Positions 1-64,000 of a stretch of DNA of 64,000 nt are shown in pieces (position 1 is the stretch's first letter; every line of letters begins with the position of its first letter). The position numbers were made by a program, and so were the translations under genes. The DNA lies in the IMG/VR virus record IMGVR_UViG_3300018080_000098, positions 248,001 to 312,000 of that record. One strand, given 5' to 3'. The notes under the pieces are model-generated. The model was not told the DNA's origin. It ran no database searches and saw only the letters and a program-made list of their open reading frames with translations.

Positions 1-6
1 CCACCC

Positions 7-843
7 ATGTTCCTAGGTTACTACGCTGACCAAAAAGAACGCTTCGAAGAAGCCTTCTGCGGAGCAGAAGTAGACGAAGAAGGCGCTCGAGAAGTCCTCA
101 CCACACTGGCACAAGACGCCATCGAGCTCTGGAAACAAATGTCTCTCGCCAGAAAACTGCTCCACATCGAAGATATGGCAGAAGACGCCGAACCGTTCTT
201 TCAAGGAAGGCGCCTCAAGGATTTCAAATTTCTCACAGCCTTCTTCCTGAGTGTAGAAGAAGCCAGAGAGTGCGGGTACCATCTTCTCGAAGAGAAACTT
301 CAGGACCTCCTGGAAGGCACCACGGTGCGAGAGGAGAACATCTTTATCCGTTTGGTCAACGAAGCCTGTAGCAACTTCGCAGACACCTACGACGACCTCG
401 CCAAACGGCCCACCTTCGACCGTCTCGACCATCGCGTGTTCGACCTCGGAGTAAAAAGTCCCCGCTCTCTATTGATTCCCTGCTTCCCACCACGCTTCCG
501 ACGCTCCCGAGAAGCGCATCTGTCGTTACTCCCTGAAAGAAACCACCTGACCACCTCCTTCATCGGAACGATGGCACCCCCTTCCGACGACGCTCCAACG
601 CTACGCGTCTACACAGATAGCCTGCGCTATGACACACTACGCTTCCTGGCGCCCATGAGCAGCTACGTCTTCGGCAGCCCCGAAGCCGTAGGTACTCTTT
701 ACCTGTGGCCCGTTAAAATATCCGTCGGCTTCGTGCCCTCCCCTCGGTACGTGGAGCTCCACATCGAACAGCGTATGTGCATGGAAGTCAACCACACCGG
801 CGACAACATAGCCTTCTTCGACTTGGAGCATGATGCCTTCTAG
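7..843 (+). CDS. hypothetical protein
   Basis: 278-aa ORF co-oriented with its neighbours; no recognisable motif. Confidence 0.6.
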   Translation: MFLGYYADQKERFEEAFCGAEVDEEGAREVLTTLAQDAIELWKQMSLARKLLHIEDMAEDAEPFFQGRRLKDFKFLTAFFLSVEEARECGYHLLEEKLQDLLEGTTVREENIFIRLVNEACSNFADTYDDLAKRPTFDRLDHRVFDLGVKSPRSLLIPCFPPRFRRSREAHLSLLPERNHLTTSFIGTMAPPSDDAPTLRVYTDSLRYDTLRFLAPMSSYVFGSPEAVGTLYLWPVKISVGFVPSPRYVELHIEQRMCMEVNHTGDNIAFFDLEHDAF

Positions 844-854
844 GAGGAACGATC

Positions 855-1067
855 GTGAGCAAAGGCAAGAAACATCCCAAGTTATCAGAACTTCCCGCAG
901 GTGAGGTCTACTTCCTGGACGAGCCCAAGCCTCTGAAGGACGTCGAAAATATTACACTCGCAGGCCGCGACGTCCTCGAAGCGAAGTACCAGGATGCGCT
1001 GAGAGCTTTCGATGAACGGATGAGTCGGGAGATCTTGGAGCTCCTGGATGAGAAAGACGATGAGTAA
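855..1067 (+). CDS. hypothetical protein
   Basis: AGGAGG RBS upstream of a GTG start. Confidence 0.6.
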   Translation: MSKGKKHPKLSELPAGEVYFLDEPKPLKDVENITLAGRDVLEAKYQDALRAFDERMSREILELLDEKDDE

Positions 1068-1455
1068 CCCCTACTTCTGTTTCGTGCGCACGAATAACGA
1101 AGGCGCCACCAAGGAACTCCTCGCGGGCCTGGTGGACAGCGGCGTCCTGAGCCTTCGAGAGATTGACCCCTGCTGCCGAAGCGAAGTGGAGGAACTCCTG
1201 ATCTGCCAACACACACAACGTCGCCTGTTTAAAGATTCAGGCAGAAAGCTCCCTCCTTCTGGCAAGCGTTGGCTAGACGTGTTCGTAGACAACACGAGAG
1301 TCCGTGCAGTAGACGTGAACGATAATACTACCCAAATCTTCCTCAAAAAGGAAGGGTGGAAAATTTCAGGTATCTACAGACATCCCAATGGGCTCCTCTA
1401 CTGGGCTTACTCCTACTCTGAGGACCAGCAAAAATCGACACCGCTCGCGATTTAG
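1060..1455 (+). CDS. hypothetical protein
   Basis: ATG overlaps the end of the upstream ORF; operon-like packing. Confidence 0.55.
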   Translation: MSNPYFCFVRTNNEGATKELLAGLVDSGVLSLREIDPCCRSEVEELLICQHTQRRLFKDSGRKLPPSGKRWLDVFVDNTRVRAVDVNDNTTQIFLKKEGWKISGIYRHPNGLLYWAYSYSEDQQKSTPLAI

Positions 1456-1458
1456 TGC

Positions 1459-1486
1459 TTGACAGCAGCGTTCAGCTCGCTACAAT
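1459..1486 (+). promoter_or_regulatory. sigma70-like promoter for the ncRNA cluster
   Basis: TTGACA-N16-TACAAT directly upstream of ncRNA 1. Confidence 0.65.
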
Positions 1487-1510
1487 GGTTTCAAGATTAA
1501 GGGAACAAGA

Positions 1511-1645
1511 TTTCGAGGACTGGAAGGTAAGTACAGAAAAACAATGATAGCTCAGTTGGTTGAGCGTCGGTATTGAGAACCGAAGGTCGCGGGTTCAAAT
1601 CCCGCTCCTTGTTACTTCGCCATTTACCTTCATACTACCTCGGAA
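1511..1645 (+). ncRNA. Y-RNA-like tRNA mimic 1 (unpermuted cloverleaf, UGA loop, inside a long closing helix)
   Basis: D arm TAGCTCAGTTGGTTGAGC, anticodon arm TCGGT-ATTGAGA-ACCGA, T arm GCGGG-TTCAAAT-CCCGC; ends pair TTTCGAGG/CCTCGGAA and GAAGGTAA/TTACCTTC. Confidence 0.75.
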
Positions 1646-1693
1646 CTAAGATACAACAGCGTAACGCTGAAAGGATACATCAAAGATACAACG

Positions 1694-1842
1694 AGCTCGC
1701 GGACTACTAGGTAATTACAGGAAATTTTCCAGGTTCAAGTCCTGGCTTCCCCATTTAAGGGGAAGTGGCCAAATTGGTAAAGGCAACAGCATTATAAGCT
1801 GTGGATAACCATCCATCAATTTACCTGGACACTACCGCGACT
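1694..1842 (+). ncRNA. Y-RNA-like tRNA mimic 2 (circularly permuted: T arm, closed acceptor stem, D arm, anticodon arm, variable arm)
   Basis: CCAGG-TTCAAGT-CCTGG; CTTCCCC-ATTTAA-GGGGAAG; TGGCCAAATTGGTAAAGGC; ACAGC-ATTATAA-GCTGT; ends pair TCGCGG/CCGCGA and AGGTAA/TTACCT. Confidence 0.8.
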
Positions 1843-1884
1843 TTAAATTTCACAGCACGAGGAGGTGCTGAGAGCATAGATTTC

Positions 1885-2014
1885 GAGAGGACTTAGGAGC
1901 GTTTACGGTAAAGCACTTGTCTGAAAAACAAGGTATTCCTGGTTCAAGTCCAGGCCCCGCCGCTTTTATGGCGGGGTTGCTTAAAAGCACAAACCCGCTT
2001 CTGCATTACCTCTC
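1885..2014 (+). ncRNA. Y-RNA-like tRNA mimic 3 (permuted in the D loop, GAA anticodon)
   Basis: GGTAAAGCA, CTTGT-CTGAAAA-ACAAG, CCTGG-TTCAAGT-CCAGG, closed acceptor CCCCGCC/GGCGGGG, then GCTT; ends pair GAGAGG/CCTCTC. Confidence 0.75.
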
Positions 2015-2067
2015 ATCATTTGACCTCTTAAAGTTAGTAGTGTTAATTGATTCCACAATACCTCTCA

Positions 2068-2618
2068 GTGACGACTCCGCTAGCATGCGCAGCGGCTTCT
2101 CGGAGAACGCTTGGCCCCACGGCCTACGTTAGCCCCCGAAGGCCCCGTCCGGGCCCGTTGTAAGATATTCCTAGCCGCGTTCTCATCGCGGTCCATCGTA
2201 AGTCCACAGGAGCAAGAGTGAACTCGGGTACTCAACTTCTTCTTAACTGGTTGACCGCAAGCAGAGCAATCGATACTGGTTCCTTTAGGATCTACAAAAA
2301 TTAATGTAGTACCAGCTTCTTCCGCTTTGTACTGCAGTAGTTCTTTGAATATCCCAAGTCCAGCATCAAGCGCACTCTTCGGAGAACTTGTTGGGTAGGG
2401 TGCGCTCCTAGAATCTGTAGCCATTCAGTTTCATTCCGCAGATTCTGGAAAGTTGTACGTTGATCCTCATAGGCCAACGAGTCCCCTGTGTATTCGTAGT
2501 GCTCCTTACGTTGCTGAAGACCACTATTGTACACAAATCTCGCTACATGAAGAATTTTGGACAGGGCTTCCTTTTGTATTTCATTAGGATAGAGACGGTA
2601 TTTGAAAGTTCGCTTCAA
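2068..2618 (-). pseudogene. tnpB: internally deleted, frameshifted IS200/IS605-family TnpB with its right end
   Basis: N-terminus MKRTFKYRLYP..ARFVYN in one frame; C-terminus DAGLG..LLQYKAEEAG..TS..CSACG..CSCG..DRDENAARNI in another; right-end-like GAAGCC..GGAGTCGTCAC ends at 2068. Confidence 0.85.
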
Positions 2619-2696
2619 AATGATTTGTCTTACGCTGTGTGATATTTAACATAACCATTCTGGACTGGGAGTCAAGATGCCCCCTTCAAAAAAGTC

Positions 2697-2724
2697 TTGA
2701 CACTCTTGCTCCGTTTGCTATTAT
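2697..2724 (+). promoter_or_regulatory. sigma70-like promoter
   Basis: TTGACA-N16-TATTAT upstream of ncRNA 4 and the TROVE-like gene. Confidence 0.6.
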
Positions 2725-2768
2725 CACAACTCAACACAACAACTACCAGCGCAAGACGCTGATCAGGT

Positions 2769-2893
2769 TTTGGCGGACGGCAAGGTCACTACAGAAATTA
2801 GCTCAGTTGGTTGAGCGCTTCGCTGCAAACGAAGAGGTCGCAGGTTCAAATCCTGCATTTCAAAACCAAGCTGACCTTCAAATTACCGCCAGC
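2769..2893 (+). ncRNA. Y-RNA-like tRNA mimic 4 (unpermuted, GCA anticodon, shortened acceptor stem)
   Basis: TAGCTCAGTTGGTTGAGC, CTTCG-CTGCAAA-CGAAG, GCAGG-TTCAAAT-CCTGC, 5-bp GAAAT/ATTTC; ends pair TGGCGG/CCGCCA and AAGGTCA/TGACCTT. Confidence 0.75.
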
Positions 2894-2919
2894 TAATTTT
2901 TACGCCAAGTAGGCGTAGG

Positions 2920-2959
2920 AAGGGTTCCCACCAGCAGTAGTGCGAACCCTTTTCTTTTG
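2920..2959 (+). terminator. hairpin plus U-tract between ncRNA 4 and the TROVE-like gene (terminator or attenuator)
   Basis: AAGGGTTC...GAACCCTT followed by TTTCTTTT. Confidence 0.45.
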
Positions 2960-2994
2960 TCTACTGCATTACTAGCAAACGGAGGTTCCACATC

Positions 2995-5124
2995 ATGCGT
3001 AAGGGACTGAGCACAACCGATTTGCGTCGGGAGCTGGCTACCCGTACCACCTCGCACGTCCTCTTCATGGACGCCAACGACAAAGGTACGAAGCTGGGCC
3101 TGAAGCTTGGACTGTCCGTAGAACCTGGACTCAAAGCAGTCCCGGGACCGGACGGTCGACTTCTTGATGGCTACGTCGTGGCGGACCAGGCTGAGGCCAA
3201 GCGGATCCGCGACGTCGCCACCAGTAACCGCGTGTTCTGTGAACAGTACGGTATTCCGGAAGTTCACGGGCTCGCAACTAAGTTGCTTCGTGGCCAGCCC
3301 ATCGACCTCAACGACCGAGAAAAGCGAATCGTCGGTCGAGTCGTGACGAGTTTCCTGGACATCGCTACCACGGGTACGGGTCGAGCAACCCACTACAACA
3401 CCCGGGAGGACCAGGAGCGCGCTGAGAAGCTGGCCCACGCGACACTGTTTGGCATGGATCGACAGACGTACAGTCTGCTGTCTTGCCTGAACGGTCTGAC
3501 GGACAACTCGAGAAAGCTCGCGTCGTGGATGCTGCTCGAGTGGCCCGGTGTGGGTGAGCCGAGCGATTACGAGCTCCAGATGGAGCGCGAGGTAGTTCGG
3601 GCTCTAGCTTCGAGCATCACGACGCCGCGCATGTTCCAGCTGTTCGGTATGCTACGCGAGACGGGCTGCAACAACAGCCGCACGCGTCGGGTCATCCTGC
3701 AGCTTCTGCTCGGGTCGGACAAGCTTCCGTGGTGGAGCGTGAAGTACCGGCGCAAGATGAAGCTGGCTCTGCAGCATGCCTGGGGCAAGCGGATGTCGAG
3801 CGTGATCGGCAGTGTTTGCCGTAAGCGCGCGTTCACGGTTAAGGAGCGCGGAATTCTTTCCGAGAACGTGTGGAAGTACGTAGAGAGCAACGAAGGTAAC
3901 GCCTTCGACACTGTGCAAGAGTGCGTCGCTTTCGTGATGGGTTCTGCGAGTGGTCGGTGGGATACTCCGTTGCTGCGCGCTTTCGTGGATGCTCGAGACG
4001 ACCTGTCGGCGGGTAAGCGTTTGCCGCCGGAGGTGCTCGAAGGTATTCGGTCTCGTTTCCATCCGCGCAAGTCGCACGACGACGTGCTGCGGTTGACGGC
4101 GAAGACGGGTGCGTTCACGGACGGCCAGAAAATCAAGCACCAGCGGCGCGTGGAGCAGGCTGGTACGAAGGTCGAGTTCGACCCGCGGCGGTACGATGCA
4201 AAGAAGCTCTACATCTACGCGTACGAGCGTGGGATGACGAGCGAGATTCGTACGGCGTTGGACGAAAAGGCTGCACAGTCGGCCACGTCGTTCCCGGTGA
4301 GCTGCGAGGACACGGTGGTGTTGGTGGACGCTTCGGGGTCGATGATCGGTGACGAGAAGACCCAGAAGTTGGCGCCGATGGCGAGCGCTCTGGCGATCAG
4401 CGATATGTTGGTCGCTGCTGGTGCGCGTCGTATTTTCGTGGGCGGCAAGGATCGTGGTCGTCGTTTGGTCCGTCCAGCGGGTGACACGTCTTTGGCGTTG
4501 CCGCTGGTGCAGGCTATTCGGGATCACAGTCCGAGCTCGGTGTTTGTGATCAGCGATGGTTACGACAACACTCCGGCTGGTCGTTTTGCGGAGGTGGTGC
4601 GGGCGTTGCGTCGTGTAAACGTGTCGACGCCGATTTATCACCTGAACCCTGTGGCTGCGGCTGAGACGGCTTCGGTGCGTCGTTTGGCGTCGGACCTGGT
4701 GCCGACGTTGGCGGTGCAGGACCCGAAGGCTCTGGCGACTATTATGTTGCGGGAGGCTTTGGAGCAGGACCCGCTGGCTGGTCTGAAGACGCTGTTGCGT
4801 CGTGGTCGCAGGGCTGCGATGGACGCTGTGCAGGGGAAGAAGGAGCTTTCAGCTGCTGTATCGAGTCGTCGTTCCGTGGGGAACGAGAAGAACGGCAAGC
4901 AGGTGCAGAAGGTTCTGCGGGACCTGTCTTCGACGATGAAGTCTGCTTTGGTGGACTTGTACGCTCGTTCCCCGGAGGGTCGTTCTGGCGTGTCATTCCG
5001 TGGAGTGGCTGCTCCGAACACGGTGACTGCTTTGCAGCGTCGCGGGCTGCTCAAGTTGAGCACTTCGGGCTTCATTCTGCACACGGACCTCGGTCGTCAG
5101 GCGGCTGAGCAGCTGAGTCGGTAG
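2995..5124 (+). CDS. TROVE/Ro60-like helical protein with a vWA domain
   Basis: MIDAS motif VVLVDASGSM, then VFVISDGYDN, after a long Arg-rich helical region; adjacent to tRNA-mimic RNAs; possible C-terminal winged helix. Confidence 0.65.
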   Translation: MRKGLSTTDLRRELATRTTSHVLFMDANDKGTKLGLKLGLSVEPGLKAVPGPDGRLLDGYVVADQAEAKRIRDVATSNRVFCEQYGIPEVHGLATKLLRGQPIDLNDREKRIVGRVVTSFLDIATTGTGRATHYNTREDQERAEKLAHATLFGMDRQTYSLLSCLNGLTDNSRKLASWMLLEWPGVGEPSDYELQMEREVVRALASSITTPRMFQLFGMLRETGCNNSRTRRVILQLLLGSDKLPWWSVKYRRKMKLALQHAWGKRMSSVIGSVCRKRAFTVKERGILSENVWKYVESNEGNAFDTVQECVAFVMGSASGRWDTPLLRAFVDARDDLSAGKRLPPEVLEGIRSRFHPRKSHDDVLRLTAKTGAFTDGQKIKHQRRVEQAGTKVEFDPRRYDAKKLYIYAYERGMTSEIRTALDEKAAQSATSFPVSCEDTVVLVDASGSMIGDEKTQKLAPMASALAISDMLVAAGARRIFVGGKDRGRRLVRPAGDTSLALPLVQAIRDHSPSSVFVISDGYDNTPAGRFAEVVRALRRVNVSTPIYHLNPVAAAETASVRRLASDLVPTLAVQDPKALATIMLREALEQDPLAGLKTLLRRGRRAAMDAVQGKKELSAAVSSRRSVGNEKNGKQVQKVLRDLSSTMKSALVDLYARSPEGRSGVSFRGVAAPNTVTALQRRGLLKLSTSGFILHTDLGRQAAEQLSR

Positions 5125-5134
5125 GAGGTGTAAA

Positions 5135-6163
5135 ATGTTGACTATCAGAGAAGTACTTCGTGGCTGTGAAGTGGGTCGTATTCAGACGGTGGGAGCGATG
5201 CAGATCATCCCGTTGACTCTCGAGAGGGATTTGCAGGATGACCGTTTTGCCACGCCGGACATTGTTCGGGTAGGTACGTCGAGCTACGGTACGATGAATT
5301 TCACGAATCCATCGGAGAAGCCTGTGCTGTTGCCGTCGCACGTGGGCTACGTGGTGAAGCAGGCTGCACAGGACCACGCGATGGCGACGGCAGGAATTGT
5401 TCCTGCGAAGCGTCAGCAGAGTTGGGACAACGCGATGTGCATTCAGGCTACTCAAGGTGGCCTGATTAACCGCGGTGAGCATAAGATGCTCATCCTGCCG
5501 TTGGCTCTGCGGCAGCCTGCGCTCGAGAAGCGGAAGGCTCGTAGCTACGACAAGCTGTGGAACTCGATTGGTTCGTACAACACGACTGCTGGTGTGGGTG
5601 GTAGTAAGAACCTCGTAACGTACATGCAAGGGTACGAGCGCCAGCTGGACCAGTTCATTGCGGAGTTCGAGGTGGTCGAGGACCAGGTGGGCGCCATCAT
5701 CCTCATCAACGGCGAAGTGATGGGATGCGAGCGTGCTCCGTGTACGGAGTATTGGCGTACGGTGTGGGAGCCGCTGGTTCGCGTGTGCTACGGCAGCGCA
5801 GCTATCGCGGCCTCCAAGCGAGCGCAGCAGTCGGAGGTGGTTCTGAAGACCCGCGTACCTCTCGAGGTACGGGACCTGTCGAACCTCGATGATCTTTGCA
5901 CCGAGCTCGAGTCGGTGGAGTCCAAGCAGGACGAGCTCGTACGTCGGCAAGTACGGCAGTTGCTGGATGACCAGTTCCAGCAGGACCAGGAGCAGCGCGC
6001 TGGGCATGCGCAGGCGGACATCGTGACGATCCGCAACGACCAGTTCTTCGGGCAGGTCGCTACCGATCAAACGTCGGGCAAGGTGCTCTACGCCTCCATG
6101 GTCGTGTCTGATGGTTGGGACGAGCGCAAGGGCTGGAAGTTGACCCAGCGATTCGAGATTTAA
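5135..6163 (+). CDS. ARPP-1/ARPP-2 (DUF6569-like) domain protein
   Basis: Motif order MQIIPL..N.SEKPVLL..QDH..CIQ..QVGAIILINGEVMG.E resembles the ARPP family. Confidence 0.6.
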   Translation: MLTIREVLRGCEVGRIQTVGAMQIIPLTLERDLQDDRFATPDIVRVGTSSYGTMNFTNPSEKPVLLPSHVGYVVKQAAQDHAMATAGIVPAKRQQSWDNAMCIQATQGGLINRGEHKMLILPLALRQPALEKRKARSYDKLWNSIGSYNTTAGVGGSKNLVTYMQGYERQLDQFIAEFEVVEDQVGAIILINGEVMGCERAPCTEYWRTVWEPLVRVCYGSAAIAASKRAQQSEVVLKTRVPLEVRDLSNLDDLCTELESVESKQDELVRRQVRQLLDDQFQQDQEQRAGHAQADIVTIRNDQFFGQVATDQTSGKVLYASMVVSDGWDERKGWKLTQRFEI

Positions 6164-6172
6164 TCCTCTAGC

Positions 6173-6205
6173 CTCGGGGAGGAAGTTTCCTCCCCGAGCT
6201 TTCTC
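6173..6205 (+). terminator. intrinsic terminator
   Basis: CTCGGGGAGGAA-GT-TTCCTCCCCGAG then a pyrimidine run. Confidence 0.7.
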
Positions 6206-6208
6206 CTC

Positions 6209-6237
6209 TTGACATTTCTTTTCGATTAAACTACATT
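6209..6237 (+). promoter_or_regulatory. sigma70-like promoter for tRNA-Leu
   Basis: TTGACA-N17-TACATT. Confidence 0.55.
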
Positions 6238-6255
6238 ACGTTGTATTGTTTTTCT

Positions 6256-6338
6256 GCTGGCGTGGCGAAATTGGTGATACGCGCTGGCCTTAGGAGCCAG
6301 TGGGGCAACCCGTGGGAGTTCGAGTCTCCCCGCCAGCA
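6256..6338 (+). tRNA. tRNA-Leu(TAG)
   Basis: Full cloverleaf GCTGGCG/CGCCAGC, anticodon TAG at 6291-6293, long variable arm, TTCGAGT loop; CCA not encoded. Confidence 0.93.
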
Positions 6339-6350
6339 TTAGGAGGACTT

Positions 6351-6719
6351 ATGGCAGAATTTAAGCACTGGACCTCGGAAAGTGTAGAAGCATTCAAGTA
6401 CGCTGTAGCCTCCGATTTTATTGGGCAGCTTCAAACAAGAATCGACGAGAATGAAGTTCGACAAAAAGACATCGCACGAGCGTTGGGTATTTCCGAGGCG
6501 CGTGTTTCCCAGCTGTTCAACCGACCCGATAATTTGACGTTGAGAACTCTGGTCAAGCTGGTGCGAGTTCTCGGTTTGAAGCTCAGCATCGTGGCGTACG
6601 AGGACGCACGCGAAGCTGGGCCTGTCCACCCCGATATTTTTCGCCAGTGTTGGGAAGCGATGGGAGCTCCCAAGGATATGTTTGAGCTGCAAGAGAGAAT
6701 GGAAAAGGGATCCAAATGA
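6351..6719 (+). CDS. XRE-family helix-turn-helix protein
   Basis: RQKDIARALGISEARVSQLFN..NLTLRTLVKL; AGGAGG RBS before ATG 6351. Confidence 0.8.
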   Translation: MAEFKHWTSESVEAFKYAVASDFIGQLQTRIDENEVRQKDIARALGISEARVSQLFNRPDNLTLRTLVKLVRVLGLKLSIVAYEDAREAGPVHPDIFRQCWEAMGAPKDMFELQERMEKGSK

Positions 6720-7054
6720 GCCACATAGCAGACACCATCATCGCTTTTTCCGTGTGCGACGAGGATCGCGTGCACGACATCACGAAGTATTTCGAGAGCA
6801 TCGATCAGGTCCCTCCAGTATTTTTAGACGACGGAATAAGCCCTCGCAAATACGGTGGCACCTACGCAATCCAACGAACGGTGATGGTTGGCGCCTACAA
6901 CTACTTAGACATAGACGCCCTGGTTTCTTTCATGGAAAGTCTTACGTGGGTTATCCCAGAAGACGTGCAGCTGCTTATTGCAGACGAGCACGATGAGCCC
7001 CACGTGTTTTCAGAGAGGCTCAACAGAAAAAACATGAAAACTCGCCATGGCTAA
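6716..7054 (+). CDS. hypothetical protein
   Basis: ATGA overlap with the upstream gene. Confidence 0.6.
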   Translation: MSHIADTIIAFSVCDEDRVHDITKYFESIDQVPPVFLDDGISPRKYGGTYAIQRTVMVGAYNYLDIDALVSFMESLTWVIPEDVQLLIADEHDEPHVFSERLNRKNMKTRHG

Positions 7055-7634
7055 GATTAAAACGAAACGCTACCTCGAGTGCCCGAACTGCGGTGACTAC
7101 GACTTCTCCGTGGACCACGTACTAGACAAGGACACCATCCAAAGCTACGGTCCCTGGCACTGTACTATCTGCAACCACGAAGTCCGCTTCAAAGCGGGCC
7201 AAGGTGTCCTGCAGGATGTGACTACCAAGGAGTGCCCACGCCAGCCGATGCTCTGCCTCTTCCGAATACGGGACCTCTACGTAGTTGTAGATTCGTACTC
7301 GATGCCTGATGATGGCAAGCCGGATTGGTACGATTATCTCTTCCACTCGCACCAGTGCCCAACGAACCTCGCGCGGCACGTTGTGGAAGTTTTCTGTCCA
7401 GAGGAAGGGCAAGACCCTCACGGCGTCTTTAGATTTATTGCTGCCATCCCGGACGAAGAAGATAATCGAACACTCGTCCAGGACAAGTGCACAACTCTCC
7501 AGGAGCTGTTTTTCGCGTTTCAAACAGACGGCCAGGAAGCTTGGACAAGGTGGCCCGAATCCCAACGAGGTCTCATCCCTGGACTCGCCCAGCTGCAGGA
7601 CGCCTACCGCAGAACGAATCGACCGAAGTGCTGA
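7047..7634 (+). CDS. hypothetical protein with CxxC pairs
   Basis: CPNC and CTIC; overlaps the upstream stop. Confidence 0.6.
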   Translation: MAKIKTKRYLECPNCGDYDFSVDHVLDKDTIQSYGPWHCTICNHEVRFKAGQGVLQDVTTKECPRQPMLCLFRIRDLYVVVDSYSMPDDGKPDWYDYLFHSHQCPTNLARHVVEVFCPEEGQDPHGVFRFIAAIPDEEDNRTLVQDKCTTLQELFFAFQTDGQEAWTRWPESQRGLIPGLAQLQDAYRRTNRPKC

Positions 7635-7722
7635 CAAGCTCCTTCTGCGACAACTCCATCTTGTAAAATAGAAGTATCAGGATTGTCACCAGGGTGGTGA
7701 CCGCTAAACAAGGAGAGTTGTC

Positions 7723-9330
7723 ATGTTTCGTAACGAGAAGTCTAACCTTCTGTTCCCACGCCTCGTTTTTCTCAAGGAGACCAAGTTCAGTAGTTGGGGT
7801 GGAGACGAGCACCGCTCCACGCGAGTCTACATTCTCGACTGGAGCAGTTTGGATGAGAAAGCGGTGAAGCAAGGGGTACGGTTGTTCCCTCGGGACCACA
7901 TTGACTGGCTGAACAATTTCCGGTTCGCTTTGCCGTACCACTACCGAAGTGAAATTCGTCGCTGCGTAAAGATGGCCACTTTGGAGTGGGAGCGTCCTCT
8001 AGGCTTCGACACCAGCATTCGGGAAATGTGTTTGGGAACGGCTACGAAGTATATCGACGTTGCTTTTAGATTGCTGGCGGACTGTCCCTACGATCCGGAG
8101 AAAGACTATTTTTATCGAGGGGATGATAGAGGCGTACTACCCTTCGCGTTGATTTATCGTTTCTGGGACGGTCAGACTGGACGAGGACTTCCCTGGTTCA
8201 AAAGTGGCTTGGCGAAGTATTGTGATAAGTGGCACCGACATAAAATAGAAACGGTCCACAAACCCTACTACCACGAACCCCTTGATGCTTTCATGGTTGC
8301 TGTTCAGCACAGCGAAAAAGAATACGCAGTAGTTCACGAAGCGCGCGAAGATGCATCAGAAGAGGCTGTAGCTGAGACTTCAATAGCAGCTTCCTGCAAA
8401 CATCTCAAACGTGTAGCAAAAACGACACCTGTTCTACCCCAAGCCCTTGGTGCGGCTAACGTGTACGAGTGGATTACCGACCCAAAATTCCTCGGACGGA
8501 AAGATGTTTTTCCGCAAAACATCAAACTACTCAGTACAGCGTTCCAGGAATACTGCCCCAACTGCGGTTATCGCCCAACCAAACACAAGGAATGCCCAGT
8601 TTGCAAAAAGGATGTTACTGAAGCTTTCGCACGCCCCTACCACGAAGTAGTAGGCGTACGAGGACAGCGGTCGGGGAACACCTTCCTCAGCGCTGTGGCA
8701 GCTACATATGTGCTACACAAGATTTTTCGTTTGCCTAGACCGCTCAATGAGCAGTTTGGTATGCCGCCCAATGTGGAGATCGAGATGACTTTCGTAGACC
8801 CACTTAAAGCAATCTGGGAGACCTTCTGGCGGCTCGTACATGAATCACAGTGGTTCGCTTCAGGAAGTTTACTAGCAAAGGATCCCAGCAACCTCAAAGA
8901 AGTTTTTCTTCCAGGATGCACCTTGGTTCTACGACGAACGGACCTCAACGAATGCCACAGAGGGGGCACGCGCGTCTTCGCTACCATCGACAGTCCGGAT
9001 TGGATTGAGAGAATAACTTCTTGGGGGTACTCCGTCCAAGATGTGTACCAAGCTCTCCGTAATAGCTTAGTAACTCTTCGTGGTAGACAGAATAAAAGTG
9101 GCACCGCTCCTCTACTGTTCCTTCTCGGATCTCCAAGCCCCAACAGTTTCCTGGGTTCCCTCAAAAAATCCTCACTAGATAACGACGACCGACTTTGGGT
9201 GCAACAGCCCACGTGGGAGGTCAATCCCTTTGTTACCATGGAGCAGCTCAGAAAAGAAGACATGGGAAACCCCGCGCTCTTCTTTAGAGACTACGGCGCT
9301 CAGATACCCGAGCCTTCTGAAGACGGCTAG
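7723..9330 (+). CDS. degenerate terminase-large-subunit ATPase paralog lacking the nuclease domain
   Basis: Colinear motifs shared with 21893-24175 (AANV.EW..FLG, GQRSG, RG.TR, ALxNSL.T.R, TWE.NP, RD.. near the end). Confidence 0.7.
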   Translation: MFRNEKSNLLFPRLVFLKETKFSSWGGDEHRSTRVYILDWSSLDEKAVKQGVRLFPRDHIDWLNNFRFALPYHYRSEIRRCVKMATLEWERPLGFDTSIREMCLGTATKYIDVAFRLLADCPYDPEKDYFYRGDDRGVLPFALIYRFWDGQTGRGLPWFKSGLAKYCDKWHRHKIETVHKPYYHEPLDAFMVAVQHSEKEYAVVHEAREDASEEAVAETSIAASCKHLKRVAKTTPVLPQALGAANVYEWITDPKFLGRKDVFPQNIKLLSTAFQEYCPNCGYRPTKHKECPVCKKDVTEAFARPYHEVVGVRGQRSGNTFLSAVAATYVLHKIFRLPRPLNEQFGMPPNVEIEMTFVDPLKAIWETFWRLVHESQWFASGSLLAKDPSNLKEVFLPGCTLVLRRTDLNECHRGGTRVFATIDSPDWIERITSWGYSVQDVYQALRNSLVTLRGRQNKSGTAPLLFLLGSPSPNSFLGSLKKSSLDNDDRLWVQQPTWEVNPFVTMEQLRKEDMGNPALFFRDYGAQIPEPSEDG

Positions 9331-9378
9331 CGGGTCCCCGTACTCATCTTGTAAAATACTTTGTAGAGGTTACCAGCG

Positions 9379-9660
9379 ATGATTCGGGAAATAGCTCCAC
9401 TACTCGTAATTATTCTTGCACTCCTGATTTATTTGGGGTACCGTTGGCGGTACCGATTTACGTGTCCTCACTGTGGTAGCTCAGCTAGGGCACGAATGAA
9501 GGTGGTGTTCAACCAGATAGACCAGAAAGGAAAAAGACACAAGGTGACCGTACCCGCAGCTGGCTGCGACTCGTGCGATCACTTCTGGACGTTGAAAAAT
9601 ACGCACGTGCGCACCACCGGAGTGATTATTCCGAAAGGTACGCAGATGCGAAGACCATAA
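9379..9660 (+). CDS. small membrane-anchored zinc-ribbon protein
   Basis: N-terminal TM helix; CPHC and CDSC. Confidence 0.55.
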   Translation: MIREIAPLLVIILALLIYLGYRWRYRFTCPHCGSSARARMKVVFNQIDQKGKRHKVTVPAAGCDSCDHFWTLKNTHVRTTGVIIPKGTQMRRP

Positions 9661-9671
9661 AGGAGAAATCA

Positions 9672-9887
9672 ATGAGCACTTACAGATGGCCCGATGAAAA
9701 CGAGGACGGCGGCTACGACGAAGGCACCGAGTGGGTCTGTTGCTCCTGTGGCTTCAGCCAGAAAATCGGCACAGAAGACATGGACCCACGAGGTTGCGAA
9801 CGCTGTGGCGGACCGACTTGCATGGACTGCTGGACTGATATTGGCTACTGCGCCAAATGTGAGCGAGAAACTAGGGACGAAGCATAA
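9672..9887 (+). CDS. small Cys-rich protein
   Basis: AGGAG RBS; four CxxC-like pairs. Confidence 0.55.
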   Translation: MSTYRWPDENEDGGYDEGTEWVCCSCGFSQKIGTEDMDPRGCERCGGPTCMDCWTDIGYCAKCERETRDEA

Positions 9888-9889
9888 CA

Positions 9890-10258
9890 ATGCTCGACCG
9901 GATGCACGAACAACTTGACCTGGCGCTGTCCATCGCCACGAAGGCCCACGCTGGTCAGGTGGACAAGGCTAGACAACCGTACATCCTGCACCCGCTGCGC
10001 GTAATGGCACAGCTGGATGACATTCAGGACAAAATCGTTGCAGTGCTCCATGATGTGATAAAGGTGATGGTGAGCCCCTCGAGCCCATGCAGGAGTTCAA
10101 CATCTTCGGTGTGTTCGCTCACTACCTCGCGGAAACCCTTCCCGACGGCAGCGACGCTCAGAAAGTCTGTCAGTCCACCTTCGAGCAAATACAAAAACTC
10201 GTGCTGGAGTGGCGCGCGTCCACTCTCGGAGAAGCTATCGTGGTGGCAGACAAACTAA
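9890..10258 (+). pseudogene. truncated HD-domain hydrolase (RelA/SpoT hydrolase-like)
   Basis: AH.GQ.DK..QPYILHPLRV..VAVLHDV, after which similarity ends and the frame turns low-complexity. Confidence 0.6.
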
Positions 10259-10296
10259 GGAAAGGCTACGATGGCAGCTAGAATTAAAGGAACATA

Positions 10297-10659
10297 ATGA
10301 GTGACCCCACCGACAACCAAACGACTCCTGAGGAGCTCTACGAGTACATCGTGAGATGTCTCCGCAAGTCTCTGGACCCACCCACGCGGGATACTATCCG
10401 CCGCGCCCGAGAAACACTCCTCAATCAGGTTGACGAGTCCACAGCTGACTACGTGAAGGTGGCGCAATCCCGTGGTGTGAAGTTCGACAGCGGTCTCACA
10501 CTGGACGTGCAGTTCCGCTACAACCGAGACCTAGAGGTGTGGGAGTTCGTCAAGCTAACACAGAGCGGTGAAATAGAGTTGCCCAAGCCACTCAAGTTCG
10601 TTGCCACCAAGTTTCTAGTAGACGAAAAGTTCTGGCAAAATGAAGATGAGACTGACTAA
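10297..10659 (+). CDS. hypothetical protein
   Basis: ORF with RBS in a co-oriented cluster. Confidence 0.55.
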   Translation: MSDPTDNQTTPEELYEYIVRCLRKSLDPPTRDTIRRARETLLNQVDESTADYVKVAQSRGVKFDSGLTLDVQFRYNRDLEVWEFVKLTQSGEIELPKPLKFVATKFLVDEKFWQNEDETD

Positions 10660-10891
10660 GCCTATCCTCGTCCGCTGGGCCAACCACCACAAGAAGGACT
10701 TCGAGCTCGGAGACCCCGAAGTGACCATCACACTTCCCGTGGGCACCGAGGTCAAGCTGGAAGCACAGTACACAATCAACTCCGGAAAAATATTCGACTA
10801 TGCTACGCTGGAGCTCTGTGACTTCACCTACAAAAATCCCTTGTCAGGAATCACCTCGAGAGGTACAATACCTGCTAGTTGCTTGGAGTGA
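10640..10891 (+). CDS. hypothetical protein
   Basis: Overlapping operon packing. Confidence 0.5.
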   Translation: MKMRLTKPILVRWANHHKKDFELGDPEVTITLPVGTEVKLEAQYTINSGKIFDYATLELCDFTYKNPLSGITSRGTIPASCLE

Positions 10892-11136
10892 GAACCGCAG
10901 TGAAAGAAGCAGAACGTTACGAGAAGTTCCTCAGAAAACGCTGTCCCGATCTCAGCGAAGAAGACCTCGCGCAAGAGCTCGAGATACTAGCGTCCATGAA
11001 TGCAGCGCAGGACATAGCGGTGTACACTTGCAAATGTGGCCGTACGCATTACGTGGAGTACGTGCCACCACCTCACGCGTACTACCCACGGAGTTCCATT
11101 TGCGCGTGTGGGCACGAGGTGGTGTTTGGAGAATAA
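10888..11136 (+). CDS. small zinc-binding protein
   Basis: CKCG and CACG; GTGA overlap. Confidence 0.5.
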   Translation: MRTAVKEAERYEKFLRKRCPDLSEEDLAQELEILASMNAAQDIAVYTCKCGRTHYVEYVPPPHAYYPRSSICACGHEVVFGE

Positions 11137-11143
11137 TGGTTGC

Positions 11144-11226
11144 GCGGCCATGGCGAAATTGGCAGACGCAGCGGGTTTAAGCCCCGCTGGAGTAATTCCG
11201 TCCGGGTTCGAATCCCGGTGGCCGCA
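11144..11226 (+). tRNA. tRNA-Leu(TAA)
   Basis: GCGGCCA/TGGCCGC acceptor, anticodon TAA at 11178-11180, long variable arm, TTCGAAT loop. Confidence 0.92.
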
Positions 11227-11331
11227 AATGTAAAATGTAAAGGGTAGGAGGAACCTGTGGCTGCCCGGACATAGTGTGGAAGATTGACACCTCCACGATC
11301 GGCCCTCAGATGGAGTACAAGGAGAACCAAA

Positions 11332-11562
11332 ATGAAACGACGTGATTTTCTCAAGGTAAGCGGCGCAGCCCTAGTGGCCACCCAACTACCGCTTGGACAG
11401 GAGAAAGAACAAAAATTCTCCGAAGGGTCTGATGGTACACGCTACTACGAGCTCGACGTTTCCCAGTTTAGTTTCGGTTCAAATCCGAAAGGGAGCATTA
11501 AGGAGATCAAATGGTCGAAAGCTTGCAGTGGCCCGCGCGCAGAACCAGCTCGAGCTCGCTAA
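11332..11562 (+). CDS. small protein with a twin-arginine (Tat)-like signal
   Basis: MKRRDFLKVSGAALVA after an AGGAG RBS. Confidence 0.55.
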   Translation: MKRRDFLKVSGAALVATQLPLGQEKEQKFSEGSDGTRYYELDVSQFSFGSNPKGSIKEIKWSKACSGPRAEPARAR

Positions 11563-11611
11563 GTTACAGTGCGACGACTTGCCACTAGTCTAGTTTTAGT
11601 TACTCTTTCGT

Positions 11612-12286
11612 ATGCAACCAAGGAAACTCAAGTACCGGAGACGCTTGTACGTATGTGCAGACATCTACGAACGTACGGATGACGTGGTACAATGGATGGT
11701 AGAGAACCGTCATCAGCTGATGGATCCTGACACCTGTGAGTGGAACTACGATAAGGTTGCCGCGGCTGCTCAGAAGCACTTCGCTGATGCTGCCGACGTG
11801 GACTTCCGATTCGCCGCCATCTCTGCGTGGAAGCGCGTAGCAGATGAGCAAGAGATTTGTCTGCGGAAGAAGTTGGAAGAGCAGGGCGGAGACCCGATGG
11901 AGCTCTACCGAGGTTGGCGACGCACCTCCTCGAGGAGTGGGGACATGAAAAGGCTTACCTACAAGGGGCGCACGTATGTTCGTGTAGCTGCGCAGGACGA
12001 CTACAAAGGTACCGCTGAGTTTCTCGTGACCAATCCCAAGGCGTCGTACTCGGTGTACATCGGGCGCGAGTTCAACCCAGCTAACGGTCGCTACGAGCAT
12101 ATCGGCGGTCTGCTAGCGAAATACGATCCGGACAGTAACTCCACGTCTGTTTTCCTAATCGATATCCCTCAAAACTATTTGTCAGATAAGTGGGAACCTG
12201 CTCCGACAGGCGCTCCTCTGGCAACGGTTTCCGGCGATGCCCCCGATGAAGCAGTGAAAAAAGCTGGCTTCGATACCCGCGACTAG
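11612..12286 (+). CDS. hypothetical protein with YKG motif
   Basis: Internal RLTYKGRTYVRVAA; possible internal start at 11945. Confidence 0.55.
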   Translation: MQPRKLKYRRRLYVCADIYERTDDVVQWMVENRHQLMDPDTCEWNYDKVAAAAQKHFADAADVDFRFAAISAWKRVADEQEICLRKKLEEQGGDPMELYRGWRRTSSRSGDMKRLTYKGRTYVRVAAQDDYKGTAEFLVTNPKASYSVYIGREFNPANGRYEHIGGLLAKYDPDSNSTSVFLIDIPQNYLSDKWEPAPTGAPLATVSGDAPDEAVKKAGFDTRD

Positions 12287-12290
12287 CTAC

Positions 12291-13688
12291 ATGCAGAAGC
12301 TTCTGTACAAAGGCCGCGTGTACAAACGCGCGCTATCCAATACAGGGTACGACTCGGTAAGCTACCACTCCGAGCAGGAGATGAAAGGTCTGCGTCCAAG
12401 CCCACTTTACGGTGTCATTTCCATCACCGATCCCGGCAGAACCGCTAACCTGCCCGAGGGGTGGGGGAGCATCCTGCGTCTCCAGTTCGACGATGTTGAA
12501 GAACCAGATCCCTACAAACCCTACGGTGACCCCTATGCCCGGTCCTCTGATCTATTCACTACCCAAGACGCTCAGAAAATCATCCAATGGCTCAACGCTA
12601 ACAAACGTGAGCTCGCGGGTGTCTACGTGCACTGCTGGGGAGGAGTCTCCCGCTCCGCAGCCGTCGCCAAATTCATCGCAGAAAAATATGGCATCCCCTT
12701 CGACCACTCCTACGACAAGTACAACACGCTAGTCTACGACCTGCTTAAACAGGAAGATGGTAACGCAGCGACCTCGCGTACAGCTGCGAGTTATAGTAGC
12801 GATACACTATTTTTGGCTAAGAGTGTACATACTCCGAAGGACTGGTGCTACGACCACATCGGCTTTGTGGATAAAGCTACCGGAAACTTCGTACAGATGA
12901 GTGGACATCGGCATAAGGAAGGCGTATTTTCACTATCCAAGTTGACTGATGAGCCCACTATCCAATCCGACCACTACGATACCATAAAGCTTCCGAAGAC
13001 CGTCACATTTACCAGAAACCCACTAGGAGCAGTTAACTGCGTTACCTTTGTTGTTGCTGTCCTCAACGCGAATGGTATCGATAGATGGGACCGGGAAGAC
13101 TTCCATCGCATCTTCAAGTGCGACAAGTCTACGACTGCTAGCAGTAACAAGACCACAATTCGATATAAAGGTGCCACCTACCGCCGTGCCTACGCCGATG
13201 ATTACCTCTACCACATCACCTACGTTGGTAGCCTCCCCGCCATCGCTGCTCGAGGACTTCACCCGGGTACCGGTGTCACCTTTGGCAAGGGCTACTCCGG
13301 TTACTCCGCAGGAAAACTGTTCCTGTCTGAGTGGGACGGCGTAGGTTTCTGGGTGGACCGCTTGGGAGCTATGGCCGAGAATCGCGCCGACAACCCCGTC
13401 CAAGACGGCCTCATTCCCATCGTTATCCGTGTCCCCGATGGCATCGTGCCCGACGTCGAAGAAGATACTCCTGGCACCCACGATTCCAATGCCGGTGCGT
13501 GGACAACCACCCAACCAATCCCACCTTCCCAACTCGAGGTGTACGACGGCGCCTCGTGGCTTCCCCTCTCCTCCGTCGACCACGAAATGCTTACTGAGGA
13601 AGCCTACGAAGCCGCTGAAAAAGAATTCGAGGACGACGAGGAGCTCGTCTACTTGAACGCTTCTCAGTTCGAACCCACCTTTTCGTAG
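12291..13688 (+). CDS. multidomain effector: PTP/DSP phosphatase, permuted papain-like domain, ADP-ribosyltransferase-like domain
   Basis: VHCWGGVSRS (CX5R); DHIG...NCVTFV; YLYHIT..SLPAIAARGLHP; two YKG motifs. Confidence 0.7.
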   Translation: MQKLLYKGRVYKRALSNTGYDSVSYHSEQEMKGLRPSPLYGVISITDPGRTANLPEGWGSILRLQFDDVEEPDPYKPYGDPYARSSDLFTTQDAQKIIQWLNANKRELAGVYVHCWGGVSRSAAVAKFIAEKYGIPFDHSYDKYNTLVYDLLKQEDGNAATSRTAASYSSDTLFLAKSVHTPKDWCYDHIGFVDKATGNFVQMSGHRHKEGVFSLSKLTDEPTIQSDHYDTIKLPKTVTFTRNPLGAVNCVTFVVAVLNANGIDRWDREDFHRIFKCDKSTTASSNKTTIRYKGATYRRAYADDYLYHITYVGSLPAIAARGLHPGTGVTFGKGYSGYSAGKLFLSEWDGVGFWVDRLGAMAENRADNPVQDGLIPIVIRVPDGIVPDVEEDTPGTHDSNAGAWTTTQPIPPSQLEVYDGASWLPLSSVDHEMLTEEAYEAAEKEFEDDEELVYLNASQFEPTFS

Positions 13689-13824
13689 CCTACAATCCTC
13701 TTGACATCCCAGGTAAGCACGCTATATCATGCGTGTTGGAGGACATTTCCATGCTTCAGAGATTGCGCTTGCTGGCGCAGCAGTTCTTCTCGCTCTGAGC
13801 TGCTGCAAGGGAGAAACATACACC

Positions 13825-14364
13825 ATGACCTACCCCACCAATCTACGCACACTTGTACTAAACCAGGGCTACGAGCCCATCCGGGTAATCAATTGGCAGC
13901 GCGCCGTCACCATGGTCTGGCTCGACAAGGCGTCTGTGCTCAGCGAGTACGACGACGCAGTGCATTCCAAGCACCTAACTTGGAACATCCCAGCTGTTAT
14001 TGGGCTTCGCTACAAAACCAAGCGGTTCGTGCCAGATGTCAAGCTAACCCGGCAGTACGTTTACGCGAGAGATTTGTGGTGTTGCCAATACTGTGGCCAG
14101 AAGTTCCCTGCTTCGAAGCTCACCTTCGACCACGTCGTACCGCGAGCTCGCGGCGGCAGAACTACCTGGACCAACGTGGTCACTTGTTGCACACCGTGCA
14201 ATCAGCAGAAGGGTGACCTTCCGCTCAAAGATTGCGGGCTCACATTGCTACGTAAACCCCGGAAGCCCAGATGGATGCCTGCGCTCCTCGTGAAAAGTTT
14301 CTCCGAGCGTGGTGTCCCAAACCAGTGGCACGATTACATCGGGTGGCTACGTGCTGCTGCCTGA
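13825..14364 (+). CDS. HNH endonuclease
   Basis: RD..CQYCG..LTFDHVVPRARGG.TTW.NVVTCC..CN..KG. Confidence 0.9.
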   Translation: MTYPTNLRTLVLNQGYEPIRVINWQRAVTMVWLDKASVLSEYDDAVHSKHLTWNIPAVIGLRYKTKRFVPDVKLTRQYVYARDLWCCQYCGQKFPASKLTFDHVVPRARGGRTTWTNVVTCCTPCNQQKGDLPLKDCGLTLLRKPRKPRWMPALLVKSFSERGVPNQWHDYIGWLRAAA

Positions 14365-14651
14365 TTCTCTGCTTCCTCCCCACATCCATGTTATTCTTTA
14401 CCACTAATATCTGTGAGGAGAGGTCTATGCAATTTTGGGTGCGCATATCTATTTTGGTTGCTGCGCTTACCATCATCTTCGCTGGAGCAATCATGCTCAT
14501 TCGACTTAGCGGCAACTAATTCCTGTTCAACTATTTGGAACAAACCACATTCACCAACTTTCTGTTTCAGGTTATCTTCTACTTGAACATGCTGCTGGTT
14601 CCAGTGGCAGAGGTAGTTTTTCGCTGACATATCATCAGCAAGGAGACACTA

Positions 14652-15050
14652 ATGGGATACCGAACCATTCTTTCCAGCCCCATGCGCTTGACCATCCAGA
14701 ATACCTCTGGGCACCGCGTTGTCGTTTCCGGCGCGAACATCGCTCCAGGAGGCGAGCGTGAAGTAGCAGGCCAGGTGTTCGTGAACGACAAATACCGCGC
14801 AGAAGAACTCTCGACACTCATCCGTGCAGGCTCTATTCAGGTACTCCTGAACGGCCAAGGGTATGTAGGTTACACGCTGACCGCAGACCACGTAGAGTCG
14901 CTAGCCGCAAGCGGTGTGCTTCCACAGCAGGTCATTCCGATGCTGCCGACTGCGTCCCTTCCCGCGAACACGGATGTTCCAGTTGGTTTCATGGCCTACG
15001 ATACCACCCTGACAGCGCTGGTAACCAACGATGGGGCCGCTTGGGTGTAG
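14652..15050 (+). CDS. hypothetical, possibly virion protein
   Basis: AGGAG RBS; beta-rich composition. Confidence 0.5.
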   Translation: MGYRTILSSPMRLTIQNTSGHRVVVSGANIAPGGEREVAGQVFVNDKYRAEELSTLIRAGSIQVLLNGQGYVGYTLTADHVESLAASGVLPQQVIPMLPTASLPANTDVPVGFMAYDTTLTALVTNDGAAWV

Positions 15051-15066
15051 CGTAAGCTAGCATCCG

Positions 15067-15519
15067 ATGCCAAGATTACCCAACATCCTGAAGTACCGGG
15101 GAGCTGTCTATCAACAAGTCTGTGCAGCAGACGAAGACAACTCCCTGGTGCAGCAGCTGGAAGACGAGGTCGACAAGGCTATCGCTGCGCTCGGAGGGCA
15201 TCGGACTGGCCAGAAGGTTGGTGGTCCCGACAAGCTCCGCAACAGCGGTGAGCCTTGGTCGACCGAGGTTGTTGTAAAAGTATCTAAGCTGCAGCCAGAA
15301 ACAGACCTGGCCACTGCTTTCCCCTACAGCACCATCGAGTGGTGTGGCTGGGTGGAGGCCAGCTTGGTGGACGACAAGCTCCAGCTGTCCGCTTCGGGTA
15401 ACCTTGCTCTCGATGGCCTGTGCCACGACGAGCAGGCTCGCATCCTCGGTAGAGAGGATGTGGTAGTCGGTGATTGGGATGGCGAAGGGTGGACGTGGCG
15501 CCGTGATGTCCGCGGCTGA
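15067..15519 (+). CDS. hypothetical protein with N-terminal YKG-type motif
   Basis: PNILKYRGAVYQQV. Confidence 0.6.
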   Translation: MPRLPNILKYRGAVYQQVCAADEDNSLVQQLEDEVDKAIAALGGHRTGQKVGGPDKLRNSGEPWSTEVVVKVSKLQPETDLATAFPYSTIEWCGWVEASLVDDKLQLSASGNLALDGLCHDEQARILGREDVVVGDWDGEGWTWRRDVRG

Positions 15520-16489
15520 GAACAACATGCTACAAGTACTCGAATTGAAACCTGTACGCGACTATAGCACCATCCGTGAGGATGCGCTCCAACCGTTCTT
15601 GCGAGCGGCAGCTGGGAGCACCGACGGGCTCGACCAACGTGTCAAGGATTTCCGTACGCACGTAGTCCGGGTGCTGGGCTCCCGTGTGTTCAATCACCCC
15701 CGAGAACAGCTCCTTACCGAGCTCAAAGACGAGGCGCGTACGTGGGGCCTCAACTTCGATACCGATCCCACAAAAGTCCTCGAGTTCGTAGAGCAAAACC
15801 CTGTCGCCCTGCGGCTTCCTCTCAACAAGCTGCTCCAGGTTCCCGCTAGCCACGATACACTCCTCGGTGTCCTCGCAGATGCCATCGAGTCTATCGTGGT
15901 CCGCATTGTCCTGAATTCCAATCAAAAGGATATTCAAGAAGCTCTCCAGCGCGCCCGTGCTGCTTCCTCGTTAGGAGGAGGGATAGGACATCCCGGGCTC
16001 AGCGCTCTCGATGTGACCCAACTCAAACAATGGCCCTTCCCGGCGCTCAAGCAGCACACTTTTCAATACCTCGACAAGGTGGTAGAGGAGTGGGTAAAGA
16101 ATACTGCCTCCATACAGCAGCTCGTACCGGATGAGCTGCACTCCTTCATGATCCACAATGCACCACGTACAGAAGCCCTGGCGCCCTCTGAAAAAATCGA
16201 TTTGCTCAGGAAGTCGAAAACACTCCCCCTAGCGAAGGTTGCTCCTATCCTCAGGAAAATGAACGCCCAACGCAACAACGTTGGCGACGTTGTCTCTGCA
16301 TCTCTCGATTCGGCTTTGCTCGAAAATGCTGTAAAATGGTTCGAGGAAGTGGGAAGAGGTATCAATTGGGGAGCTCAATTTTCATCACTTCTCGGAAGAG
16401 GGGACCAACCTTCAGATTCTTCGTTGGGGGAAGATGGAAAGACCGTTCCTCCTCACCACGATAGAGACATGCCGACCCGAATCGATTAG
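15506..16489 (+). CDS. hypothetical protein
   Basis: Long ORF in an operon; start uncertain. Confidence 0.6.
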   Translation: MSAAENNMLQVLELKPVRDYSTIREDALQPFLRAAAGSTDGLDQRVKDFRTHVVRVLGSRVFNHPREQLLTELKDEARTWGLNFDTDPTKVLEFVEQNPVALRLPLNKLLQVPASHDTLLGVLADAIESIVVRIVLNSNQKDIQEALQRARAASSLGGGIGHPGLSALDVTQLKQWPFPALKQHTFQYLDKVVEEWVKNTASIQQLVPDELHSFMIHNAPRTEALAPSEKIDLLRKSKTLPLAKVAPILRKMNAQRNNVGDVVSASLDSALLENAVKWFEEVGRGINWGAQFSSLLGRGDQPSDSSLGEDGKTVPPHHDRDMPTRID

Positions 16490-16498
16490 TTTTCAACG

Positions 16499-17611
16499 AT
16501 GCCTATCTACGACTACCATCGTCGAGTGCTCAGCCCCACCGTGTGGAAGGTAGACGAGCTGCGACCGGCACCGCGAGTGCGTAAACAGCTGCGCAATCAG
16601 CTTCGTACCCGTTTCCCGCAAGCGGGCCGAGTCTTCATTGCAGGCGATTTAGCTGGGCACTACTACCACGAGGCTTCCCCGCTCGACCTGATCCTCCTCG
16701 TTCCTCCCAACACCGTCAACGATTACCGCCGCGAAGCTGAAGTCGTAAACGGGTACCTCCTCGACGGTACCGAACATGGCGTGTACTTCCACATCCTCCC
16801 CGATACCGTCAAGCCCGAGCTCCTAGGAGAGAAATTCGGTCCAGTTTTCGATATCAGCATGGACCGATGGTTTGGCAAACGTGTCACAGGCAACACCGAG
16901 CTCACTCGACCCGACGCGCTTCTACAGCACATCAAGTGGAAGCTCTACAAAGTTAAGGAGTACGACCAGGAGGTCTATCCCTACCAATGGGAAATCCTCG
17001 GAGAAGCTGTGCGCCACCTTTCACAAGCAGGTAGGCAACAGCTGAAGGATGAGCTCAAGCAAGTCGTGGCACGCATGGAACGCGGTATCGGAAAGGTCCT
17101 CAAAACCTATCAAGACCCAGCCATCTGGCGCAACGCTTCCGCTCTGCAAAACCTTCTCCACGACGACTATGACGGTGAAGATATCTTCGGGTACGTGCAG
17201 GCCAACAAAATTCCCACCCCCGTCGTCCTAGCTATGCTCAACGTCCTCCGCTATGAAGATGTGCTTGAAGCTGTCACCGAAATCGATGAGCACATACAGG
17301 AAGAAACTGAAGCGCAAAGCATGATGAGCGGTGTGCAGCTGCAGCAGATTACAGGCACCACCCACAAAAAAGCCGGGCGCGCTGCCTCTGAGTACCTCTG
17401 GAAGCGCCTCGCTAATCTCGTAGACCTCGTCATCCTGCAAAACGGTGGCTACGGTAACGCTGTGGAGACTGTCGTCCAAGTTGTCGAACGTATCCTCGAA
17501 AACAGCCGCTACATGAATACGGGCCCTCGTCGGCGCCAAGTTGCGCTACGGCTCTACAAAAAATTCTACCGTCATATGAAATCTCCCGCTACCAAAAAGA
17601 AGTGGGGATAG
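16499..17611 (+). CDS. nucleotidyltransferase-fold-like protein, probably inactive
   Basis: FIAGDLAGHYYHEASPLDLILLV resembles the pol-beta GS..DxD motif with substitutions. Confidence 0.4.
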   Translation: MPIYDYHRRVLSPTVWKVDELRPAPRVRKQLRNQLRTRFPQAGRVFIAGDLAGHYYHEASPLDLILLVPPNTVNDYRREAEVVNGYLLDGTEHGVYFHILPDTVKPELLGEKFGPVFDISMDRWFGKRVTGNTELTRPDALLQHIKWKLYKVKEYDQEVYPYQWEILGEAVRHLSQAGRQQLKDELKQVVARMERGIGKVLKTYQDPAIWRNASALQNLLHDDYDGEDIFGYVQANKIPTPVVLAMLNVLRYEDVLEAVTEIDEHIQEETEAQSMMSGVQLQQITGTTHKKAGRAASEYLWKRLANLVDLVILQNGGYGNAVETVVQVVERILENSRYMNTGPRRRQVALRLYKKFYRHMKSPATKKKWG

Positions 17612-17623
17612 GAGTCGTACACG

Positions 17624-18265
17624 ATGTACATCACAAAAGAAGTTCCAGGTTTCGCCGCTGTCTCTGTGGAGGGGCCAACCAATCAGTTGCAGGATGCCCA
17701 AGCGTCGTTCAAAATCGCCGGTCTCACAGTGGATACCGTAGGACAGAATTCCATTCTACTTCGCGATGTCCACGAGGCCTCCCTTGAGAATGTACAGTCC
17801 ATCGCCGCCTCCCACAACATGCGGGTAGTAGGCACCTTCGGTCCGAAGACGTTCATCCACCGTGAGCAGGTAAAACAACGCAAAGCGTTCAAGCTCAACC
17901 TGCAGCCCAACAAATGGTACTTCGCAGAGCAGCTCGAAGATACCTACCCCTTCATTGTTGTACGCGACGTCCGCATCGAACGTACCGGCAACAACGGAGA
18001 CGAGGACCAGCTCCTCGACCTCGAGCTGTACGGGCCTGAACACACACTGCCCATCCAGCAAACTGTTACCTCCCGAGAGGCCGCTCAGTACGGACTGCGA
18101 CCTGCCACCGAAGAAGACTTCGAGAGCGCAGACATGATCGTTCCCGTTTCCGAGCTTTCTATTCTACAGATTCCGCATCCCAGCCACGGCATTCCCGGTG
18201 AAACTCCCCCTGTAGATGAGACCCCTAACCCATCATCGACAAGTCAGCACCAGCAGCACGTGTAA
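17624..18265 (+). CDS. hypothetical protein
   Basis: ORF with RBS. Confidence 0.6.
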   Translation: MYITKEVPGFAAVSVEGPTNQLQDAQASFKIAGLTVDTVGQNSILLRDVHEASLENVQSIAASHNMRVVGTFGPKTFIHREQVKQRKAFKLNLQPNKWYFAEQLEDTYPFIVVRDVRIERTGNNGDEDQLLDLELYGPEHTLPIQQTVTSREAAQYGLRPATEEDFESADMIVPVSELSILQIPHPSHGIPGETPPVDETPNPSSTSQHQQHV

Positions 18266-18267
18266 CC

Positions 18268-18912
18268 ATGAGCTGCGACCTTTGCAATAACTTCCCCGCC
18301 CGCGCTCTCCGGGAGCTCAACGAGGACATCGAAAAAGGTGACCTCACTCCCAATGAGCTCGCGGAGAAGCATTACGTCAGCTTACCCATGCTCAATGAGC
18401 ACATCAAGCTCTGTGTCGCCCCCACTATCAATAGCGGCCACGAGCTACTTGATGAGCTCCTGCGTGAAATCCGACGTGTAGCGGATGACCTCAAATCACA
18501 ATACGACTACGACCCCGACGCTAACAGTAGCGCCATGTCTCACTACGTCAACCTGACCCGTGAGGCCCGGGAGCTCGTCGTCGCCATGGAGCGTATCCGC
18601 CCCTCCGAAGAGCTCACGCAAAATATCACTGAAAAAATTCTCTCTCCGCTCGTCCGCCAAACGATACTGCTAATCTCTGAGGAGGCTAAACGCCTACGCG
18701 AGGAGCTAGCAACTGTTGTAGACCACCAGCAGTATCAGGCAGCGGACAACGCCCTCAAGCGGATGCTCGAAAGGTTCGCCTCTCGGTTGAGTACTGAAAC
18801 CGATGACCTCGTCGAGCGATTACAAAAATTGCTAGCTTCTCCCGCTAAAAAGCGGAAACCTTCTCAGCCCCCCACCCCCGCGAGCCCCTCGCAGGACCCG
18901 AAGGTCCACTAA
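18268..18912 (+). CDS. CxxC/HTH-like helical protein, candidate terminase small subunit
   Basis: CDLC..H..C N-terminus then coiled helices; 3 kb upstream of TerL. Confidence 0.35.
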   Translation: MSCDLCNNFPARALRELNEDIEKGDLTPNELAEKHYVSLPMLNEHIKLCVAPTINSGHELLDELLREIRRVADDLKSQYDYDPDANSSAMSHYVNLTREARELVVAMERIRPSEELTQNITEKILSPLVRQTILLISEEAKRLREELATVVDHQQYQAADNALKRMLERFASRLSTETDDLVERLQKLLASPAKKRKPSQPPTPASPSQDPKVH

Positions 18913-19103
18913 ACCCCCTTCCCCTTCCTCTCCAAGGATTTCACCATGGTCGACACGACGCGAAAAGAAAAGCGGTCGACAGCGCAATCCCACAATTAAT
19001 TTCTGTCGGTTGTTTCCACAAAGCTGCCCGCGGACTGTAAAAACTACATTACCGCAAGCCGCCCGCAGCTATTTGTGGGAGTGCGCGAAAGGAGTATGTA
19101 AGA

Positions 19104-20258
19104 ATGTTTCGAAAACCTCTGTTAGTATGCACGTTGCTGGTCATCCTGTTCACTGCCGCCACTGTGGCAGCGGATACACCGCCAGCTGGAAGTAGTGATA
19201 CTACCATTAACAAAAATGTTGTCACTCCTACTTCCCCAGACAACGATAAAGGAACAACGAAAGAATCTTCCCACACTAAAAAAGAGTCCACAGGGGACCC
19301 TGTCCTTTCCCTCAACAAAATCACCTTCGCCACTAAGGAGGCGCGAAAGAAGCGTATCGAGCAGCTCGTGAAAGCAGTCGAAGCCATCGAGGACCGCGGA
19401 GGCAAACCGCGCAGCAAAAAACAGTGCAACAATCGCTGGAAGAAACGCTGTGGCAAACTCAAAACCGACGCCGACCCACGTCGCAGCCACAAAGCTTACC
19501 GCTACAAGCTCTGCCTTCGTAAATGGAAACGCTGCCTCAAACGAGACCAACGTTGGACTGAGCGCCGCTACGTCATCGCTGAAGCTGCTCTCAACGCTCA
19601 GGAGAAGACCGGCGTAGACGCCACTTTTATGGTTGCGGTGGGTCGTATGGAATCGGACTTCCGAAATCTGATTCTCATCAACTCCGCTTGCAAGTACCGA
19701 CGACGTACCTACGGATGCTACGCCGATTGTGGCATGACACAACACCACGTTCGTGGGCCTCTCAAATATGTCATGCGTTATTGCAAGAAGCTAGCGCGTC
19801 CACGCCGACATCGCGATTACGCAAAGAGCGTCAAGCTCGCTTTCCGCAAGAGCGCAGAGGAGTTAGCACGCCACGTCAAATATTGCAACGACCCCAAGAA
19901 AGTGAGGCGGCACTTACCTACCAGACGGTGCATCCTCAACCGCTACAACCAAGGCACCTTCTACAAGCGCATGGAACGGTGCGGCCGTTGCTGGCTGAAT
20001 CCCGCTAAGTTCATTAGCACTGAGGTGTACCGCTGGAGGTTACAGGATTGCAAAAAGCGGCGCCGGAAGTGTCGGCATACAGCAGCTTATTGGAAGAAGC
20101 TCACCTGTTTTGAGTACGGAGCTCGTCACGCCATCCGGTCCAAACGAAGCTGCCGCCGTTGCTACAGCCTCGCAAAAATACGTACCCGGTTTTACAAATC
20201 CCCACAAACCGGCACCCACCTCACTTCTTTCCTCTTCAAGAAGACTGCCAAGAAGTAG
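19104..20258 (+). CDS. secreted lytic-transglycosylase-like (SLT) protein, candidate endolysin
   Basis: Signal peptide; AVGRMESDF, CGMTQ, RYNQG match the SLT ES/GxMQ/YN order. Confidence 0.55.
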   Translation: MFRKPLLVCTLLVILFTAATVAADTPPAGSSDTTINKNVVTPTSPDNDKGTTKESSHTKKESTGDPVLSLNKITFATKEARKKRIEQLVKAVEAIEDRGGKPRSKKQCNNRWKKRCGKLKTDADPRRSHKAYRYKLCLRKWKRCLKRDQRWTERRYVIAEAALNAQEKTGVDATFMVAVGRMESDFRNLILINSACKYRRRTYGCYADCGMTQHHVRGPLKYVMRYCKKLARPRRHRDYAKSVKLAFRKSAEELARHVKYCNDPKKVRRHLPTRRCILNRYNQGTFYKRMERCGRCWLNPAKFISTEVYRWRLQDCKKRRRKCRHTAAYWKKLTCFEYGARHAIRSKRSCRRCYSLAKIRTRFYKSPQTGTHLTSFLFKKTAKK

Positions 20259-20392
20259 CATTCGCTACAAATCCAACCGCTTATAGTTACTTTCTAACAG
20301 GGCAAAATGATGCTAGAAGGCTCAGTGTTAGCTAAATCGCCCTGGTAGCACTTCTTTCCCTTCACTGACTCTGAGCCTCAAGTAGGTTCAGA

Positions 20393-21061
20393 ATGTCAGA
20401 CACACCAGCAGTACACTGCATTTCCGAGCTGCACGACCTGATTCTACTACAGGTTCCAGAAGAACGGCTTGCTCATATCACCACCGAGCTCGAGTCTAGC
20501 GCCCCAAGGGTGCGGCTTGCTTGGCCTCTGTTGAAAGAGAAGCAGCTGCCTGCTCGAGTAGAGCGCTTGATTGACTCCCTCACCCTTCGTTATCCCACCG
20601 TCGCCATCAGCCCTCCCATCATGCACTCAGACAACACCCGCAATTTCCTCACCGTTCAGGCTGCCGATGTCGAGGATGCCCTTCCTGAAGAAGCTGCTGA
20701 AGGAGAGCCCATCCCCTCCGATTCAAGCTTCCCCATTTCGTTCACCGTGGGCGATGTGGCGTTCGATATTGCCAGCTACGATGGCATGACCTATACACTC
20801 CTTCACAATGGTGCGGAGCTCGAGGGCGACTACCCCAACATGGCAGCTGCTGTAGGAGCTCTTTTGCCATACGTGCTCCGTGAGATTGCGGACCAGGAAG
20901 CACAGAAGGGCACACCCAACCCGCAGCAATCTGTGGACAAGGAGTTCCTTTTCGAGCTCTCACAATATTTCCGTAAAAGTCCCATTGTTCCCGACGATTC
21001 CATCCAGAAGCACCTGGTGGATTTCGTGGAACTCACTACACATAGAGACTTTGATGCGTAG
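20393..21061 (+). CDS. hypothetical protein
   Basis: 222-aa ORF. Confidence 0.55.
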   Translation: MSDTPAVHCISELHDLILLQVPEERLAHITTELESSAPRVRLAWPLLKEKQLPARVERLIDSLTLRYPTVAISPPIMHSDNTRNFLTVQAADVEDALPEEAAEGEPIPSDSSFPISFTVGDVAFDIASYDGMTYTLLHNGAELEGDYPNMAAAVGALLPYVLREIADQEAQKGTPNPQQSVDKEFLFELSQYFRKSPIVPDDSIQKHLVDFVELTTHRDFDA

Positions 21062-21088
21062 TTTCGGCGGGCGCACGCAGGTCGGCAT

Positions 21089-21538
21089 ATGATGGATTTC
21101 CTTGGTTACATGTTGGAACCGCTACTCGCGGAGGCTACGAAAGCTACACAGCCAACGGGGTTTACCTGGCGTGACGTTATCAGTCTGGCAAGCATCGCCG
21201 TACCTTTACTACTGGGACTTTATCTTTACCTGGTGCGGAAGAAGCAGGAAGCTGAGAAAGAGCTGCAGCAGCAGCAGATGCGGGAATTGAGGGAAGCGAT
21301 CAAGCGTGCACAGGATGATGTGGACGAGGCGTTGGAGAAGGTGGAGGAGACGATTAGAAAGCATCTCGAACATCAAACCGGGTGTGTTACCAAATACGTC
21401 AATCAGGACGTTTACAAAGATGATATGAAAACGCAGGCGGGTCATGTTGCCTCTGTGCGCAGCACCATCGATACGTTGAACACGATGTTGGTGCAGCAAC
21501 AACAGCTCATGACAAACCTGGTGAAAACTCTATCTTAG
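21089..21538 (+). CDS. membrane protein with coiled coil (holin-like position)
   Basis: One TM helix then a coiled coil; near the SLT gene. Confidence 0.45.
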   Translation: MMDFLGYMLEPLLAEATKATQPTGFTWRDVISLASIAVPLLLGLYLYLVRKKQEAEKELQQQQMRELREAIKRAQDDVDEALEKVEETIRKHLEHQTGCVTKYVNQDVYKDDMKTQAGHVASVRSTIDTLNTMLVQQQQLMTNLVKTLS

Positions 21539-21553
21539 CGGGAGTAGCCCACG

Positions 21554-21877
21554 ATGTGTGCTCAGGATGGAATTGGTAGTGGCGGCGAAGAGAAAGAGAA
21601 GGGTGAAATGCTTCTTCAAGAAGAACAGTCTACAGAATCTGCACGGACAGAAACAGACGGGCTTCCTCGTACGACAACAGGGGTCATCCGTATCATGCGG
21701 GCCAAAGGTCGCGAGGAAGCAGCAGCTTTAGTAGAAGAGCTGCACGAAACAAAAGAGAAGGTGGTCGAGACGACTCGAAGGGCGCAGAAGCTCCTTGCCT
21801 TGTTGCGCACGTTGCACAAGAAGACCACAGGCACTTTCCCTACTATCCCCCCTCGAGCTTCCGAAGAAGAAGCGTAG
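21554..21877 (+). CDS. hypothetical protein
   Basis: ORF between the membrane gene and TerL. Confidence 0.45.
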   Translation: MCAQDGIGSGGEEKEKGEMLLQEEQSTESARTETDGLPRTTTGVIRIMRAKGREEAAALVEELHETKEKVVETTRRAQKLLALLRTLHKKTTGTFPTIPPRASEEEA

Positions 21878-21892
21878 CCTCCCAGAGATTGC

Positions 21893-24175
21893 ATGTCGTC
21901 GACGAAGAAGCCATTCCCGAAACTGAAAAAGCGTTCCCTCACAGACTTTGGAGGGGATGCTAGGGAAGAGGCTTCCGCGAAGAAAAAGAATACACCCAAA
22001 AAGAAAGTTTCTCCCGCGTCAACTCCCACCACGAAACCGAAAGAGTCGTTCAGCACTAACATCTACGCTGCCCTCGATGCAGCCTCCGAAGTCACCGAAG
22101 ATAGCACTAAGGTACCGAGCCCCAACGAGCTCATGAAGCTCGCTATCTCAGCGGACCTCGACCCCTCCATCTTCGTCGAGCGCAGCTTCCCGGTAGCAGC
22201 CAACGTTATAGAGTGGTGTCGGAGTGCCAACTTCCTGGGCTTTTCTGGTGAGCTACGGCCTCGACAGTTCCAGGTCCTCTCGCAATTCTTCGGGGATGTC
22301 TGCTACCAGTGCTCCGATGTCCATTACGTACACAACGTCCCTGTAGATGATACTATCGGAAACGTTATCGATCGATTCGTCCTGCTTGAACATGGTGTTT
22401 GTCCTAAATGCCGACGTAATCGCACAGAGATGTTGGCAGACTGGCTATCAGATCCACGGTTCGCAGATTACAATCAGTTCGATGAAAAGCTTCAACTGCG
22501 TCCTGTACCTCCTAATGAATTTGTTGGTGTGTGGGGGCAGAGGTCTGGAAAATCCTTCACTGTTTCTACTTTTGCTGTCCCTTACATATTGCATCGCTAC
22601 TTAGCGCTCCCAAGCCCCACAAAGTATTTTGAGCAGGCTAGTAATTCTATCTTACAAGCTACGTTTGTGGCGCCTACTATTTACCAGGCGGAAGACAACA
22701 TGTGGAAGTCCTTCCGGGAAATCTATGAAAGTTCGCCATGGTTTAGAGAGATAAAGAGCCATAACATCGCGGAAGGGAAGCGTTTAGGGGTATCTCTTTA
22801 TGAAGCTGCGAAGCGTTTCATCTTTTTCCCCGGAAAGCGCATCGCTATTTATATGCAAGCTGCCAGCTCTATTACGCTGCGTGGTGCAACCAGACTTTGC
22901 TGTACCCTTGATGAGTTAGGTTGGTTTAATACTACATCTGATGGGAAGCGCCGTACAGGGGTCAAAGACGGCACTGAAATATTTAACGCGCTAGAGAACA
23001 GCTTGCAAACTATACGTACCCAAGCAAACAGGCGTCGTAGGAGTGGTGATTATAACACGCTTGATGGTTATATGCTCAACATTTCCAGCCCAACTTCAGT
23101 AGCCGACCCTATTATGCAACGGGCCACGGTAGCGGATAAGAGCCCTCGCATGTTCTACACACACTATGCAACATGGGAGGCTAACCCTCAAGAAGATGAG
23201 GATACTATCAAGGAACAGAAAGCTGGTGACCCTGAATCGCTGATGCGCGACTTCTACGCTATACCGCCCCGAGCACTCAGTCCTTTCTTCCCAAACCACG
23301 CGCTCGTGGAGCAACTCGTAGCAGATGAGACCGTAATCGAACCCCTGTTCAACTACGTTATCGATAAAGAGAGCCATACCGGTGAGCCCTCTCTTCTACG
23401 CCCCACGCCTAAAGATATCAAAGCAGACATCTTCAACGCACGGGTGCTCGCTGTGGATAACGGAGAAATCAACGATCACTTTGCTCTCTGCATCGCCCGC
23501 TATGAGCCAGAAACTGAAGGTATCATTTACGAGGAGTTCCTGGAAGTAGCTCCCTACCGAGGTTTCCATGTAGACCTCAACTGGTGCTACAACGAGCTCA
23601 TCGTTCCGCTCGTTCGCTCCTTCCAGTTCGTGCACGTAGTATTCGATCGCTGGAACAGCGCTGTCCAGGTCCTCGACCTTCGCAACACACACGATATGGA
23701 CGCGGAACGGTACACCCTCAAACTGAAAGACTACAAAGAATTCAAACACGACTTACAGGACGTGAAGATTCATTTCCCCGCAGCAGAGAAGAACCCGGAT
23801 GACCTGCTCAAAATGCGAAACGTAGCCATGCGCGCCGATTACCCCAGAGCGCACTTCCAGCTGCAACTCACTACTGTAGAGCAGTTCGGCAACAAGGCCC
23901 CCATGAAACCAGAGAACGGTACGGATGACCTGTTTCGCACAGCCGTTCTCTGCCACAGCCAAATCCGTCGCTACCAAGACGAGTACGCCAAACGAAGCCG
24001 AGGCCGTGGCCGTCGCCTGCCCGGCATGATGACAGCTGGCCTGTTCCGCGGCGCTAGCACCCGAGGAATGGGTATGACCAACCGCGGCCTCGAGGGTGGT
24101 GGTCCCAATACCGGGCGCTCCGTAGGAATGTTCTACAACAGGTCGAGCCGCAGCCCCTTCAACAGAGGAAGCTAA
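21893..24175 (+). CDS. terL: terminase large subunit
   Basis: Walker A GQRSGKS, Walker B TLDELG, nuclease AVDNG..D, VVFDRWNS, TDDL; upstream of portal. Confidence 0.85.
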   Translation: MSSTKKPFPKLKKRSLTDFGGDAREEASAKKKNTPKKKVSPASTPTTKPKESFSTNIYAALDAASEVTEDSTKVPSPNELMKLAISADLDPSIFVERSFPVAANVIEWCRSANFLGFSGELRPRQFQVLSQFFGDVCYQCSDVHYVHNVPVDDTIGNVIDRFVLLEHGVCPKCRRNRTEMLADWLSDPRFADYNQFDEKLQLRPVPPNEFVGVWGQRSGKSFTVSTFAVPYILHRYLALPSPTKYFEQASNSILQATFVAPTIYQAEDNMWKSFREIYESSPWFREIKSHNIAEGKRLGVSLYEAAKRFIFFPGKRIAIYMQAASSITLRGATRLCCTLDELGWFNTTSDGKRRTGVKDGTEIFNALENSLQTIRTQANRRRRSGDYNTLDGYMLNISSPTSVADPIMQRATVADKSPRMFYTHYATWEANPQEDEDTIKEQKAGDPESLMRDFYAIPPRALSPFFPNHALVEQLVADETVIEPLFNYVIDKESHTGEPSLLRPTPKDIKADIFNARVLAVDNGEINDHFALCIARYEPETEGIIYEEFLEVAPYRGFHVDLNWCYNELIVPLVRSFQFVHVVFDRWNSAVQVLDLRNTHDMDAERYTLKLKDYKEFKHDLQDVKIHFPAAEKNPDDLLKMRNVAMRADYPRAHFQLQLTTVEQFGNKAPMKPENGTDDLFRTAVLCHSQIRRYQDEYAKRSRGRGRRLPGMMTAGLFRGASTRGMGMTNRGLEGGGPNTGRSVGMFYNRSSRSPFNRGS

Positions 24176-24180
24176 ACGTC

Positions 24181-24567
24181 ATGAATATCTACACATTTGT
24201 ACGAGATACCTGCACCAAAGCCAATTTCGGTGTCAACACTGGAGCCGTTCAACGACTCGTCGGAACACTCCGTGCCGCTGGGTTTCAAGATGACCTATCC
24301 ACCAAAGATGCTCAGATAGCTACACAGATTATCAACAAGCGTCTCAAGCAGATAAGCAGCCCCGAGATGCGCACGGCAGGTGTAGAATCACCCATCTCGT
24401 CCACTGCAAAGTTTGAAGAAATCGAATCGCTACGCAGCAAGAACCTCTGCCCACGTTGTAAAAGTACTATGGACGAGGTAAAGCTCGCAACGTACAACAA
24501 AACTAAGGCTGCGTACGAGAAAGCCAAGTTCTGCAAAAGATGTAAAGTAGCTCTCTGGATCGACTAA
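24181..24567 (+). CDS. zinc-finger protein
   Basis: CPRC and CKRC at the C-terminus. Confidence 0.55.
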   Translation: MNIYTFVRDTCTKANFGVNTGAVQRLVGTLRAAGFQDDLSTKDAQIATQIINKRLKQISSPEMRTAGVESPISSTAKFEEIESLRSKNLCPRCKSTMDEVKLATYNKTKAAYEKAKFCKRCKVALWID

Positions 24568-24583
24568 GTAGCGGAAAACAGAC

Positions 24584-26995
24584 ATGTTCAAAGTGAGATT
24601 CGATATGACGGAGGGGCGCTACCGCCGCGTCGCCAACCGCACCGCCGCAGTCATGCGGTCGCACAGCTCCTCCTCAGGTGCCCGCCGCAGGTACGGCACA
24701 GCTACCACAGGAGCTATCCCACCAGATAAGCTCCGCCACGCTGTAGGCTCCCTTACGAATGTCACCGCGCCAATGCAAGCAGGCGCAGACATGTCCCAGC
24801 GATACTCCCCCGTCTTCGAACGCGCCGAGGACCCGACTATCGCTGAAGATTTTATGCCTGCCGACCCCCAAACGCAGCATAAAATATTTCGCAACCTTAT
24901 CATGTTTGACCCCATTGCAGGTCCCGCCACCGAGTACTGGCGCGACCTCGCCTTCTCTCAAAATGTCATCCTTAGTGGCATCGACGACGATAAAGCCATT
25001 CAATTCTTTCAAGACGCCATCGACGCATCCGGTATCGTCCCTGCGATGCCCATGCTCCTCAGCGACTACCTCACGTTCGGTAAGTTCGTCTTCCACATGA
25101 TTTTCGATAAGAAGATGGGTTACTGGACCGAGGTCATCCCACACGACCTCGATTACGTCTCCATCAAGGTTTCCCCCATTCCGAGCCTCGACCCCATCAT
25201 CGACATCCAGCCCACACAAGACATGCGAGAGTGGGCCATCTCTTCCGACCCCCGCGTCATCGCACAACGTCGTGATGTAGACGCCGTACTCGTTAGCCTC
25301 ATGGCAGCCGGACGCCCTATTCCCCTAGCGCCCGAAAACACCATGTTCCTTCCGCGTCGAGTGTTCGCTACCGACTACTACGGTACCTCGTACCTCACGC
25401 GCATTATGCCCTTCAAAATCTATGAGAAGGCTCTCCTCGATGCATCCATCGCTGGAGCTCGTAGACGTGCTGGACCCCTCTGGCACATCAAAGTGTGGCC
25501 CGACGCTACCGATGTTGAGATGTCCGAAATCCTCGACCTCTTCTTCGCCGCAGAAGAAGACCCCATCGGCGGCAAAGTCCTCACCCGAGAAGGCGTCGAT
25601 GTTGTCCCTGTTGGTGGAGGCTCCGCAGACTTCTGGAAACTCTCTGATGAGTGGAACTTCCTCAGCGAAGCTAAGATGCACGCGTTGGGAATCAGCGCTA
25701 CCTTCTTAGACGGAACAGCTAACTACAACAGCATGGACATGATTCTGTCCACCTTCCTCGAGAAGGTCCGGTCTGTCCGTTCTTACTTTACGCGCAAAAT
25801 CATCCTTGAGAAAATCTGCCGACAGCTCGCGCAGATCCATGGCATGAAAAAGCGCTCGCAGGCAGACCTGTCCCACCGCATACGTACTAGCAGGAAAATC
25901 AATAAACGTTCAGACCCAGAGTACATGCTGCCAACTATCGAGTGGGATAAGCCCCTAGCACCCATCGCAGACCGCGACTACCTCGATATCATCAACATGC
26001 TTGATGAAGCTGGGCTTCCTGTACCCATCCGTATGAAAACTCAGGTAGCCGGTTTCGATATCGACAAAGCACTCGACTCTTTCGATTCAGACCTCGAAAC
26101 CTGGAAGAAGATTTACGAACACCGTCGTGCCAAAGCAGAGCTCGCCGCGCAGTACGGGTTCGATGAGAGTGGTGCATTCCAAGGCGGTGAGCTTGGTACA
26201 GGGCTCGGAGGAGCTGGTTTAGGCGCAGAGATTGGTGGTGAGTTGCCAGGAGGAGGCCTCCCCGGGGAGCTTCCCCCCGAAGAGGGTTTGGGTGAGCTCC
26301 CTGAGCTCGGTGGAGGAGAAGCTGCTCCTGAGCTTGGTGGTGAGGAAGCTGCTCCCGCTACTGAAGAACTTCCCCCGGCAGCACCTACTCCTGGTGCTGG
26401 TGAAGGGTTCGGAGCAGATCTGGCAGCCCCGCGCTTCAAGGCTAAGCCCCTTCCTCAACGTCTCGTGGTCAGCAAAGCTCGTATTCAAGCAGCTAACGAT
26501 ATTGTTCAGGACCTCGAGCGAATCCCCATCTGGGATAATGATGGCGCTCTCTTTGGTTTACCTCGTCGACGCGTAGCAAAAATCCTGGACCGCATTGCTC
26601 ATACAGACCCCAAAGAGAAGCGTCGCAAAAAACTCGGTAGAGCTCTCCCCAAAGAGCTCGCGAAAACAGAAGGGCTCGATCGGATGCAGGCCAACATGGT
26701 CCAATACCTCGCTATCCGACTGGGGTTCGTTCCACCCGTAGAAATTCAAGAAGAGGCTTTCGATAGCATCCGCAAGTTCATCGTTTCCCGTATGGACGGT
26801 AACGGCTTGACGAAAGCAGTGAGCAACGAGATTGTGATGCTCACTAAGATAGCTGAAGCTGGCGGACGTCGGTCCGATAGCAAGTTGGCTAAAAAGATAA
26901 ACCCTGCGTTGATTATGCCACGCTACGAAAGCGCCCTTTCCGATTCCCAGCTACTAACGGGCGTCGTCGACTCGAACCCGTTCATCAAATCGTAA
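24584..26995 (+). CDS. portal protein
   Basis: Position after TerL; DYL.FGK, YGTSYL, ALGISATFLDG.ANY motifs; Gly/Glu/Pro-rich insertion. Confidence 0.75.
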   Translation: MFKVRFDMTEGRYRRVANRTAAVMRSHSSSSGARRRYGTATTGAIPPDKLRHAVGSLTNVTAPMQAGADMSQRYSPVFERAEDPTIAEDFMPADPQTQHKIFRNLIMFDPIAGPATEYWRDLAFSQNVILSGIDDDKAIQFFQDAIDASGIVPAMPMLLSDYLTFGKFVFHMIFDKKMGYWTEVIPHDLDYVSIKVSPIPSLDPIIDIQPTQDMREWAISSDPRVIAQRRDVDAVLVSLMAAGRPIPLAPENTMFLPRRVFATDYYGTSYLTRIMPFKIYEKALLDASIAGARRRAGPLWHIKVWPDATDVEMSEILDLFFAAEEDPIGGKVLTREGVDVVPVGGGSADFWKLSDEWNFLSEAKMHALGISATFLDGTANYNSMDMILSTFLEKVRSVRSYFTRKIILEKICRQLAQIHGMKKRSQADLSHRIRTSRKINKRSDPEYMLPTIEWDKPLAPIADRDYLDIINMLDEAGLPVPIRMKTQVAGFDIDKALDSFDSDLETWKKIYEHRRAKAELAAQYGFDESGAFQGGELGTGLGGAGLGAEIGGELPGGGLPGELPPEEGLGELPELGGGEAAPELGGEEAAPATEELPPAAPTPGAGEGFGADLAAPRFKAKPLPQRLVVSKARIQAANDIVQDLERIPIWDNDGALFGLPRRRVAKILDRIAHTDPKEKRRKKLGRALPKELAKTEGLDRMQANMVQYLAIRLGFVPPVEIQEEAFDSIRKFIVSRMDGNGLTKAVSNEIVMLTKIAEAGGRRSDSKLAKKINPALIMPRYESALSDSQLLTGVVDSNPFIKS

Positions 26996-27005
26996 CCATC
27001 GAAAG

Positions 27006-27596
27006 GTGGTAGACATGTCCGACCAAGAAACTCTCTCGAGCGAGGGAGGAATAGGCATCGAGTTCAGTGCGCCCTCTCCTTATGACCTTCCGGAGAAGTT
27101 GCGTGTGGAAGCCCAAGATCCCGAAGAAGAGAAGTCTGAAGAATCCCCTACCGAAGACACACCTGAAGAACCTGCTGAAGAGGCTGCCGATGATCCGTTG
27201 GCTGAAGAGGAGCCAGAAGAGGAGAAGGTAGGCCCATCTGAAGAGGAGATGCTCGAGTCTATCGAGAAAAGTCCTGGTGTTCAGTGGAGAAAATACCTTC
27301 GCCCCGTACTCAAAATCATCAAGGATACGAAGCTCAAAGTTCCCATCGAGCTCCACAATAGCTACACCGTCGGAATGGACGATGACACTTCTTTAGGGTT
27401 CCACATTGTTGGTATAGTTCATTTCATCGATGAGGTTCCAGCGGACGTCGCTGCTCAGCTTAAAGGGGAAACGCTTCGCTATGATGCGTTTGTTACTCCG
27501 GATGGCAACCTCGGAGATGTAGACCTTCTTTACCCTACACTGCAAGCTCCGTACGAACCCACTTTTCGGATAAATCGAAACGTGGAACGCCTTTGA
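27006..27596 (+). CDS. acidic hypothetical protein
   Basis: ORF in the head module. Confidence 0.55.
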   Translation: MVDMSDQETLSSEGGIGIEFSAPSPYDLPEKLRVEAQDPEEEKSEESPTEDTPEEPAEEAADDPLAEEEPEEEKVGPSEEEMLESIEKSPGVQWRKYLRPVLKIIKDTKLKVPIELHNSYTVGMDDDTSLGFHIVGIVHFIDEVPADVAAQLKGETLRYDAFVTPDGNLGDVDLLYPTLQAPYEPTFRINRNVERL

Positions 27597-27645
27597 GGTT
27601 AGTTTATAACGACTAACCGAGGCATAGCGTAAACGGGATACCTGT

Positions 27646-28053
27646 ATGGCGAATTGGAGCAGAGCATGGAACGGCTGCGGCAGCAATGTCAGCAGTAGTT
27701 GTGCTGCTGGTTGCTTTAATCCTTTATACCCTGCTGCAAGTACGCAGGGGAATGTTCTGGATGGGTTTCCTCTTTCCATCCAAACTTGCGGTCAAGCGAT
27801 GCACGAGTTTGGGCAGGCACTCCAGTCTGCTCTTCCTGCTCAGAACGTTATTGTGAAAACAAACTCTTCTGCGTCGTACACGTTGGACGTTCGTATTGAT
27901 CCCAAAGTCACAGCCACTGCCACTATCCAATTTCAAGGAAACACGTGTGACTTTCCTGTTTCTGCTACGTACGCAAAGGGTGGAAGTAGTGGGAGCGCCA
28001 AGTTTTCCGGACTCACCGAGCTACTTAATTGGCTGGTAAGTGTTTTGCGTTAG
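27646..28053 (+). CDS. hypothetical protein
   Basis: ORF in the head module. Confidence 0.55.
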   Translation: MANWSRAWNGCGSNVSSSCAAGCFNPLYPAASTQGNVLDGFPLSIQTCGQAMHEFGQALQSALPAQNVIVKTNSSASYTLDVRIDPKVTATATIQFQGNTCDFPVSATYAKGGSSGSAKFSGLTELLNWLVSVLR

Positions 28054-28059
28054 GTTGGT

Positions 28060-28302
28060 GTGGAAATTATGGGAACGTTTAACAAAAAAGGTCTTCCGGC
28101 GAAGTTAGTCTATAAAGGATCAAGATATCGTCTTGCAATAACAGAAGAGGGCAAGCTCTGGAAGAGCCAGATAGCTCCTCGTCTTGAACAACTTTTCGAG
28201 ATCGCTTCCGACGGTGAAACAGAAGACCAGCTCAAGAAGGAGCAGGCTCATTCTATTTACCGTGAGCTTCGGGAGTACTTCAAGCTACTGGGCATCCAGT
28301 AG
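28060..28302 (+). CDS. small protein with YKG motif
   Basis: PAKLVYKGSRYRLA. Confidence 0.55.
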   Translation: MEIMGTFNKKGLPAKLVYKGSRYRLAITEEGKLWKSQIAPRLEQLFEIASDGETEDQLKKEQAHSIYRELREYFKLLGIQ

Positions 28303-28373
28303 TTTTCTTTATTACCCTGTCAACATTACCAAGTCACCCACGGCAGGTTTGCCAGCAACATCAGGAGAGTTTA

Positions 28374-30074
28374 ATGCCAACCAAGCAAGCGACACGAACG
28401 TATCGGGATTTGAAGGGTCGTACGACCCAGAAGTCTCGGGTGCATCGGTCTGATCGCATCCCAGGAGATCAATTCGATGCCGATAGAGCGCTAGACGAAG
28501 GCTACCTCAACATTGAGGAGGGGGCGGACTTCGATGTAGCGGAAGAGGTAGATCCCTCGGAGGTGGAAATTGTCACTGAACAAATTCCGCCTCGAGCGGA
28601 CGAACCGGAAATGCCTGGAGAAGAGCTGCCCCCACCTGAGGAGGGTTACCAAGAAACAAGTGAAGAGGAGCAAGAGGAAATGCCGTACGAAGAGGGAATG
28701 GAAGTAAAGGAAGAGGACATCGAAGAGGCTTACTACGGGGACGAGAAGCCGAAGGAGCTCTACGAGGAGCCCGAGAAAGAGGTAGAGGAAGCCTGTGGCA
28801 GTCCCATGAAGGAGGATGCTGCGATGTTGAAGCGTTCCGAAGGTAGTTTTGCAGACCGTCTTCGTATGGCGATGGAGCCCGCTGAAGAGGAGCTGGTGGG
28901 TGAGCTCGGTGAGGAAGTGGCTCTCGAGGAGCCGATGCCGACCGAGGGGCCGTGCCCTGCAGGTTGTGAGCCGGTGACAACGGAGGAGACTCCTCCGGAG
29001 GGCGCCGAGGACGAGGGTATTCTCGAGGTGGGTGAGGATGAGGTGACCTTCCTCGAAGAGGAGCCAAAGGAAGCGGCTAGTGAGGAAGTGACCGCTGATT
29101 CCGAAGATGTAACTCCGGAAGAGGTGATCACGGAGCCCATCCCTGAACCTGAAGAGCCGACCGAGGAAGTAACGGCGGATGTCGAGGAAACCTATGCTGC
29201 CGAAGAGGCACTCTACGAGACTCTGGGCAACATCGAAACGTTGGCAGACGTTTCCGCAGAAAACGTAGACCTTTTCCGCACCAACGAGGAGACAGAGAAC
29301 CCTCAGTACGTGGTGATGGTGGATGGTGACCCGGTGGCGAAGGTGGCGTTCGAGGACCAGCCTGAGGGGGTTCTGTCCGAGATGTTCACGGATGACGACT
29401 ACCCGCAGTACGTGTTGGAGAACATGCAATCCTTCGGTGTGAAGGAGACGCTGCAGCACGTGCACGCTCGCTACTATGTAGCCAGCGCCATGTCTGGTGA
29501 GGTTGCTCAGCAGATGCGAACGGCTGCCGTTGAGGACATGCAAGTCGAGCACAAGCAGCGGTTGGCTGAGATGAAAGACCAGCTGATCAACGTGGCCAAC
29601 ATCGTCGTCGAGGGCTCGCTCAAGAACTACATCACCGACAACCCGCTGCGCGACGCGCTGGTTCAGGGTATGCAGACGGTGAACGTAGACGAGAATGCGG
29701 CTCTGGACATCGTTGAGGCAGCGTTCCGGCAGAAGGGCAGCGACTTCTTCCGTGCCATCATCAAGAAGGCCGAGGAGTGGATGGGAGCTCCGCAGGAGGT
29801 GTTGGAGCACCACGTGAAGGAGATCTCCCAGATGGACTACCGTCATCCTGGGTACGTACGGGAGATTCCGGAGGAGATTCCGGAGGAGCAGGTGGTCGCG
29901 CACATCGAGCAGGTTCCTGCCAGCGTACCACTTCGCACGGTAGCTTCGGCCTCTCCGGCGCCGCGTCCACAGGCGCAGGCGGGGCAGTGGGACAAGGAAG
30001 CAATCAAGCGTGAGCTCAACCTGCATCAGAACCTGGTGCAGAAGTCCCTCACGAACCGCGGTGGTCCCCGCTAG
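28374..30074 (+). CDS. acidic scaffold-like head assembly protein
   Basis: Very Glu-rich low-complexity N-terminal half, helical C-terminal half; directly before the protease. Confidence 0.55.
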   Translation: MPTKQATRTYRDLKGRTTQKSRVHRSDRIPGDQFDADRALDEGYLNIEEGADFDVAEEVDPSEVEIVTEQIPPRADEPEMPGEELPPPEEGYQETSEEEQEEMPYEEGMEVKEEDIEEAYYGDEKPKELYEEPEKEVEEACGSPMKEDAAMLKRSEGSFADRLRMAMEPAEEELVGELGEEVALEEPMPTEGPCPAGCEPVTTEETPPEGAEDEGILEVGEDEVTFLEEEPKEAASEEVTADSEDVTPEEVITEPIPEPEEPTEEVTADVEETYAAEEALYETLGNIETLADVSAENVDLFRTNEETENPQYVVMVDGDPVAKVAFEDQPEGVLSEMFTDDDYPQYVLENMQSFGVKETLQHVHARYYVASAMSGEVAQQMRTAAVEDMQVEHKQRLAEMKDQLINVANIVVEGSLKNYITDNPLRDALVQGMQTVNVDENAALDIVEAAFRQKGSDFFRAIIKKAEEWMGAPQEVLEHHVKEISQMDYRHPGYVREIPEEIPEEQVVAHIEQVPASVPLRTVASASPAPRPQAQAGQWDKEAIKRELNLHQNLVQKSLTNRGGPR

Positions 30075-30087
30075 TTCCTGTTAGGAA

Positions 30088-30966
30088 GTGCTTTGCACAC
30101 GGAGGCAGGAGGGAAACTTCCTGTCTCCTTTGGAAGGCATTTTTCATCCTTTCCGTGTGAGCGTGCCCATGTTCTCAAACCCCGACATTGTAGCAGCTGG
30201 TCCCGGTCTTCACGTGGGGGAGCCTTGCCTTTCCCAGCAGTTCACTGGGAAGGGTTTTATCAACGAGCCTGCGATTATCGAGGGGCGCACCCTTGACGTT
30301 CATCAAGCAGGAAAGAGTCTTCGAGTAGCGAGCCACGAGCTCGAGAAGGTGGGGAACTGCGCTTGCGGTTTTCTGGACATTTCGTGGCTTCCCTTCGCTG
30401 CTGAGCAGTACCATCTGAGTCCCAACATCTCCGACTACGTTTTAGTAGACGTCCCCATCGTCGTGGCGGATTTTCCGAACCGGAACATGGATTCGTTTTC
30501 ATACGACCAGCTTACGGATTGGCGCACACCTATTGGTCGAGTAGCTTTTCAGACCTTCATTGGAAAGCCGGTTCACCAGGACCACGACAACATGGATGAC
30601 ACCCGAGCGAAGGGTGTGATATTCGATGCTACGCTGTTGCCCTTCCGTGACCGCTGGCACGTGAAAATACTGAAGGGGTTTGACCGGTCTAAGGATGCAC
30701 GTTTAGCTCGGTTGGTTCAGGAGAAGAACCGTATCGGGCACAGCATGGGTGCGTTGGTGGAGCGTACAGAATGTTCGTTGCCGTGGTGCAAGTTCCACAG
30801 TGATGGGCGTATCACGTGTGATCACATTCGGAACGGTGCTGGCAAAGCGGACGTTATCGACAAGCATCTGGTCTACGAGAACATGATGGACTTCTACTTC
30901 GTGGAGTCGTCCAGTGTGGAAGACCCGGCGTACGTTGTGGCGTTGTCGGACAAGATTTGGGCTTAG
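30088..30966 (+). CDS. prohead protease-like protein
   Basis: PNRNMDSF, TFIGKPVHQDH, GVIFDA, SMGA..CS, E.S.VEDPA; start may be 30169. Confidence 0.7.
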   Translation: MLCTRRQEGNFLSPLEGIFHPFRVSVPMFSNPDIVAAGPGLHVGEPCLSQQFTGKGFINEPAIIEGRTLDVHQAGKSLRVASHELEKVGNCACGFLDISWLPFAAEQYHLSPNISDYVLVDVPIVVADFPNRNMDSFSYDQLTDWRTPIGRVAFQTFIGKPVHQDHDNMDDTRAKGVIFDATLLPFRDRWHVKILKGFDRSKDARLARLVQEKNRIGHSMGALVERTECSLPWCKFHSDGRITCDHIRNGAGKADVIDKHLVYENMMDFYFVESSSVEDPAYVVALSDKIWA

Positions 30967-30980
30967 AAAGGGAGCGATTG

Positions 30981-31799
30981 ATGGGCAACAACAGTCCTCC
31001 GTACGAAGTGGCATACAAGGGTGTACTTTACCGGTTACGTCAAGCGGGTGGCCTTGGTGCTACTGGCGAAAACGATTTTACGATCGTTCGGAAGGAATAC
31101 CCCTCAGACACCCGTGAGCTCCGCTACTCTGGCGGGGCTTTTATTCTTGAGCTCACGCTGAAGTGGGGTTTTGCACCAGGGGCGACCGCGGACTTTTCGG
31201 TCACCCTCCCGGAAGAGGATGCAAAGTTAACATTCGGAGCGATGGTAGCGGATGGCGGTGTGGTGAGTGAGGAGTACAAGCGACTCGTAGAAGGAGGAGA
31301 CGCACCAGGTCCAGTAGCCAAGCTGACGCAGAAAGCCCTTCCAGCACCAGAACAGAAGCAGTTGACAGCTGCAGCATCAATAGGGAAGCGTGTAACGGCC
31401 TTACTACGCTGGCCAGGAGGCGACCCGTTATTGCGTACACCACCCCCGCAAGAAGTCGCAAAGGTAGTCTTCCATCTATGTAATCCATCGGAAGGGTTTC
31501 TACTTGGTGGTGTAGACTACGGTAGGGTGCCCAGTGGTTTAGTGGAGCAGTTTGGCCAGCAGCTTCAGATTGAGCTCATGCAGCGTTTTCCGGGTGCAAC
31601 TATTGACACTCGGGTGGTTTCTCAATCGGACCCTCACTGCGGATATCCTATTGTACTGAACAAGAACAACGTGCCATTGAAGACGTACGGGGAAGGGTTG
31701 GACAAGGTGAGCTACGAGAGGGAGCTCTCTCACATGGCTCTCGACATCTGGCGCGAGTACTACAGAAAGTATCAAGACCAAGCCCGTGGTGGTGAGTAG
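30981..31799 (+). CDS. hypothetical head-associated protein with YKG motif
   Basis: PYEVAYKGVLYRL. Confidence 0.6.
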   Translation: MGNNSPPYEVAYKGVLYRLRQAGGLGATGENDFTIVRKEYPSDTRELRYSGGAFILELTLKWGFAPGATADFSVTLPEEDAKLTFGAMVADGGVVSEEYKRLVEGGDAPGPVAKLTQKALPAPEQKQLTAAASIGKRVTALLRWPGGDPLLRTPPPQEVAKVVFHLCNPSEGFLLGGVDYGRVPSGLVEQFGQQLQIELMQRFPGATIDTRVVSQSDPHCGYPIVLNKNNVPLKTYGEGLDKVSYERELSHMALDIWREYYRKYQDQARGGE

Positions 31800-31808
31800 G
31801 AGCATCTG

Positions 31809-32513
31809 ATGGCGAAGATCAAGATTCAGTCCAAGTACGCAGTGTACAAGATGGTCACAGCCAAGAAGGAAGACCGTCGACCAGGTGCCATTCCTGAGCA
31901 TCTTCGTTCTCGGATGTCCGACTTGCTGGCGAGCTACTTTTCTCAGGTGGGTGAGGAGCTCTACGATAGAGTGATGGCGGAAGTCACCGACAGTGTACAG
32001 AAGACTTTTGCTACGGGCGTGAAAGAGTTAGGGGATCTGGTAAAGACGAAGTTGGGCGAGCTAGGGTTCAAGGAATCGGTGCGTCACGTTCAACCGTGGT
32101 TACAGTCTATTGTAACAGACGTTAGCAATGAGGGTGTTCCAGCGCTTACTTCTTCGTTGAACAACATCGCCAGCCAGTTTTCTGTAGACTACTCGGCTGG
32201 TGGTGATACAGTAAGTGAGGAGGAGGGTGAGGAGCTGCTCGAGGTTGAGGCGCCGAAACCGACGGAGCCTGCAGCAGAAGAAGCTCCTGCTGAAGAGGAT
32301 GCTACGAAAGAGGACCTGACCGCCATTCTGGAAGGGAAGGAGCCCGCTCCCGCTGGTGGAGAAGAGCAACAGGAGGCTGCCGCTTCCACGGTGGGAGACG
32401 TGAAGCGTCGTTTGCGCAAGATGCGGTCGGAGCGTAGAGTGGAAGCTGCTGGAGAAACTCGAGAGGAGCTACTGCGAAAAGCTGCGGTTCACCTCAAGAC
32501 CCTATCGGAGTAA
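31809..32513 (+). CDS. hypothetical protein
   Basis: ORF with AGGAG RBS. Confidence 0.6.
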   Translation: MAKIKIQSKYAVYKMVTAKKEDRRPGAIPEHLRSRMSDLLASYFSQVGEELYDRVMAEVTDSVQKTFATGVKELGDLVKTKLGELGFKESVRHVQPWLQSIVTDVSNEGVPALTSSLNNIASQFSVDYSAGGDTVSEEEGEELLEVEAPKPTEPAAEEAPAEEDATKEDLTAILEGKEPAPAGGEEQQEAAASTVGDVKRRLRKMRSERRVEAAGETREELLRKAAVHLKTLSE

Positions 32514-32516
32514 CTG

Positions 32517-33152
32517 ATGGCTGAACCCGCACGCAGAGGTCCGCCTCCCATTCCGAAAGAAGAGGGCCCTCCTCCTACCCCACAGGAGCGCGCGAAGGCG
32601 CAGCGTACTGTGCTGGAGTTCATGCGTCCTGCATTGGATGAGGTAGCTGAGCTTGCTTTAGCAGCGAAGAAGACGCGGGATGATTTCCACTCTCGTCGGA
32701 ATCGGTTGTTGGAAGTAACAAAGCTTCTCGCTTCCTTCCACAAGAAAAATCCGCGTGAATTTCAAGCTGCGATGGGCTACCTGAAAAAAGGTAACGAAGC
32801 GTGGATGGCGTTGGACGACGCCGTCATGAAAAACGCGACAGAGATTTTTCAGTCGTTCAACAAACTGTACGCGGAGCTCAACACTTTTTTAGAGGACCGT
32901 GCGCCCGCGAAGAAGCTTTCTCCTGAAGAGAGGATGCCCCCTGAGACGCCGCGAAAAACTCTCGAGATGCTGCTTGTGAAAGAAGAGGGCATGGACCCTG
33001 AGCAGGCCAAAGAGACTGTGCGGCATATGAGTGATGAGCAGATAAGCAAGATCATCCCTGCGGGTGAGTTGTTCCCGCCCCGCATCGTCCAGTTCCGTGG
33101 AAAGATGTATCGTCGTGCGTCGGTCGGGACGTTGTTGAAGCGTACGTGGTAA
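32517..33152 (+). CDS. hypothetical protein with C-terminal YKG-type motif
   Basis: PRIVQFRGKMYRRA. Confidence 0.6.
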   Translation: MAEPARRGPPPIPKEEGPPPTPQERAKAQRTVLEFMRPALDEVAELALAAKKTRDDFHSRRNRLLEVTKLLASFHKKNPREFQAAMGYLKKGNEAWMALDDAVMKNATEIFQSFNKLYAELNTFLEDRAPAKKLSPEERMPPETPRKTLEMLLVKEEGMDPEQAKETVRHMSDEQISKIIPAGELFPPRIVQFRGKMYRRASVGTLLKRTW

Positions 33153-33703
33153 CAATGGACCTCGTTTTTTCCAGACCCGATTTCGAGCGTTTACTTCCAG
33201 ACTTGCTACAGCTGTGGCCCGAAAGTGGGGAGTGGCACCCGGATGCTGAAGCACAGGTGCTCAAGCTTTCAGTGGCAAGTCGGCAGCGCCACGAAGCTTC
33301 TGGTGACGAGCTTGATCTCGTTTGCGTGAGCACAACCATCAGTAAAGCTCAGTTGTCGGAGGTGGGAGGTCGCATAGCGGCAGTTCGGTCGGTCCCATGG
33401 AAATATCGTCGTTTCTTTGAGAAGGGTCGACCTTCTTTGCGCGCGGCTCTCAAGCTGCGTCCAGGAATGATGCTGCCTATCACCATCAACCGGGTGGATA
33501 CTACAGCTCGAGTGAACACGGTACGTCGTCTTCGGAAGGGTGGGAAGCCCCACTTTCTGAAAATGGATATCACTTTGGACACCAAGCACCTACCAGTAAT
33601 CCTGGAGCGGGAAACGAAGTGCAACTGTCTCTACTGTGGCACACCGGCAACGAGTGATGAAGTAAACTGTAGGGGGTGCGGTGCGCCGCTGCCCGCGTGC
33701 TGA
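33146..33703 (+). CDS. hypothetical protein with C-terminal zinc ribbon
   Basis: CLYCG..CRGCGAPL. Confidence 0.6.
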   Translation: MVTMDLVFSRPDFERLLPDLLQLWPESGEWHPDAEAQVLKLSVASRQRHEASGDELDLVCVSTTISKAQLSEVGGRIAAVRSVPWKYRRFFEKGRPSLRAALKLRPGMMLPITINRVDTTARVNTVRRLRKGGKPHFLKMDITLDTKHLPVILERETKCNCLYCGTPATSDEVNCRGCGAPLPAC

Positions 33704-33714
33704 CTGAGGTAACA

Positions 33715-34305
33715 ATGAGTCGAAGAAAATCCATTTACAAAGAGCAGCCGAAATCGATTCTCTACATGGGGCAGCACTACGTGTTGGCTGCGGAGGGTGA
33801 TCCGGAACCTTTGGAAGAGGTTCCAGAGGAAGCTCCTGTTGAGGAGGAGCCTCCGAAGAAAAAGCGGTCTTCTGCTGCGCGTGTCCGGATTGATGAGTGC
33901 AAGGGTAACAGTGTCACATTTGAAGTGATGGCACTCGTGCACAGTTACGACGGCAGTGGTATTCCTGGTCTACCGGATGCGGATGGCCAGGTACGGAAGC
34001 GGAGCTACAAGGTCAAGCAGATCTCGAGTTTGAAGGCTATTCCAAAGGATGTGCTTTCGATGATCCAGGCGGATGGGAACGGGGACGCCGTGATGGACCG
34101 CATCGAGAAGCTGCTTCGCGTGCGCCCCTCTCCTCCGCTCTACTTCATCCGCGCTACGGGTGGATGGAACTGGAGCAAGCGTAACGGAGACAAGGGGGTA
34201 GCAGAGATTCAGCGGTTGCTGGAGTACCTACGGGGCCGTCGGGCGATTCTGTTTTCTTACTGCAACAACAAAATCGACTACGGGAGTAACCCTGGTCTGA
34301 TTTAG
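33715..34305 (+). CDS. hypothetical protein with YKG-type motif
   Basis: PKSILYMGQHYVLAA. Confidence 0.6.
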   Translation: MSRRKSIYKEQPKSILYMGQHYVLAAEGDPEPLEEVPEEAPVEEEPPKKKRSSAARVRIDECKGNSVTFEVMALVHSYDGSGIPGLPDADGQVRKRSYKVKQISSLKAIPKDVLSMIQADGNGDAVMDRIEKLLRVRPSPPLYFIRATGGWNWSKRNGDKGVAEIQRLLEYLRGRRAILFSYCNNKIDYGSNPGLI

Positions 34306-34310
34306 TAGCT

Positions 34311-35462
34311 ATGCCAAGGCGTCTGCGAAAAACAGCCCAGCGCGCCTTTGCTGTTGGCGCACTGGACGAGGCAGTTCTGGAGCGTCTTTACGACGAATGG
34401 GACGCCGAGGACTATGATGGGATGCTCCTCTTTTTAGACGAGTGGGCGCCCATGATTACCTTTGAGACCGCGAAAGAGCTGATAATGGATTTCGGGCTGG
34501 AGGACGAGCTCGGGGACCCGGCGACGTTGGAGAACCGCTACGAACACGTGGACGACGTTTTCTACGATATCGAGGACGCGTTGAACCGTGGAGACATTCG
34601 AGCGTTGAATCGGGACAGCAAACTAGCAAAGGTGGGTGGTCCTGAGTACGCAGCTGGTCGTGACGGGCTTCGGTTCGGTTTGATTTTTCATGCTTCCAGT
34701 GCGGACCTGGAAGGATTGCGTGCGCGCTTTCCCAAGCCTGTTGGTGAGGAGGATGTGGAGCCGGTTCAGCCAACGGAGAAGTCTGAGGACGAAGCCATGG
34801 CAGAAGAGATAGAAGAAGCTGGTCGGGAAGTGGAGGAGCAGCTGGGAGAGAAGGCGGCTTCAGTGACTGCGGCTGCTCCCCCTTATCCTGAGGAGTGGTG
34901 TGCGCAGAAGGCTATTAGTCTGATCAAGTCTGTAGATTTCGGTCATCCTGGTGATTCTGGGATAGTAGCGCTCGAGCAAGCGGACCATTTGTTGGTGAGC
35001 TGTGAGATGCCGAACAGTAATTTGAAGATGGCGATCCGGTATTTTTTAACGGACCGTGAGCGCGCCCGGCAGCACATCTATGGTACGGAGAGTGGATCTG
35101 ATCAAGGAGCTCTAGCTGAGCTGCTCGGGCTGGTTTCGTTGCCGGTGGCCGCGGGAGTATCTCGTTTTGTGACTTACCGTGGGGCGATGTACGAGCTGGT
35201 GCCTTCTGGAGTGGAGGAAGTTCGTGAGGCGTATCATTTGCCTCCGGGGAAGATGAAGGGTGTGAAGCCTTGCACACCGAAGGACCAGACGGACAAGAAG
35301 TCTAAGGGTGAGCAGGTATGGTGTGTATTTGACAGTCATGGGAATCTGCGCGCTCGCTACAAGACGGAGAAGAAAGCGAAGCAGTACAAGGTTTTCATGA
35401 TCAATAGGTACTGGTCCTCTGGTAAGGGTAAGAAGAGGAAGGACCGACCCACGAACAAGTAG
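34311..35462 (+). CDS. hypothetical protein with YKG-type motif
   Basis: FVTYRGAMYELV. Confidence 0.6.
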   Translation: MPRRLRKTAQRAFAVGALDEAVLERLYDEWDAEDYDGMLLFLDEWAPMITFETAKELIMDFGLEDELGDPATLENRYEHVDDVFYDIEDALNRGDIRALNRDSKLAKVGGPEYAAGRDGLRFGLIFHASSADLEGLRARFPKPVGEEDVEPVQPTEKSEDEAMAEEIEEAGREVEEQLGEKAASVTAAAPPYPEEWCAQKAISLIKSVDFGHPGDSGIVALEQADHLLVSCEMPNSNLKMAIRYFLTDRERARQHIYGTESGSDQGALAELLGLVSLPVAAGVSRFVTYRGAMYELVPSGVEEVREAYHLPPGKMKGVKPCTPKDQTDKKSKGEQVWCVFDSHGNLRARYKTEKKAKQYKVFMINRYWSSGKGKKRKDRPTNK

Positions 35463-35568
35463 TGGACGTTCTACGTTTGCGGAGCGGGAAACTACTTATT
35501 CTATACTGAGAAAACTGAGCAGCAACATTACCCCTTCGCTCAGTATCCCACAAAAATTATTGGAAAGT

Positions 35569-35745
35569 GCAGCGTGACACATCACAACGCGGGCACGAGT
35601 GCTTTGTCAGAGATTCACGAGCAATATTACTCGGTGTGACATTAAACTGAATCTCAGTTGGACGAAGCGGCAGCATTACCCCCGTGATAAGTGTGACGCA
35701 CTCGTGCCCTCTCGGAGAACGGGATGTCACAGTGTGTGACGCTGC
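35569..35745 (+). ncRNA. structured leader or ncRNA upstream of the capsid operon
   Basis: Nested inverted repeats 35569-35581/35733-35745, 35591-35602/35698-35709, 35610-35617/35648-35655. Confidence 0.5.
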
Positions 35746-35787
35746 GAGTTGTAAACAGCGGTAAACGTATTTCATGGAGGATAGAAA

Positions 35788-36573
35788 ATGCCGCTTCTTC
35801 CAAACGCGTCTGTAAAGACCAAATACGATTTTACGCGGTCGCGCTTCGAGTGGAAACGTCAGTTCGAGGTTTCCCCGACCACGAATATCGTAGAGGAAGG
35901 CAGTGTACTCACACGTCTCCCCGGTCCCGCGGGCAACGAGGTGGTTCAGTTGGGCCACGCTGGTGCCATGGCGGCTGGAGAGCGTCCAGTGGGTCTCTCA
36001 CTGCAATCTCGCATCACTGCGAACACCTTCGCGGATGTGCGCAACTACACGGTTCCGGCGGCGCCGGGTCCGTACACCATTCAGCTTCCGCACGCTGGTC
36101 TGATCGACCTCGGTGCTCTTACAGCTGAGGCATACGTGTGGGACTACGACGCAGGTCCGCCTGCGGCGCTGACCGTCATCCCTCACGTCGCGCCCCCGGC
36201 TCCCCTTGCAGGCCAGGTGGACATCGATCCCGTAACGGGGTTGATGACCTTCAACGCCGCTGAGGCTGGCCACAACATCGATATTACATATCGGTGGAAC
36301 CTGACCGCTATCGAGCGGGATCTGATTCTGCGCCAGAGCCACGTCAACCGTGGTGCTGAGGACCAGTTTGGTCTGATGACGGTTGGCTACGGCGACTGCG
36401 TGGTCTACACGAGCATGTACGAGTGCGACCAGGCGTACACGGTCGGCGCGCAGCTGACTCTGGGTGCTAACGGTCTGTTCACTCTGGGTGGCGCGACAAA
36501 CTTCGGTATGGTCGTGTCTGTACCTTCGCCGGGTGACCCCTACCTTGGCGTCGAGTACATCAGCCCGAGCTAA
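35788..36573 (+). CDS. head decoration or minor capsid protein
   Basis: Directly upstream of the MCP; Gly/Ala/Pro-rich beta composition; GGAGG RBS. Confidence 0.55.
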   Translation: MPLLPNASVKTKYDFTRSRFEWKRQFEVSPTTNIVEEGSVLTRLPGPAGNEVVQLGHAGAMAAGERPVGLSLQSRITANTFADVRNYTVPAAPGPYTIQLPHAGLIDLGALTAEAYVWDYDAGPPAALTVIPHVAPPAPLAGQVDIDPVTGLMTFNAAEAGHNIDITYRWNLTAIERDLILRQSHVNRGAEDQFGLMTVGYGDCVVYTSMYECDQAYTVGAQLTLGANGLFTLGGATNFGMVVSVPSPGDPYLGVEYISPS

Positions 36574-36599
36574 CCCGAAACTGAAGAGAGGAGAAAAAC

Positions 36600-37736
36600 A
36601 TGTCTCAAGTGTTTTCAGGAAAAGCTGCTCTTCGGGATCGGAAGGGCAACGACATCGCACGGGGACCCGCCTTCAAGGCAATGCCTCGCACAGGCAGCAT
36701 CAGCTATTCGGAGACGACTCCGATGGTGGATGCGTCGGGAACCTACAACCAGCCCAGCGTGCGTGGGCTCATCGAGCAGATGGATGCCATCGTGAAGCTG
36801 GCGCGTGCGGGTGAAATCCGCAGCGACGCTCCGGCCACGACTGGTCCGTCTGCGTGGGACCAGCAGGGTCACTTCGTCCGGACGGCGCTCGCGGAGCAGC
36901 GTCCGGTCGAGGGTGGTCCGTTCCAGGTCCTGGGTGAAGTGTTCACGGACTCCGTGGCTGAGACCATGGGTCGCATGGGCTTCACCAACAAGGTGTTCGC
37001 TCAGCAGGATGTTGCTGAGGGTGGCACCGCCCGTATTCGTATCCGTCAGAAGGACGTCACCACGTGGCTGATGCTGTCGGACGGACACACGGTCGAGTCT
37101 CTCATCCGCCAGAAGTACATCTACCCTCGGGGCTACAACCTCGAGACGTTGGTGCTGATGGAGGAGGCGGAGATTCATGAGGCTGGCGCGCAGATCATCG
37201 AGGAGAAATACAACGACGCCCTCGAGGCGACGATGGTTCGTGATGACAACATCACGAAGTTCCTCCTGGATCAGGCTGCTCCCACTGACAACGACGTCAT
37301 CGCGTTCAACGCGTTCACGCCTCAGGTCTTTGTTACGCTGCGTAACCAGATCTGGCAGTGGAGCCTCCCTGTCCCCCACGCCCTGATGGCCGTGGACCTG
37401 TGGGACGACCTGTTCGCGGATGCGGACTGGGCACGGTGGTACTCGCCCATCGAGAAGCACGAGTTGGCCGTAGAAGGCAAGCTCGGTCGCCTCGGTGACA
37501 TCGAGCTCATCACCGACGGATTCCGCTACGACACCTTGCAGGTTCTGCAACCTGGCGAGGTGTACTTCCTGTCCTCGCCCTCGACCCTCGGTGTCAAGGC
37601 GAACATGATCGCGCTGAACAGCAGCGTGGTGGACCAGCGCATGCTCGGCCGGGCCGTGCGTGGGTGGTTCATCTTCCTGCGTCAGGCGAGCGTGCTCGGC
37701 AACAGCCGCGGCGTCTCCAAGGGTGTGCGGCTCTAG
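36600..37736 (+). CDS. major capsid protein (HK97-fold predicted)
   Basis: 378 aa, strong codon bias, follows the decoration gene and precedes a strong terminator; G.LG.LG.IELITD motif. Confidence 0.75.
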   Translation: MSQVFSGKAALRDRKGNDIARGPAFKAMPRTGSISYSETTPMVDASGTYNQPSVRGLIEQMDAIVKLARAGEIRSDAPATTGPSAWDQQGHFVRTALAEQRPVEGGPFQVLGEVFTDSVAETMGRMGFTNKVFAQQDVAEGGTARIRIRQKDVTTWLMLSDGHTVESLIRQKYIYPRGYNLETLVLMEEAEIHEAGAQIIEEKYNDALEATMVRDDNITKFLLDQAAPTDNDVIAFNAFTPQVFVTLRNQIWQWSLPVPHALMAVDLWDDLFADADWARWYSPIEKHELAVEGKLGRLGDIELITDGFRYDTLQVLQPGEVYFLSSPSTLGVKANMIALNSSVVDQRMLGRAVRGWFIFLRQASVLGNSRGVSKGVRL

Positions 37737-37756
37737 TAGCTAGGCATCCACCTGTA

Positions 37757-37790
37757 CCCCCGGGAGGCGGATACCTCCCGGGGGTCTTTT
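37757..37790 (+). terminator. intrinsic terminator
   Basis: CCCCCGGGAGG-CGGATA-CCTCCCGGGGG then TCTTTT. Confidence 0.8.
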
Positions 37791-37860
37791 CACGTCTTGG
37801 GTTGTTCAATCAGTTTCTATCGGGGATTGATTCGACAGTCCAATTCAGGAGCTCCCAGTC

Positions 37861-38988
37861 ATGGCTCTGCACAAGAAAACACCGCTGAAAAATATTACCT
37901 TCAAGGGCGCCAACTACAAGCTCGCAGACGGTGCAGATTTGCCTGTGCCAGAGTTCTCCCCCGAGCTGGCACCCTCCGAAGAAAACATCTACGTCCGCAT
38001 GTCCATGGACGACTACCAGCTACTGGCTTCCCTGCCTGAATCTACGTACGGTCCAGTCAAAAGACTTCTAAGCCGCTTCAATCGAAAGAAACTCGAGTCT
38101 GGTCGTGCGGAAGTCATGGCAACAGAGACAGAAGTAGCCGATGTCATCGCGGCGTTAGAGGATTTCATCGACGAAGAGGAAGGGGCAGCAGCTTCCACAG
38201 TGCACGCTCAGGACATGCTCGCCAAGTGGAAGCGCAACTACCTAATGCCTGATAAACCTCTTCCCAAACCGATGCCCAGCTACACCTCAGATCTCCCCCG
38301 AAGCACCAACGTGCGTGTGTTCAACTACAAGGGTGCCAAATACGTTCTGGTAGAGGCGGACGATACTCCCCCCGATTACATGAAAAAGCGGGAGTCGCCC
38401 ACTTACGAGGAAGTAATCGATCAAGAAATCTTCAGCGACCTCGTCAAGAACATCAAGCCCTCTATCCGCGACAACATTCCCGTTTCGCAGCTGAAGCGAA
38501 GTGTGGACGCTGTACAGCAAGCTGAAGGCTCTCTGCGGAAAGCGAGTGATGCGCTGAATAACGACCGACGTCCTGGTGTCCGCTGGCTCACTGATGCCTT
38601 TTTCTCTGGCAATCAAGGCATTCTCAACAAGCTCATGGAAGACCCGGAGCTCGTGCGCACTTCCATCAACCAATACATCGAGGACCTCCAGACTGCTCTT
38701 GCCGCCGCGCAGACCGCAGTAACTGTGATCACCGACATCTCCAACATGGTGGAAGAGAAAGACTGGGCTAGTAAGTGGACGATGAAGAAGCGACGCAGTG
38801 AGCTCCGCAAAGAGATCCTCGAGAAAGCCTACGGCATGTCCGCCCAGGAAATCAAGGATTTCTTCAGCGAAGCGTACGCCATCAAACAGAAGCGCTCAGA
38901 GGAAAAGAAACCAGAGAAGCAAGCGACCGCTTCCACTGTACCACGCACCGTCAAATTCAAAGGCCACCCCTACGTTCTGGTTGCTTAG
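37861..38988 (+). CDS. hypothetical protein with three YKG-type motifs
   Basis: ITFKGANYKLA, FNYKGAKYVLV, VKFKGHPYVLVA. Confidence 0.65.
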   Translation: MALHKKTPLKNITFKGANYKLADGADLPVPEFSPELAPSEENIYVRMSMDDYQLLASLPESTYGPVKRLLSRFNRKKLESGRAEVMATETEVADVIAALEDFIDEEEGAAASTVHAQDMLAKWKRNYLMPDKPLPKPMPSYTSDLPRSTNVRVFNYKGAKYVLVEADDTPPDYMKKRESPTYEEVIDQEIFSDLVKNIKPSIRDNIPVSQLKRSVDAVQQAEGSLRKASDALNNDRRPGVRWLTDAFFSGNQGILNKLMEDPELVRTSINQYIEDLQTALAAAQTAVTVITDISNMVEEKDWASKWTMKKRRSELRKEILEKAYGMSAQEIKDFFSEAYAIKQKRSEEKKPEKQATASTVPRTVKFKGHPYVLVA

Positions 38989-38990
38989 CG

Positions 38991-39968
38991 ATGCGGAAAC
39001 GTGGATTCACCATCGAGGAAGCAGAACGGGTAGCTACAGAGCTTGGTCTTCTGTGGCCCGAAGTTCTATTCGGCGTCGAGCAATTCCGTAAAGGCATGGA
39101 CGTCGAGCTCGAGCATGGCAAGCTGCACGCCGAGACAAACGTCACCAACGACGACCCGGTACTCACCGGAAAGATAGCGTGGGCCCACCTGATGGAGCGC
39201 CCTGATTACTACGAGCTCTTGGAGCTGGTAGAGAGCGGTGCCATCAAGATGCAAGAGGGCCCCGAGATGACCACCAAGGAAATAGCGGACGCTGCGCAGG
39301 ACTACGCACGCACCGTATCTTTTGCAGACTCCAACAACGGGGAGCGAGGAACCATGGAGCACCCGAATTTCATCAAGGTCGCAGGTCAACTGTATCAGCT
39401 GGAGGAGACTCCTGAAGAGAAGCCGCTTCCCCAAGTCATCCGCGTAAACGGGTTCGAGTACGAACGCGCCGCAGAGGAGCCCGAATCCTCCCCTGAGTAC
39501 ATCCGTGTGAAGGGGATGCTGTTTAAGCGGGACGACGAGCTCACCCTTCACGAGGCTGCCAAGAAGAAGGGTAAAGGCAAAAAGGATGACGAAAAGGAGA
39601 AGGGGAAGAAGGGGAAGGGAAAGAAGAAGAAGGACGATAAAAAAGATACCAAGAAGGGTAAGGGCAGCAAGAAGAAAAAAGACGACAAGAAGGGGAAGGG
39701 AAAGTGGAGCACCCTTCCCAAAGGGTGGACCAAAAAGTCGGCTGAGTCGTTCTGGAATTCCATCGGTGGCTCTGTTACGAAGTGCAGAGAAAAGCTGAAG
39801 GATGCTAAAGAGATAGATGATACCGGGGCATTCTGCGCCTCATTAAAAGACTACGCCCAGGGGGAGGGTTGGCGTAAAGGCCCTCGTAAAAAGAAGACCA
39901 AGAAAAAGGCCTCCACTGCTCCACAATTCATCAATTACAAGGGCACTCGGTACGAGCTGGAGAGCTAA
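38991..39968 (+). CDS. DUF5661-like domain protein with four YKG-type motifs and a Lys-rich tract
   Basis: GMDVELEHG..TNDDP..TGKIAWAHL.E.PDYY..L. Confidence 0.65.
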   Translation: MRKRGFTIEEAERVATELGLLWPEVLFGVEQFRKGMDVELEHGKLHAETNVTNDDPVLTGKIAWAHLMERPDYYELLELVESGAIKMQEGPEMTTKEIADAAQDYARTVSFADSNNGERGTMEHPNFIKVAGQLYQLEETPEEKPLPQVIRVNGFEYERAAEEPESSPEYIRVKGMLFKRDDELTLHEAAKKKGKGKKDDEKEKGKKGKGKKKKDDKKDTKKGKGSKKKKDDKKGKGKWSTLPKGWTKKSAESFWNSIGGSVTKCREKLKDAKEIDDTGAFCASLKDYAQGEGWRKGPRKKKTKKKASTAPQFINYKGTRYELES

Positions 39969-39969
39969 A

Positions 39970-40422
39970 ATGTCTGCACCGGACACCATCACCTACCAAG
40001 GCCGCGAGTACGTTCGAGTAGCTGGAGCGGGCACGCCTGAGGAGTTGCGGCAGCAGTCCATCGTTCTCCACGAGCTCGCACAGCAGCTTCGGCCCAGCAT
40101 CGCGAGCTCGGATATCGCGGGCGAGCTCAGTTCCATACGGGAAGCGTTGACCAACATGGTACGCGCCAACAATTTCCTGCTGGGCGAATCTCACTTGCTA
40201 CCCAACAGTGTTCCTGGTAACAGCGAACGCATATTCGCTTTGGCTACAGCGGCTGCTGATGAGGTTACCAACCTGGGCGACCGGTTGCAGAAGTTGGCGG
40301 CTCGTTTGGGAACGTGGGCACTCAAAATCGATGAGCTCGTGAAGGAAAAGGCAGCTCGAGAAGACGTGCCCACGAAGGTGGTCAAGCAGCAAGAGTCGAA
40401 ACAGTTTAGTCACCTTTGGTAG
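39970..40422 (+). CDS. hypothetical protein with YKG-type motif
   Basis: PDTITYQGREYVRVA. Confidence 0.6.
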   Translation: MSAPDTITYQGREYVRVAGAGTPEELRQQSIVLHELAQQLRPSIASSDIAGELSSIREALTNMVRANNFLLGESHLLPNSVPGNSERIFALATAAADEVTNLGDRLQKLAARLGTWALKIDELVKEKAAREDVPTKVVKQQESKQFSHLW

Positions 40423-40432
40423 GAGTTGACCG

Positions 40433-40837
40433 ATGAGCCATCCTCAATACATAGAGTTGGACGGAAACATCTACCGCTTGGTGGAAGCTGCGGAGGAGCA
40501 GCGAGCTCCCGTTTCCTACGGGGACGCAATGCGCGCTCTCAAAGCGGTGTACTTTCGGTTCTTCGAGAAAGCCGACCCGGATCCGGCGCTCCACGCCATC
40601 CTGGATGTGCTGAACTTCGCTCACGCAGCAGCGAAGGATGTGGAGAAGCAGCTGCCCGATGCCGCGCGTCCCAGTAAGTGGAGTGTGTCCGACGAGTTTC
40701 GGGATACGTTCAATCAGCTTGAGAGAACGTACAAGAAGCTGGACCAGGCATTCCGTGCGGCGGACCGTCGGAAGGCTCTGCAGAAGTTCCTGATGGCTCG
40801 TGGCATTCACGTTCCGGAAGCGGAGCGCATCGACTAA
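40433..40837 (+). CDS. hypothetical protein with YKG-type motif
   Basis: PQYIELDGNIYRLVEAA. Confidence 0.6.
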   Translation: MSHPQYIELDGNIYRLVEAAEEQRAPVSYGDAMRALKAVYFRFFEKADPDPALHAILDVLNFAHAAAKDVEKQLPDAARPSKWSVSDEFRDTFNQLERTYKKLDQAFRAADRRKALQKFLMARGIHVPEAERID

Positions 40838-40838
40838 A

Positions 40839-42620
40839 ATGTCTTTCCGTCGGACAGCGATCCTCAAGAAGTGTCGTGACCAGGATAAAAAGCCTGGACG
40901 CAAGTATCCTGTGAGCGAGCAGGAGTATTGCTTGTGGGACACTGAGGAAAAGAAGATTTTGATGGCGGGTCCGAAAGCAGCGGTCAAGAAGCAAGAGAAA
41001 GCCGTTCAGTACTACAAGCGGCAAGGGGCTCCCGTCCCGGAGTGCACTGAAATGCAGCAAGCCAGCACTATTAGATACAAAGGCGCTTCTTACGTAGCTC
41101 TGCGGGCAGGCCGTCGTTTGGTTACGGCGCAAGGTCCCTCAGAGCGTGTTAAGGAAGAGCTCCGGATTATGTCTCCCGAGCTTCGCGGTGACCTTGACGA
41201 GTTGGTCCGCGAGCTAGGTATCCCCGCGTGGCGTATTGTGATGGACGCGCAGGACCGTGGGATGTCGGTCTTCAAGGAGATTCAAGAGCTCCGTGGTGAC
41301 CCCGAGAGCGCTTCGGAACTGAAGCAGTTGGTGGAGCTCGAGCAAGGCTACATTCAGGAGCACGGCGTAGAAAAAGAGTACGAAGGCGTGGAGTGGGAGC
41401 CGAAGGTTCCAAAGAAAACTGCCCCTCCTGTTCCTGCTATAGAGTTGGTATCTCCTGAGGAGCAACGAGAACTCGGCCCTGCGAAGGACGTCATAAAAGA
41501 ACGCATCGAAGAACGGGCTCGGAAAAGACGGCGCAGACAACCAGAAAAGCTTGCTCCTGCGAAGGACGTAATAAAACAACGCATCGAAGAGCGAAAAGAG
41601 CGGTCTCAGCAGAAGCAATTCCAGCGAAAAGAAAAGAAGCTGTCGCCGCAAAGGGAACTCGTCAAGACTGTTGAGGTCGTCGACCTTCCTTACGAGGTCG
41701 AGGAACGGTTCTCCGAGAAGGCTCGTCGTGAGAAACTTCGTCGGGAGATCATGGCTCTCGAGTCCCGGCTCGACTTCAAAAATCTATTCCCAAAAGAGCT
41801 CACAGAAGACGACATTGAGTTCGCGTTGCCCTACTATCGGAAGCTCAAACAGAAGCACAACGAAGGGGGTAAACGGCGTGCGAATGTTGTAAAATATAAG
41901 GGAGCCTACTACACCCCAGTAGAAGCGCTTAAACAAGAAGTCGACCCTTCCAAAAGGCTTCCTCAACAACAGGGCATCAACGAATTCGTTTCCACACAAA
42001 TTCACATGCACCGTTTGGATACAGCGCTTCAGAACGCGGAGAAAGTGTTCGATACTCTAGTAGCTTCTCCCGGGCTGGAGAAGTACGACGACAAGCGACA
42101 GCAGATAGACGCACAGCTGAGTGAGGTACGTCGGAACGTTGAGGTAGTAAAATCTCTGACCCAATGCATGGGTGACACTATCGAAGCCCAACAGGAAACT
42201 ATTGGGCGTTTTCAAGATGCCTTACAGCAACTACAAGAACAACGCACGTCGAGTGCACAAGGAACTAGCGGAATGGCTACCCAAGAAGAAACTCCCCAGA
42301 TGGTAAAGTACGCCGGTCACTTCTACGTGCTCGCGGAAGACGAGGACAAGGAGCCAGAAGAGGTAGAGGAGCTCGAGGAAGAGGTCGAGGAGCACCTGGA
42401 GGAGGAAGCTGAAGAGATGGAGCTCCTGGATGCGCTGAAGTCGCACTGGCAGACCATCCTCGACAAGCTTCCGGACGACCTCGAGGTGGACGACGAGTTC
42501 GAGGCTGCTCTCAACGGCATTGATGAAGTCATCTCCGTGATGGACAAAATCCACGCGGAGTACGCCGAGGAGCCTCCGGGTGAAGAGGAAGGTCTACCGG
42601 AAGAACCTGAAGCTGAGTGA
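40839..42620 (+). CDS. coiled-coil protein with three YKG-type motifs
   Basis: TIRYKGASY, VKYKGAYY, VKYAGHFY; internal duplication PAKDVIK.RIEER. Confidence 0.65.
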   Translation: MSFRRTAILKKCRDQDKKPGRKYPVSEQEYCLWDTEEKKILMAGPKAAVKKQEKAVQYYKRQGAPVPECTEMQQASTIRYKGASYVALRAGRRLVTAQGPSERVKEELRIMSPELRGDLDELVRELGIPAWRIVMDAQDRGMSVFKEIQELRGDPESASELKQLVELEQGYIQEHGVEKEYEGVEWEPKVPKKTAPPVPAIELVSPEEQRELGPAKDVIKERIEERARKRRRRQPEKLAPAKDVIKQRIEERKERSQQKQFQRKEKKLSPQRELVKTVEVVDLPYEVEERFSEKARREKLRREIMALESRLDFKNLFPKELTEDDIEFALPYYRKLKQKHNEGGKRRANVVKYKGAYYTPVEALKQEVDPSKRLPQQQGINEFVSTQIHMHRLDTALQNAEKVFDTLVASPGLEKYDDKRQQIDAQLSEVRRNVEVVKSLTQCMGDTIEAQQETIGRFQDALQQLQEQRTSSAQGTSGMATQEETPQMVKYAGHFYVLAEDEDKEPEEVEELEEEVEEHLEEEAEEMELLDALKSHWQTILDKLPDDLEVDDEFEAALNGIDEVISVMDKIHAEYAEEPPGEEEGLPEEPEAE

Positions 42621-42969
42621 CCCTTTGCTTAAGGAAGCCAGGATAGCTACCGAGGACCAGAAGCTTCCGGAGCTACTGAAGGAGCTTCCTCGGCAACTGC
42701 GCAGCGATGCACGAGTGGAAGAGTTGCTCGTGCGCGCTATCGTCCTGGCCTTCATTCTTCCGTTGCAGGGTAAAGCTTTGCAATCGCGACCTGGGATGGC
42801 TCTTGTTTACCAGAAGCTTTTCGGGAACGCGTGGAGTGCTGCAGCAGCGATGGTACGTAGGATCCGTCCTGGGGTGCTGGCAGAAACCCGGAAGTTACTC
42901 CGAGTGGGCCCCGAAGCGTACACCAATACGGCGCTTCGTGAAATAAGCGAGCTTTTCAAGGCGAGCTAA
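42580..42969 (+). CDS. hypothetical protein
   Basis: Fills the gap in the operon; start uncertain. Confidence 0.45.
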   Translation: MKRKVYRKNLKLSDPLLKEARIATEDQKLPELLKELPRQLRSDARVEELLVRAIVLAFILPLQGKALQSRPGMALVYQKLFGNAWSAAAAMVRRIRPGVLAETRKLLRVGPEAYTNTALREISELFKAS

Positions 42970-43271
42970 TGTCCAACAAGGCACCGAACTACATCAGAGT
43001 CAACGGGCGCGTCTACAAACGGGCGAAGGTTTGGCAACTTTCTCCAGAAGACAAAACCGTATTCGAGCGCTTGATGTACGAGTGGTTGGATGGTGAGGGT
43101 TGGCGCAGCCTTTTCACTTACGATTTTGGCCATTGGCCTGCAGAGCGCCTTGGAGACCGAATGGCTGAAGAGTTTGGCGCCTACCTTGGTAGTCTAGCAG
43201 AAGAAGCTCTTCCGTGGAAAGAGTACGCGATGGAGCTCAAGCGTGCAAAGAATCAAAAGAAGGAACGATAA
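42969..43271 (+). CDS. hypothetical protein with YKG-type motif
   Basis: PNYIRVNGRVYKRA. Confidence 0.6.
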   Translation: MSNKAPNYIRVNGRVYKRAKVWQLSPEDKTVFERLMYEWLDGEGWRSLFTYDFGHWPAERLGDRMAEEFGAYLGSLAEEALPWKEYAMELKRAKNQKKER

Positions 43272-43272
43272 A

Positions 43273-43644
43273 ATGTCTGAACGCCATCCAGAGTTCATCA
43301 TGGTCCGCGGGCGCAAGTACCGCTTGGCTGCCAAGAAAACGGTCACGCCTGAAGATGTCAAAGAAAGCATCTCCCAAGCGGCGGACAAAGCGGCCATCGA
43401 GAACATCATCAGCAACCTCGTGGTACACGCGGGCCACATCCAAGAAGCGGCACCCCGCATCCTCGAGATGCTGGAGGGTCCAAAATCCAAAGCGGACAAG
43501 GCGGTCGACCAACTGAAGGCACACTGTTCTGTCCTCCAAGAATTCTTGGGGCAACTCATGCCGACCTATAACCGGTACAGCCAGAAACATCCTCCTCGTA
43601 AGAAAAAGAACAAGGAAGAAGAAACTCCGGCTGCTGAGGAGTAG
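43273..43644 (+). CDS. hypothetical protein with YKG-type motif
   Basis: PEFIMVRGRKYRLAA. Confidence 0.6.
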   Translation: MSERHPEFIMVRGRKYRLAAKKTVTPEDVKESISQAADKAAIENIISNLVVHAGHIQEAAPRILEMLEGPKSKADKAVDQLKAHCSVLQEFLGQLMPTYNRYSQKHPPRKKKNKEEETPAAEE

Positions 43645-43650
43645 AGTTTC

Positions 43651-45003
43651 GTGGATCGCGACGCAGACGGAAAAGTCGAAGTCTCCGACGATGAGACTTT
43701 CGACCTGCTCCAAATCGGGCAGCACGTTGAAACACCCCTCGGTCCTGGCGTGATCTCGCGCATTGGTCTGCAAGCTGCTCGTTACGGTGACCGCATCGAG
43801 CTCGAGCCTCCGGTGGTTACAGTGGAGCTGGATGACCCTGAACCTGGACAGCCAGACGAAGTTAATGTCTGTATGTGTAGGTTGGGGCTCGAGGACCCGA
43901 AACACGAAGCGATCATTAGTAAAGAATTCGCTCGACTGTGGCCCCCTATTGAAGAAGAAGTGCCGGAGGATGTGCACATGCTTATGGACGTAAAGAAAAA
44001 CGAAGAGGACATGGAAAAAGTCCGGTCCCGCTTCGACCAGCAGACCATGACTGCGCACCGTGTGGCCTCTGTAGCCCTTCGGCACCGTCGCCAGCGCCGC
44101 ATCTACCAAGACTTCGTTACGTTGGCTATGCACCTAGCAGAGCCCGCCATCGATGAGACCAGCATTCTCGAACCTGGAACGGTGGTTACGGGAGTGGAGG
44201 GTGTGGACCTGGGGGAAGCTGGTGTCGTCGTCAAGAAAATGAAACTAAAGGGGAGAGATGGAGAGGACGCTGGACAGGTCTATGTAGTTCTGTATAACCC
44301 CGACTCTGACACCCTTCGCCAGCTGACTGTTCCGGAAGACTCCAAATTCATGGGCCACGATGGTGTAGGTGCCACAGATATGATGCCGACGGTGTACGAT
44401 CCGCAGGCGTTGGACAGCCCAGAGCTCCACCCGATTCGGATTTTGCCCAACACGTACCTTCCACAGAACCCGAACTACCCGAGCTCTATTACGGATACCG
44501 TGTGGAGGCCGACGATTCGCCAGACGCCAATCCGCTACTACAAGGTCCGCGAGGCTGGAGGTTTCCAGCGGCGCCCCGATTACAAGGACCCACAGGAGTG
44601 GCCACCCACCAGTACGGTGAACTACCCTACCCCGGACACTGTGAACCCTCCGGGTAAGCAGCGTACACGGAAGCGTGGGAAGGATGCGTACGACCCTCAC
44701 GATCAAACTCCGGACATGGATGAGAAGGTCAACCAGAAGATGGAGGACCTGGCCATGAAGTTCTGGGGTGATTATCAGCGGTATCGGGAGCAGAAGATCC
44801 CTGGCAAGGGAAGCACGCTCGACATTCACATCGAGGACTTTGCAGACGTGTTCCAGGGTCGCACTGAGATGAGCGACGATGACATGCTCAACCTGTTCAA
44901 CTATCTGGTGCAGATTGGGATGATGGACGAATCGATGCTCCACAAGTACCTCATGCGCCAGGACGAGAAGTTCCGCCAGGTGAACCTCCGCACTCACTAC
45001 TAG
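43651..45003 (+). CDS. hypothetical protein
   Basis: 450-aa ORF. Confidence 0.6.
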   Translation: MDRDADGKVEVSDDETFDLLQIGQHVETPLGPGVISRIGLQAARYGDRIELEPPVVTVELDDPEPGQPDEVNVCMCRLGLEDPKHEAIISKEFARLWPPIEEEVPEDVHMLMDVKKNEEDMEKVRSRFDQQTMTAHRVASVALRHRRQRRIYQDFVTLAMHLAEPAIDETSILEPGTVVTGVEGVDLGEAGVVVKKMKLKGRDGEDAGQVYVVLYNPDSDTLRQLTVPEDSKFMGHDGVGATDMMPTVYDPQALDSPELHPIRILPNTYLPQNPNYPSSITDTVWRPTIRQTPIRYYKVREAGGFQRRPDYKDPQEWPPTSTVNYPTPDTVNPPGKQRTRKRGKDAYDPHDQTPDMDEKVNQKMEDLAMKFWGDYQRYREQKIPGKGSTLDIHIEDFADVFQGRTEMSDDDMLNLFNYLVQIGMMDESMLHKYLMRQDEKFRQVNLRTHY

Positions 45004-45011
45004 GTGCGCCT

Positions 45012-46526
45012 ATGGTTAAACAGCCACCCAGCAAAACTCTGTTGTACAAAGGGGCTACCTACGATGCTGTAGAGCTGCCGAAGGCTCTTTTGTACCGAGG
45101 GGCTGCGTACGAGTTGGTGACAGCTGCTGAGGATGATAAAGAAACCGGACGCGCGGTAAAAGATGTTCTGCAAACACTGAAAGAGAAAGCGCCACAGCTT
45201 AACGATGCAGAAGAAACTTCGATGGAAGAACGTCTTGCGCCCATTACCGTAGAGGAGGAGAAGGTAGTTGAGGAGAAAGCTCCTCCAGAAAAGGAAGAAG
45301 TTCCTCTTCTGTTTGGAAAGGAGCTGCTTAATTCTTTGGAGCCCTTCGTTGCGGAATTACGTAAAGATGTACAAGGGTGGTTGTCCAAATATGGTATTGA
45401 TGCCTCAGGAGAAATTGCAGTAGAGGCAGATGAAGCCGACGGTATCGATATGGGGGTGCCAATAGCTACTAAGAATTTCTCTGCACTTCCTAATACGAGC
45501 CTCTCCTTTGACTACTACATCAGGCTACCCGAAGAGGATTTGGAGGCGTTGCGCGCACGTGGACTCACCGATATAGAAAAAGAAGGTTTTGCCGGGCGTA
45601 TTCTTCGGAACATCAAAAACTTGGTAGGTAGCAACAACAAGTTGCAAGAGGTCGTGCTCCACTTCTGCAACCACGGTTTTGTAGGCACAGGGAATACAGT
45701 CGGAGAGCTCCTGGATACTGTAGGATTTCTGCAAAAGAAAACACAAGTACGCCCCGGTGAGCTTTTGGAGGTACCTGAAGAGGAGGCTTCCGAAGAGAAT
45801 ATTAAAGAGTGGGTGTCTGAAGTCTTTAAGCAAATTATTGAAAACGAGATGCACCACCATGCAGGAGTAGACATCTTCCGCAAGTCACAGTGGGGCGACA
45901 TCGGAAAAATGAAGGAAGTCCTCAAAGGATTGCAAGCTAAAAACATTCTTGGCGGTGACCAGGTAAGCGTGTTGATGAAATTTTTAGGGGGGTTGAAACC
46001 TACTGAGTACGCTTCCATGATCCGCGATATTCTTACACCTACAAGAGCCACAGAAAAATACAGTCTGCGCAAGGTGGTCGAAGCAAAGATTGCTGAGCTT
46101 ACCAAGCACGAACAGTACAAAGGGGAAGTGAAATTCGGAATAGCCGATGATGGTAATATTGTAGCAGCTATTGATGCACCTTACCCATTTCAGTACATAC
46201 TCAAACAGCGCACTGGAGGGAAGATAGAGCTTCTTCACGCAGACACAGAAATCTGTGACTTCAGTTTTATTGTGGATACGGAGCAGGCCGCGAAGGATTT
46301 GTTGACTGCAAGCTTGAATATGGCGGATGCGTACAAGCGTGCAGTGAACCCCTCTGTGAGCCAGAACAGAAAAGAGCGAGAAAAGGAGGAGCTCTTTTTG
46401 AAGATCCACGATCTTTCCAAGAAGCTTCATGAGCAAGAAGGGTTGGAAGTGGAACATCCTACAGAAGAGGAATCTGTGGGCGCCCAGCAAATGCCGGGGT
46501 ACGAGTCCACACGTGTGCAGGAATAA
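45012..46526 (+). CDS. hypothetical protein with tandem YKG motifs
   Basis: LLYKGATYDAV and LLYRGAAYELVTAA. Confidence 0.65.
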   Translation: MVKQPPSKTLLYKGATYDAVELPKALLYRGAAYELVTAAEDDKETGRAVKDVLQTLKEKAPQLNDAEETSMEERLAPITVEEEKVVEEKAPPEKEEVPLLFGKELLNSLEPFVAELRKDVQGWLSKYGIDASGEIAVEADEADGIDMGVPIATKNFSALPNTSLSFDYYIRLPEEDLEALRARGLTDIEKEGFAGRILRNIKNLVGSNNKLQEVVLHFCNHGFVGTGNTVGELLDTVGFLQKKTQVRPGELLEVPEEEASEENIKEWVSEVFKQIIENEMHHHAGVDIFRKSQWGDIGKMKEVLKGLQAKNILGGDQVSVLMKFLGGLKPTEYASMIRDILTPTRATEKYSLRKVVEAKIAELTKHEQYKGEVKFGIADDGNIVAAIDAPYPFQYILKQRTGGKIELLHADTEICDFSFIVDTEQAAKDLLTASLNMADAYKRAVNPSVSQNRKEREKEELFLKIHDLSKKLHEQEGLEVEHPTEEESVGAQQMPGYESTRVQE

Positions 46527-46654
46527 CGGCACCTGCATCGAGTGATCTCCCTCCCACCACTCCACCAACTTTTTCCGGTTGGCAAATCACAACCCTCCCG
46601 CTAACATCCCAAAAACATTACTGTTCTTCCTGTAAGCTGCCTTCCACAAAAAAC

Positions 46655-46682
46655 TTGACTCCCTCGAACTCGCTGGTATACT
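46655..46682 (+). promoter_or_regulatory. sigma70-like promoter
   Basis: TTGACT-N16-TATACT. Confidence 0.5.
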
Positions 46683-46688
46683 TGCTTC

Positions 46689-48071
46689 TTGTCCAAGGGA
46701 AGCAGGTACACAATGCTGGGAACGATCCGAGTACGTCTCACCTCCGTGCTAGAGCGGGCACGTATCCTTTCAAAGATCCAAGATTTAGCAAGAGTTTTGG
46801 CACGTTACGTATGCCGACTCATAGGAGCGCGAATATTCAGGCACGAGATCCGGGGGATACTTTCAGAGTATGACAATGCTCAGAAAGAGGTCCTTGATCT
46901 GAAGGAAGACCTGGACAATTCGGTACGGAAGAACCGGTTGTTCAGGGCTATACACGAGCTAGCTGGAACGGTATTTTCCTCGCCTTCTGAAGTAGTTAGC
47001 ACAGCAACTCGATATGGTGTAGATGGGGATGACGTGTGGTTTCTTTACGCAGCGTTATCAGAGGATGATGTTAGTGAGATAGCGTCGTTTGTTCTATCGG
47101 AGAGCGACTACTCGGACGAAGAAGTTCTACAAATATTGAAGGATACGTCGTACTTGGCGCGGCGTTTAGTACATCGGAAGTTGTGGTTTATTTTGGCTCA
47201 CGATCCGATGTTTGAGAGTGCGGAGGATCTGGTTGGGGAGCTGCATGTAGCGGTGTTGCGAGTGATCCGGGAGTACGAGGTACAGTGCACAACAAGTGCG
47301 CACATGACAGCTAGGGTAGCGAAGTCTGTGAAGAACGAAGCTATCAATCTGGTGGAAAAGCATGGACGGGAGAAACGTCGGGTGGTGGGGCGTGTACGGG
47401 AAAGTCGAGCTCAGCGGGTGTTGTACCATTTGGATGTGCAGAGTGGGGTGGTAACGGAGGTGGAGGTATTTGCGCATCGGGAGCTTCGGCAGGTACGGGG
47501 TGGAAACGTATTGGTAGCGGTGCGAAATTTGACAACGCGTGAGTGGATGGTGGTGCACCACAAGCGGCTGTACGAATCGATGGAGGAGGCGGAACACGCG
47601 CGTTCTTTGCGGCTAGCTGGTAGGCGCAGCAAGCGGGCACGGTACGCAGACCTGGCTCCTCAGGACATTGACGACTTCCAGCTGAACGTGTTATCTATCG
47701 ATGTGATGGACGAACGTCAAGGAGCTCGTCCTTTCGCGGAGACGTGTGCAGCGGAGGAGCGTACGTGGAAGCTGGACGACGGGCAGCGGCGGGAAGACAT
47801 TCTGAAGAGCATCAGTCCGCGCAGCCGTCCATTCGTGGAGCTCGTGTTCGAGTCTGCGGTGGACGAGCTTTTCGACGCGTGGTGTGAGGACCACGGGTAC
47901 AATACGGCTACCTTCGACCTGGCGAAAATGGGCCGCGTAGCATGTCGGTACTTACGTGTGACGAAGCAGCAGCTGCGGAAAGACCTAGCCGATACTCCGG
48001 CTGCACTGTGGAGCGATCAGCAGATTGACTTGATTCTAGACCACACTTCTGGTACAACGGTTGACAACTAA
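46689..48071 (+). CDS. possible sigma-factor-like protein
   Basis: EDLVGELHVAVLRVIREYE..VAKSVKNEAINLVEK resembles sigma region 2. Confidence 0.35.
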   Translation: MSKGSRYTMLGTIRVRLTSVLERARILSKIQDLARVLARYVCRLIGARIFRHEIRGILSEYDNAQKEVLDLKEDLDNSVRKNRLFRAIHELAGTVFSSPSEVVSTATRYGVDGDDVWFLYAALSEDDVSEIASFVLSESDYSDEEVLQILKDTSYLARRLVHRKLWFILAHDPMFESAEDLVGELHVAVLRVIREYEVQCTTSAHMTARVAKSVKNEAINLVEKHGREKRRVVGRVRESRAQRVLYHLDVQSGVVTEVEVFAHRELRQVRGGNVLVAVRNLTTREWMVVHHKRLYESMEEAEHARSLRLAGRRSKRARYADLAPQDIDDFQLNVLSIDVMDERQGARPFAETCAAEERTWKLDDGQRREDILKSISPRSRPFVELVFESAVDELFDAWCEDHGYNTATFDLAKMGRVACRYLRVTKQQLRKDLADTPAALWSDQQIDLILDHTSGTTVDN

Positions 48072-48972
48072 AGCACCGAGAATTCACCGACGCCTTTGCG
48101 AATGGTGTAACAGATTCTACAGCGGCCCTACGGGTACACGGTGCACCTGTGGAAGCATGGGACGGATTTTTACCCGCCCTTTCGGCTCAGCTAAACGGGA
48201 CAGACTTATGGATCACATACCTTTCAACCACACCTTTTTCCACATCGCTACGGTGACTCCTAATTGGGAACCCTACGACCCGAACGACCCAGGTTTTCCT
48301 CACCCCGTGCACCATCAACCTATAGGTGCTAGCCTTCTTCGCTTGACCAAGGAGAAGGACGAAGATGGGGAAGCCCAAGTTGCGGTCACCATCACCTCGA
48401 AGGTCATCAAGAACCTCGAGCAGGAGGAGCGAGGTCTGGTAGCTGCCTTCTTCGAGAAAGTACCAGGGGAAACCTCCTTCCTGGTGTCGTTCAACGGGCG
48501 CTCCTTCGCCCTTCCTGTGATGGTCTACCGAGCTCTGAGGCACGGTGTGAACGCGTCCAAGTACCTCCAGGAACAGGAAGTGTTCACCGCGCGCTACTCG
48601 TCGCAACACGTCGACTTGGCGGACTTCCTCTCGGGCTACGGAACACTCGCCCAAGATGGGGCGTCTCTATCCCTCTACGCGCAGATGCTCGGGCTTGCCA
48701 AGCGCCCCTACCTCAAGGTAGAGGAAGCCTTCCAGAAGGGTCAAACAGACGCCATTAAGGAACGTTTGGAGGTGGACGTCCTGATTATGGCAGCCATCTT
48801 CTTCCGGCTCCTACTTTCACAAGGGCGCCTTACTCTGGATAGCTTTCGAGCTGTATCCAAACTCACTCTGCGTAAATATTTCGATCAGAACGATCTGGCT
48901 GCCAAGTACCTCGAAGACTCAAACATTACTGAGTACTTCCGAGGTGGCGTACCAGCTGAGAAGAAAAAATGA
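48061..48972 (+). CDS. PolB-type 3'-5' exonuclease-like protein, degenerate
   Basis: LVSFNGRSFALPV..RAL..G, RYS..HVDL.D.LS.YG, SL..YA..LG. Confidence 0.65.
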   Translation: MTTKAPRIHRRLCEWCNRFYSGPTGTRCTCGSMGRIFTRPFGSAKRDRLMDHIPFNHTFFHIATVTPNWEPYDPNDPGFPHPVHHQPIGASLLRLTKEKDEDGEAQVAVTITSKVIKNLEQEERGLVAAFFEKVPGETSFLVSFNGRSFALPVMVYRALRHGVNASKYLQEQEVFTARYSSQHVDLADFLSGYGTLAQDGASLSLYAQMLGLAKRPYLKVEEAFQKGQTDAIKERLEVDVLIMAAIFFRLLLSQGRLTLDSFRAVSKLTLRKYFDQNDLAAKYLEDSNITEYFRGGVPAEKKK

Positions 48973-49211
48973 CCCCAGACAACGCACCTGCTACTGAACC
49001 ACGAGCAGCCGCGAAATCCTCCACTCGGAAGAGGAAGTCTACTCGTAAGTCGCTCAAAATTTCGCACGACCCAGAAGAGTGCAGTCACACCATCTTTCGC
49101 TACACACCCAAACGAGCTCGTCAAATCTGTGTATCCTGCAAGTCCGTGCGTCGTATTAGCATCAAAGCAGACAACACCGCCACCGTAGGTCCGTGGCGCC
49201 CACCTGCGTAG
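48969..49211 (+). CDS. hypothetical protein
   Basis: ATGA overlap; last + strand gene. Confidence 0.45.
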   Translation: MTPDNAPATEPRAAAKSSTRKRKSTRKSLKISHDPEECSHTIFRYTPKRARQICVSCKSVRRISIKADNTATVGPWRPPA

Positions 49212-49238
49212 AATTGCTGTTGTAAGAAGGAGGGGGAT

Positions 49239-49754
49239 TTAGCGCAGGTCTGCGTTGGCGCAGCTCTGCTCGAACTCGCGGGCTGTCGTCCAGTGATCCA
49301 GACAGGCAGCGCACTGAACACTACCATCGGGCTGCTTGTCGAAGAGAGCTCCCGTTCTGCAGGTGGGGCACTCGAGGCAATCCTGGCAGATAGCGGGCTC
49401 GTCGGTGCCCAGTCTGCTCCAGGCGGTCCTGTGAGGATGGTACACGTCTTTACCGCACACCCGGCAAATGGGGGCAGCTTCCGCGTACGCTTTGTGGATA
49501 ACCTCTCGGTCGAGCTCGAGGCGCGTGCGCCAACGAGCTTGACATTTCGTGCACCGTACCGCGGTCAGCTTCTGCTTCGTGGCCACACAGATGTAGGGTT
49601 CTGTCTGGAAGCACTCCTCAGCGGGGGTGCCACACTCAGGGCAGCTGTGGCAGCTGCGACAAACGGAGACGCTGTAGAAGCTGATACTGTGTATCCGATG
49701 GCACACAGCGCATTCACCCTGGATTGATTCTTTGACTTGTCCGTAATCTTGCAT
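49239..49754 (-). CDS. Cys-rich multi-zinc-finger protein
   Basis: About eight CxxC pairs; GGAGG RBS. Confidence 0.6.
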   Translation of the reverse strand: MQDYGQVKESIQGECAVCHRIHSISFYSVSVCRSCHSCPECGTPAEECFQTEPYICVATKQKLTAVRCTKCQARWRTRLELDREVIHKAYAEAAPICRVCGKDVYHPHRTAWSRLGTDEPAICQDCLECPTCRTGALFDKQPDGSVQCAACLDHWTTAREFEQSCANADLR

Positions 49755-49812
49755 GAGTCACCTCCGCTACCGTCCCCTTCAATTTAACAACTCGGCTGTA
49801 CTTTGTCAAGTA

Positions 49813-51207
49813 TTAGTTGAGATCTGACGAAGAGGGTGCGGAATTCCAGAGGGGTCTCCAGCCTGCCAGTTTTTGCTTCAGCATTTCTTCCTGAATATGA
49901 TTCAGGCTCATTGTGAGTGCTTCGTGGAGCTCGGAGCGTCCTGTTGCGAAGGGCGCGGTGACGTCGTCCGTTTCCATGCTTTCCACCACTTCGAGGGACT
50001 CCTCGACGTAGCGTTTGGCGACTACCAGGTTGCCGTATCGATTCATGAGTACGGACATGTTGCTCAGCGCTGCCACGAGGCTGGATTTGTGTTGGTCGGA
50101 TTGCTCTGCGAGTTTTCTGCTTCGTGTGATGGCACGTCGGAATGTTTCTTGCGCTTCTACAAGGTTGCCTTGCACGCCGTGTACGATACCCAGCTCGTTC
50201 ATGTAATTGGTGTGTTGGTCCTGAAAGTAGGTGTTCAGAGGGACCTTATCCATTGCTACTGAGCACCACTTCATTGCGTAGTGGAAGTTTTCGCGGGCGT
50301 CGTCCCACGATTCCGCTACACTGTAAAGCTCTGCTTTCTTGTGGAAGGCTACGCTGGCAAGGAAGGCACCTTTGGCGGTGATTTTTCTTTTGGGGATGGT
50401 AGTGACCCGATGGATTGCTTCCTCCACCATTTGGATGCACTTTCTGTGTTTATCTCTCATCATGAGTACCTCGGCGTAACCGAGGAGCGCTGCTACGTGG
50501 TCAATTGAGTTAAGCTTGTGGCTTTTTACTAGTGTTGAATAGAGTTCGTCAGCCAGCCCAACAGCTGCTCCTACTCGTGGCTCATCTTCATCATCGTGGA
50601 ATATTCGTGCTAGTAGCCACGCACTAGGTGCAGCTCTTTTAGTGATTCGCAGTTCCACGTAATCAGGGTCGTCGGTTTCGTACGTCTTTTTGAATGCTTC
50701 TACACCAGCGGCCACATCCAGGATGGAGATAAGGTTGTGTTGTGCAAACTTGTATTCCTTCATCGTGTTCAGTGCGAGAGCAATATGGAACAGGAAATCC
50801 AGGCCAGCCTCTACGTAATGGAAGGGTGCGTTATCTATGTCTGTATGTTTTTTCAATATTTGGAAGGCTCCTCCCAGCAGCGCGAGGGATGCCATTGGGT
50901 CTTCATAGACCATCCCATAGCATTCCTTTTCTAGGAAGAGCTGTTTGATGAACAAAGAGTATTGTAGCTCATCCTCTTCACGAAGTCCTTCCGGCGGGTA
51001 GTTCGTGAATATGTAAAGGAGGTCGCTTGTTTGTTTGGACTGGCGCATCCCGGTTGAGATCTCTTCGAACTCGTTGAGTGTAGCTATCGCTACTGAGACG
51101 TATTCCGCGTTGTAACCTTTGGGAAGGTTATCCCGCAGACCTACCAGGATAGAATGTACAAGGCGTGCGTTTGGCATTGGTGTTTGCATAACAGCAGTTA
51201 TACTCAT
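49813..51207 (-). CDS. TPR-repeat protein
   Basis: NELGIVH..G.L.EA...F.RA and LSNM..L....G....A....EESL repeats. Confidence 0.65.
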   Translation of the reverse strand: MSITAVMQTPMPNARLVHSILVGLRDNLPKGYNAEYVSVAIATLNEFEEISTGMRQSKQTSDLLYIFTNYPPEGLREEDELQYSLFIKQLFLEKECYGMVYEDPMASLALLGGAFQILKKHTDIDNAPFHYVEAGLDFLFHIALALNTMKEYKFAQHNLISILDVAAGVEAFKKTYETDDPDYVELRITKRAAPSAWLLARIFHDDEDEPRVGAAVGLADELYSTLVKSHKLNSIDHVAALLGYAEVLMMRDKHRKCIQMVEEAIHRVTTIPKRKITAKGAFLASVAFHKKAELYSVAESWDDARENFHYAMKWCSVAMDKVPLNTYFQDQHTNYMNELGIVHGVQGNLVEAQETFRRAITRSRKLAEQSDQHKSSLVAALSNMSVLMNRYGNLVVAKRYVEESLEVVESMETDDVTAPFATGRSELHEALTMSLNHIQEEMLKQKLAGWRPLWNSAPSSSDLN

Positions 51208-51225
51208 AAGTAGCTAAGAAGTCAA

Positions 51226-51858
51226 CTACTTCGGCATCCATATCTTTTGTTTCCAGAGGATAGTGCTTTTCTTGTTTCGGTGCAGGACGTTCCAGAGCAG
51301 TGTACTATCTATGTCTAGTTGCAGTTTGTCTATAGGTATTTGGACGCCGCCTGTAAGTACCTGGACGCCACCTACAAGCTGTTTCTTATTCCAGTCTTCC
51401 TTGACGTTATTCAGCTGTATCCCATGACGGGTTGCGGCTGCTTTTACATTTTCCCACCCCTTCTTGGCGAGTGTAAGCGCTTCTTCTTTTGTGACGTGTA
51501 CCGCCAGTGACATGACCCCATTTTTACCTTGGAGCGCCCAAGATCCGTCTTCGATAGCGACGTATTCCTTCATCTGGATGATGACTGCTTCTCGTAGCAG
51601 GTTAACAGAATCTTGCGCGGTCTCTTTCGCGATGTCTTTGACGAGGCCCTGCTTGAGCGCTTTGTTCATGAGCGCTATCGTGGGAGGGGCCATGTTGTCC
51701 ACTGGTTTGAAGTTCGTTTCTATCCAGTACTGAGGATGGACAACAACTTCTACACCTGCATGTGAAGGATGTTCCTCTTCAAGGAGCGGAGAGGGGGATG
51801 CAGCATTCTGCTTTCCGCGCAATCGAGCTAATATATTTGAAAGTACTTTCCCAACCAT
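51226..51858 (-). CDS. hypothetical protein
   Basis: ORF in the - strand operon. Confidence 0.55.
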   Translation of the reverse strand: MVGKVLSNILARLRGKQNAASPSPLLEEEHPSHAGVEVVVHPQYWIETNFKPVDNMAPPTIALMNKALKQGLVKDIAKETAQDSVNLLREAVIIQMKEYVAIEDGSWALQGKNGVMSLAVHVTKEEALTLAKKGWENVKAAATRHGIQLNNVKEDWNKKQLVGGVQVLTGGVQIPIDKLQLDIDSTLLWNVLHRNKKSTILWKQKIWMPK

Positions 51859-51861
51859 CAG

Positions 51862-52242
51862 CTACACACGATAACCTTTGCCAGTAGTCTTCTCTTCAAT
51901 ATTATTCAGAATGCTTTCGCACGTATCACTGATGAACACGTCGATGGCTTCCTTTAGCGACAGTGCTGGTCGCATACGTTCTGCGAGCACCTTCATCTTT
52001 TCTGGGCTAGCTTCCTGCTTTTTCATCACCTGAAGAGACATCATGATTGCGGTCGAGTGGTTCGCCAACTTCTCTGCAATCTCCAGGATGGGAGCGAGCT
52101 CCTGCAGGTCAGCTATCAACGCTTTGATGTTGTGGCACTTGGGGTCAATTTTCGTTTGCCACTTTGTTGTCTTCTCGGGAGGAGGCCCAAGGGGGTTGTC
52201 AACACTTCCAGGTTCAGCTGCACTTCGTTTGTCGTTTGCCAT
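51862..52242 (-). CDS. hypothetical protein
   Basis: GAGGTG RBS. Confidence 0.55.
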   Translation of the reverse strand: MANDKRSAAEPGSVDNPLGPPPEKTTKWQTKIDPKCHNIKALIADLQELAPILEIAEKLANHSTAIMMSLQVMKKQEASPEKMKVLAERMRPALSLKEAIDVFISDTCESILNNIEEKTTGKGYRV

Positions 52243-52299
52243 GATTTCACCTCTCTACGTATTTTACAAGATACGGATTGGGGGATACACGGGGGTAGA

Positions 52300-52971
52300 T
52301 TAGTCGGAACTTTCTATTGTTCTGGCATCGATTAGCTTCTCTAAACGGTCACATTCATTGAGTAATTTTATATCGTCGTCTTTGTGGCGGTCCAGATACG
52401 CTCGAGCTTCCTCCAGCATTTCTTTGAGGTTTTCGATAGTTCCAGTGTTCTGTTTGAGCGTCCACCCTACTAAGAAAATAAGTACGTTTGCTGCGTCACG
52501 ATACTTCTCTATGACCTTGAATGCGTCGATAGCAGCTTGCATGTACCATCCAGCTTCCTGCACGTTCATTTCAGTGGAGTAGCTGTCGAGTGCGTTGATG
52601 TACTGTCTTCCTTCTCGGTACAACGTTAACGCGATTCCAGGCATTGCTTTCCGAATAGCTTCTTCTCGGAGCTCATCTACGCGCTGCTTCACTCGGGTCC
52701 GTGCTCGTGCGGAAGGAGACTCCTTTGGGGGAGCTCGCTTCTTCACCCTTTGGGCTACAGCGCGTCTGCGCTGTTTAGCCTTTTGAGCTCGGGGGCGTCT
52801 TGGAGGGCCCACTCGAGGCTTCACTGCTGGTACCAGGTCTTCCACTTCTTCCCCGTCGGAGTTTCCTTCTTCGATTAGAGAGGGCTCGTCTGATGTGACA
52901 ATACCACCGAGGAAGGCCAAACGGTTACCCCAAGCGGCTTCTTGGGGGTCTTTTTTACGCTTCTTCGTCAC
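52300..52971 (-). CDS. hypothetical protein
   Basis: ORF in the operon. Confidence 0.55.
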   Translation of the reverse strand: MTKKRKKDPQEAAWGNRLAFLGGIVTSDEPSLIEEGNSDGEEVEDLVPAVKPRVGPPRRPRAQKAKQRRRAVAQRVKKRAPPKESPSARARTRVKQRVDELREEAIRKAMPGIALTLYREGRQYINALDSYSTEMNVQEAGWYMQAAIDAFKVIEKYRDAANVLIFLVGWTLKQNTGTIENLKEMLEEARAYLDRHKDDDIKLLNECDRLEKLIDARTIESSD

Positions 52972-53548
52972 TGTACGGAATGGTGCTAAGGAGGTGGAAG
53001 GGTTTCTTTACCTGGTGGTCGTACTGGGCTGCGGTTTCCAAAGCGGTAAGCATAGGTTCCGCTGGACTGGGGAGGTTAGGTGCAGTTCTAGCTTTCTCTA
53101 GGATGGTGAGCGCTCCTTGTGCTACCCAGCCGCCGGACCCGATGGCGACGACTTGCGGCTCCGCTACTTCGAGCCAGCAATCCTTGTCGACGATGAGGTA
53201 CATGCTTCCGTTCATCCCTACCAAGATAGCGCTTCCGTCGTCGGAGTGGCGGTTGAAACTTTTCCACAGACTAGCTTTTTCCAGGATACTGGTAAGGAGC
53301 GTTTTAACGTACGAGAATGTGACCGACTTCTCGAGTGTTTCTTCAGCCAGCTCATCGTGAAGTGTGCATAGTACTGCAGCGTCTCCGGTAACTCCGATGA
53401 GGACTTGCTCATCGTTGCCTTCGATAGGAACGGTGATGATTTTTCTGGGGGACTTGGCTTCCCAGACAGCTCCGTCGGACAGGGTGAAGGCAGAGTCACA
53501 CCCCATGTAAACGACGCCATTGTTCTGCAATGCTACGATACAGCTCAA
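52955..53548 (-). CDS. Ntn-hydrolase, HslV/proteasome-beta-like protein
   Basis: SCIVAL..VYMGCDS, K, IGVTG, AIGSGG..A.GAL. Confidence 0.7.
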   Translation of the reverse strand: MSCIVALQNNGVVYMGCDSAFTLSDGAVWEAKSPRKIITVPIEGNDEQVLIGVTGDAAVLCTLHDELAEETLEKSVTFSYVKTLLTSILEKASLWKSFNRHSDDGSAILVGMNGSMYLIVDKDCWLEVAEPQVVAIGSGGWVAQGALTILEKARTAPNLPSPAEPMLTALETAAQYDHQVKKPFHLLSTIPYSDEEA

Positions 53549-54117
53549 TCGAGCACCTCCTCTTGTGTTTGCCGGGCCTCTCGAAGGCCACCAATTTTGT
53601 CCATTACCACTTCTTCTACCATCTTGTGAACTCGCTGGTAGCTGTCATCTGCTACGCTTTTCCGCCATTCATTCACAATATGCGGAAGCATGTGTAGTAG
53701 CACGTATTTGTTGTGTACGTCAAGATCAGATGGTGAAGCCATTCTTGCAGTACTGAGTGGGGGCGACTCCTCCAAATGGATGTTTATTTGTGGCGCACCT
53801 TTGCTGTCGAAAGTAAATGACATACATTTAATCTCGTTGAAGAACCTGGATTGCCGATGAAGGTTTCGATGTAAAGATTGGTCGGCGGGCGCTGCGGCTA
53901 GTGCATCCAGTACTTCATCTGAATTCGTTGGGACGATCGCTCGAGCTTTCTTCCCTTCAGCTTGCATCTCTTCGTGCACCTCGTTGAGCGCTTCGTTCAG
54001 CTCTTTCGAGATGATTTGGGAGAGTGTAGGGGACGTATTCAGCGTTGTCACGAGGATAGTCGCTGAGAATTTCTTGATGAAGCGAGCTTCGAGGTCGACG
54101 TTTTTATTTTTGGCCAC
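53545..54117 (-). CDS. hypothetical protein
   Basis: Overlapping operon packing. Confidence 0.55.
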   Translation of the reverse strand: MAKNKNVDLEARFIKKFSATILVTTLNTSPTLSQIISKELNEALNEVHEEMQAEGKKARAIVPTNSDEVLDALAAAPADQSLHRNLHRQSRFFNEIKCMSFTFDSKGAPQINIHLEESPPLSTARMASPSDLDVHNKYVLLHMLPHIVNEWRKSVADDSYQRVHKMVEEVVMDKIGGLREARQTQEEVLD

Positions 54118-54463
54118 GATCGACGATCTCCTTGCATGATAGGTAGCCGATAGCTTCCATCATAGCGATTAGCCGCACAGCTTCTGAGGCGATGCTTACC
54201 GCTACCTGGTTGTCTTCGTGGCTTTTGAGGATCTCGGCCACTTCGAGGAGGATATCTTTCCCGAGGAGGTCGTGGAGCGCTTGCCCCATGGTGACCACTC
54301 CAAAGAGGAAAGAGTTGTCTTGTGCAGCGAGCAGTGTCTGCAGCTCCTTTGGAATAAGGGGAAGGAGTTGTTGGACACGTTCCAGGTTGGGTGCTTCCTT
54401 GACGACCTGTTGTGCGTACTCGAGGTCGAGGGGAGGAAGATTATCTTGGGGTGTAGAATCCAT
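54104..54463 (-). CDS. hypothetical protein
   Basis: ATG at 54463 after an AGGA RBS. Confidence 0.5.
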   Translation of the reverse strand: MDSTPQDNLPPLDLEYAQQVVKEAPNLERVQQLLPLIPKELQTLLAAQDNSFLFGVVTMGQALHDLLGKDILLEVAEILKSHEDNQVAVSIASEAVRLIAMMEAIGYLSCKEIVDRGQK

Positions 54464-54473
54464 GGTTGTCCTA

Positions 54474-54713
54474 CTAATTTTGCTTGTGGTGTTTGTTCCA
54501 TAGGAGAATTGGTGGAGTGCCAAGCAGCGCAAAGGTTGTTACGAACGCTGCAAAGCTGGCCAACATTCCTACACTTGCTGCTACGGGTTCAAGGTAGTAG
54601 TCTCCTACTAGCTGTGCTTTGATGTACGACTTGAGCGGCAGTGTGAGGAAGAGGCTCAGAAAGAGTGCGGCAGCTCCTCCAACGGCGCCCATGATGGAAG
54701 CCGTTCTACTCAT
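54474..54713 (-). CDS. small membrane protein
   Basis: Two hydrophobic helices. Confidence 0.55.
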   Translation of the reverse strand: MSRTASIMGAVGGAAALFLSLFLTLPLKSYIKAQLVGDYYLEPVAASVGMLASFAAFVTTFALLGTPPILLWNKHHKQN

Positions 54714-55221
54714 CAGAGCTTTCCTCTTTTTCTGCGTCCTCTCGGTCGGTCATGACGTTAGCCGCCATCCAACCTACACCTTCGACTACAGAGGAAACGG
54801 TGATGATGAGGCGGTCGGTGGGGTACTGTAGCTGTTCGCCGTTTATCTGGCTTCCGGGAGTGACCACACCTCTGGCTTGCTGTAGGGTAATGAGGCGTCT
54901 GCGGACATCGTCGAGTAGTGCTTTGAGACCGATGTCGTGGGCGCATTGAATGCCATTCAGAAAGCCCAGAACGAAGTCGTCGGGCTGCTCTTCCAGCATC
55001 TCTTTGATGCCTGTAGGCAGTTGGAGGATAATAGCTCGTGCTTGTGCTGTGTGATGCCATCCTTCAGCTACTTTACGGGCGAAGTCCATCCCGAGGGGCT
55101 GCATTTTTACCTTGGGTGGCTTTCCGTCTGCATCATCCGTCGCTGGTGCGGGTTTTTCATCTCCAGCCATTGTGTTGTTCCTTTCACCTGTGACTCTATC
55201 TTTTTTGCTTTCCAGTGTCAA
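54706..55221 (-). CDS. hypothetical protein
   Basis: ORF in the operon; start uncertain. Confidence 0.5.
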   Translation of the reverse strand: MTLESKKDRVTGERNNTMAGDEKPAPATDDADGKPPKVKMQPLGMDFARKVAEGWHHTAQARAIILQLPTGIKEMLEEQPDDFVLGFLNGIQCAHDIGLKALLDDVRRRLITLQQARGVVTPGSQINGEQLQYPTDRLIITVSSVVEGVGWMAANVMTDREDAEKEESSDE

Positions 55222-55543
55222 GCTTGTTTGTCGACTTTTCTTTGCTAGCGTTAAGGAATCGTTTGAGTTTTTGCTTCAATTGCATCCATTTTAAAGGATT
55301 TCGTTTAGCTTGTGCTGCCCAGCGCCTGTAGTTTCGTGAAATATACGTGAGAATACCTATTCCGTTATCTTTTGGTAGTGTTTTTGTGTGCATGATAGCT
55401 ACTGCATCTTTTTGCTGTTGGGCAATGCGGTGAAGGTGATCTTTTTCACCCGCGTGCAGTTGCAGTAGACCGATTGCTGTGATAACAACCGTAACCAGGA
55501 TAAAGCTGCTCCTGAGAGCGAGCTCAAGCTTTCTTTTGGGCAT
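55196..55543 (-). CDS. membrane-anchored hypothetical protein
   Basis: N-terminal TM helix. Confidence 0.5.
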   Translation of the reverse strand: MPKRKLELALRSSFILVTVVITAIGLLQLHAGEKDHLHRIAQQQKDAVAIMHTKTLPKDNGIGILTYISRNYRRWAAQAKRNPLKWMQLKQKLKRFLNASKEKSTNKLDTGKQKR

Positions 55544-55790
55544 CAGGAAGCAGCTGCGCGACTAGTTTAACGAAAACGGGAAGAGGAATCAGCCGACGGG
55601 AGCGCCCGGAGAGGCCACGAGATAGGTGGTCGATTTGGTCTTCTTCAATCTGCACCGAGACCAGGATTCTGGTTGGGTCTTCTTGGAATACTTCTTCTAC
55701 TGTGACCACATTGCGCTCTATCAATGCGTCAAACGCGTCTGAGTGGACGACGATTAGCTCTGGAGAGGGTATTTTTGTGGAACCGGACAT
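55524..55790 (-). CDS. hypothetical protein
   Basis: ORF in the operon. Confidence 0.5.
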   Translation of the reverse strand: MSGSTKIPSPELIVVHSDAFDALIERNVVTVEEVFQEDPTRILVSVQIEEDQIDHLSRGLSGRSRRLIPLPVFVKLVAQLLPDAQKKA

Positions 55791-56049
55791 GCGACTACCT
55801 TCAAGCTGTTTGCGAAAAGCTAACTACTCTGCGAGTCTTCTTCTATTTTACAGTTTGACCTTCGGAAGTAGAGTTCGAGCACGGTGCCGACCGCGGCCAC
55901 CGCGAGCACCGTAAAAAACCAACCTTCGGGGACAAACCAGGGATTGGTCGGGGTGAGCTTCGCGCACACCGCGAGAAACAGGAGGAACGCGAGGAGAACT
56001 CCGGCAGCGTACGCGGTAATGGCAACGCAAAGAAATCGAAGAACCGCTA

Positions 56050-57534
56050 TCAAGGATAACAATCCATAGGGCAGATGGCGTAGACTTCCAGACCGTCGCA
56101 GATACCGTTGCCGCAAGTAGAGAGGCAGTCAGGCGGACAATTGTTCATCGTTTCTCCCATATCGCACGAACCGTCACCGCAATTCTGAGCACAATCGAGG
56201 CTACAGTTGCTATACGCTTCCCCATAACCAACTGCACAGATACCATCACCGCAGCTTCCGGGGCAATCCTGCTGGCAGGTCACCCAGGTTTCTGCGCCAT
56301 CGCAAAGATTGTTTCCGCAGACACCAGCACCGCAATCAGCTGGGCAGCTACCCGCGTCCTCTCCATGAATAGCCAGGCACAATCCGTCACCGCAACTGGT
56401 GCCACAATCCATAGGACAGCTAATAGGGCCTTCGCTGCCTTCGCAAGTGCCGTTGCCGCAGACGTTGGGGGGACAGTCGAAGGAGCAGTTTAGAGAATTC
56501 TCCCCGAGAGAGATCTCGCAGGTACCGTTGCCACACAGCCCGGGTCCGCAATCCTGTGGGCAGCTTTGTACATCCTCAGTGGGTTCGCACAAGCTGTTAC
56601 CGCAAACGTAGGTGGTTGGGCAGTCCTGCGGGCACGATATGGCGTTGTCGGCAAAGTTGGGATCGCAGACACCGTCACCGCAGATGGGCCACGTACAGTC
56701 TTCTCGGCACGCATCCGGTGTGGTGTCGCTATTGAAGACGCCGTTGTCGCACGCCTCGCCAGTTTCTTGAATGCCGTTACCGCAGACGGGGCTAGTGGGC
56801 TCGGTTTCGCAGACGGCGTTACAACCGTCCCCGTCGACGGTGTTTCCGTCGTCGCACTCTTCCCCAGTGTCCTGGACGCCGTCGCCACAGTAGGCCACCA
56901 AGCAATTCAGCCGACAAGCGTCGGGCTCGGTATCGGAGTTGTCGACTCCGTCGTCGCACTCTTCACCCGGTTCTTGAACTCCGTTACCGCAGAAGGGGTC
57001 GGTAGGTTCGGTTTCGCAGATGGAGCTACACCCGTCCCCGTCGACGGTGTTACCGTCGTCGCACTCTTCCCCGGTATCTTGGACACCGTCCCCGCAGAAG
57101 GGGACCTCGCAATCGAGGCGACATGCGTCGGGTTGCGAGTTGGAGTTGCTGGAGCCGTCGTCGCAGGCTTCCCCGACCTCTTGGATACCGTTGCCGCAGA
57201 CGGGGTCCGCCTCCGTTTCGCAGGTACCGGAGCAACCGTCTCCGCTGGTGCTGTTGCCGTCGTCGCACTCTTCTCCGGTGTCCTGCACACCGTCTCCGCA
57301 GTAGAAGACGGTGCAGTCGAGGCGACACGCGTCCGGTTCCGTATCGGAGTTAGCCGCGCCGTCGTCGCACTCCTCGCCCCAGTTCTGAACTCCGTCCCCG
57401 CACTCTCCTGGGTTGTCGTTCTGGTTTATGTTGTTGGCGTTGGTGCCAGCGTCGTTACCGTTCGTGAAGGTGTCTCCACTCGTACCACAGGCAGCCAGCA
57501 TCAGTACCATTAGCAGTGCAAAAATTCGTTCCAT
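56050..57534 (-). CDS. lipoprotein with Myxococcus-type Cys-rich repeats (DUF4215-like)
   Basis: Lipobox LAAC; repeats CGDG.Q..GEECDDGN...GDGC...C, then CG(N/D)G.C...E....CP.DC. Confidence 0.85.
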   Translation of the reverse strand: MERIFALLMVLMLAACGTSGDTFTNGNDAGTNANNINQNDNPGECGDGVQNWGEECDDGAANSDTEPDACRLDCTVFYCGDGVQDTGEECDDGNSTSGDGCSGTCETEADPVCGNGIQEVGEACDDGSSNSNSQPDACRLDCEVPFCGDGVQDTGEECDDGNTVDGDGCSSICETEPTDPFCGNGVQEPGEECDDGVDNSDTEPDACRLNCLVAYCGDGVQDTGEECDDGNTVDGDGCNAVCETEPTSPVCGNGIQETGEACDNGVFNSDTTPDACREDCTWPICGDGVCDPNFADNAISCPQDCPTTYVCGNSLCEPTEDVQSCPQDCGPGLCGNGTCEISLGENSLNCSFDCPPNVCGNGTCEGSEGPISCPMDCGTSCGDGLCLAIHGEDAGSCPADCGAGVCGNNLCDGAETWVTCQQDCPGSCGDGICAVGYGEAYSNCSLDCAQNCGDGSCDMGETMNNCPPDCLSTCGNGICDGLEVYAICPMDCYP

Positions 57535-57590
57535 GGTAAAATCCTCCCAAAAAATCAATGTCCCCAGTATTGACGATGTCAAGAAAGATG

Positions 57591-58085
57591 TCAAGAAAAT
57601 TGTGGTGAGGTTGCACGAGTAATGAGCCAAAGAAGCATATACACTTCCTCGCTTCTATCGAGTTCCACGGAGAATTGTTTCTTGTTGTCAGCGTACGCAC
57701 CGAAAACGCGCTCATCCGGAAAACCCTCGAAGTATACACCATGAATGGATTCTTCCGCATATTTCCCGAAAAGATCGTGAAAATCCACGTCGATTTCCAC
57801 TGGTGAGTCAACCGACACTTTGTAGTCGTGAAAATTGTCGCGAATAGTGAAAACGACCCCTCCTGGGGTACGTAGTTCCACGACGGGTAGTCTAATAGAC
57901 TTAGAAGTGTGGGTGCTGATTACTATAGGCTTCAGTGTCTTATACACCTTATAATCTGCGCCTGGGGGACAAACTGCCCACGTCAAACGGTGGAAGAAGT
58001 CGAATTGCACGTGTGCAGCTTTCTTCCACACCATTTCATCTGCAGGAACATTCTCCTTGCACCACTCTTCGAGCGTAATGGTCAT
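57591..58085 (-). CDS. hypothetical phage protein
   Basis: AAGGAGG RBS, supplied by the end of pentamer array 1, before ATG 58085. Confidence 0.65.
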   Translation of the reverse strand: MTITLEEWCKENVPADEMVWKKAAHVQFDFFHRLTWAVCPPGADYKVYKTLKPIVISTHTSKSIRLPVVELRTPGGVVFTIRDNFHDYKVSVDSPVEIDVDFHDLFGKYAEESIHGVYFEGFPDERVFGAYADNKKQFSVELDRSEEVYMLLWLITRATSPQFS

Positions 58086-58093
58086 CGTAACCT

Positions 58094-58170
58094 CCTTGGA
58101 TTGCCTTACCAGGCGTGGCCAAGCCAAGCCATACCGTGCTCCACGGTACCAAGCACCACGCAGCCACGCC
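58094..58170 (-). repeat. pentamer array 1 (NGY-NN x14, then TCCAAGG); candidate guide ncRNA
   Basis: GGCgt GGCtg CGTgg TGCtt GGTac CGTgg AGCac GGTat GGCtt GGCtt GGCca CGCct GGTaa GGCaa; 14/14 units in phase. Confidence 0.85.
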
Positions 58171-58179
58171 CGGTAAAAT

Positions 58180-58767
58180 CTACGCCACCGCTTCAGCGTC
58201 GTCCTCGACCACCTCCCATCCAGTCACCTGGAACTTCCCGAAGGTTCCCTTCTTCGTAGGCCGGTAGTCGCCCAGCCCCACACGCTTCCCCGCAGCCTCC
58301 ACGATGTCGTGAATGAGGTTTACATCGAACACATCCTCGTCCACCTCGAGCGTGAACTTCAGCTTCCACTTGTCCAGGCGTGCCCGGTGGCGCAGCACCG
58401 CACCCTTCGTGGAGGGATTCACCACCCGGCGGCTGTCCACCTCGAACTTCTTCGTGCCAAACGAGCACGTGAGCTCCTCTACCGTCACGCCTCCCGTGAG
58501 CAGCGTCCCACTCGTTGTGGTTACCTTGTTCTTTCCCAGCTTGAAGAACTTCCCGGCCTCGATGAGACACGCCAGGATGTTGGTCCCCGGGAAGTGGAGC
58601 ATTCCCTTGTTGTCCATGTAGGCGCTCCGTTCCGCTTCCTCCCGTGGCGCGAGCTTCTTCTTGCGCGTCGGGCGGTGCCCCGCCGAGAGCTCCATCTCCG
58701 CCGCGTCGGTGAACCGGTTCATGAGTAGGGGGGTTTTTCCTTCGATTTGCACTTTCACAATGGCCAT
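58180..58767 (-). CDS. stand-alone RAMP/Cas7-like RRM protein
   Basis: Beta1 VQIEGKTPLLM, FPGTNILACL, C-terminal Gly-rich loop GLGDYRPTKKGTFGKF; no other cas genes in the window. Confidence 0.7.
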   Translation of the reverse strand: MAIVKVQIEGKTPLLMNRFTDAAEMELSAGHRPTRKKKLAPREEAERSAYMDNKGMLHFPGTNILACLIEAGKFFKLGKNKVTTTSGTLLTGGVTVEELTCSFGTKKFEVDSRRVVNPSTKGAVLRHRARLDKWKLKFTLEVDEDVFDVNLIHDIVEAAGKRVGLGDYRPTKKGTFGKFQVTGWEVVEDDAEAVA

Positions 58768-58869
58768 GGCGTCTGTTCCTTTCTGTTCTGTGATCTATTC
58801 CTCGCCTAACAATACCCCGTCCCAATGGCCACTAATCAAAGGGGACGGGCTTCGCGCAACATTGCGCGC

Positions 58870-59079
58870 CTAATCAATGCTTCTACTTCGCTGCCACGCG
58901 AAACAGCCCTCCGCGCCCACGCACCCCAGCCACAACACCCACACCCACCAGGGCAGCACAAACAATGCCAGGTAATCGTTGAACGCTACCGCTAACGCTA
59001 CCAGGAAGAGCACCGGTCCCATTCCTAGCACGGCGACAGTAACGGTAAACACCCTAAATATTTTTATCAAGAAGGTCAC
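58870..59079 (-). CDS. small membrane protein
   Basis: Hydrophobic, two TM helices. Confidence 0.5.
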   Translation of the reverse strand: MTFLIKIFRVFTVTVAVLGMGPVLFLVALAVAFNDYLALFVLPWWVWVLWLGCVGAEGCFAWQRSRSID

Positions 59080-59860
59080 CTGATGCCCAGAAACCTGCGT
59101 CCTTCAAGATAGCTTCACACTCCTGCCGATAGCCCTTCTTGAGCTCGATTACGTTCACACCCGGGTGGCGCATCAACCACAAACCGAACACGGAATTGGT
59201 AGCCACAATAAACTGCACTTTCCCAGAGCACCCCTCACGCTGCACCCACTGCCACAACGGGAGTTTGGTAGGCCAGTCCAGAACAGCGTCAGGCTCGTCG
59301 AGAAGAACTGTTGGAGGCCCCTTTTCAATAACAGGCTCGAGCAGCTCTTGCGCCATCTTGATTCTGTGCGCCCATACGTCGTTCACGTTGTTCGGGGTAA
59401 TTCTCCAATTGATGCTTTCTTCCTGCGAGCGCTGTACTAGACGCATAAAGCGTCCTGCAACCTGCTGCCCTGCAGATCCCTTGTCGGTTGCATTTATGAC
59501 ACCCTCCATCCCAAAATCCCAATCGAATCCACCTCCCACTAGCCCCACTTGTACAGAAGGGTCAAAGTACATCACAGACTTTCCATCAGACTTGATGGAC
59601 ATGTTCTTCCTGGGGGTATTTCGGAAACCGAACCCAAAGAGCTCATCAATTGACTGCTGGGTAACTGTAGAAGTTCCTCCCTGTTCGCAGTGCGTGATCC
59701 GCGCCAGCGCTTTTATTACCGTGGACTTCCCCGACCCATTCGGGCCCCAGAGCACGTTGACACACGGCTCAAAGTTGAACGTACGCCGTTTAGGGAACGG
59801 TTTCGACCACCACGTAATGGGTGGCTTGTCTCGATTTATTACCTTCAGCTGCTCGATCAT
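59054..59860 (-). CDS. ABC-type/AAA ATPase
   Basis: GPNGSGKST, SAGQ, VLLDEPD. Confidence 0.8.
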   Translation of the reverse strand: MIEQLKVINRDKPPITWWSKPFPKRRTFNFEPCVNVLWGPNGSGKSTVIKALARITHCEQGGTSTVTQQSIDELFGFGFRNTPRKNMSIKSDGKSVMYFDPSVQVGLVGGGFDWDFGMEGVINATDKGSAGQQVAGRFMRLVQRSQEESINWRITPNNVNDVWAHRIKMAQELLEPVIEKGPPTVLLDEPDAVLDWPTKLPLWQWVQREGCSGKVQFIVATNSVFGLWLMRHPGVNVIELKKGYRQECEAILKDAGFWASGDLLDKNI

Positions 59861-60669
59861 CAGTCCACCGCACAGTAGTATCCAGGCATCGGACGCTGCA
59901 GGTTGCCCTTTTTAAGCTGACGCTGCAGGTACTTCGAGATGGCGTTGTTGGTGGGAATCGCTTTGCGGGGAACGCTCTTGTTTGCCTCCAAAAGCGCTCG
60001 CAAGTCCGTCACCGCGAGCATCTCGTACTCCGCTAGCAGCTTGTCCGCTGGGTCCATCCAAGCTGTCCGAGGCTTACCACCACGGACATTTTTCTTCCGC
60101 TTGGACGCGTTCTTACCGTTGCCCTTCTTCGCCCTAGCAACAGCTTTCTTCTCTACCTTTTTGTTCATGAACGGAGACTTGGCTCCATCCCGCCATCGGT
60201 AAGCGCCCTTCGCTACTTTGACAAGCTTCTTCTCCTTGGCAAGCTTGTCGATGTAGTACCACACCAACCCGTAAGTGATGTCATTGTACATGGGCGACAG
60301 CTCCATGGTCAGATAGGTGACAATGTCCACTACCGAGTGCGCTTTTTTGGTACTGAAGAACTTGCGCGCAATGGCTTTCTTCGCGTCCTTAAAAGAATGC
60401 TCAGGAGGAGATTGAGGACGTTTGACCGCTGCCTTCATCTTTTCTACCCGTTGCTTCCCCTCCTCGAGCTCCTCCATGTCTTTCAGCTTTTCCAGTGCTT
60501 GTGTTACTGCAGTGTACACGCCACCTGTTTTTACAAGCTCGCGCTGAGCCTGCTCAAGTATGCGCTTCTGCTCCACCATCAGTTTCTGGAGCTCCTCACT
60601 CTGCTTGATGAGGAGAGCCCTCGTGTGGACGATCGCTTCCGGTTCTGCTGCCTTCTTTTTTCGAGACAT
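59860..60669 (-). CDS. coiled-coil plus two winged-helix-like DNA-binding domains
   Basis: KLAKEKKLVKVAKGAY and RQLKKGNLQRPMPGYY wing motifs. Confidence 0.5.
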   Translation of the reverse strand: MSRKKKAAEPEAIVHTRALLIKQSEELQKLMVEQKRILEQAQRELVKTGGVYTAVTQALEKLKDMEELEEGKQRVEKMKAAVKRPQSPPEHSFKDAKKAIARKFFSTKKAHSVVDIVTYLTMELSPMYNDITYGLVWYYIDKLAKEKKLVKVAKGAYRWRDGAKSPFMNKKVEKKAVARAKKGNGKNASKRKKNVRGGKPRTAWMDPADKLLAEYEMLAVTDLRALLEANKSVPRKAIPTNNAISKYLQRQLKKGNLQRPMPGYYCAVD

Positions 60670-60749
60670 TAATAATCACCTCCGAGAATTGTTTCTCAGT
60701 GATACCAACCCCCACTTACGTTGTCAAGAAAATAATAGGAGGGAATAAG

Positions 60750-60806
60750 CCTTGCGTTGCACCGCCCAGGCTGACAGTGCTACGGTGCACCATAGCGCAC
60801 GTGGCT
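60750..60806 (-). repeat. pentamer array 2 (11 units, ends CGCAAGG)
   Basis: 8/11 units are NGY-NN; starts at the stop of the upstream gene. Confidence 0.6.
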
Positions 60807-61962
60807 ACCGTTTCGCTACACGTTCCGTCTTTTCCCATACACGCCACCGAAGATGAACGCCGTCCACCATCTCCATCCGAGCCCAGTGTACCCGCTTTTT
60901 CGGACCTTCCTTCCAACCGGTGACCCACTCCTTCTCCGCTTTCTTGATCCACGTCGGCAGCGTCGGAGACATCGGACCCGTTTCTCCCTTCAGCCACACC
61001 AGGCACTGGTCTGCCGGGATGTGCTTCTGCACAGCCGTCGTCCAGAAGGAATACTCGGTGCAGCGAGTCAAGAAACGAAGCTGCTCGATGAAACCGGTGA
61101 GACGGCTCTTCAACGACCGCGCAGCCTTGAAGTCCTCCTGCGTAGCCTCGTAAGGCGTGTACTCTCCCTCGAGCTCCACACCGTCCACTTTCGCCTCGAA
61201 GGCCCACACCTTGATAGCCTCGTCCTCACCTACCTTCTCACTCTTCGGCCACTCCGGCGGCTTAATGTCGAGCTCCTCCCGCAACCGCTTCACCTCCGCG
61301 CGCAAAAATCGAAGCTCGTCCTCCAACCGCGAAATAGCAGCCTTCGCCACCAGATAGTACACCCCGTAGAAAGAAGGCCACCGCATCGGGTGTACCAGGT
61401 ACTGGAACCGCAACTCGTTCGCCGCACCGCTCAGCTTCTCGAACACGTCGTTCGGCAAGCCCGTCGGCATGATGTCCACCGATTCCCAACCCTTGTACCA
61501 CTTCCCCGTCACGTCCTGCAGCAGCATCGCCCGGTAAGCTCCCACCTCAGCATCCGTCGTCCCGTCTTCCTTGGTTTTCGCTTGGATAACATTCATATCC
61601 TCAATACGAATACCGAATGAGAATGCTGCTTTGTTGGAGGTGAGCCCACTCAAACGACCGTGCCGGTTCTCCTTCGACGTGACCCACTCACCCTCACGTT
61701 TCGTGGACGCGCGGCGCGATTGGTACTTTGGCAGATTCACTACCACCCGGTTCTCTACCAGCGGCGTGAGAAAAGCTGCCAGGTCCAGGTCGGTTACCGG
61801 AACACCATCCGGGTCTACCCAGGCTACTCCGGGCTTCCGCTTGTCGAGGTTGTACCCCCACGCATCCAGTAGCCGTTTGCAGAGGACGCGCATGTCCTCC
61901 TGTCTGTTCTTGACGATGTCCAGGTCCCGAGCGTCGATTGTTTTTCTTTCTGACGTTACCAT
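60805..61962 (-). CDS. hypothetical protein
   Basis: True start probably ATG 61962 (MVTSERK); the longer ORF reads through arrays 3 and 4. Confidence 0.65.
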   Translation of the reverse strand: MVTSERKTIDARDLDIVKNRQEDMRVLCKRLLDAWGYNLDKRKPGVAWVDPDGVPVTDLDLAAFLTPLVENRVVVNLPKYQSRRASTKREGEWVTSKENRHGRLSGLTSNKAAFSFGIRIEDMNVIQAKTKEDGTTDAEVGAYRAMLLQDVTGKWYKGWESVDIMPTGLPNDVFEKLSGAANELRFQYLVHPMRWPSFYGVYYLVAKAAISRLEDELRFLRAEVKRLREELDIKPPEWPKSEKVGEDEAIKVWAFEAKVDGVELEGEYTPYEATQEDFKAARSLKSRLTGFIEQLRFLTRCTEYSFWTTAVQKHIPADQCLVWLKGETGPMSPTLPTWIKKAEKEWVTGWKEGPKKRVHWARMEMVDGVHLRWRVWEKTERVAKR

Positions 61963-61985
61963 GTTCTCTGTCTCCTGTTGACTAT

Positions 61986-62042
61986 CCTTGCAATGCCTTA
62001 GTGGGCATAGGCTCGCTTTGCCACTCCCAGCCTGAGCACACT
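61986..62042 (-). repeat. pentamer array 3 (11 units, ends TGCAAGG)
   Basis: 7/11 units are NGY-NN. Confidence 0.55.
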
Positions 62043-62068
62043 TCGTATTACTATCTTTACAAGATGAA

Positions 62069-62170
62069 CCTTGGACTACGATACGCTGCCACGCATTAGA
62101 CGCCATCGCAATATATTGCGCTACGATGCCTTGCACTACTTGGCGTCACCACACTCTGCAACACTCAACC
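62069..62170 (-). repeat. pentamer array 4 (19 units, then TCCAAGG)
   Basis: 16/19 units are NGY-NN. Confidence 0.8.
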
Positions 62171-62176
62171 AAGAAA

Positions 62177-62563
62177 CTACTCTTCTTCAATGCGCTCCGG
62201 CAAAGCGTACGTGTGCTGCGCCCAGATGTAAGGCTTCAGCAAACTGGCTACTCGTATGTACTCAGGATTTTCCTGCGCCCACTTTTTAGCTCGTTTGGTT
62301 GCCTGCTCGAAAATGCTTTGCGCTTGCCTGTATGTAAAAGTGAGTAGGACTTCGTCGTCACCATCGTGATCGATTGCTTTTTGTGCTTCCTCCAGAACAA
62401 TTAAGCAATCCAGGCAGATAGGTGAAACCAGATACGCACCACTGAACTTGGTGGTACTTTCGTTGAAACGTCTGTCACATTGGGAACAAGTCAGACCGTT
62501 CACTGAAGGGAACCGTTGCTCTCGTGGGACCTCTTCCTTCCGTTCGTAGCTCCATTTGTACAT
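62177..62563 (-). CDS. hypothetical protein with CxxC pairs
   Basis: CSQC and CLDC; RBS from the end of array 5. Confidence 0.6.
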   Translation of the reverse strand: MYKWSYERKEEVPREQRFPSVNGLTCSQCDRRFNESTTKFSGAYLVSPICLDCLIVLEEAQKAIDHDGDDEVLLTFTYRQAQSIFEQATKRAKKWAQENPEYIRVASLLKPYIWAQHTYALPERIEEE

Positions 62564-62571
62564 AACAAACT

Positions 62572-62648
62572 CCTTGCAGCGCTTTACTCCACTTCACACT
62601 AGCTAGCCACACACCGCCGAGCTCCACAGTACTTCGCCGGGCGACGCC
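62572..62648 (-). repeat. pentamer array 5 (15 units, ends TGCAAGG)
   Basis: 14/15 units are NGY-NN. Confidence 0.8.
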
Positions 62649-62651
62649 AGG

Positions 62652-62939
62652 TCAGTCTTTCGACAACTCCAACGGAACACACGTGTCCACACACTGCTCA
62701 AAGCACTTCTTGTGCTTCTGCAGCACCTTTTCTTTGTAGCGATCTTTCAGTACGGATTCGGTAGGGAGGTCGAAATAGTAAAGCGCACTGATCACGACAG
62801 CCGAGCACAGGATTTCGAGGAAAATAACACGCCAGCCTATCCCGCCCTTCTCGCTGAACCAGTTGTTCAGCAGAGCTGAAAGCACGATTACGCCCATGCA
62901 GATACTGACACCCATCACGATGATTTCGTTGTGCGTCAA
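62652..62939 (-). CDS. small membrane protein
   Basis: Two TM helices; RBS from the end of array 6. Confidence 0.55.
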   Translation of the reverse strand: MTHNEIIVMGVSICMGVIVLSALLNNWFSEKGGIGWRVIFLEILCSAVVISALYYFDLPTESVLKDRYKEKVLQKHKKCFEQCVDTCVPLELSKD

Positions 62940-62947
62940 AACAGACT

Positions 62948-63014
62948 CCTTGCCTCACCGGTCCACGCTCCACCGAAGCTTGCCCCACGCAGCCCCGCCA
63001 CTCCGGGCGATGCC
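62948..63014 (-). repeat. pentamer array 6 (13 units, ends GGCAAGG)
   Basis: 10/13 units are NGY-NN; two of the exceptions are GGA. Confidence 0.75.
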
Positions 63015-63028
63015 TGGTGCGTTTATTT

Positions 63029-63100
63029 CCTTGCCAAACCATACGTGACCATACCATTCCGCGGGTTGCGGTTCCGAGACGAGCGGCGCCACTCCGGGCC
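63029..63100 (-). repeat. pentamer array 7 (14 units, ends GGCAAGG)
   Basis: 9/14 units are NGY-NN; three of the exceptions are GGA. Confidence 0.7.
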
Positions 63101-63657
63101 TAGTGATTGCTGATCCGCTTGTGGGGAAGGTTCTGGAAAACGTTTCCGTGCTCGAGTGTTGTGGACACGTCACCATCGTTGTCACTGTACGCGAACCGAA
63201 GGATAACCTTTCCTTCATTCTCCTCCAAAAATTTTCGCGCAGCTTCTTCTTGATTTGCATAGATTTCTTTTTCTTCTTCCTCGCGCGCTTTGTCCCTTTC
63301 GGGACCTTTTTCTTTGTACTTCTCCCAATAGTGCTTTCTGTACTGCCTACTGGTGTAGCACCCTGGTATTCCGGGGATCTCCTTTTCGATGTAGAACATG
63401 TCCCAGTACACGAGGTTGTGCAGATCGTCCGCGATGGTCTCGAGAGAGTAGGGAAGCTTGTGCAGCTGCGCTTGTATGTCATTCCACACGACTTGCGCGA
63501 GTGTTTTCGTGGGGACTGGGTCACCGTAAACATCCAGCTCTTGTGTGTCTCCAAACAGAAGCTCCTGCAGGGCGTCAGCACTTTCAGGGATCTCGTCGAA
63601 CGCCACAATGAAAGAGGAGCTCGAGCTGTTACTCACGAATCCGTTACGAATTTTCAT
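63100..63657 (-). CDS. conserved phage protein with MKIRNGFVSNSSSSSF N-terminus
   Basis: Recognisable N-terminal motif; GGAGG RBS. Confidence 0.7.
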   Translation of the reverse strand: MKIRNGFVSNSSSSSFIVAFDEIPESADALQELLFGDTQELDVYGDPVPTKTLAQVVWNDIQAQLHKLPYSLETIADDLHNLVYWDMFYIEKEIPGIPGCYTSRQYRKHYWEKYKEKGPERDKAREEEEKEIYANQEEAARKFLEENEGKVILRFAYSDNDGDVSTTLEHGNVFQNLPHKRISNH

Positions 63658-63856
63658 TTTGGTCCTCCTTCTTTTTCGGCACCCAAAAGATTCCCACCCG
63701 CTCATACTCCACCCCTTCAGCTTCCTCTTTCGCGCGTTTCTCTGCACGCTTCTGTGCTCGTTTCGCAGCTTCTGCTTTAAGCTTTGCCGTTGTCTCTTGC
63801 GTGGCTTCCATCATACGCGCTGTAGCGTCTGTGAGTTTCTCTTCGTCGAGCGACAT
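63644..63856 (-). CDS. hypothetical protein
   Basis: Small charged ORF overlapping the next gene. Confidence 0.5.
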   Translation of the reverse strand: MSLDEEKLTDATARMMEATQETTAKLKAEAAKRAQKRAEKRAKEEAEGVEYERVGIFWVPKKKEDQNENS

Positions 63857-64000
63857 GAGGATGATCTGAATAATCTCGTCACGGCCTAGAACCTCTTCAT
63901 TCGCTAAAGGTTCACAGCACCTAGGGCATCCGTAGGCCGCACCTGCATCTTTCGCTCTCTTTTTGAGCTCCTCGTCAGCGAACGCTTCGATAAGCTCAGG

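Follow-up and report, generated by a model that had tools for sequence, protein, structure and literature searches.

VIPR (Viral Interference Programmable Repeat) systems, described in two 2026 bioRxiv preprints (10.64898/2026.04.26.720920 and, for the structures, 10.64898/2026.04.26.720927, PDB 36pp) and represented by the type II systems of Escherichia phage SUSP1 and of the Pseudomonas fulva prophage, associate a Vipr protein with vrRNAs. Vipr is a minimal RAMP comprising a single RRM, a G-loop and a thumb. The vrRNA genes are tandem YNNGG (or YNNNG/NNNGG) pentamers, at least 4 and typically 9-16 units, next to vipr on the same strand, and for type II an invariable, structured 3' tail is described, which is a pseudoknot in the SUSP1 clade. 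Targets follow a 1-nt-skip rule with at least 80% match of the NN letters, the skipped base being the codon wobble base, and are found on either strand in mobile elements, without self-targeting. An accessory vap gene may lie next to vipr, and the vrRNAs are expected to be expressed as ~100-nt RNAs that co-purify with Vipr and repress targets. More distantly, the backbone subunits of class 1 CRISPR-Cas systems (Csm3/Cas7 of type III-A, Cas7 of type VII, Cmr4) also polymerise along a guide RNA with fixed periodicity.

We have analyzed a 64,000-nucleotide stretch, hereafter the window, of an uncultivated 350-kb phage (IMG/VR record IMGVR_UViG_3300018080_000098), in which a preliminary description had noted seven minus-strand intergenic pentamer tracts and a solo RAMP/Cas7-like protein, proposed to form an RNA-guided system reminiscent of VIPR. 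The observation was confirmed, as the seven coordinates are exactly the 3' ends of in-phase pentamer tracts on the minus strand, each ending in CAAGG. In the register YNNGG the tracts are A1 (58173-58094, 16 units), A2 (60799-60750, 10 units), A3 (62030-61986, 9 units), A4a (62173-62129, 9 units), A4b (62128-62069, 12 units), A5 (62651-62572, 16 units), A6 (63017-62948, 14 units) and A7 (63098-63029, 14 units). The tract described as ending at 62069 contains an internal CAAGG at 62133-62129 and is therefore probably two arrays in phase, which gives eight rather than seven. CAAGG is itself the last repeat unit and not a separate end signal. Of 100 units, 81 have Y at position 1 and G at position 5, whereas 13.6% is expected from composition (pooled binomial 7e-52). 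The units fitting were 15 of 16 for A1 and A5 (tail probability 1e-12 each), 9 of 9 for A4a (2e-8), 11 of 14 for A6 (7e-8), 9 of 12 for A4b (2e-6), 9 of 14 for A7 under the strict criterion (2e-5), 7 of 10 for A2 (7e-5) and 6 of 9 for A3 (4e-4), the last two being weak on their own. The full GG is present in only 41 of 100 units, so that the consensus is YNNNG/NGY rather than the strict GGY. A scan of both strands of the whole window found tracts of this strength only in this region and none on the plus strand, while twenty Markov simulations gave 0-1 per window, and no further array was found in the 4.7 kb beyond the window end. A1 starts 6 nt after the stop codon of ORF 58180-58767, or 10 nt in the GGYNN register used previously.

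This ORF (58180..58767, minus strand) encodes a stand-alone ~20-kDa protein of 195 aa that we identify as a Vipr homolog. A profile of 116 homologs hit the solved SUSP1 Vipr protein (36pp_D) over its full length, covering 180 of 190 profile positions, with E=2.4e-14, and the single sequence gave E=2e-4. The AF2 model (pLDDT 86.4) was compared using Foldseek and the top 50 matches were Csm3, Cas7 (including type VII Cas7) and Cmr, the best at E about 1e-7, with a TM of about 0.5 but only 10-15% sequence identity. The fold is the same as that of these Cas subunits, with an RRM core, a thumb and a glycine-rich loop. The protein also matches PHROG 4652, a family of unknown function. The SUSP1 residues H17, R138, D177, W178 and R179, which read the GGY motif, align to N17, R128, D167, Y168 and R169, all invariant or nearly invariant in the family. 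Four of the five are identical or of like kind, and the G-loop motif GD(W/Y)RP and the thumb arginine are conserved. H17, which reads the first G in SUSP1, is replaced by Asn, and this may relate to the relaxed first G of the present arrays (only about 50% conserved, a YNNNG type mentioned as an alternative in the preprint), although this link is an inference.

To determine whether such arrays accompany this protein family, we examined 80 related IMG/VR loci (numbered with the prefix L). Arrays were found next to homologs in 71 of them, with 171 arrays on the strand of the gene and 3 on the other. CAAGG lies at the 3' end of 117 of 159 arrays, against 23 at the 5' end and 11 at random positions. 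Between orthologous arrays, NN letters differ at 8 of 94 positions and scaffold letters at 41 of 141 (p=1e-4), indicating that the NN letters are conserved between related phages while the scaffold drifts. The view that the tracts are compositional or slippage relics without function could draw on the weakness of A2 and A3 and on the failure of TRF to call the arrays, but it is refuted by these comparative data, together with the pooled periodicity and the presence of orthologs with conserved NN letters at syntenic sites. A class 1 CRISPR-Cas system is not supported either, since TRF found no repeat array with a period of 25-80 in the window, and none of the eight proteins encoded around the arrays has a Cas family match in Pfam, nor do the six of them also scanned in PADLOC. 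In addition, there is no Cas1/Cas2, Cas10 or large subunit, the period is 5 nt rather than 6 nt, and the guide is non-contiguous. We also considered the protein-sponge RNAs of the Csr/Rsm type (CsrB, RsmY), in which short G-rich motifs (GGA) are likewise repeated many times in a non-coding RNA, some overlapping Shine-Dalgarno sequences. This option was rejected because a pyrimidine always follows GG here, which excludes GGA, because the spacing is a strict 5 nt and not in hairpin loops, and because no Rfam match was obtained.

Several features distinguish this locus from the SUSP1 system. The 40 nt downstream of the eight arrays showed no conservation and no Rfam family, so that the only constant element is the last unit CAAGG and there is no invariable structured tail or pseudoknot. 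The arrays are not in one array but sit singly or in pairs between protein genes over 5 kb, the guides are conserved between related phages rather than hypervariable, no evident vap gene is shared across the clade, and the carrier is a 350-kb phage.

We next looked for targets under the published 1-nt-skip rule, in scans made at this skip length only and without shuffled guides as controls. The NN series of A7 is CC GT GC TC TC AC AA GC AT AT CA AT TT AA. The 20-base gapped pattern of its first 10 units hit at least 80 viral contigs where about 0.05 are expected. All hits are at the motif IIALVDEATG of P63C-domain proteins, in one frame with the skipped base at the wobble position, and the NN match is 22-26 of 28. 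The NN series of A1 is CG GT TG GG TT AC GG AC AT TT TT CA CT AA AA AA, of which units 1-11 are identical in L094, whose Vipr is 83% identical. A1 matches the codons KKIVPVKPHTR near the start of a ~36-aa basic protein found in prophage switch regions and in bacterial chromosomes. In this case 19 of 21 metagenome hits and 9 of 9 genome hits belonged to one tiny-protein family, and an eleventh unit that had not been searched also matched in many of them. However, although 11 of 11 5' units match, the 3' units CA CT AA do not, and the whole-guide match is 69-78%, below the 80% criterion of the preprint. The A6 series is CA AT CC GT GG TG GG AA TC GG GT CC GA AA, and its tentative target is the Walker A region QIPVGCGK(T/S)GV of an HTH+ResIII helicase-like protein (23 of 28). 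No target was found for A2, A3 or A5, and an 18-base scan with A4a gave only chance-like hits, in 3 groups, so that only three of eight guides have candidate targets. Matches lie on both DNA strands, antisense for A1 and A7 and sense for A6, and the target genes sit in lysogeny or switch regions. Within the window plus 4.8 kb (68.8 kb), the best self-matches at skip 0, 1 and 2 equalled those of shuffled controls, so that no self-target was detected there.

Guide changes in relatives track target polymorphisms. The guide corresponding to A1 in the relative L093 carries TA where the present one has TG, which mirrors the His/Tyr dimorphism of the target family. The L093 ortholog of A6 matches 17 of 18 NN letters and reads AC (Thr) where A6 reads TC (Ser), the found target being GKT (AC), which mirrors the GKS/GKT alternation. 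It remains possible, though we think it unlikely, that the system is a real VIPR system whose true targets are unsequenced competitors, the matches to P63C, the tiny protein and the helicase being chance hits amplified by family size. Chance hits do occur (2 of 21 in the metagenome scan, 3 of 5 for the A6 core, and the 3 groups for A4a), the 3' ends of A1 and A7 mismatch, and no hit comes from the phage's own sample. Moreover, a hit to an abundant conserved family counts statistically as one event, and taken singly A1 (about 1-2 chance hits expected per scan) and A6 (2 related hits among 5) are only moderately significant. On the other hand, three independent guides each hit a conserved coding motif with the skip on the wobble base, starting at their first unit, and flanking units that had not been searched also match (CG for A1, CA AT for A6, TT or AT for A7). 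There are also two cases of guide-target covariation. The joint chance probability is of order 1e-2 or less.

Taken together, these data lead us to conclude with good confidence that the locus is a VIPR system. The earlier interpretation is thus supported: the protein is a RAMP, VIPR systems exist in the literature as had been indicated, and the idea that the NN pairs spell a non-contiguous target is supported by the matches of A7, A1 and, tentatively, A6. What the analysis itself establishes is the Vipr-type RAMP, the vrRNA repeat grammar of the eight arrays, the association of such arrays with this protein family, and the match of three guides to external genes under the published code. The functional part is inferred by homology with the characterized SUSP1 system, namely that the arrays would be transcribed with their operons, that one Vipr protomer would bind each pentamer and sequester the (G)GY letters, that the NN dinucleotides would pair with double-stranded DNA, skipping every third target base, and that the filament would then block transcription of the target. 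Because the skipped base falls on the wobble position, each guide would in effect recognize a conserved peptide motif rather than one DNA sequence, and the phage would thus silence genes of resident prophages (P63C-domain proteins of temperate phages in the case of A7) or of the host during infection. An antisense action on mRNA is very unlikely. A1 and A7 are complementary to the mRNA of their targets and the closest CRISPR folds are the RNA-targeting type III Csm3 and Cmr, but A6 has the sense orientation and the homologous SUSP1 system binds dsDNA and works on either strand (10.64898/2026.04.26.720920).

The arrays might alternatively be cis-acting sites, Vipr polymerising on the polycistronic mRNAs of its own phage and controlling translation or stability of the neighboring genes, with coincidental external matches. 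All arrays are indeed intercistronic and on the coding strand, and five guides have no known target. In A1, A5 and A6 the terminal CAAGGAG is the Shine-Dalgarno sequence of the next gene, 6-7 nt before its start, and A1 folds into a long conserved hairpin (z=-3.7) directly after the vipr stop codon. We consider this reading improbable, since the in-frame match of A7 to at least 80 contigs of one protein family is very unlikely by chance, since guide changes track target polymorphisms, and since a pure protein-binding scaffold would not need NN letters more conserved than the scaffold. In addition, A2, A4a, A4b and A7 are not followed by a ribosome-binding site. The two roles are nevertheless not mutually exclusive. 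A more speculative and rather doubtful possibility is that a lytic jumbo phage keeps a hard-wired, heritable set of guides as RNA-guided counter-defence, to shut off lysogen-expressed genes of resident prophages and of the host, that is P63C-domain proteins, the ~36-aa basic protein next to CI-type repressors and the HTH+ResIII helicase. If so, these unannotated gene families would be exclusion or defence factors, and the embedding of the guides in mRNAs, with the last unit overlapping the next ribosome-binding site and A1 self-masked as a hairpin, would couple guide loading to phage gene expression.

The description of the RAMP as solo holds for the wider clade, as no neighbor is conserved across 86 loci, but in the closest relatives a putative HTH-like gene and an ABC/SMC-type ATPase gene travel with vipr, preceding it both here and in three close relatives. 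Here, the candidate accessory gene at 59054..59860 (minus strand) encodes a 268-aa P-loop ATPase with Pfam hits to SMC_N, AAA_23, AAA_21 and ABC_tran covering the N-terminal P-loop only, and it lies upstream of vipr in the close relatives L090, L091 and L093 but not in L001/L002 or the wider clade. The second candidate, at 59860..60669 (minus strand), encodes a 269-aa protein with a weak AbiEi-like winged-helix match (Pfam AbiEi_4, E=0.003; PADLOC AbiEi, 4.5e-6), and a gene of similar size (259-309 aa), putatively its counterpart, precedes the ATPase gene in L090 and L093. Orthologs of A4a, with conserved NN letters, and of A5 are present in L093, and A4b, of the YNNNG type, contains a palindrome at 62120-62107. 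Arrays syntenic with A2 in L090 and L093 are more regular and also end in CAAGG followed by the motif TTCTTGACA. At 60698..60730 (minus strand), a promoter-like site TTCTTGACA-N15-GGTATCACT heads the HTH-ATPase-vipr-A1 unit, a role inferred from sequence alone. The motif occurs only three times in the window, always on the minus strand (60730, 57597 and 57585), and it also follows the syntenic arrays in L001, L090 and L093.

To examine the pentamer repeats, the intergenic regions between 58094 and 63098 were read on the minus strand, where they are built of pentamers. In the register YNNGG every tract ends in the unit CAAGG, and these ends coincide exactly with the seven positions (58094, 60750, 61986, 62069, 62572, 62948 and 63029) of the preliminary description. 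The long tract ending at 62069 contains an internal CAAGG at 62133-62129, and we therefore count eight arrays, all on the minus strand: A1 (58173-58094), A2 (60799-60750), A3 (62030-61986), A4a (62173-62129), A4b (62128-62069), A5 (62651-62572), A6 (63017-62948) and A7 (63098-63029). A pyrimidine at position 1 and a G at position 5 were found in 81 of 100 units, where 13.6% is expected (pooled binomial 7e-52). A1, A4a, A5 and A6 are individually very strong, A4b and A7 are good, whereas A2 and A3 are weak on their own. Position 4, the first G of GGY, is G in only about half the units, and the local consensus is therefore YNNNG, or NGY as first proposed. A scan of both strands of the 64 kb found such tracts only in this region and only on the minus strand, while Markov simulations gave 0-1 per window, and the 4.7 kb beyond the window end hold none. 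The arrays were missed by TRF, because two of five letters are free, and TRF found no CRISPR-like array in the window. A search of Rfam, including hammerhead ribozymes, returned no match, and blastn of the 7-kb region against INPHARED phages returned none either. A reading of the arrays as a CsrA sponge was rejected since GGA never occurs in register. The observation that had prompted this study was thus upheld.

The ORF at 58180-58767 (minus strand) encodes a 195-aa protein with no Pfam family but with 139 homologs among metagenome proteins, all unnamed. A profile built from 116 of these homologs hit one solved structure, 36pp chain D, the SUSP1 Vipr protein, at E=2.4e-14 over the whole length, and the single sequence reached E=2e-4. 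While AF2 run on the single sequence gave a pLDDT of only 39, the model obtained with the alignment had a pLDDT of 86.4 and a pTM of 0.81. Foldseek comparison of this model with the PDB returned only RAMP backbone subunits at the top, namely Csm3 of type III-A, Cas7 of type VII and Cmr (E about 1e-7, TM about 0.5, 10-16% identity). The residues described as holding the two G's and the Y in the SUSP1 structure (10.64898/2026.04.26.720927) align to residues of the present protein, with R138 corresponding to R128, D177 to D167, W178 to Y168, R179 to R169 and H17 to N17, and all are invariant or nearly invariant in the family. H17 is one of the two contacts of the first G, and by inference its replacement by Asn may go with the relaxed first G of the repeat.

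To determine whether protein and arrays travel together, IMG/VR was scanned for relatives of the 195-aa protein, which confirmed 307 stretches encoding them, and 80 loci were retrieved. Of these, 71 carry at least one (G)GYNN array, with 171 arrays on the strand of the gene and 3 on the other, mostly directly flanking the gene. Among 159 distinct arrays, 117 have CAAGG at their 3' end, against 23 at the 5' end and 11 at random positions, and the terminal unit is therefore a clade feature and not merely a ribosome-binding site. Nothing beyond CAAGG is conserved among the eight arrays studied here. No neighbouring or accessory gene is shared across the clade, the neighbours being ordinary replication and recombination genes, although in the three closest relatives an ABC/SMC-type ATPase gene and a gene of 259-309 aa precede vipr, as they do here.

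Two preprints from 2026 describe VIPR, in which a phage-borne minimal RAMP polymerises with one protomer per YNNGG repeat of a ~100-nt vrRNA, hides GGY and presents NN, binds dsDNA with one skipped base per NN, usually the wobble base, and represses transcription of competing phages, satellites and prophage regulators. Seven types are reported, some with YNNNG repeats and with different array architectures. The resemblance to VIPR-type systems suggested in the preliminary description was therefore correct, and its interpretation of the locus as an RNA-guided system built on a RAMP protein and pentamer guides is supported. Taken together, these data indicate that the locus is a VIPR system, with a relaxed repeat and with guides dispersed between the genes of a 350-kb phage as variant features. 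The homology of the protein, the grammar of the repeats and their association across the clade come directly from the sequence comparisons, whereas transcription of the arrays, their binding by the protein and repression of the targets are inferred. Natural targets of VIPR are known for few clades, and this locus adds a clade of several hundred phage-borne Vipr genes with a relaxed repeat, a CAAGG end unit and no structured tail.

The NN code was then examined by comparing orthologous arrays, which exist at syntenic sites in related loci whose Vipr is 75-83% identical (L093 and L094). Over 47 units aligned by hand, in stretches chosen by eye, NN letters differ at 8 of 94 positions and scaffold letters at 41 of 141 (Y1 36%, G4 36%, G5 15%; Fisher p=1.3e-4). 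The NN series of A1 units 1-11 is identical in L094, although six scaffold letters changed. Guides of distant clade members are unrelated to these, and only those of the related loci L093-L095 resemble them. The NN letters thus carry the selected information, being stable within a phage lineage and variable between lineages, and their retention under purifying selection while scaffold letters drift is direct evolutionary support for the code.

To look for targets, the guides were first compared with the phage itself, and no self-match was found in 68.8 kb at skip 0, 1 or 2. The scans for external targets covered A1, A4a, A5, A6 and A7. The first ten NN of A7 at 1-nt skip (20 specified bases) matched at least 80 viral contigs, where about 0.05 hits are expected, judging from the 12 hits of a 16-base pattern. 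All matches lie antisense to codons for IIALVDEATG, just before the P63C domain (PF10546, PHROG 2384) of ~345-aa proteins, some of which have an N-terminal Cro/CI-type HTH. The frame is open in 79 of 80, the skip falls on the wobble base and the whole-guide match is 22-26 of 28. P63C genes occur in 63 deposited temperate phages, and in Gordonia phage Petra the gene lies in the lysogeny module beside the integrase and repressor and matches A7 at 22 of 26.

For A1, the full 13-unit pattern had no viral hit, and its 8-unit core had 12 hits that do not extend and look like chance. A ten-unit pattern gave 21 metagenome hits, of which 19 belong to one family and two are unrelated, which calibrates the chance level. 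The same pattern gave 9 genome hits, all in that family, from four Algoriphagus, Arthrospiribacter, Balneolaceae, Tenuifilaceae, a Chloroflexota MAG and Leptolyngbya. The site is antisense to codons 8-18 (KKIVPVKPHTR) of an unannotated, very basic protein of 33-39 aa (pattern MAKT..GKKIVPVKP[HY].R...HRRSTPN; proteins P0121-P0203 of loci L108-L142, outside the window) with no Pfam or NCBIfam model, and the first unit CG, which was not part of the search, matches the Arg codon in many of the hits. The 3' units of A1 do not match the target. The family has a His/Tyr dimorphism at this site, and the guide of L093 carries TA (Tyr) where the present one has TG (His). The family is found in several bacterial phyla. 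In four ENA contigs the gene follows a CI-like repressor in a temperate-phage switch region, and it also occurs in Marinitoga camini viruses and in chromosomes. Its neighbourhood in bacterial genomes is not conserved, and its ~385-aa neighbours are related neither to each other nor to the 385-aa gene of the window.

The A6 10-unit pattern had no viral hit, but the core shared with L093 (17 bases) gave five hits, three of which look like chance. The other two are the sense strand of the Walker A region LQIPVGCGKTGV of a MerR-HTH+ResIII protein, where two upstream units left out of the search also match, giving 23 of 28. This guide has TC (Ser) where the target and the guide of L093 have AC (Thr). 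The A5 10-unit pattern had no viral hit, and the A4a 18-base pattern gave 3 unrelated groups, which is chance level. The guides do not converge on one element, either in 153 kb around A1 targets or in 758 kb around A7 and A6 targets, and the target genes were found neither in the window, nor in 4.8 kb of the same contig just beyond its end, nor in the other vipr loci retrieved. Taken singly, A1 and A6 are moderately significant and A7 is strongly so. Taken together, the wobble register, the start of each match at the first unit, the extensions into unsearched units and the two covariations give good support for the published code acting here and for targets in resident prophages or the host. 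Of the three predicted targets, two are widespread gene families of unknown function that sit in prophage lysogeny modules (the P63C-domain proteins and the ~36-aa basic protein), and, if confirmed, they would be candidates for superinfection-exclusion or regulatory functions that a large lytic phage has reason to silence.

The likely expression of the locus can only be inferred from its anatomy. The motif TTCTTGACA, a -35-like box with a T-rich lead, occurs only three times in the 64 kb, all on the minus strand (60730-60722, 57597-57589 and 57585-57577), and is tandemly duplicated at 57597/57585. One copy follows A2 and heads the unit formed by the HTH-like gene, the ATPase gene, vipr, A1 and a 164-aa gene, and two copies follow that unit, whereas A3-A7 lie between the genes of the preceding unit(s). 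The same motif follows syntenic arrays in related phages, so it is a likely phage promoter. In A1, A5 and A6 the last unit overlaps the Shine-Dalgarno sequence of the next gene.

A1 (58173-58094, minus strand) is also a long imperfect hairpin (dG -41.6 kcal/mol, z -3.7), whose outer stem is kept in L094 through compensatory double changes (GUGGC/GCCAC to GUCAC/GUGAC). The 3' units that miss the predicted target are the ones that pair back to the 5' units. The other arrays are no more structured than shuffled sequences. A perfect palindrome, CGCAATATATTGCG, lies inside A4b (62120-62107, minus strand), and a similar GC-clamped palindrome is located just upstream of vipr (58869-58853, minus strand), followed by a second hairpin (58849-58815). 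The palindrome upstream of vipr is conserved in the related loci L090-L092, and these elements could be terminators, processing sites or protein-binding sites. A6 and A7 share the same first 12 nt (CCCGGAGTGGCG; 63007-62996 and 63098-63087, respectively, minus strand), and A5 shares CGCCCGG. In A1 and A7 the first unit takes part in the target match, so this may reflect related targets or a common 5' end signal.

The window belongs to the 349,793-bp viral contig Ga0180433_10000009 (IMGVR_UViG_3300018080_000098), identical copies of which occur in two other samples. Two ORFs, at 7723-9330 and 21893-24175 (plus strand), match the same large-terminase PHROG (17415), the first only over its C-terminal part (E 6.5e-17) and the second at full strength (E 2e-93). 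The portal follows at 24584-26995, and four tRNA genes lie at 1540-11226. Directly downstream of the vipr unit, the ORF at 56050-57630 (minus strand) is listed with 526 aa, although from its ATG at 57534 the product is 494 aa. Its N-terminus, judged by eye, looks like a lipoprotein signal, and the rest contains 3.2 copies of a 207-nt repeat encoding Cys-rich, DUF4215-like modules (a faint Pfam mark on a relative). This ORF is syntenic in the related loci L001/L002 and L093. About 2.2-2.9 kb beyond the window end (positions 1823-2617 of L008, a stretch of the same contig), on the same strand and upstream of the arrays, a metallo-beta-lactamase-fold protein matches the anti-Pycsar Apyc1 family, a known phage counter-defence gene lying close to the VIPR guides.
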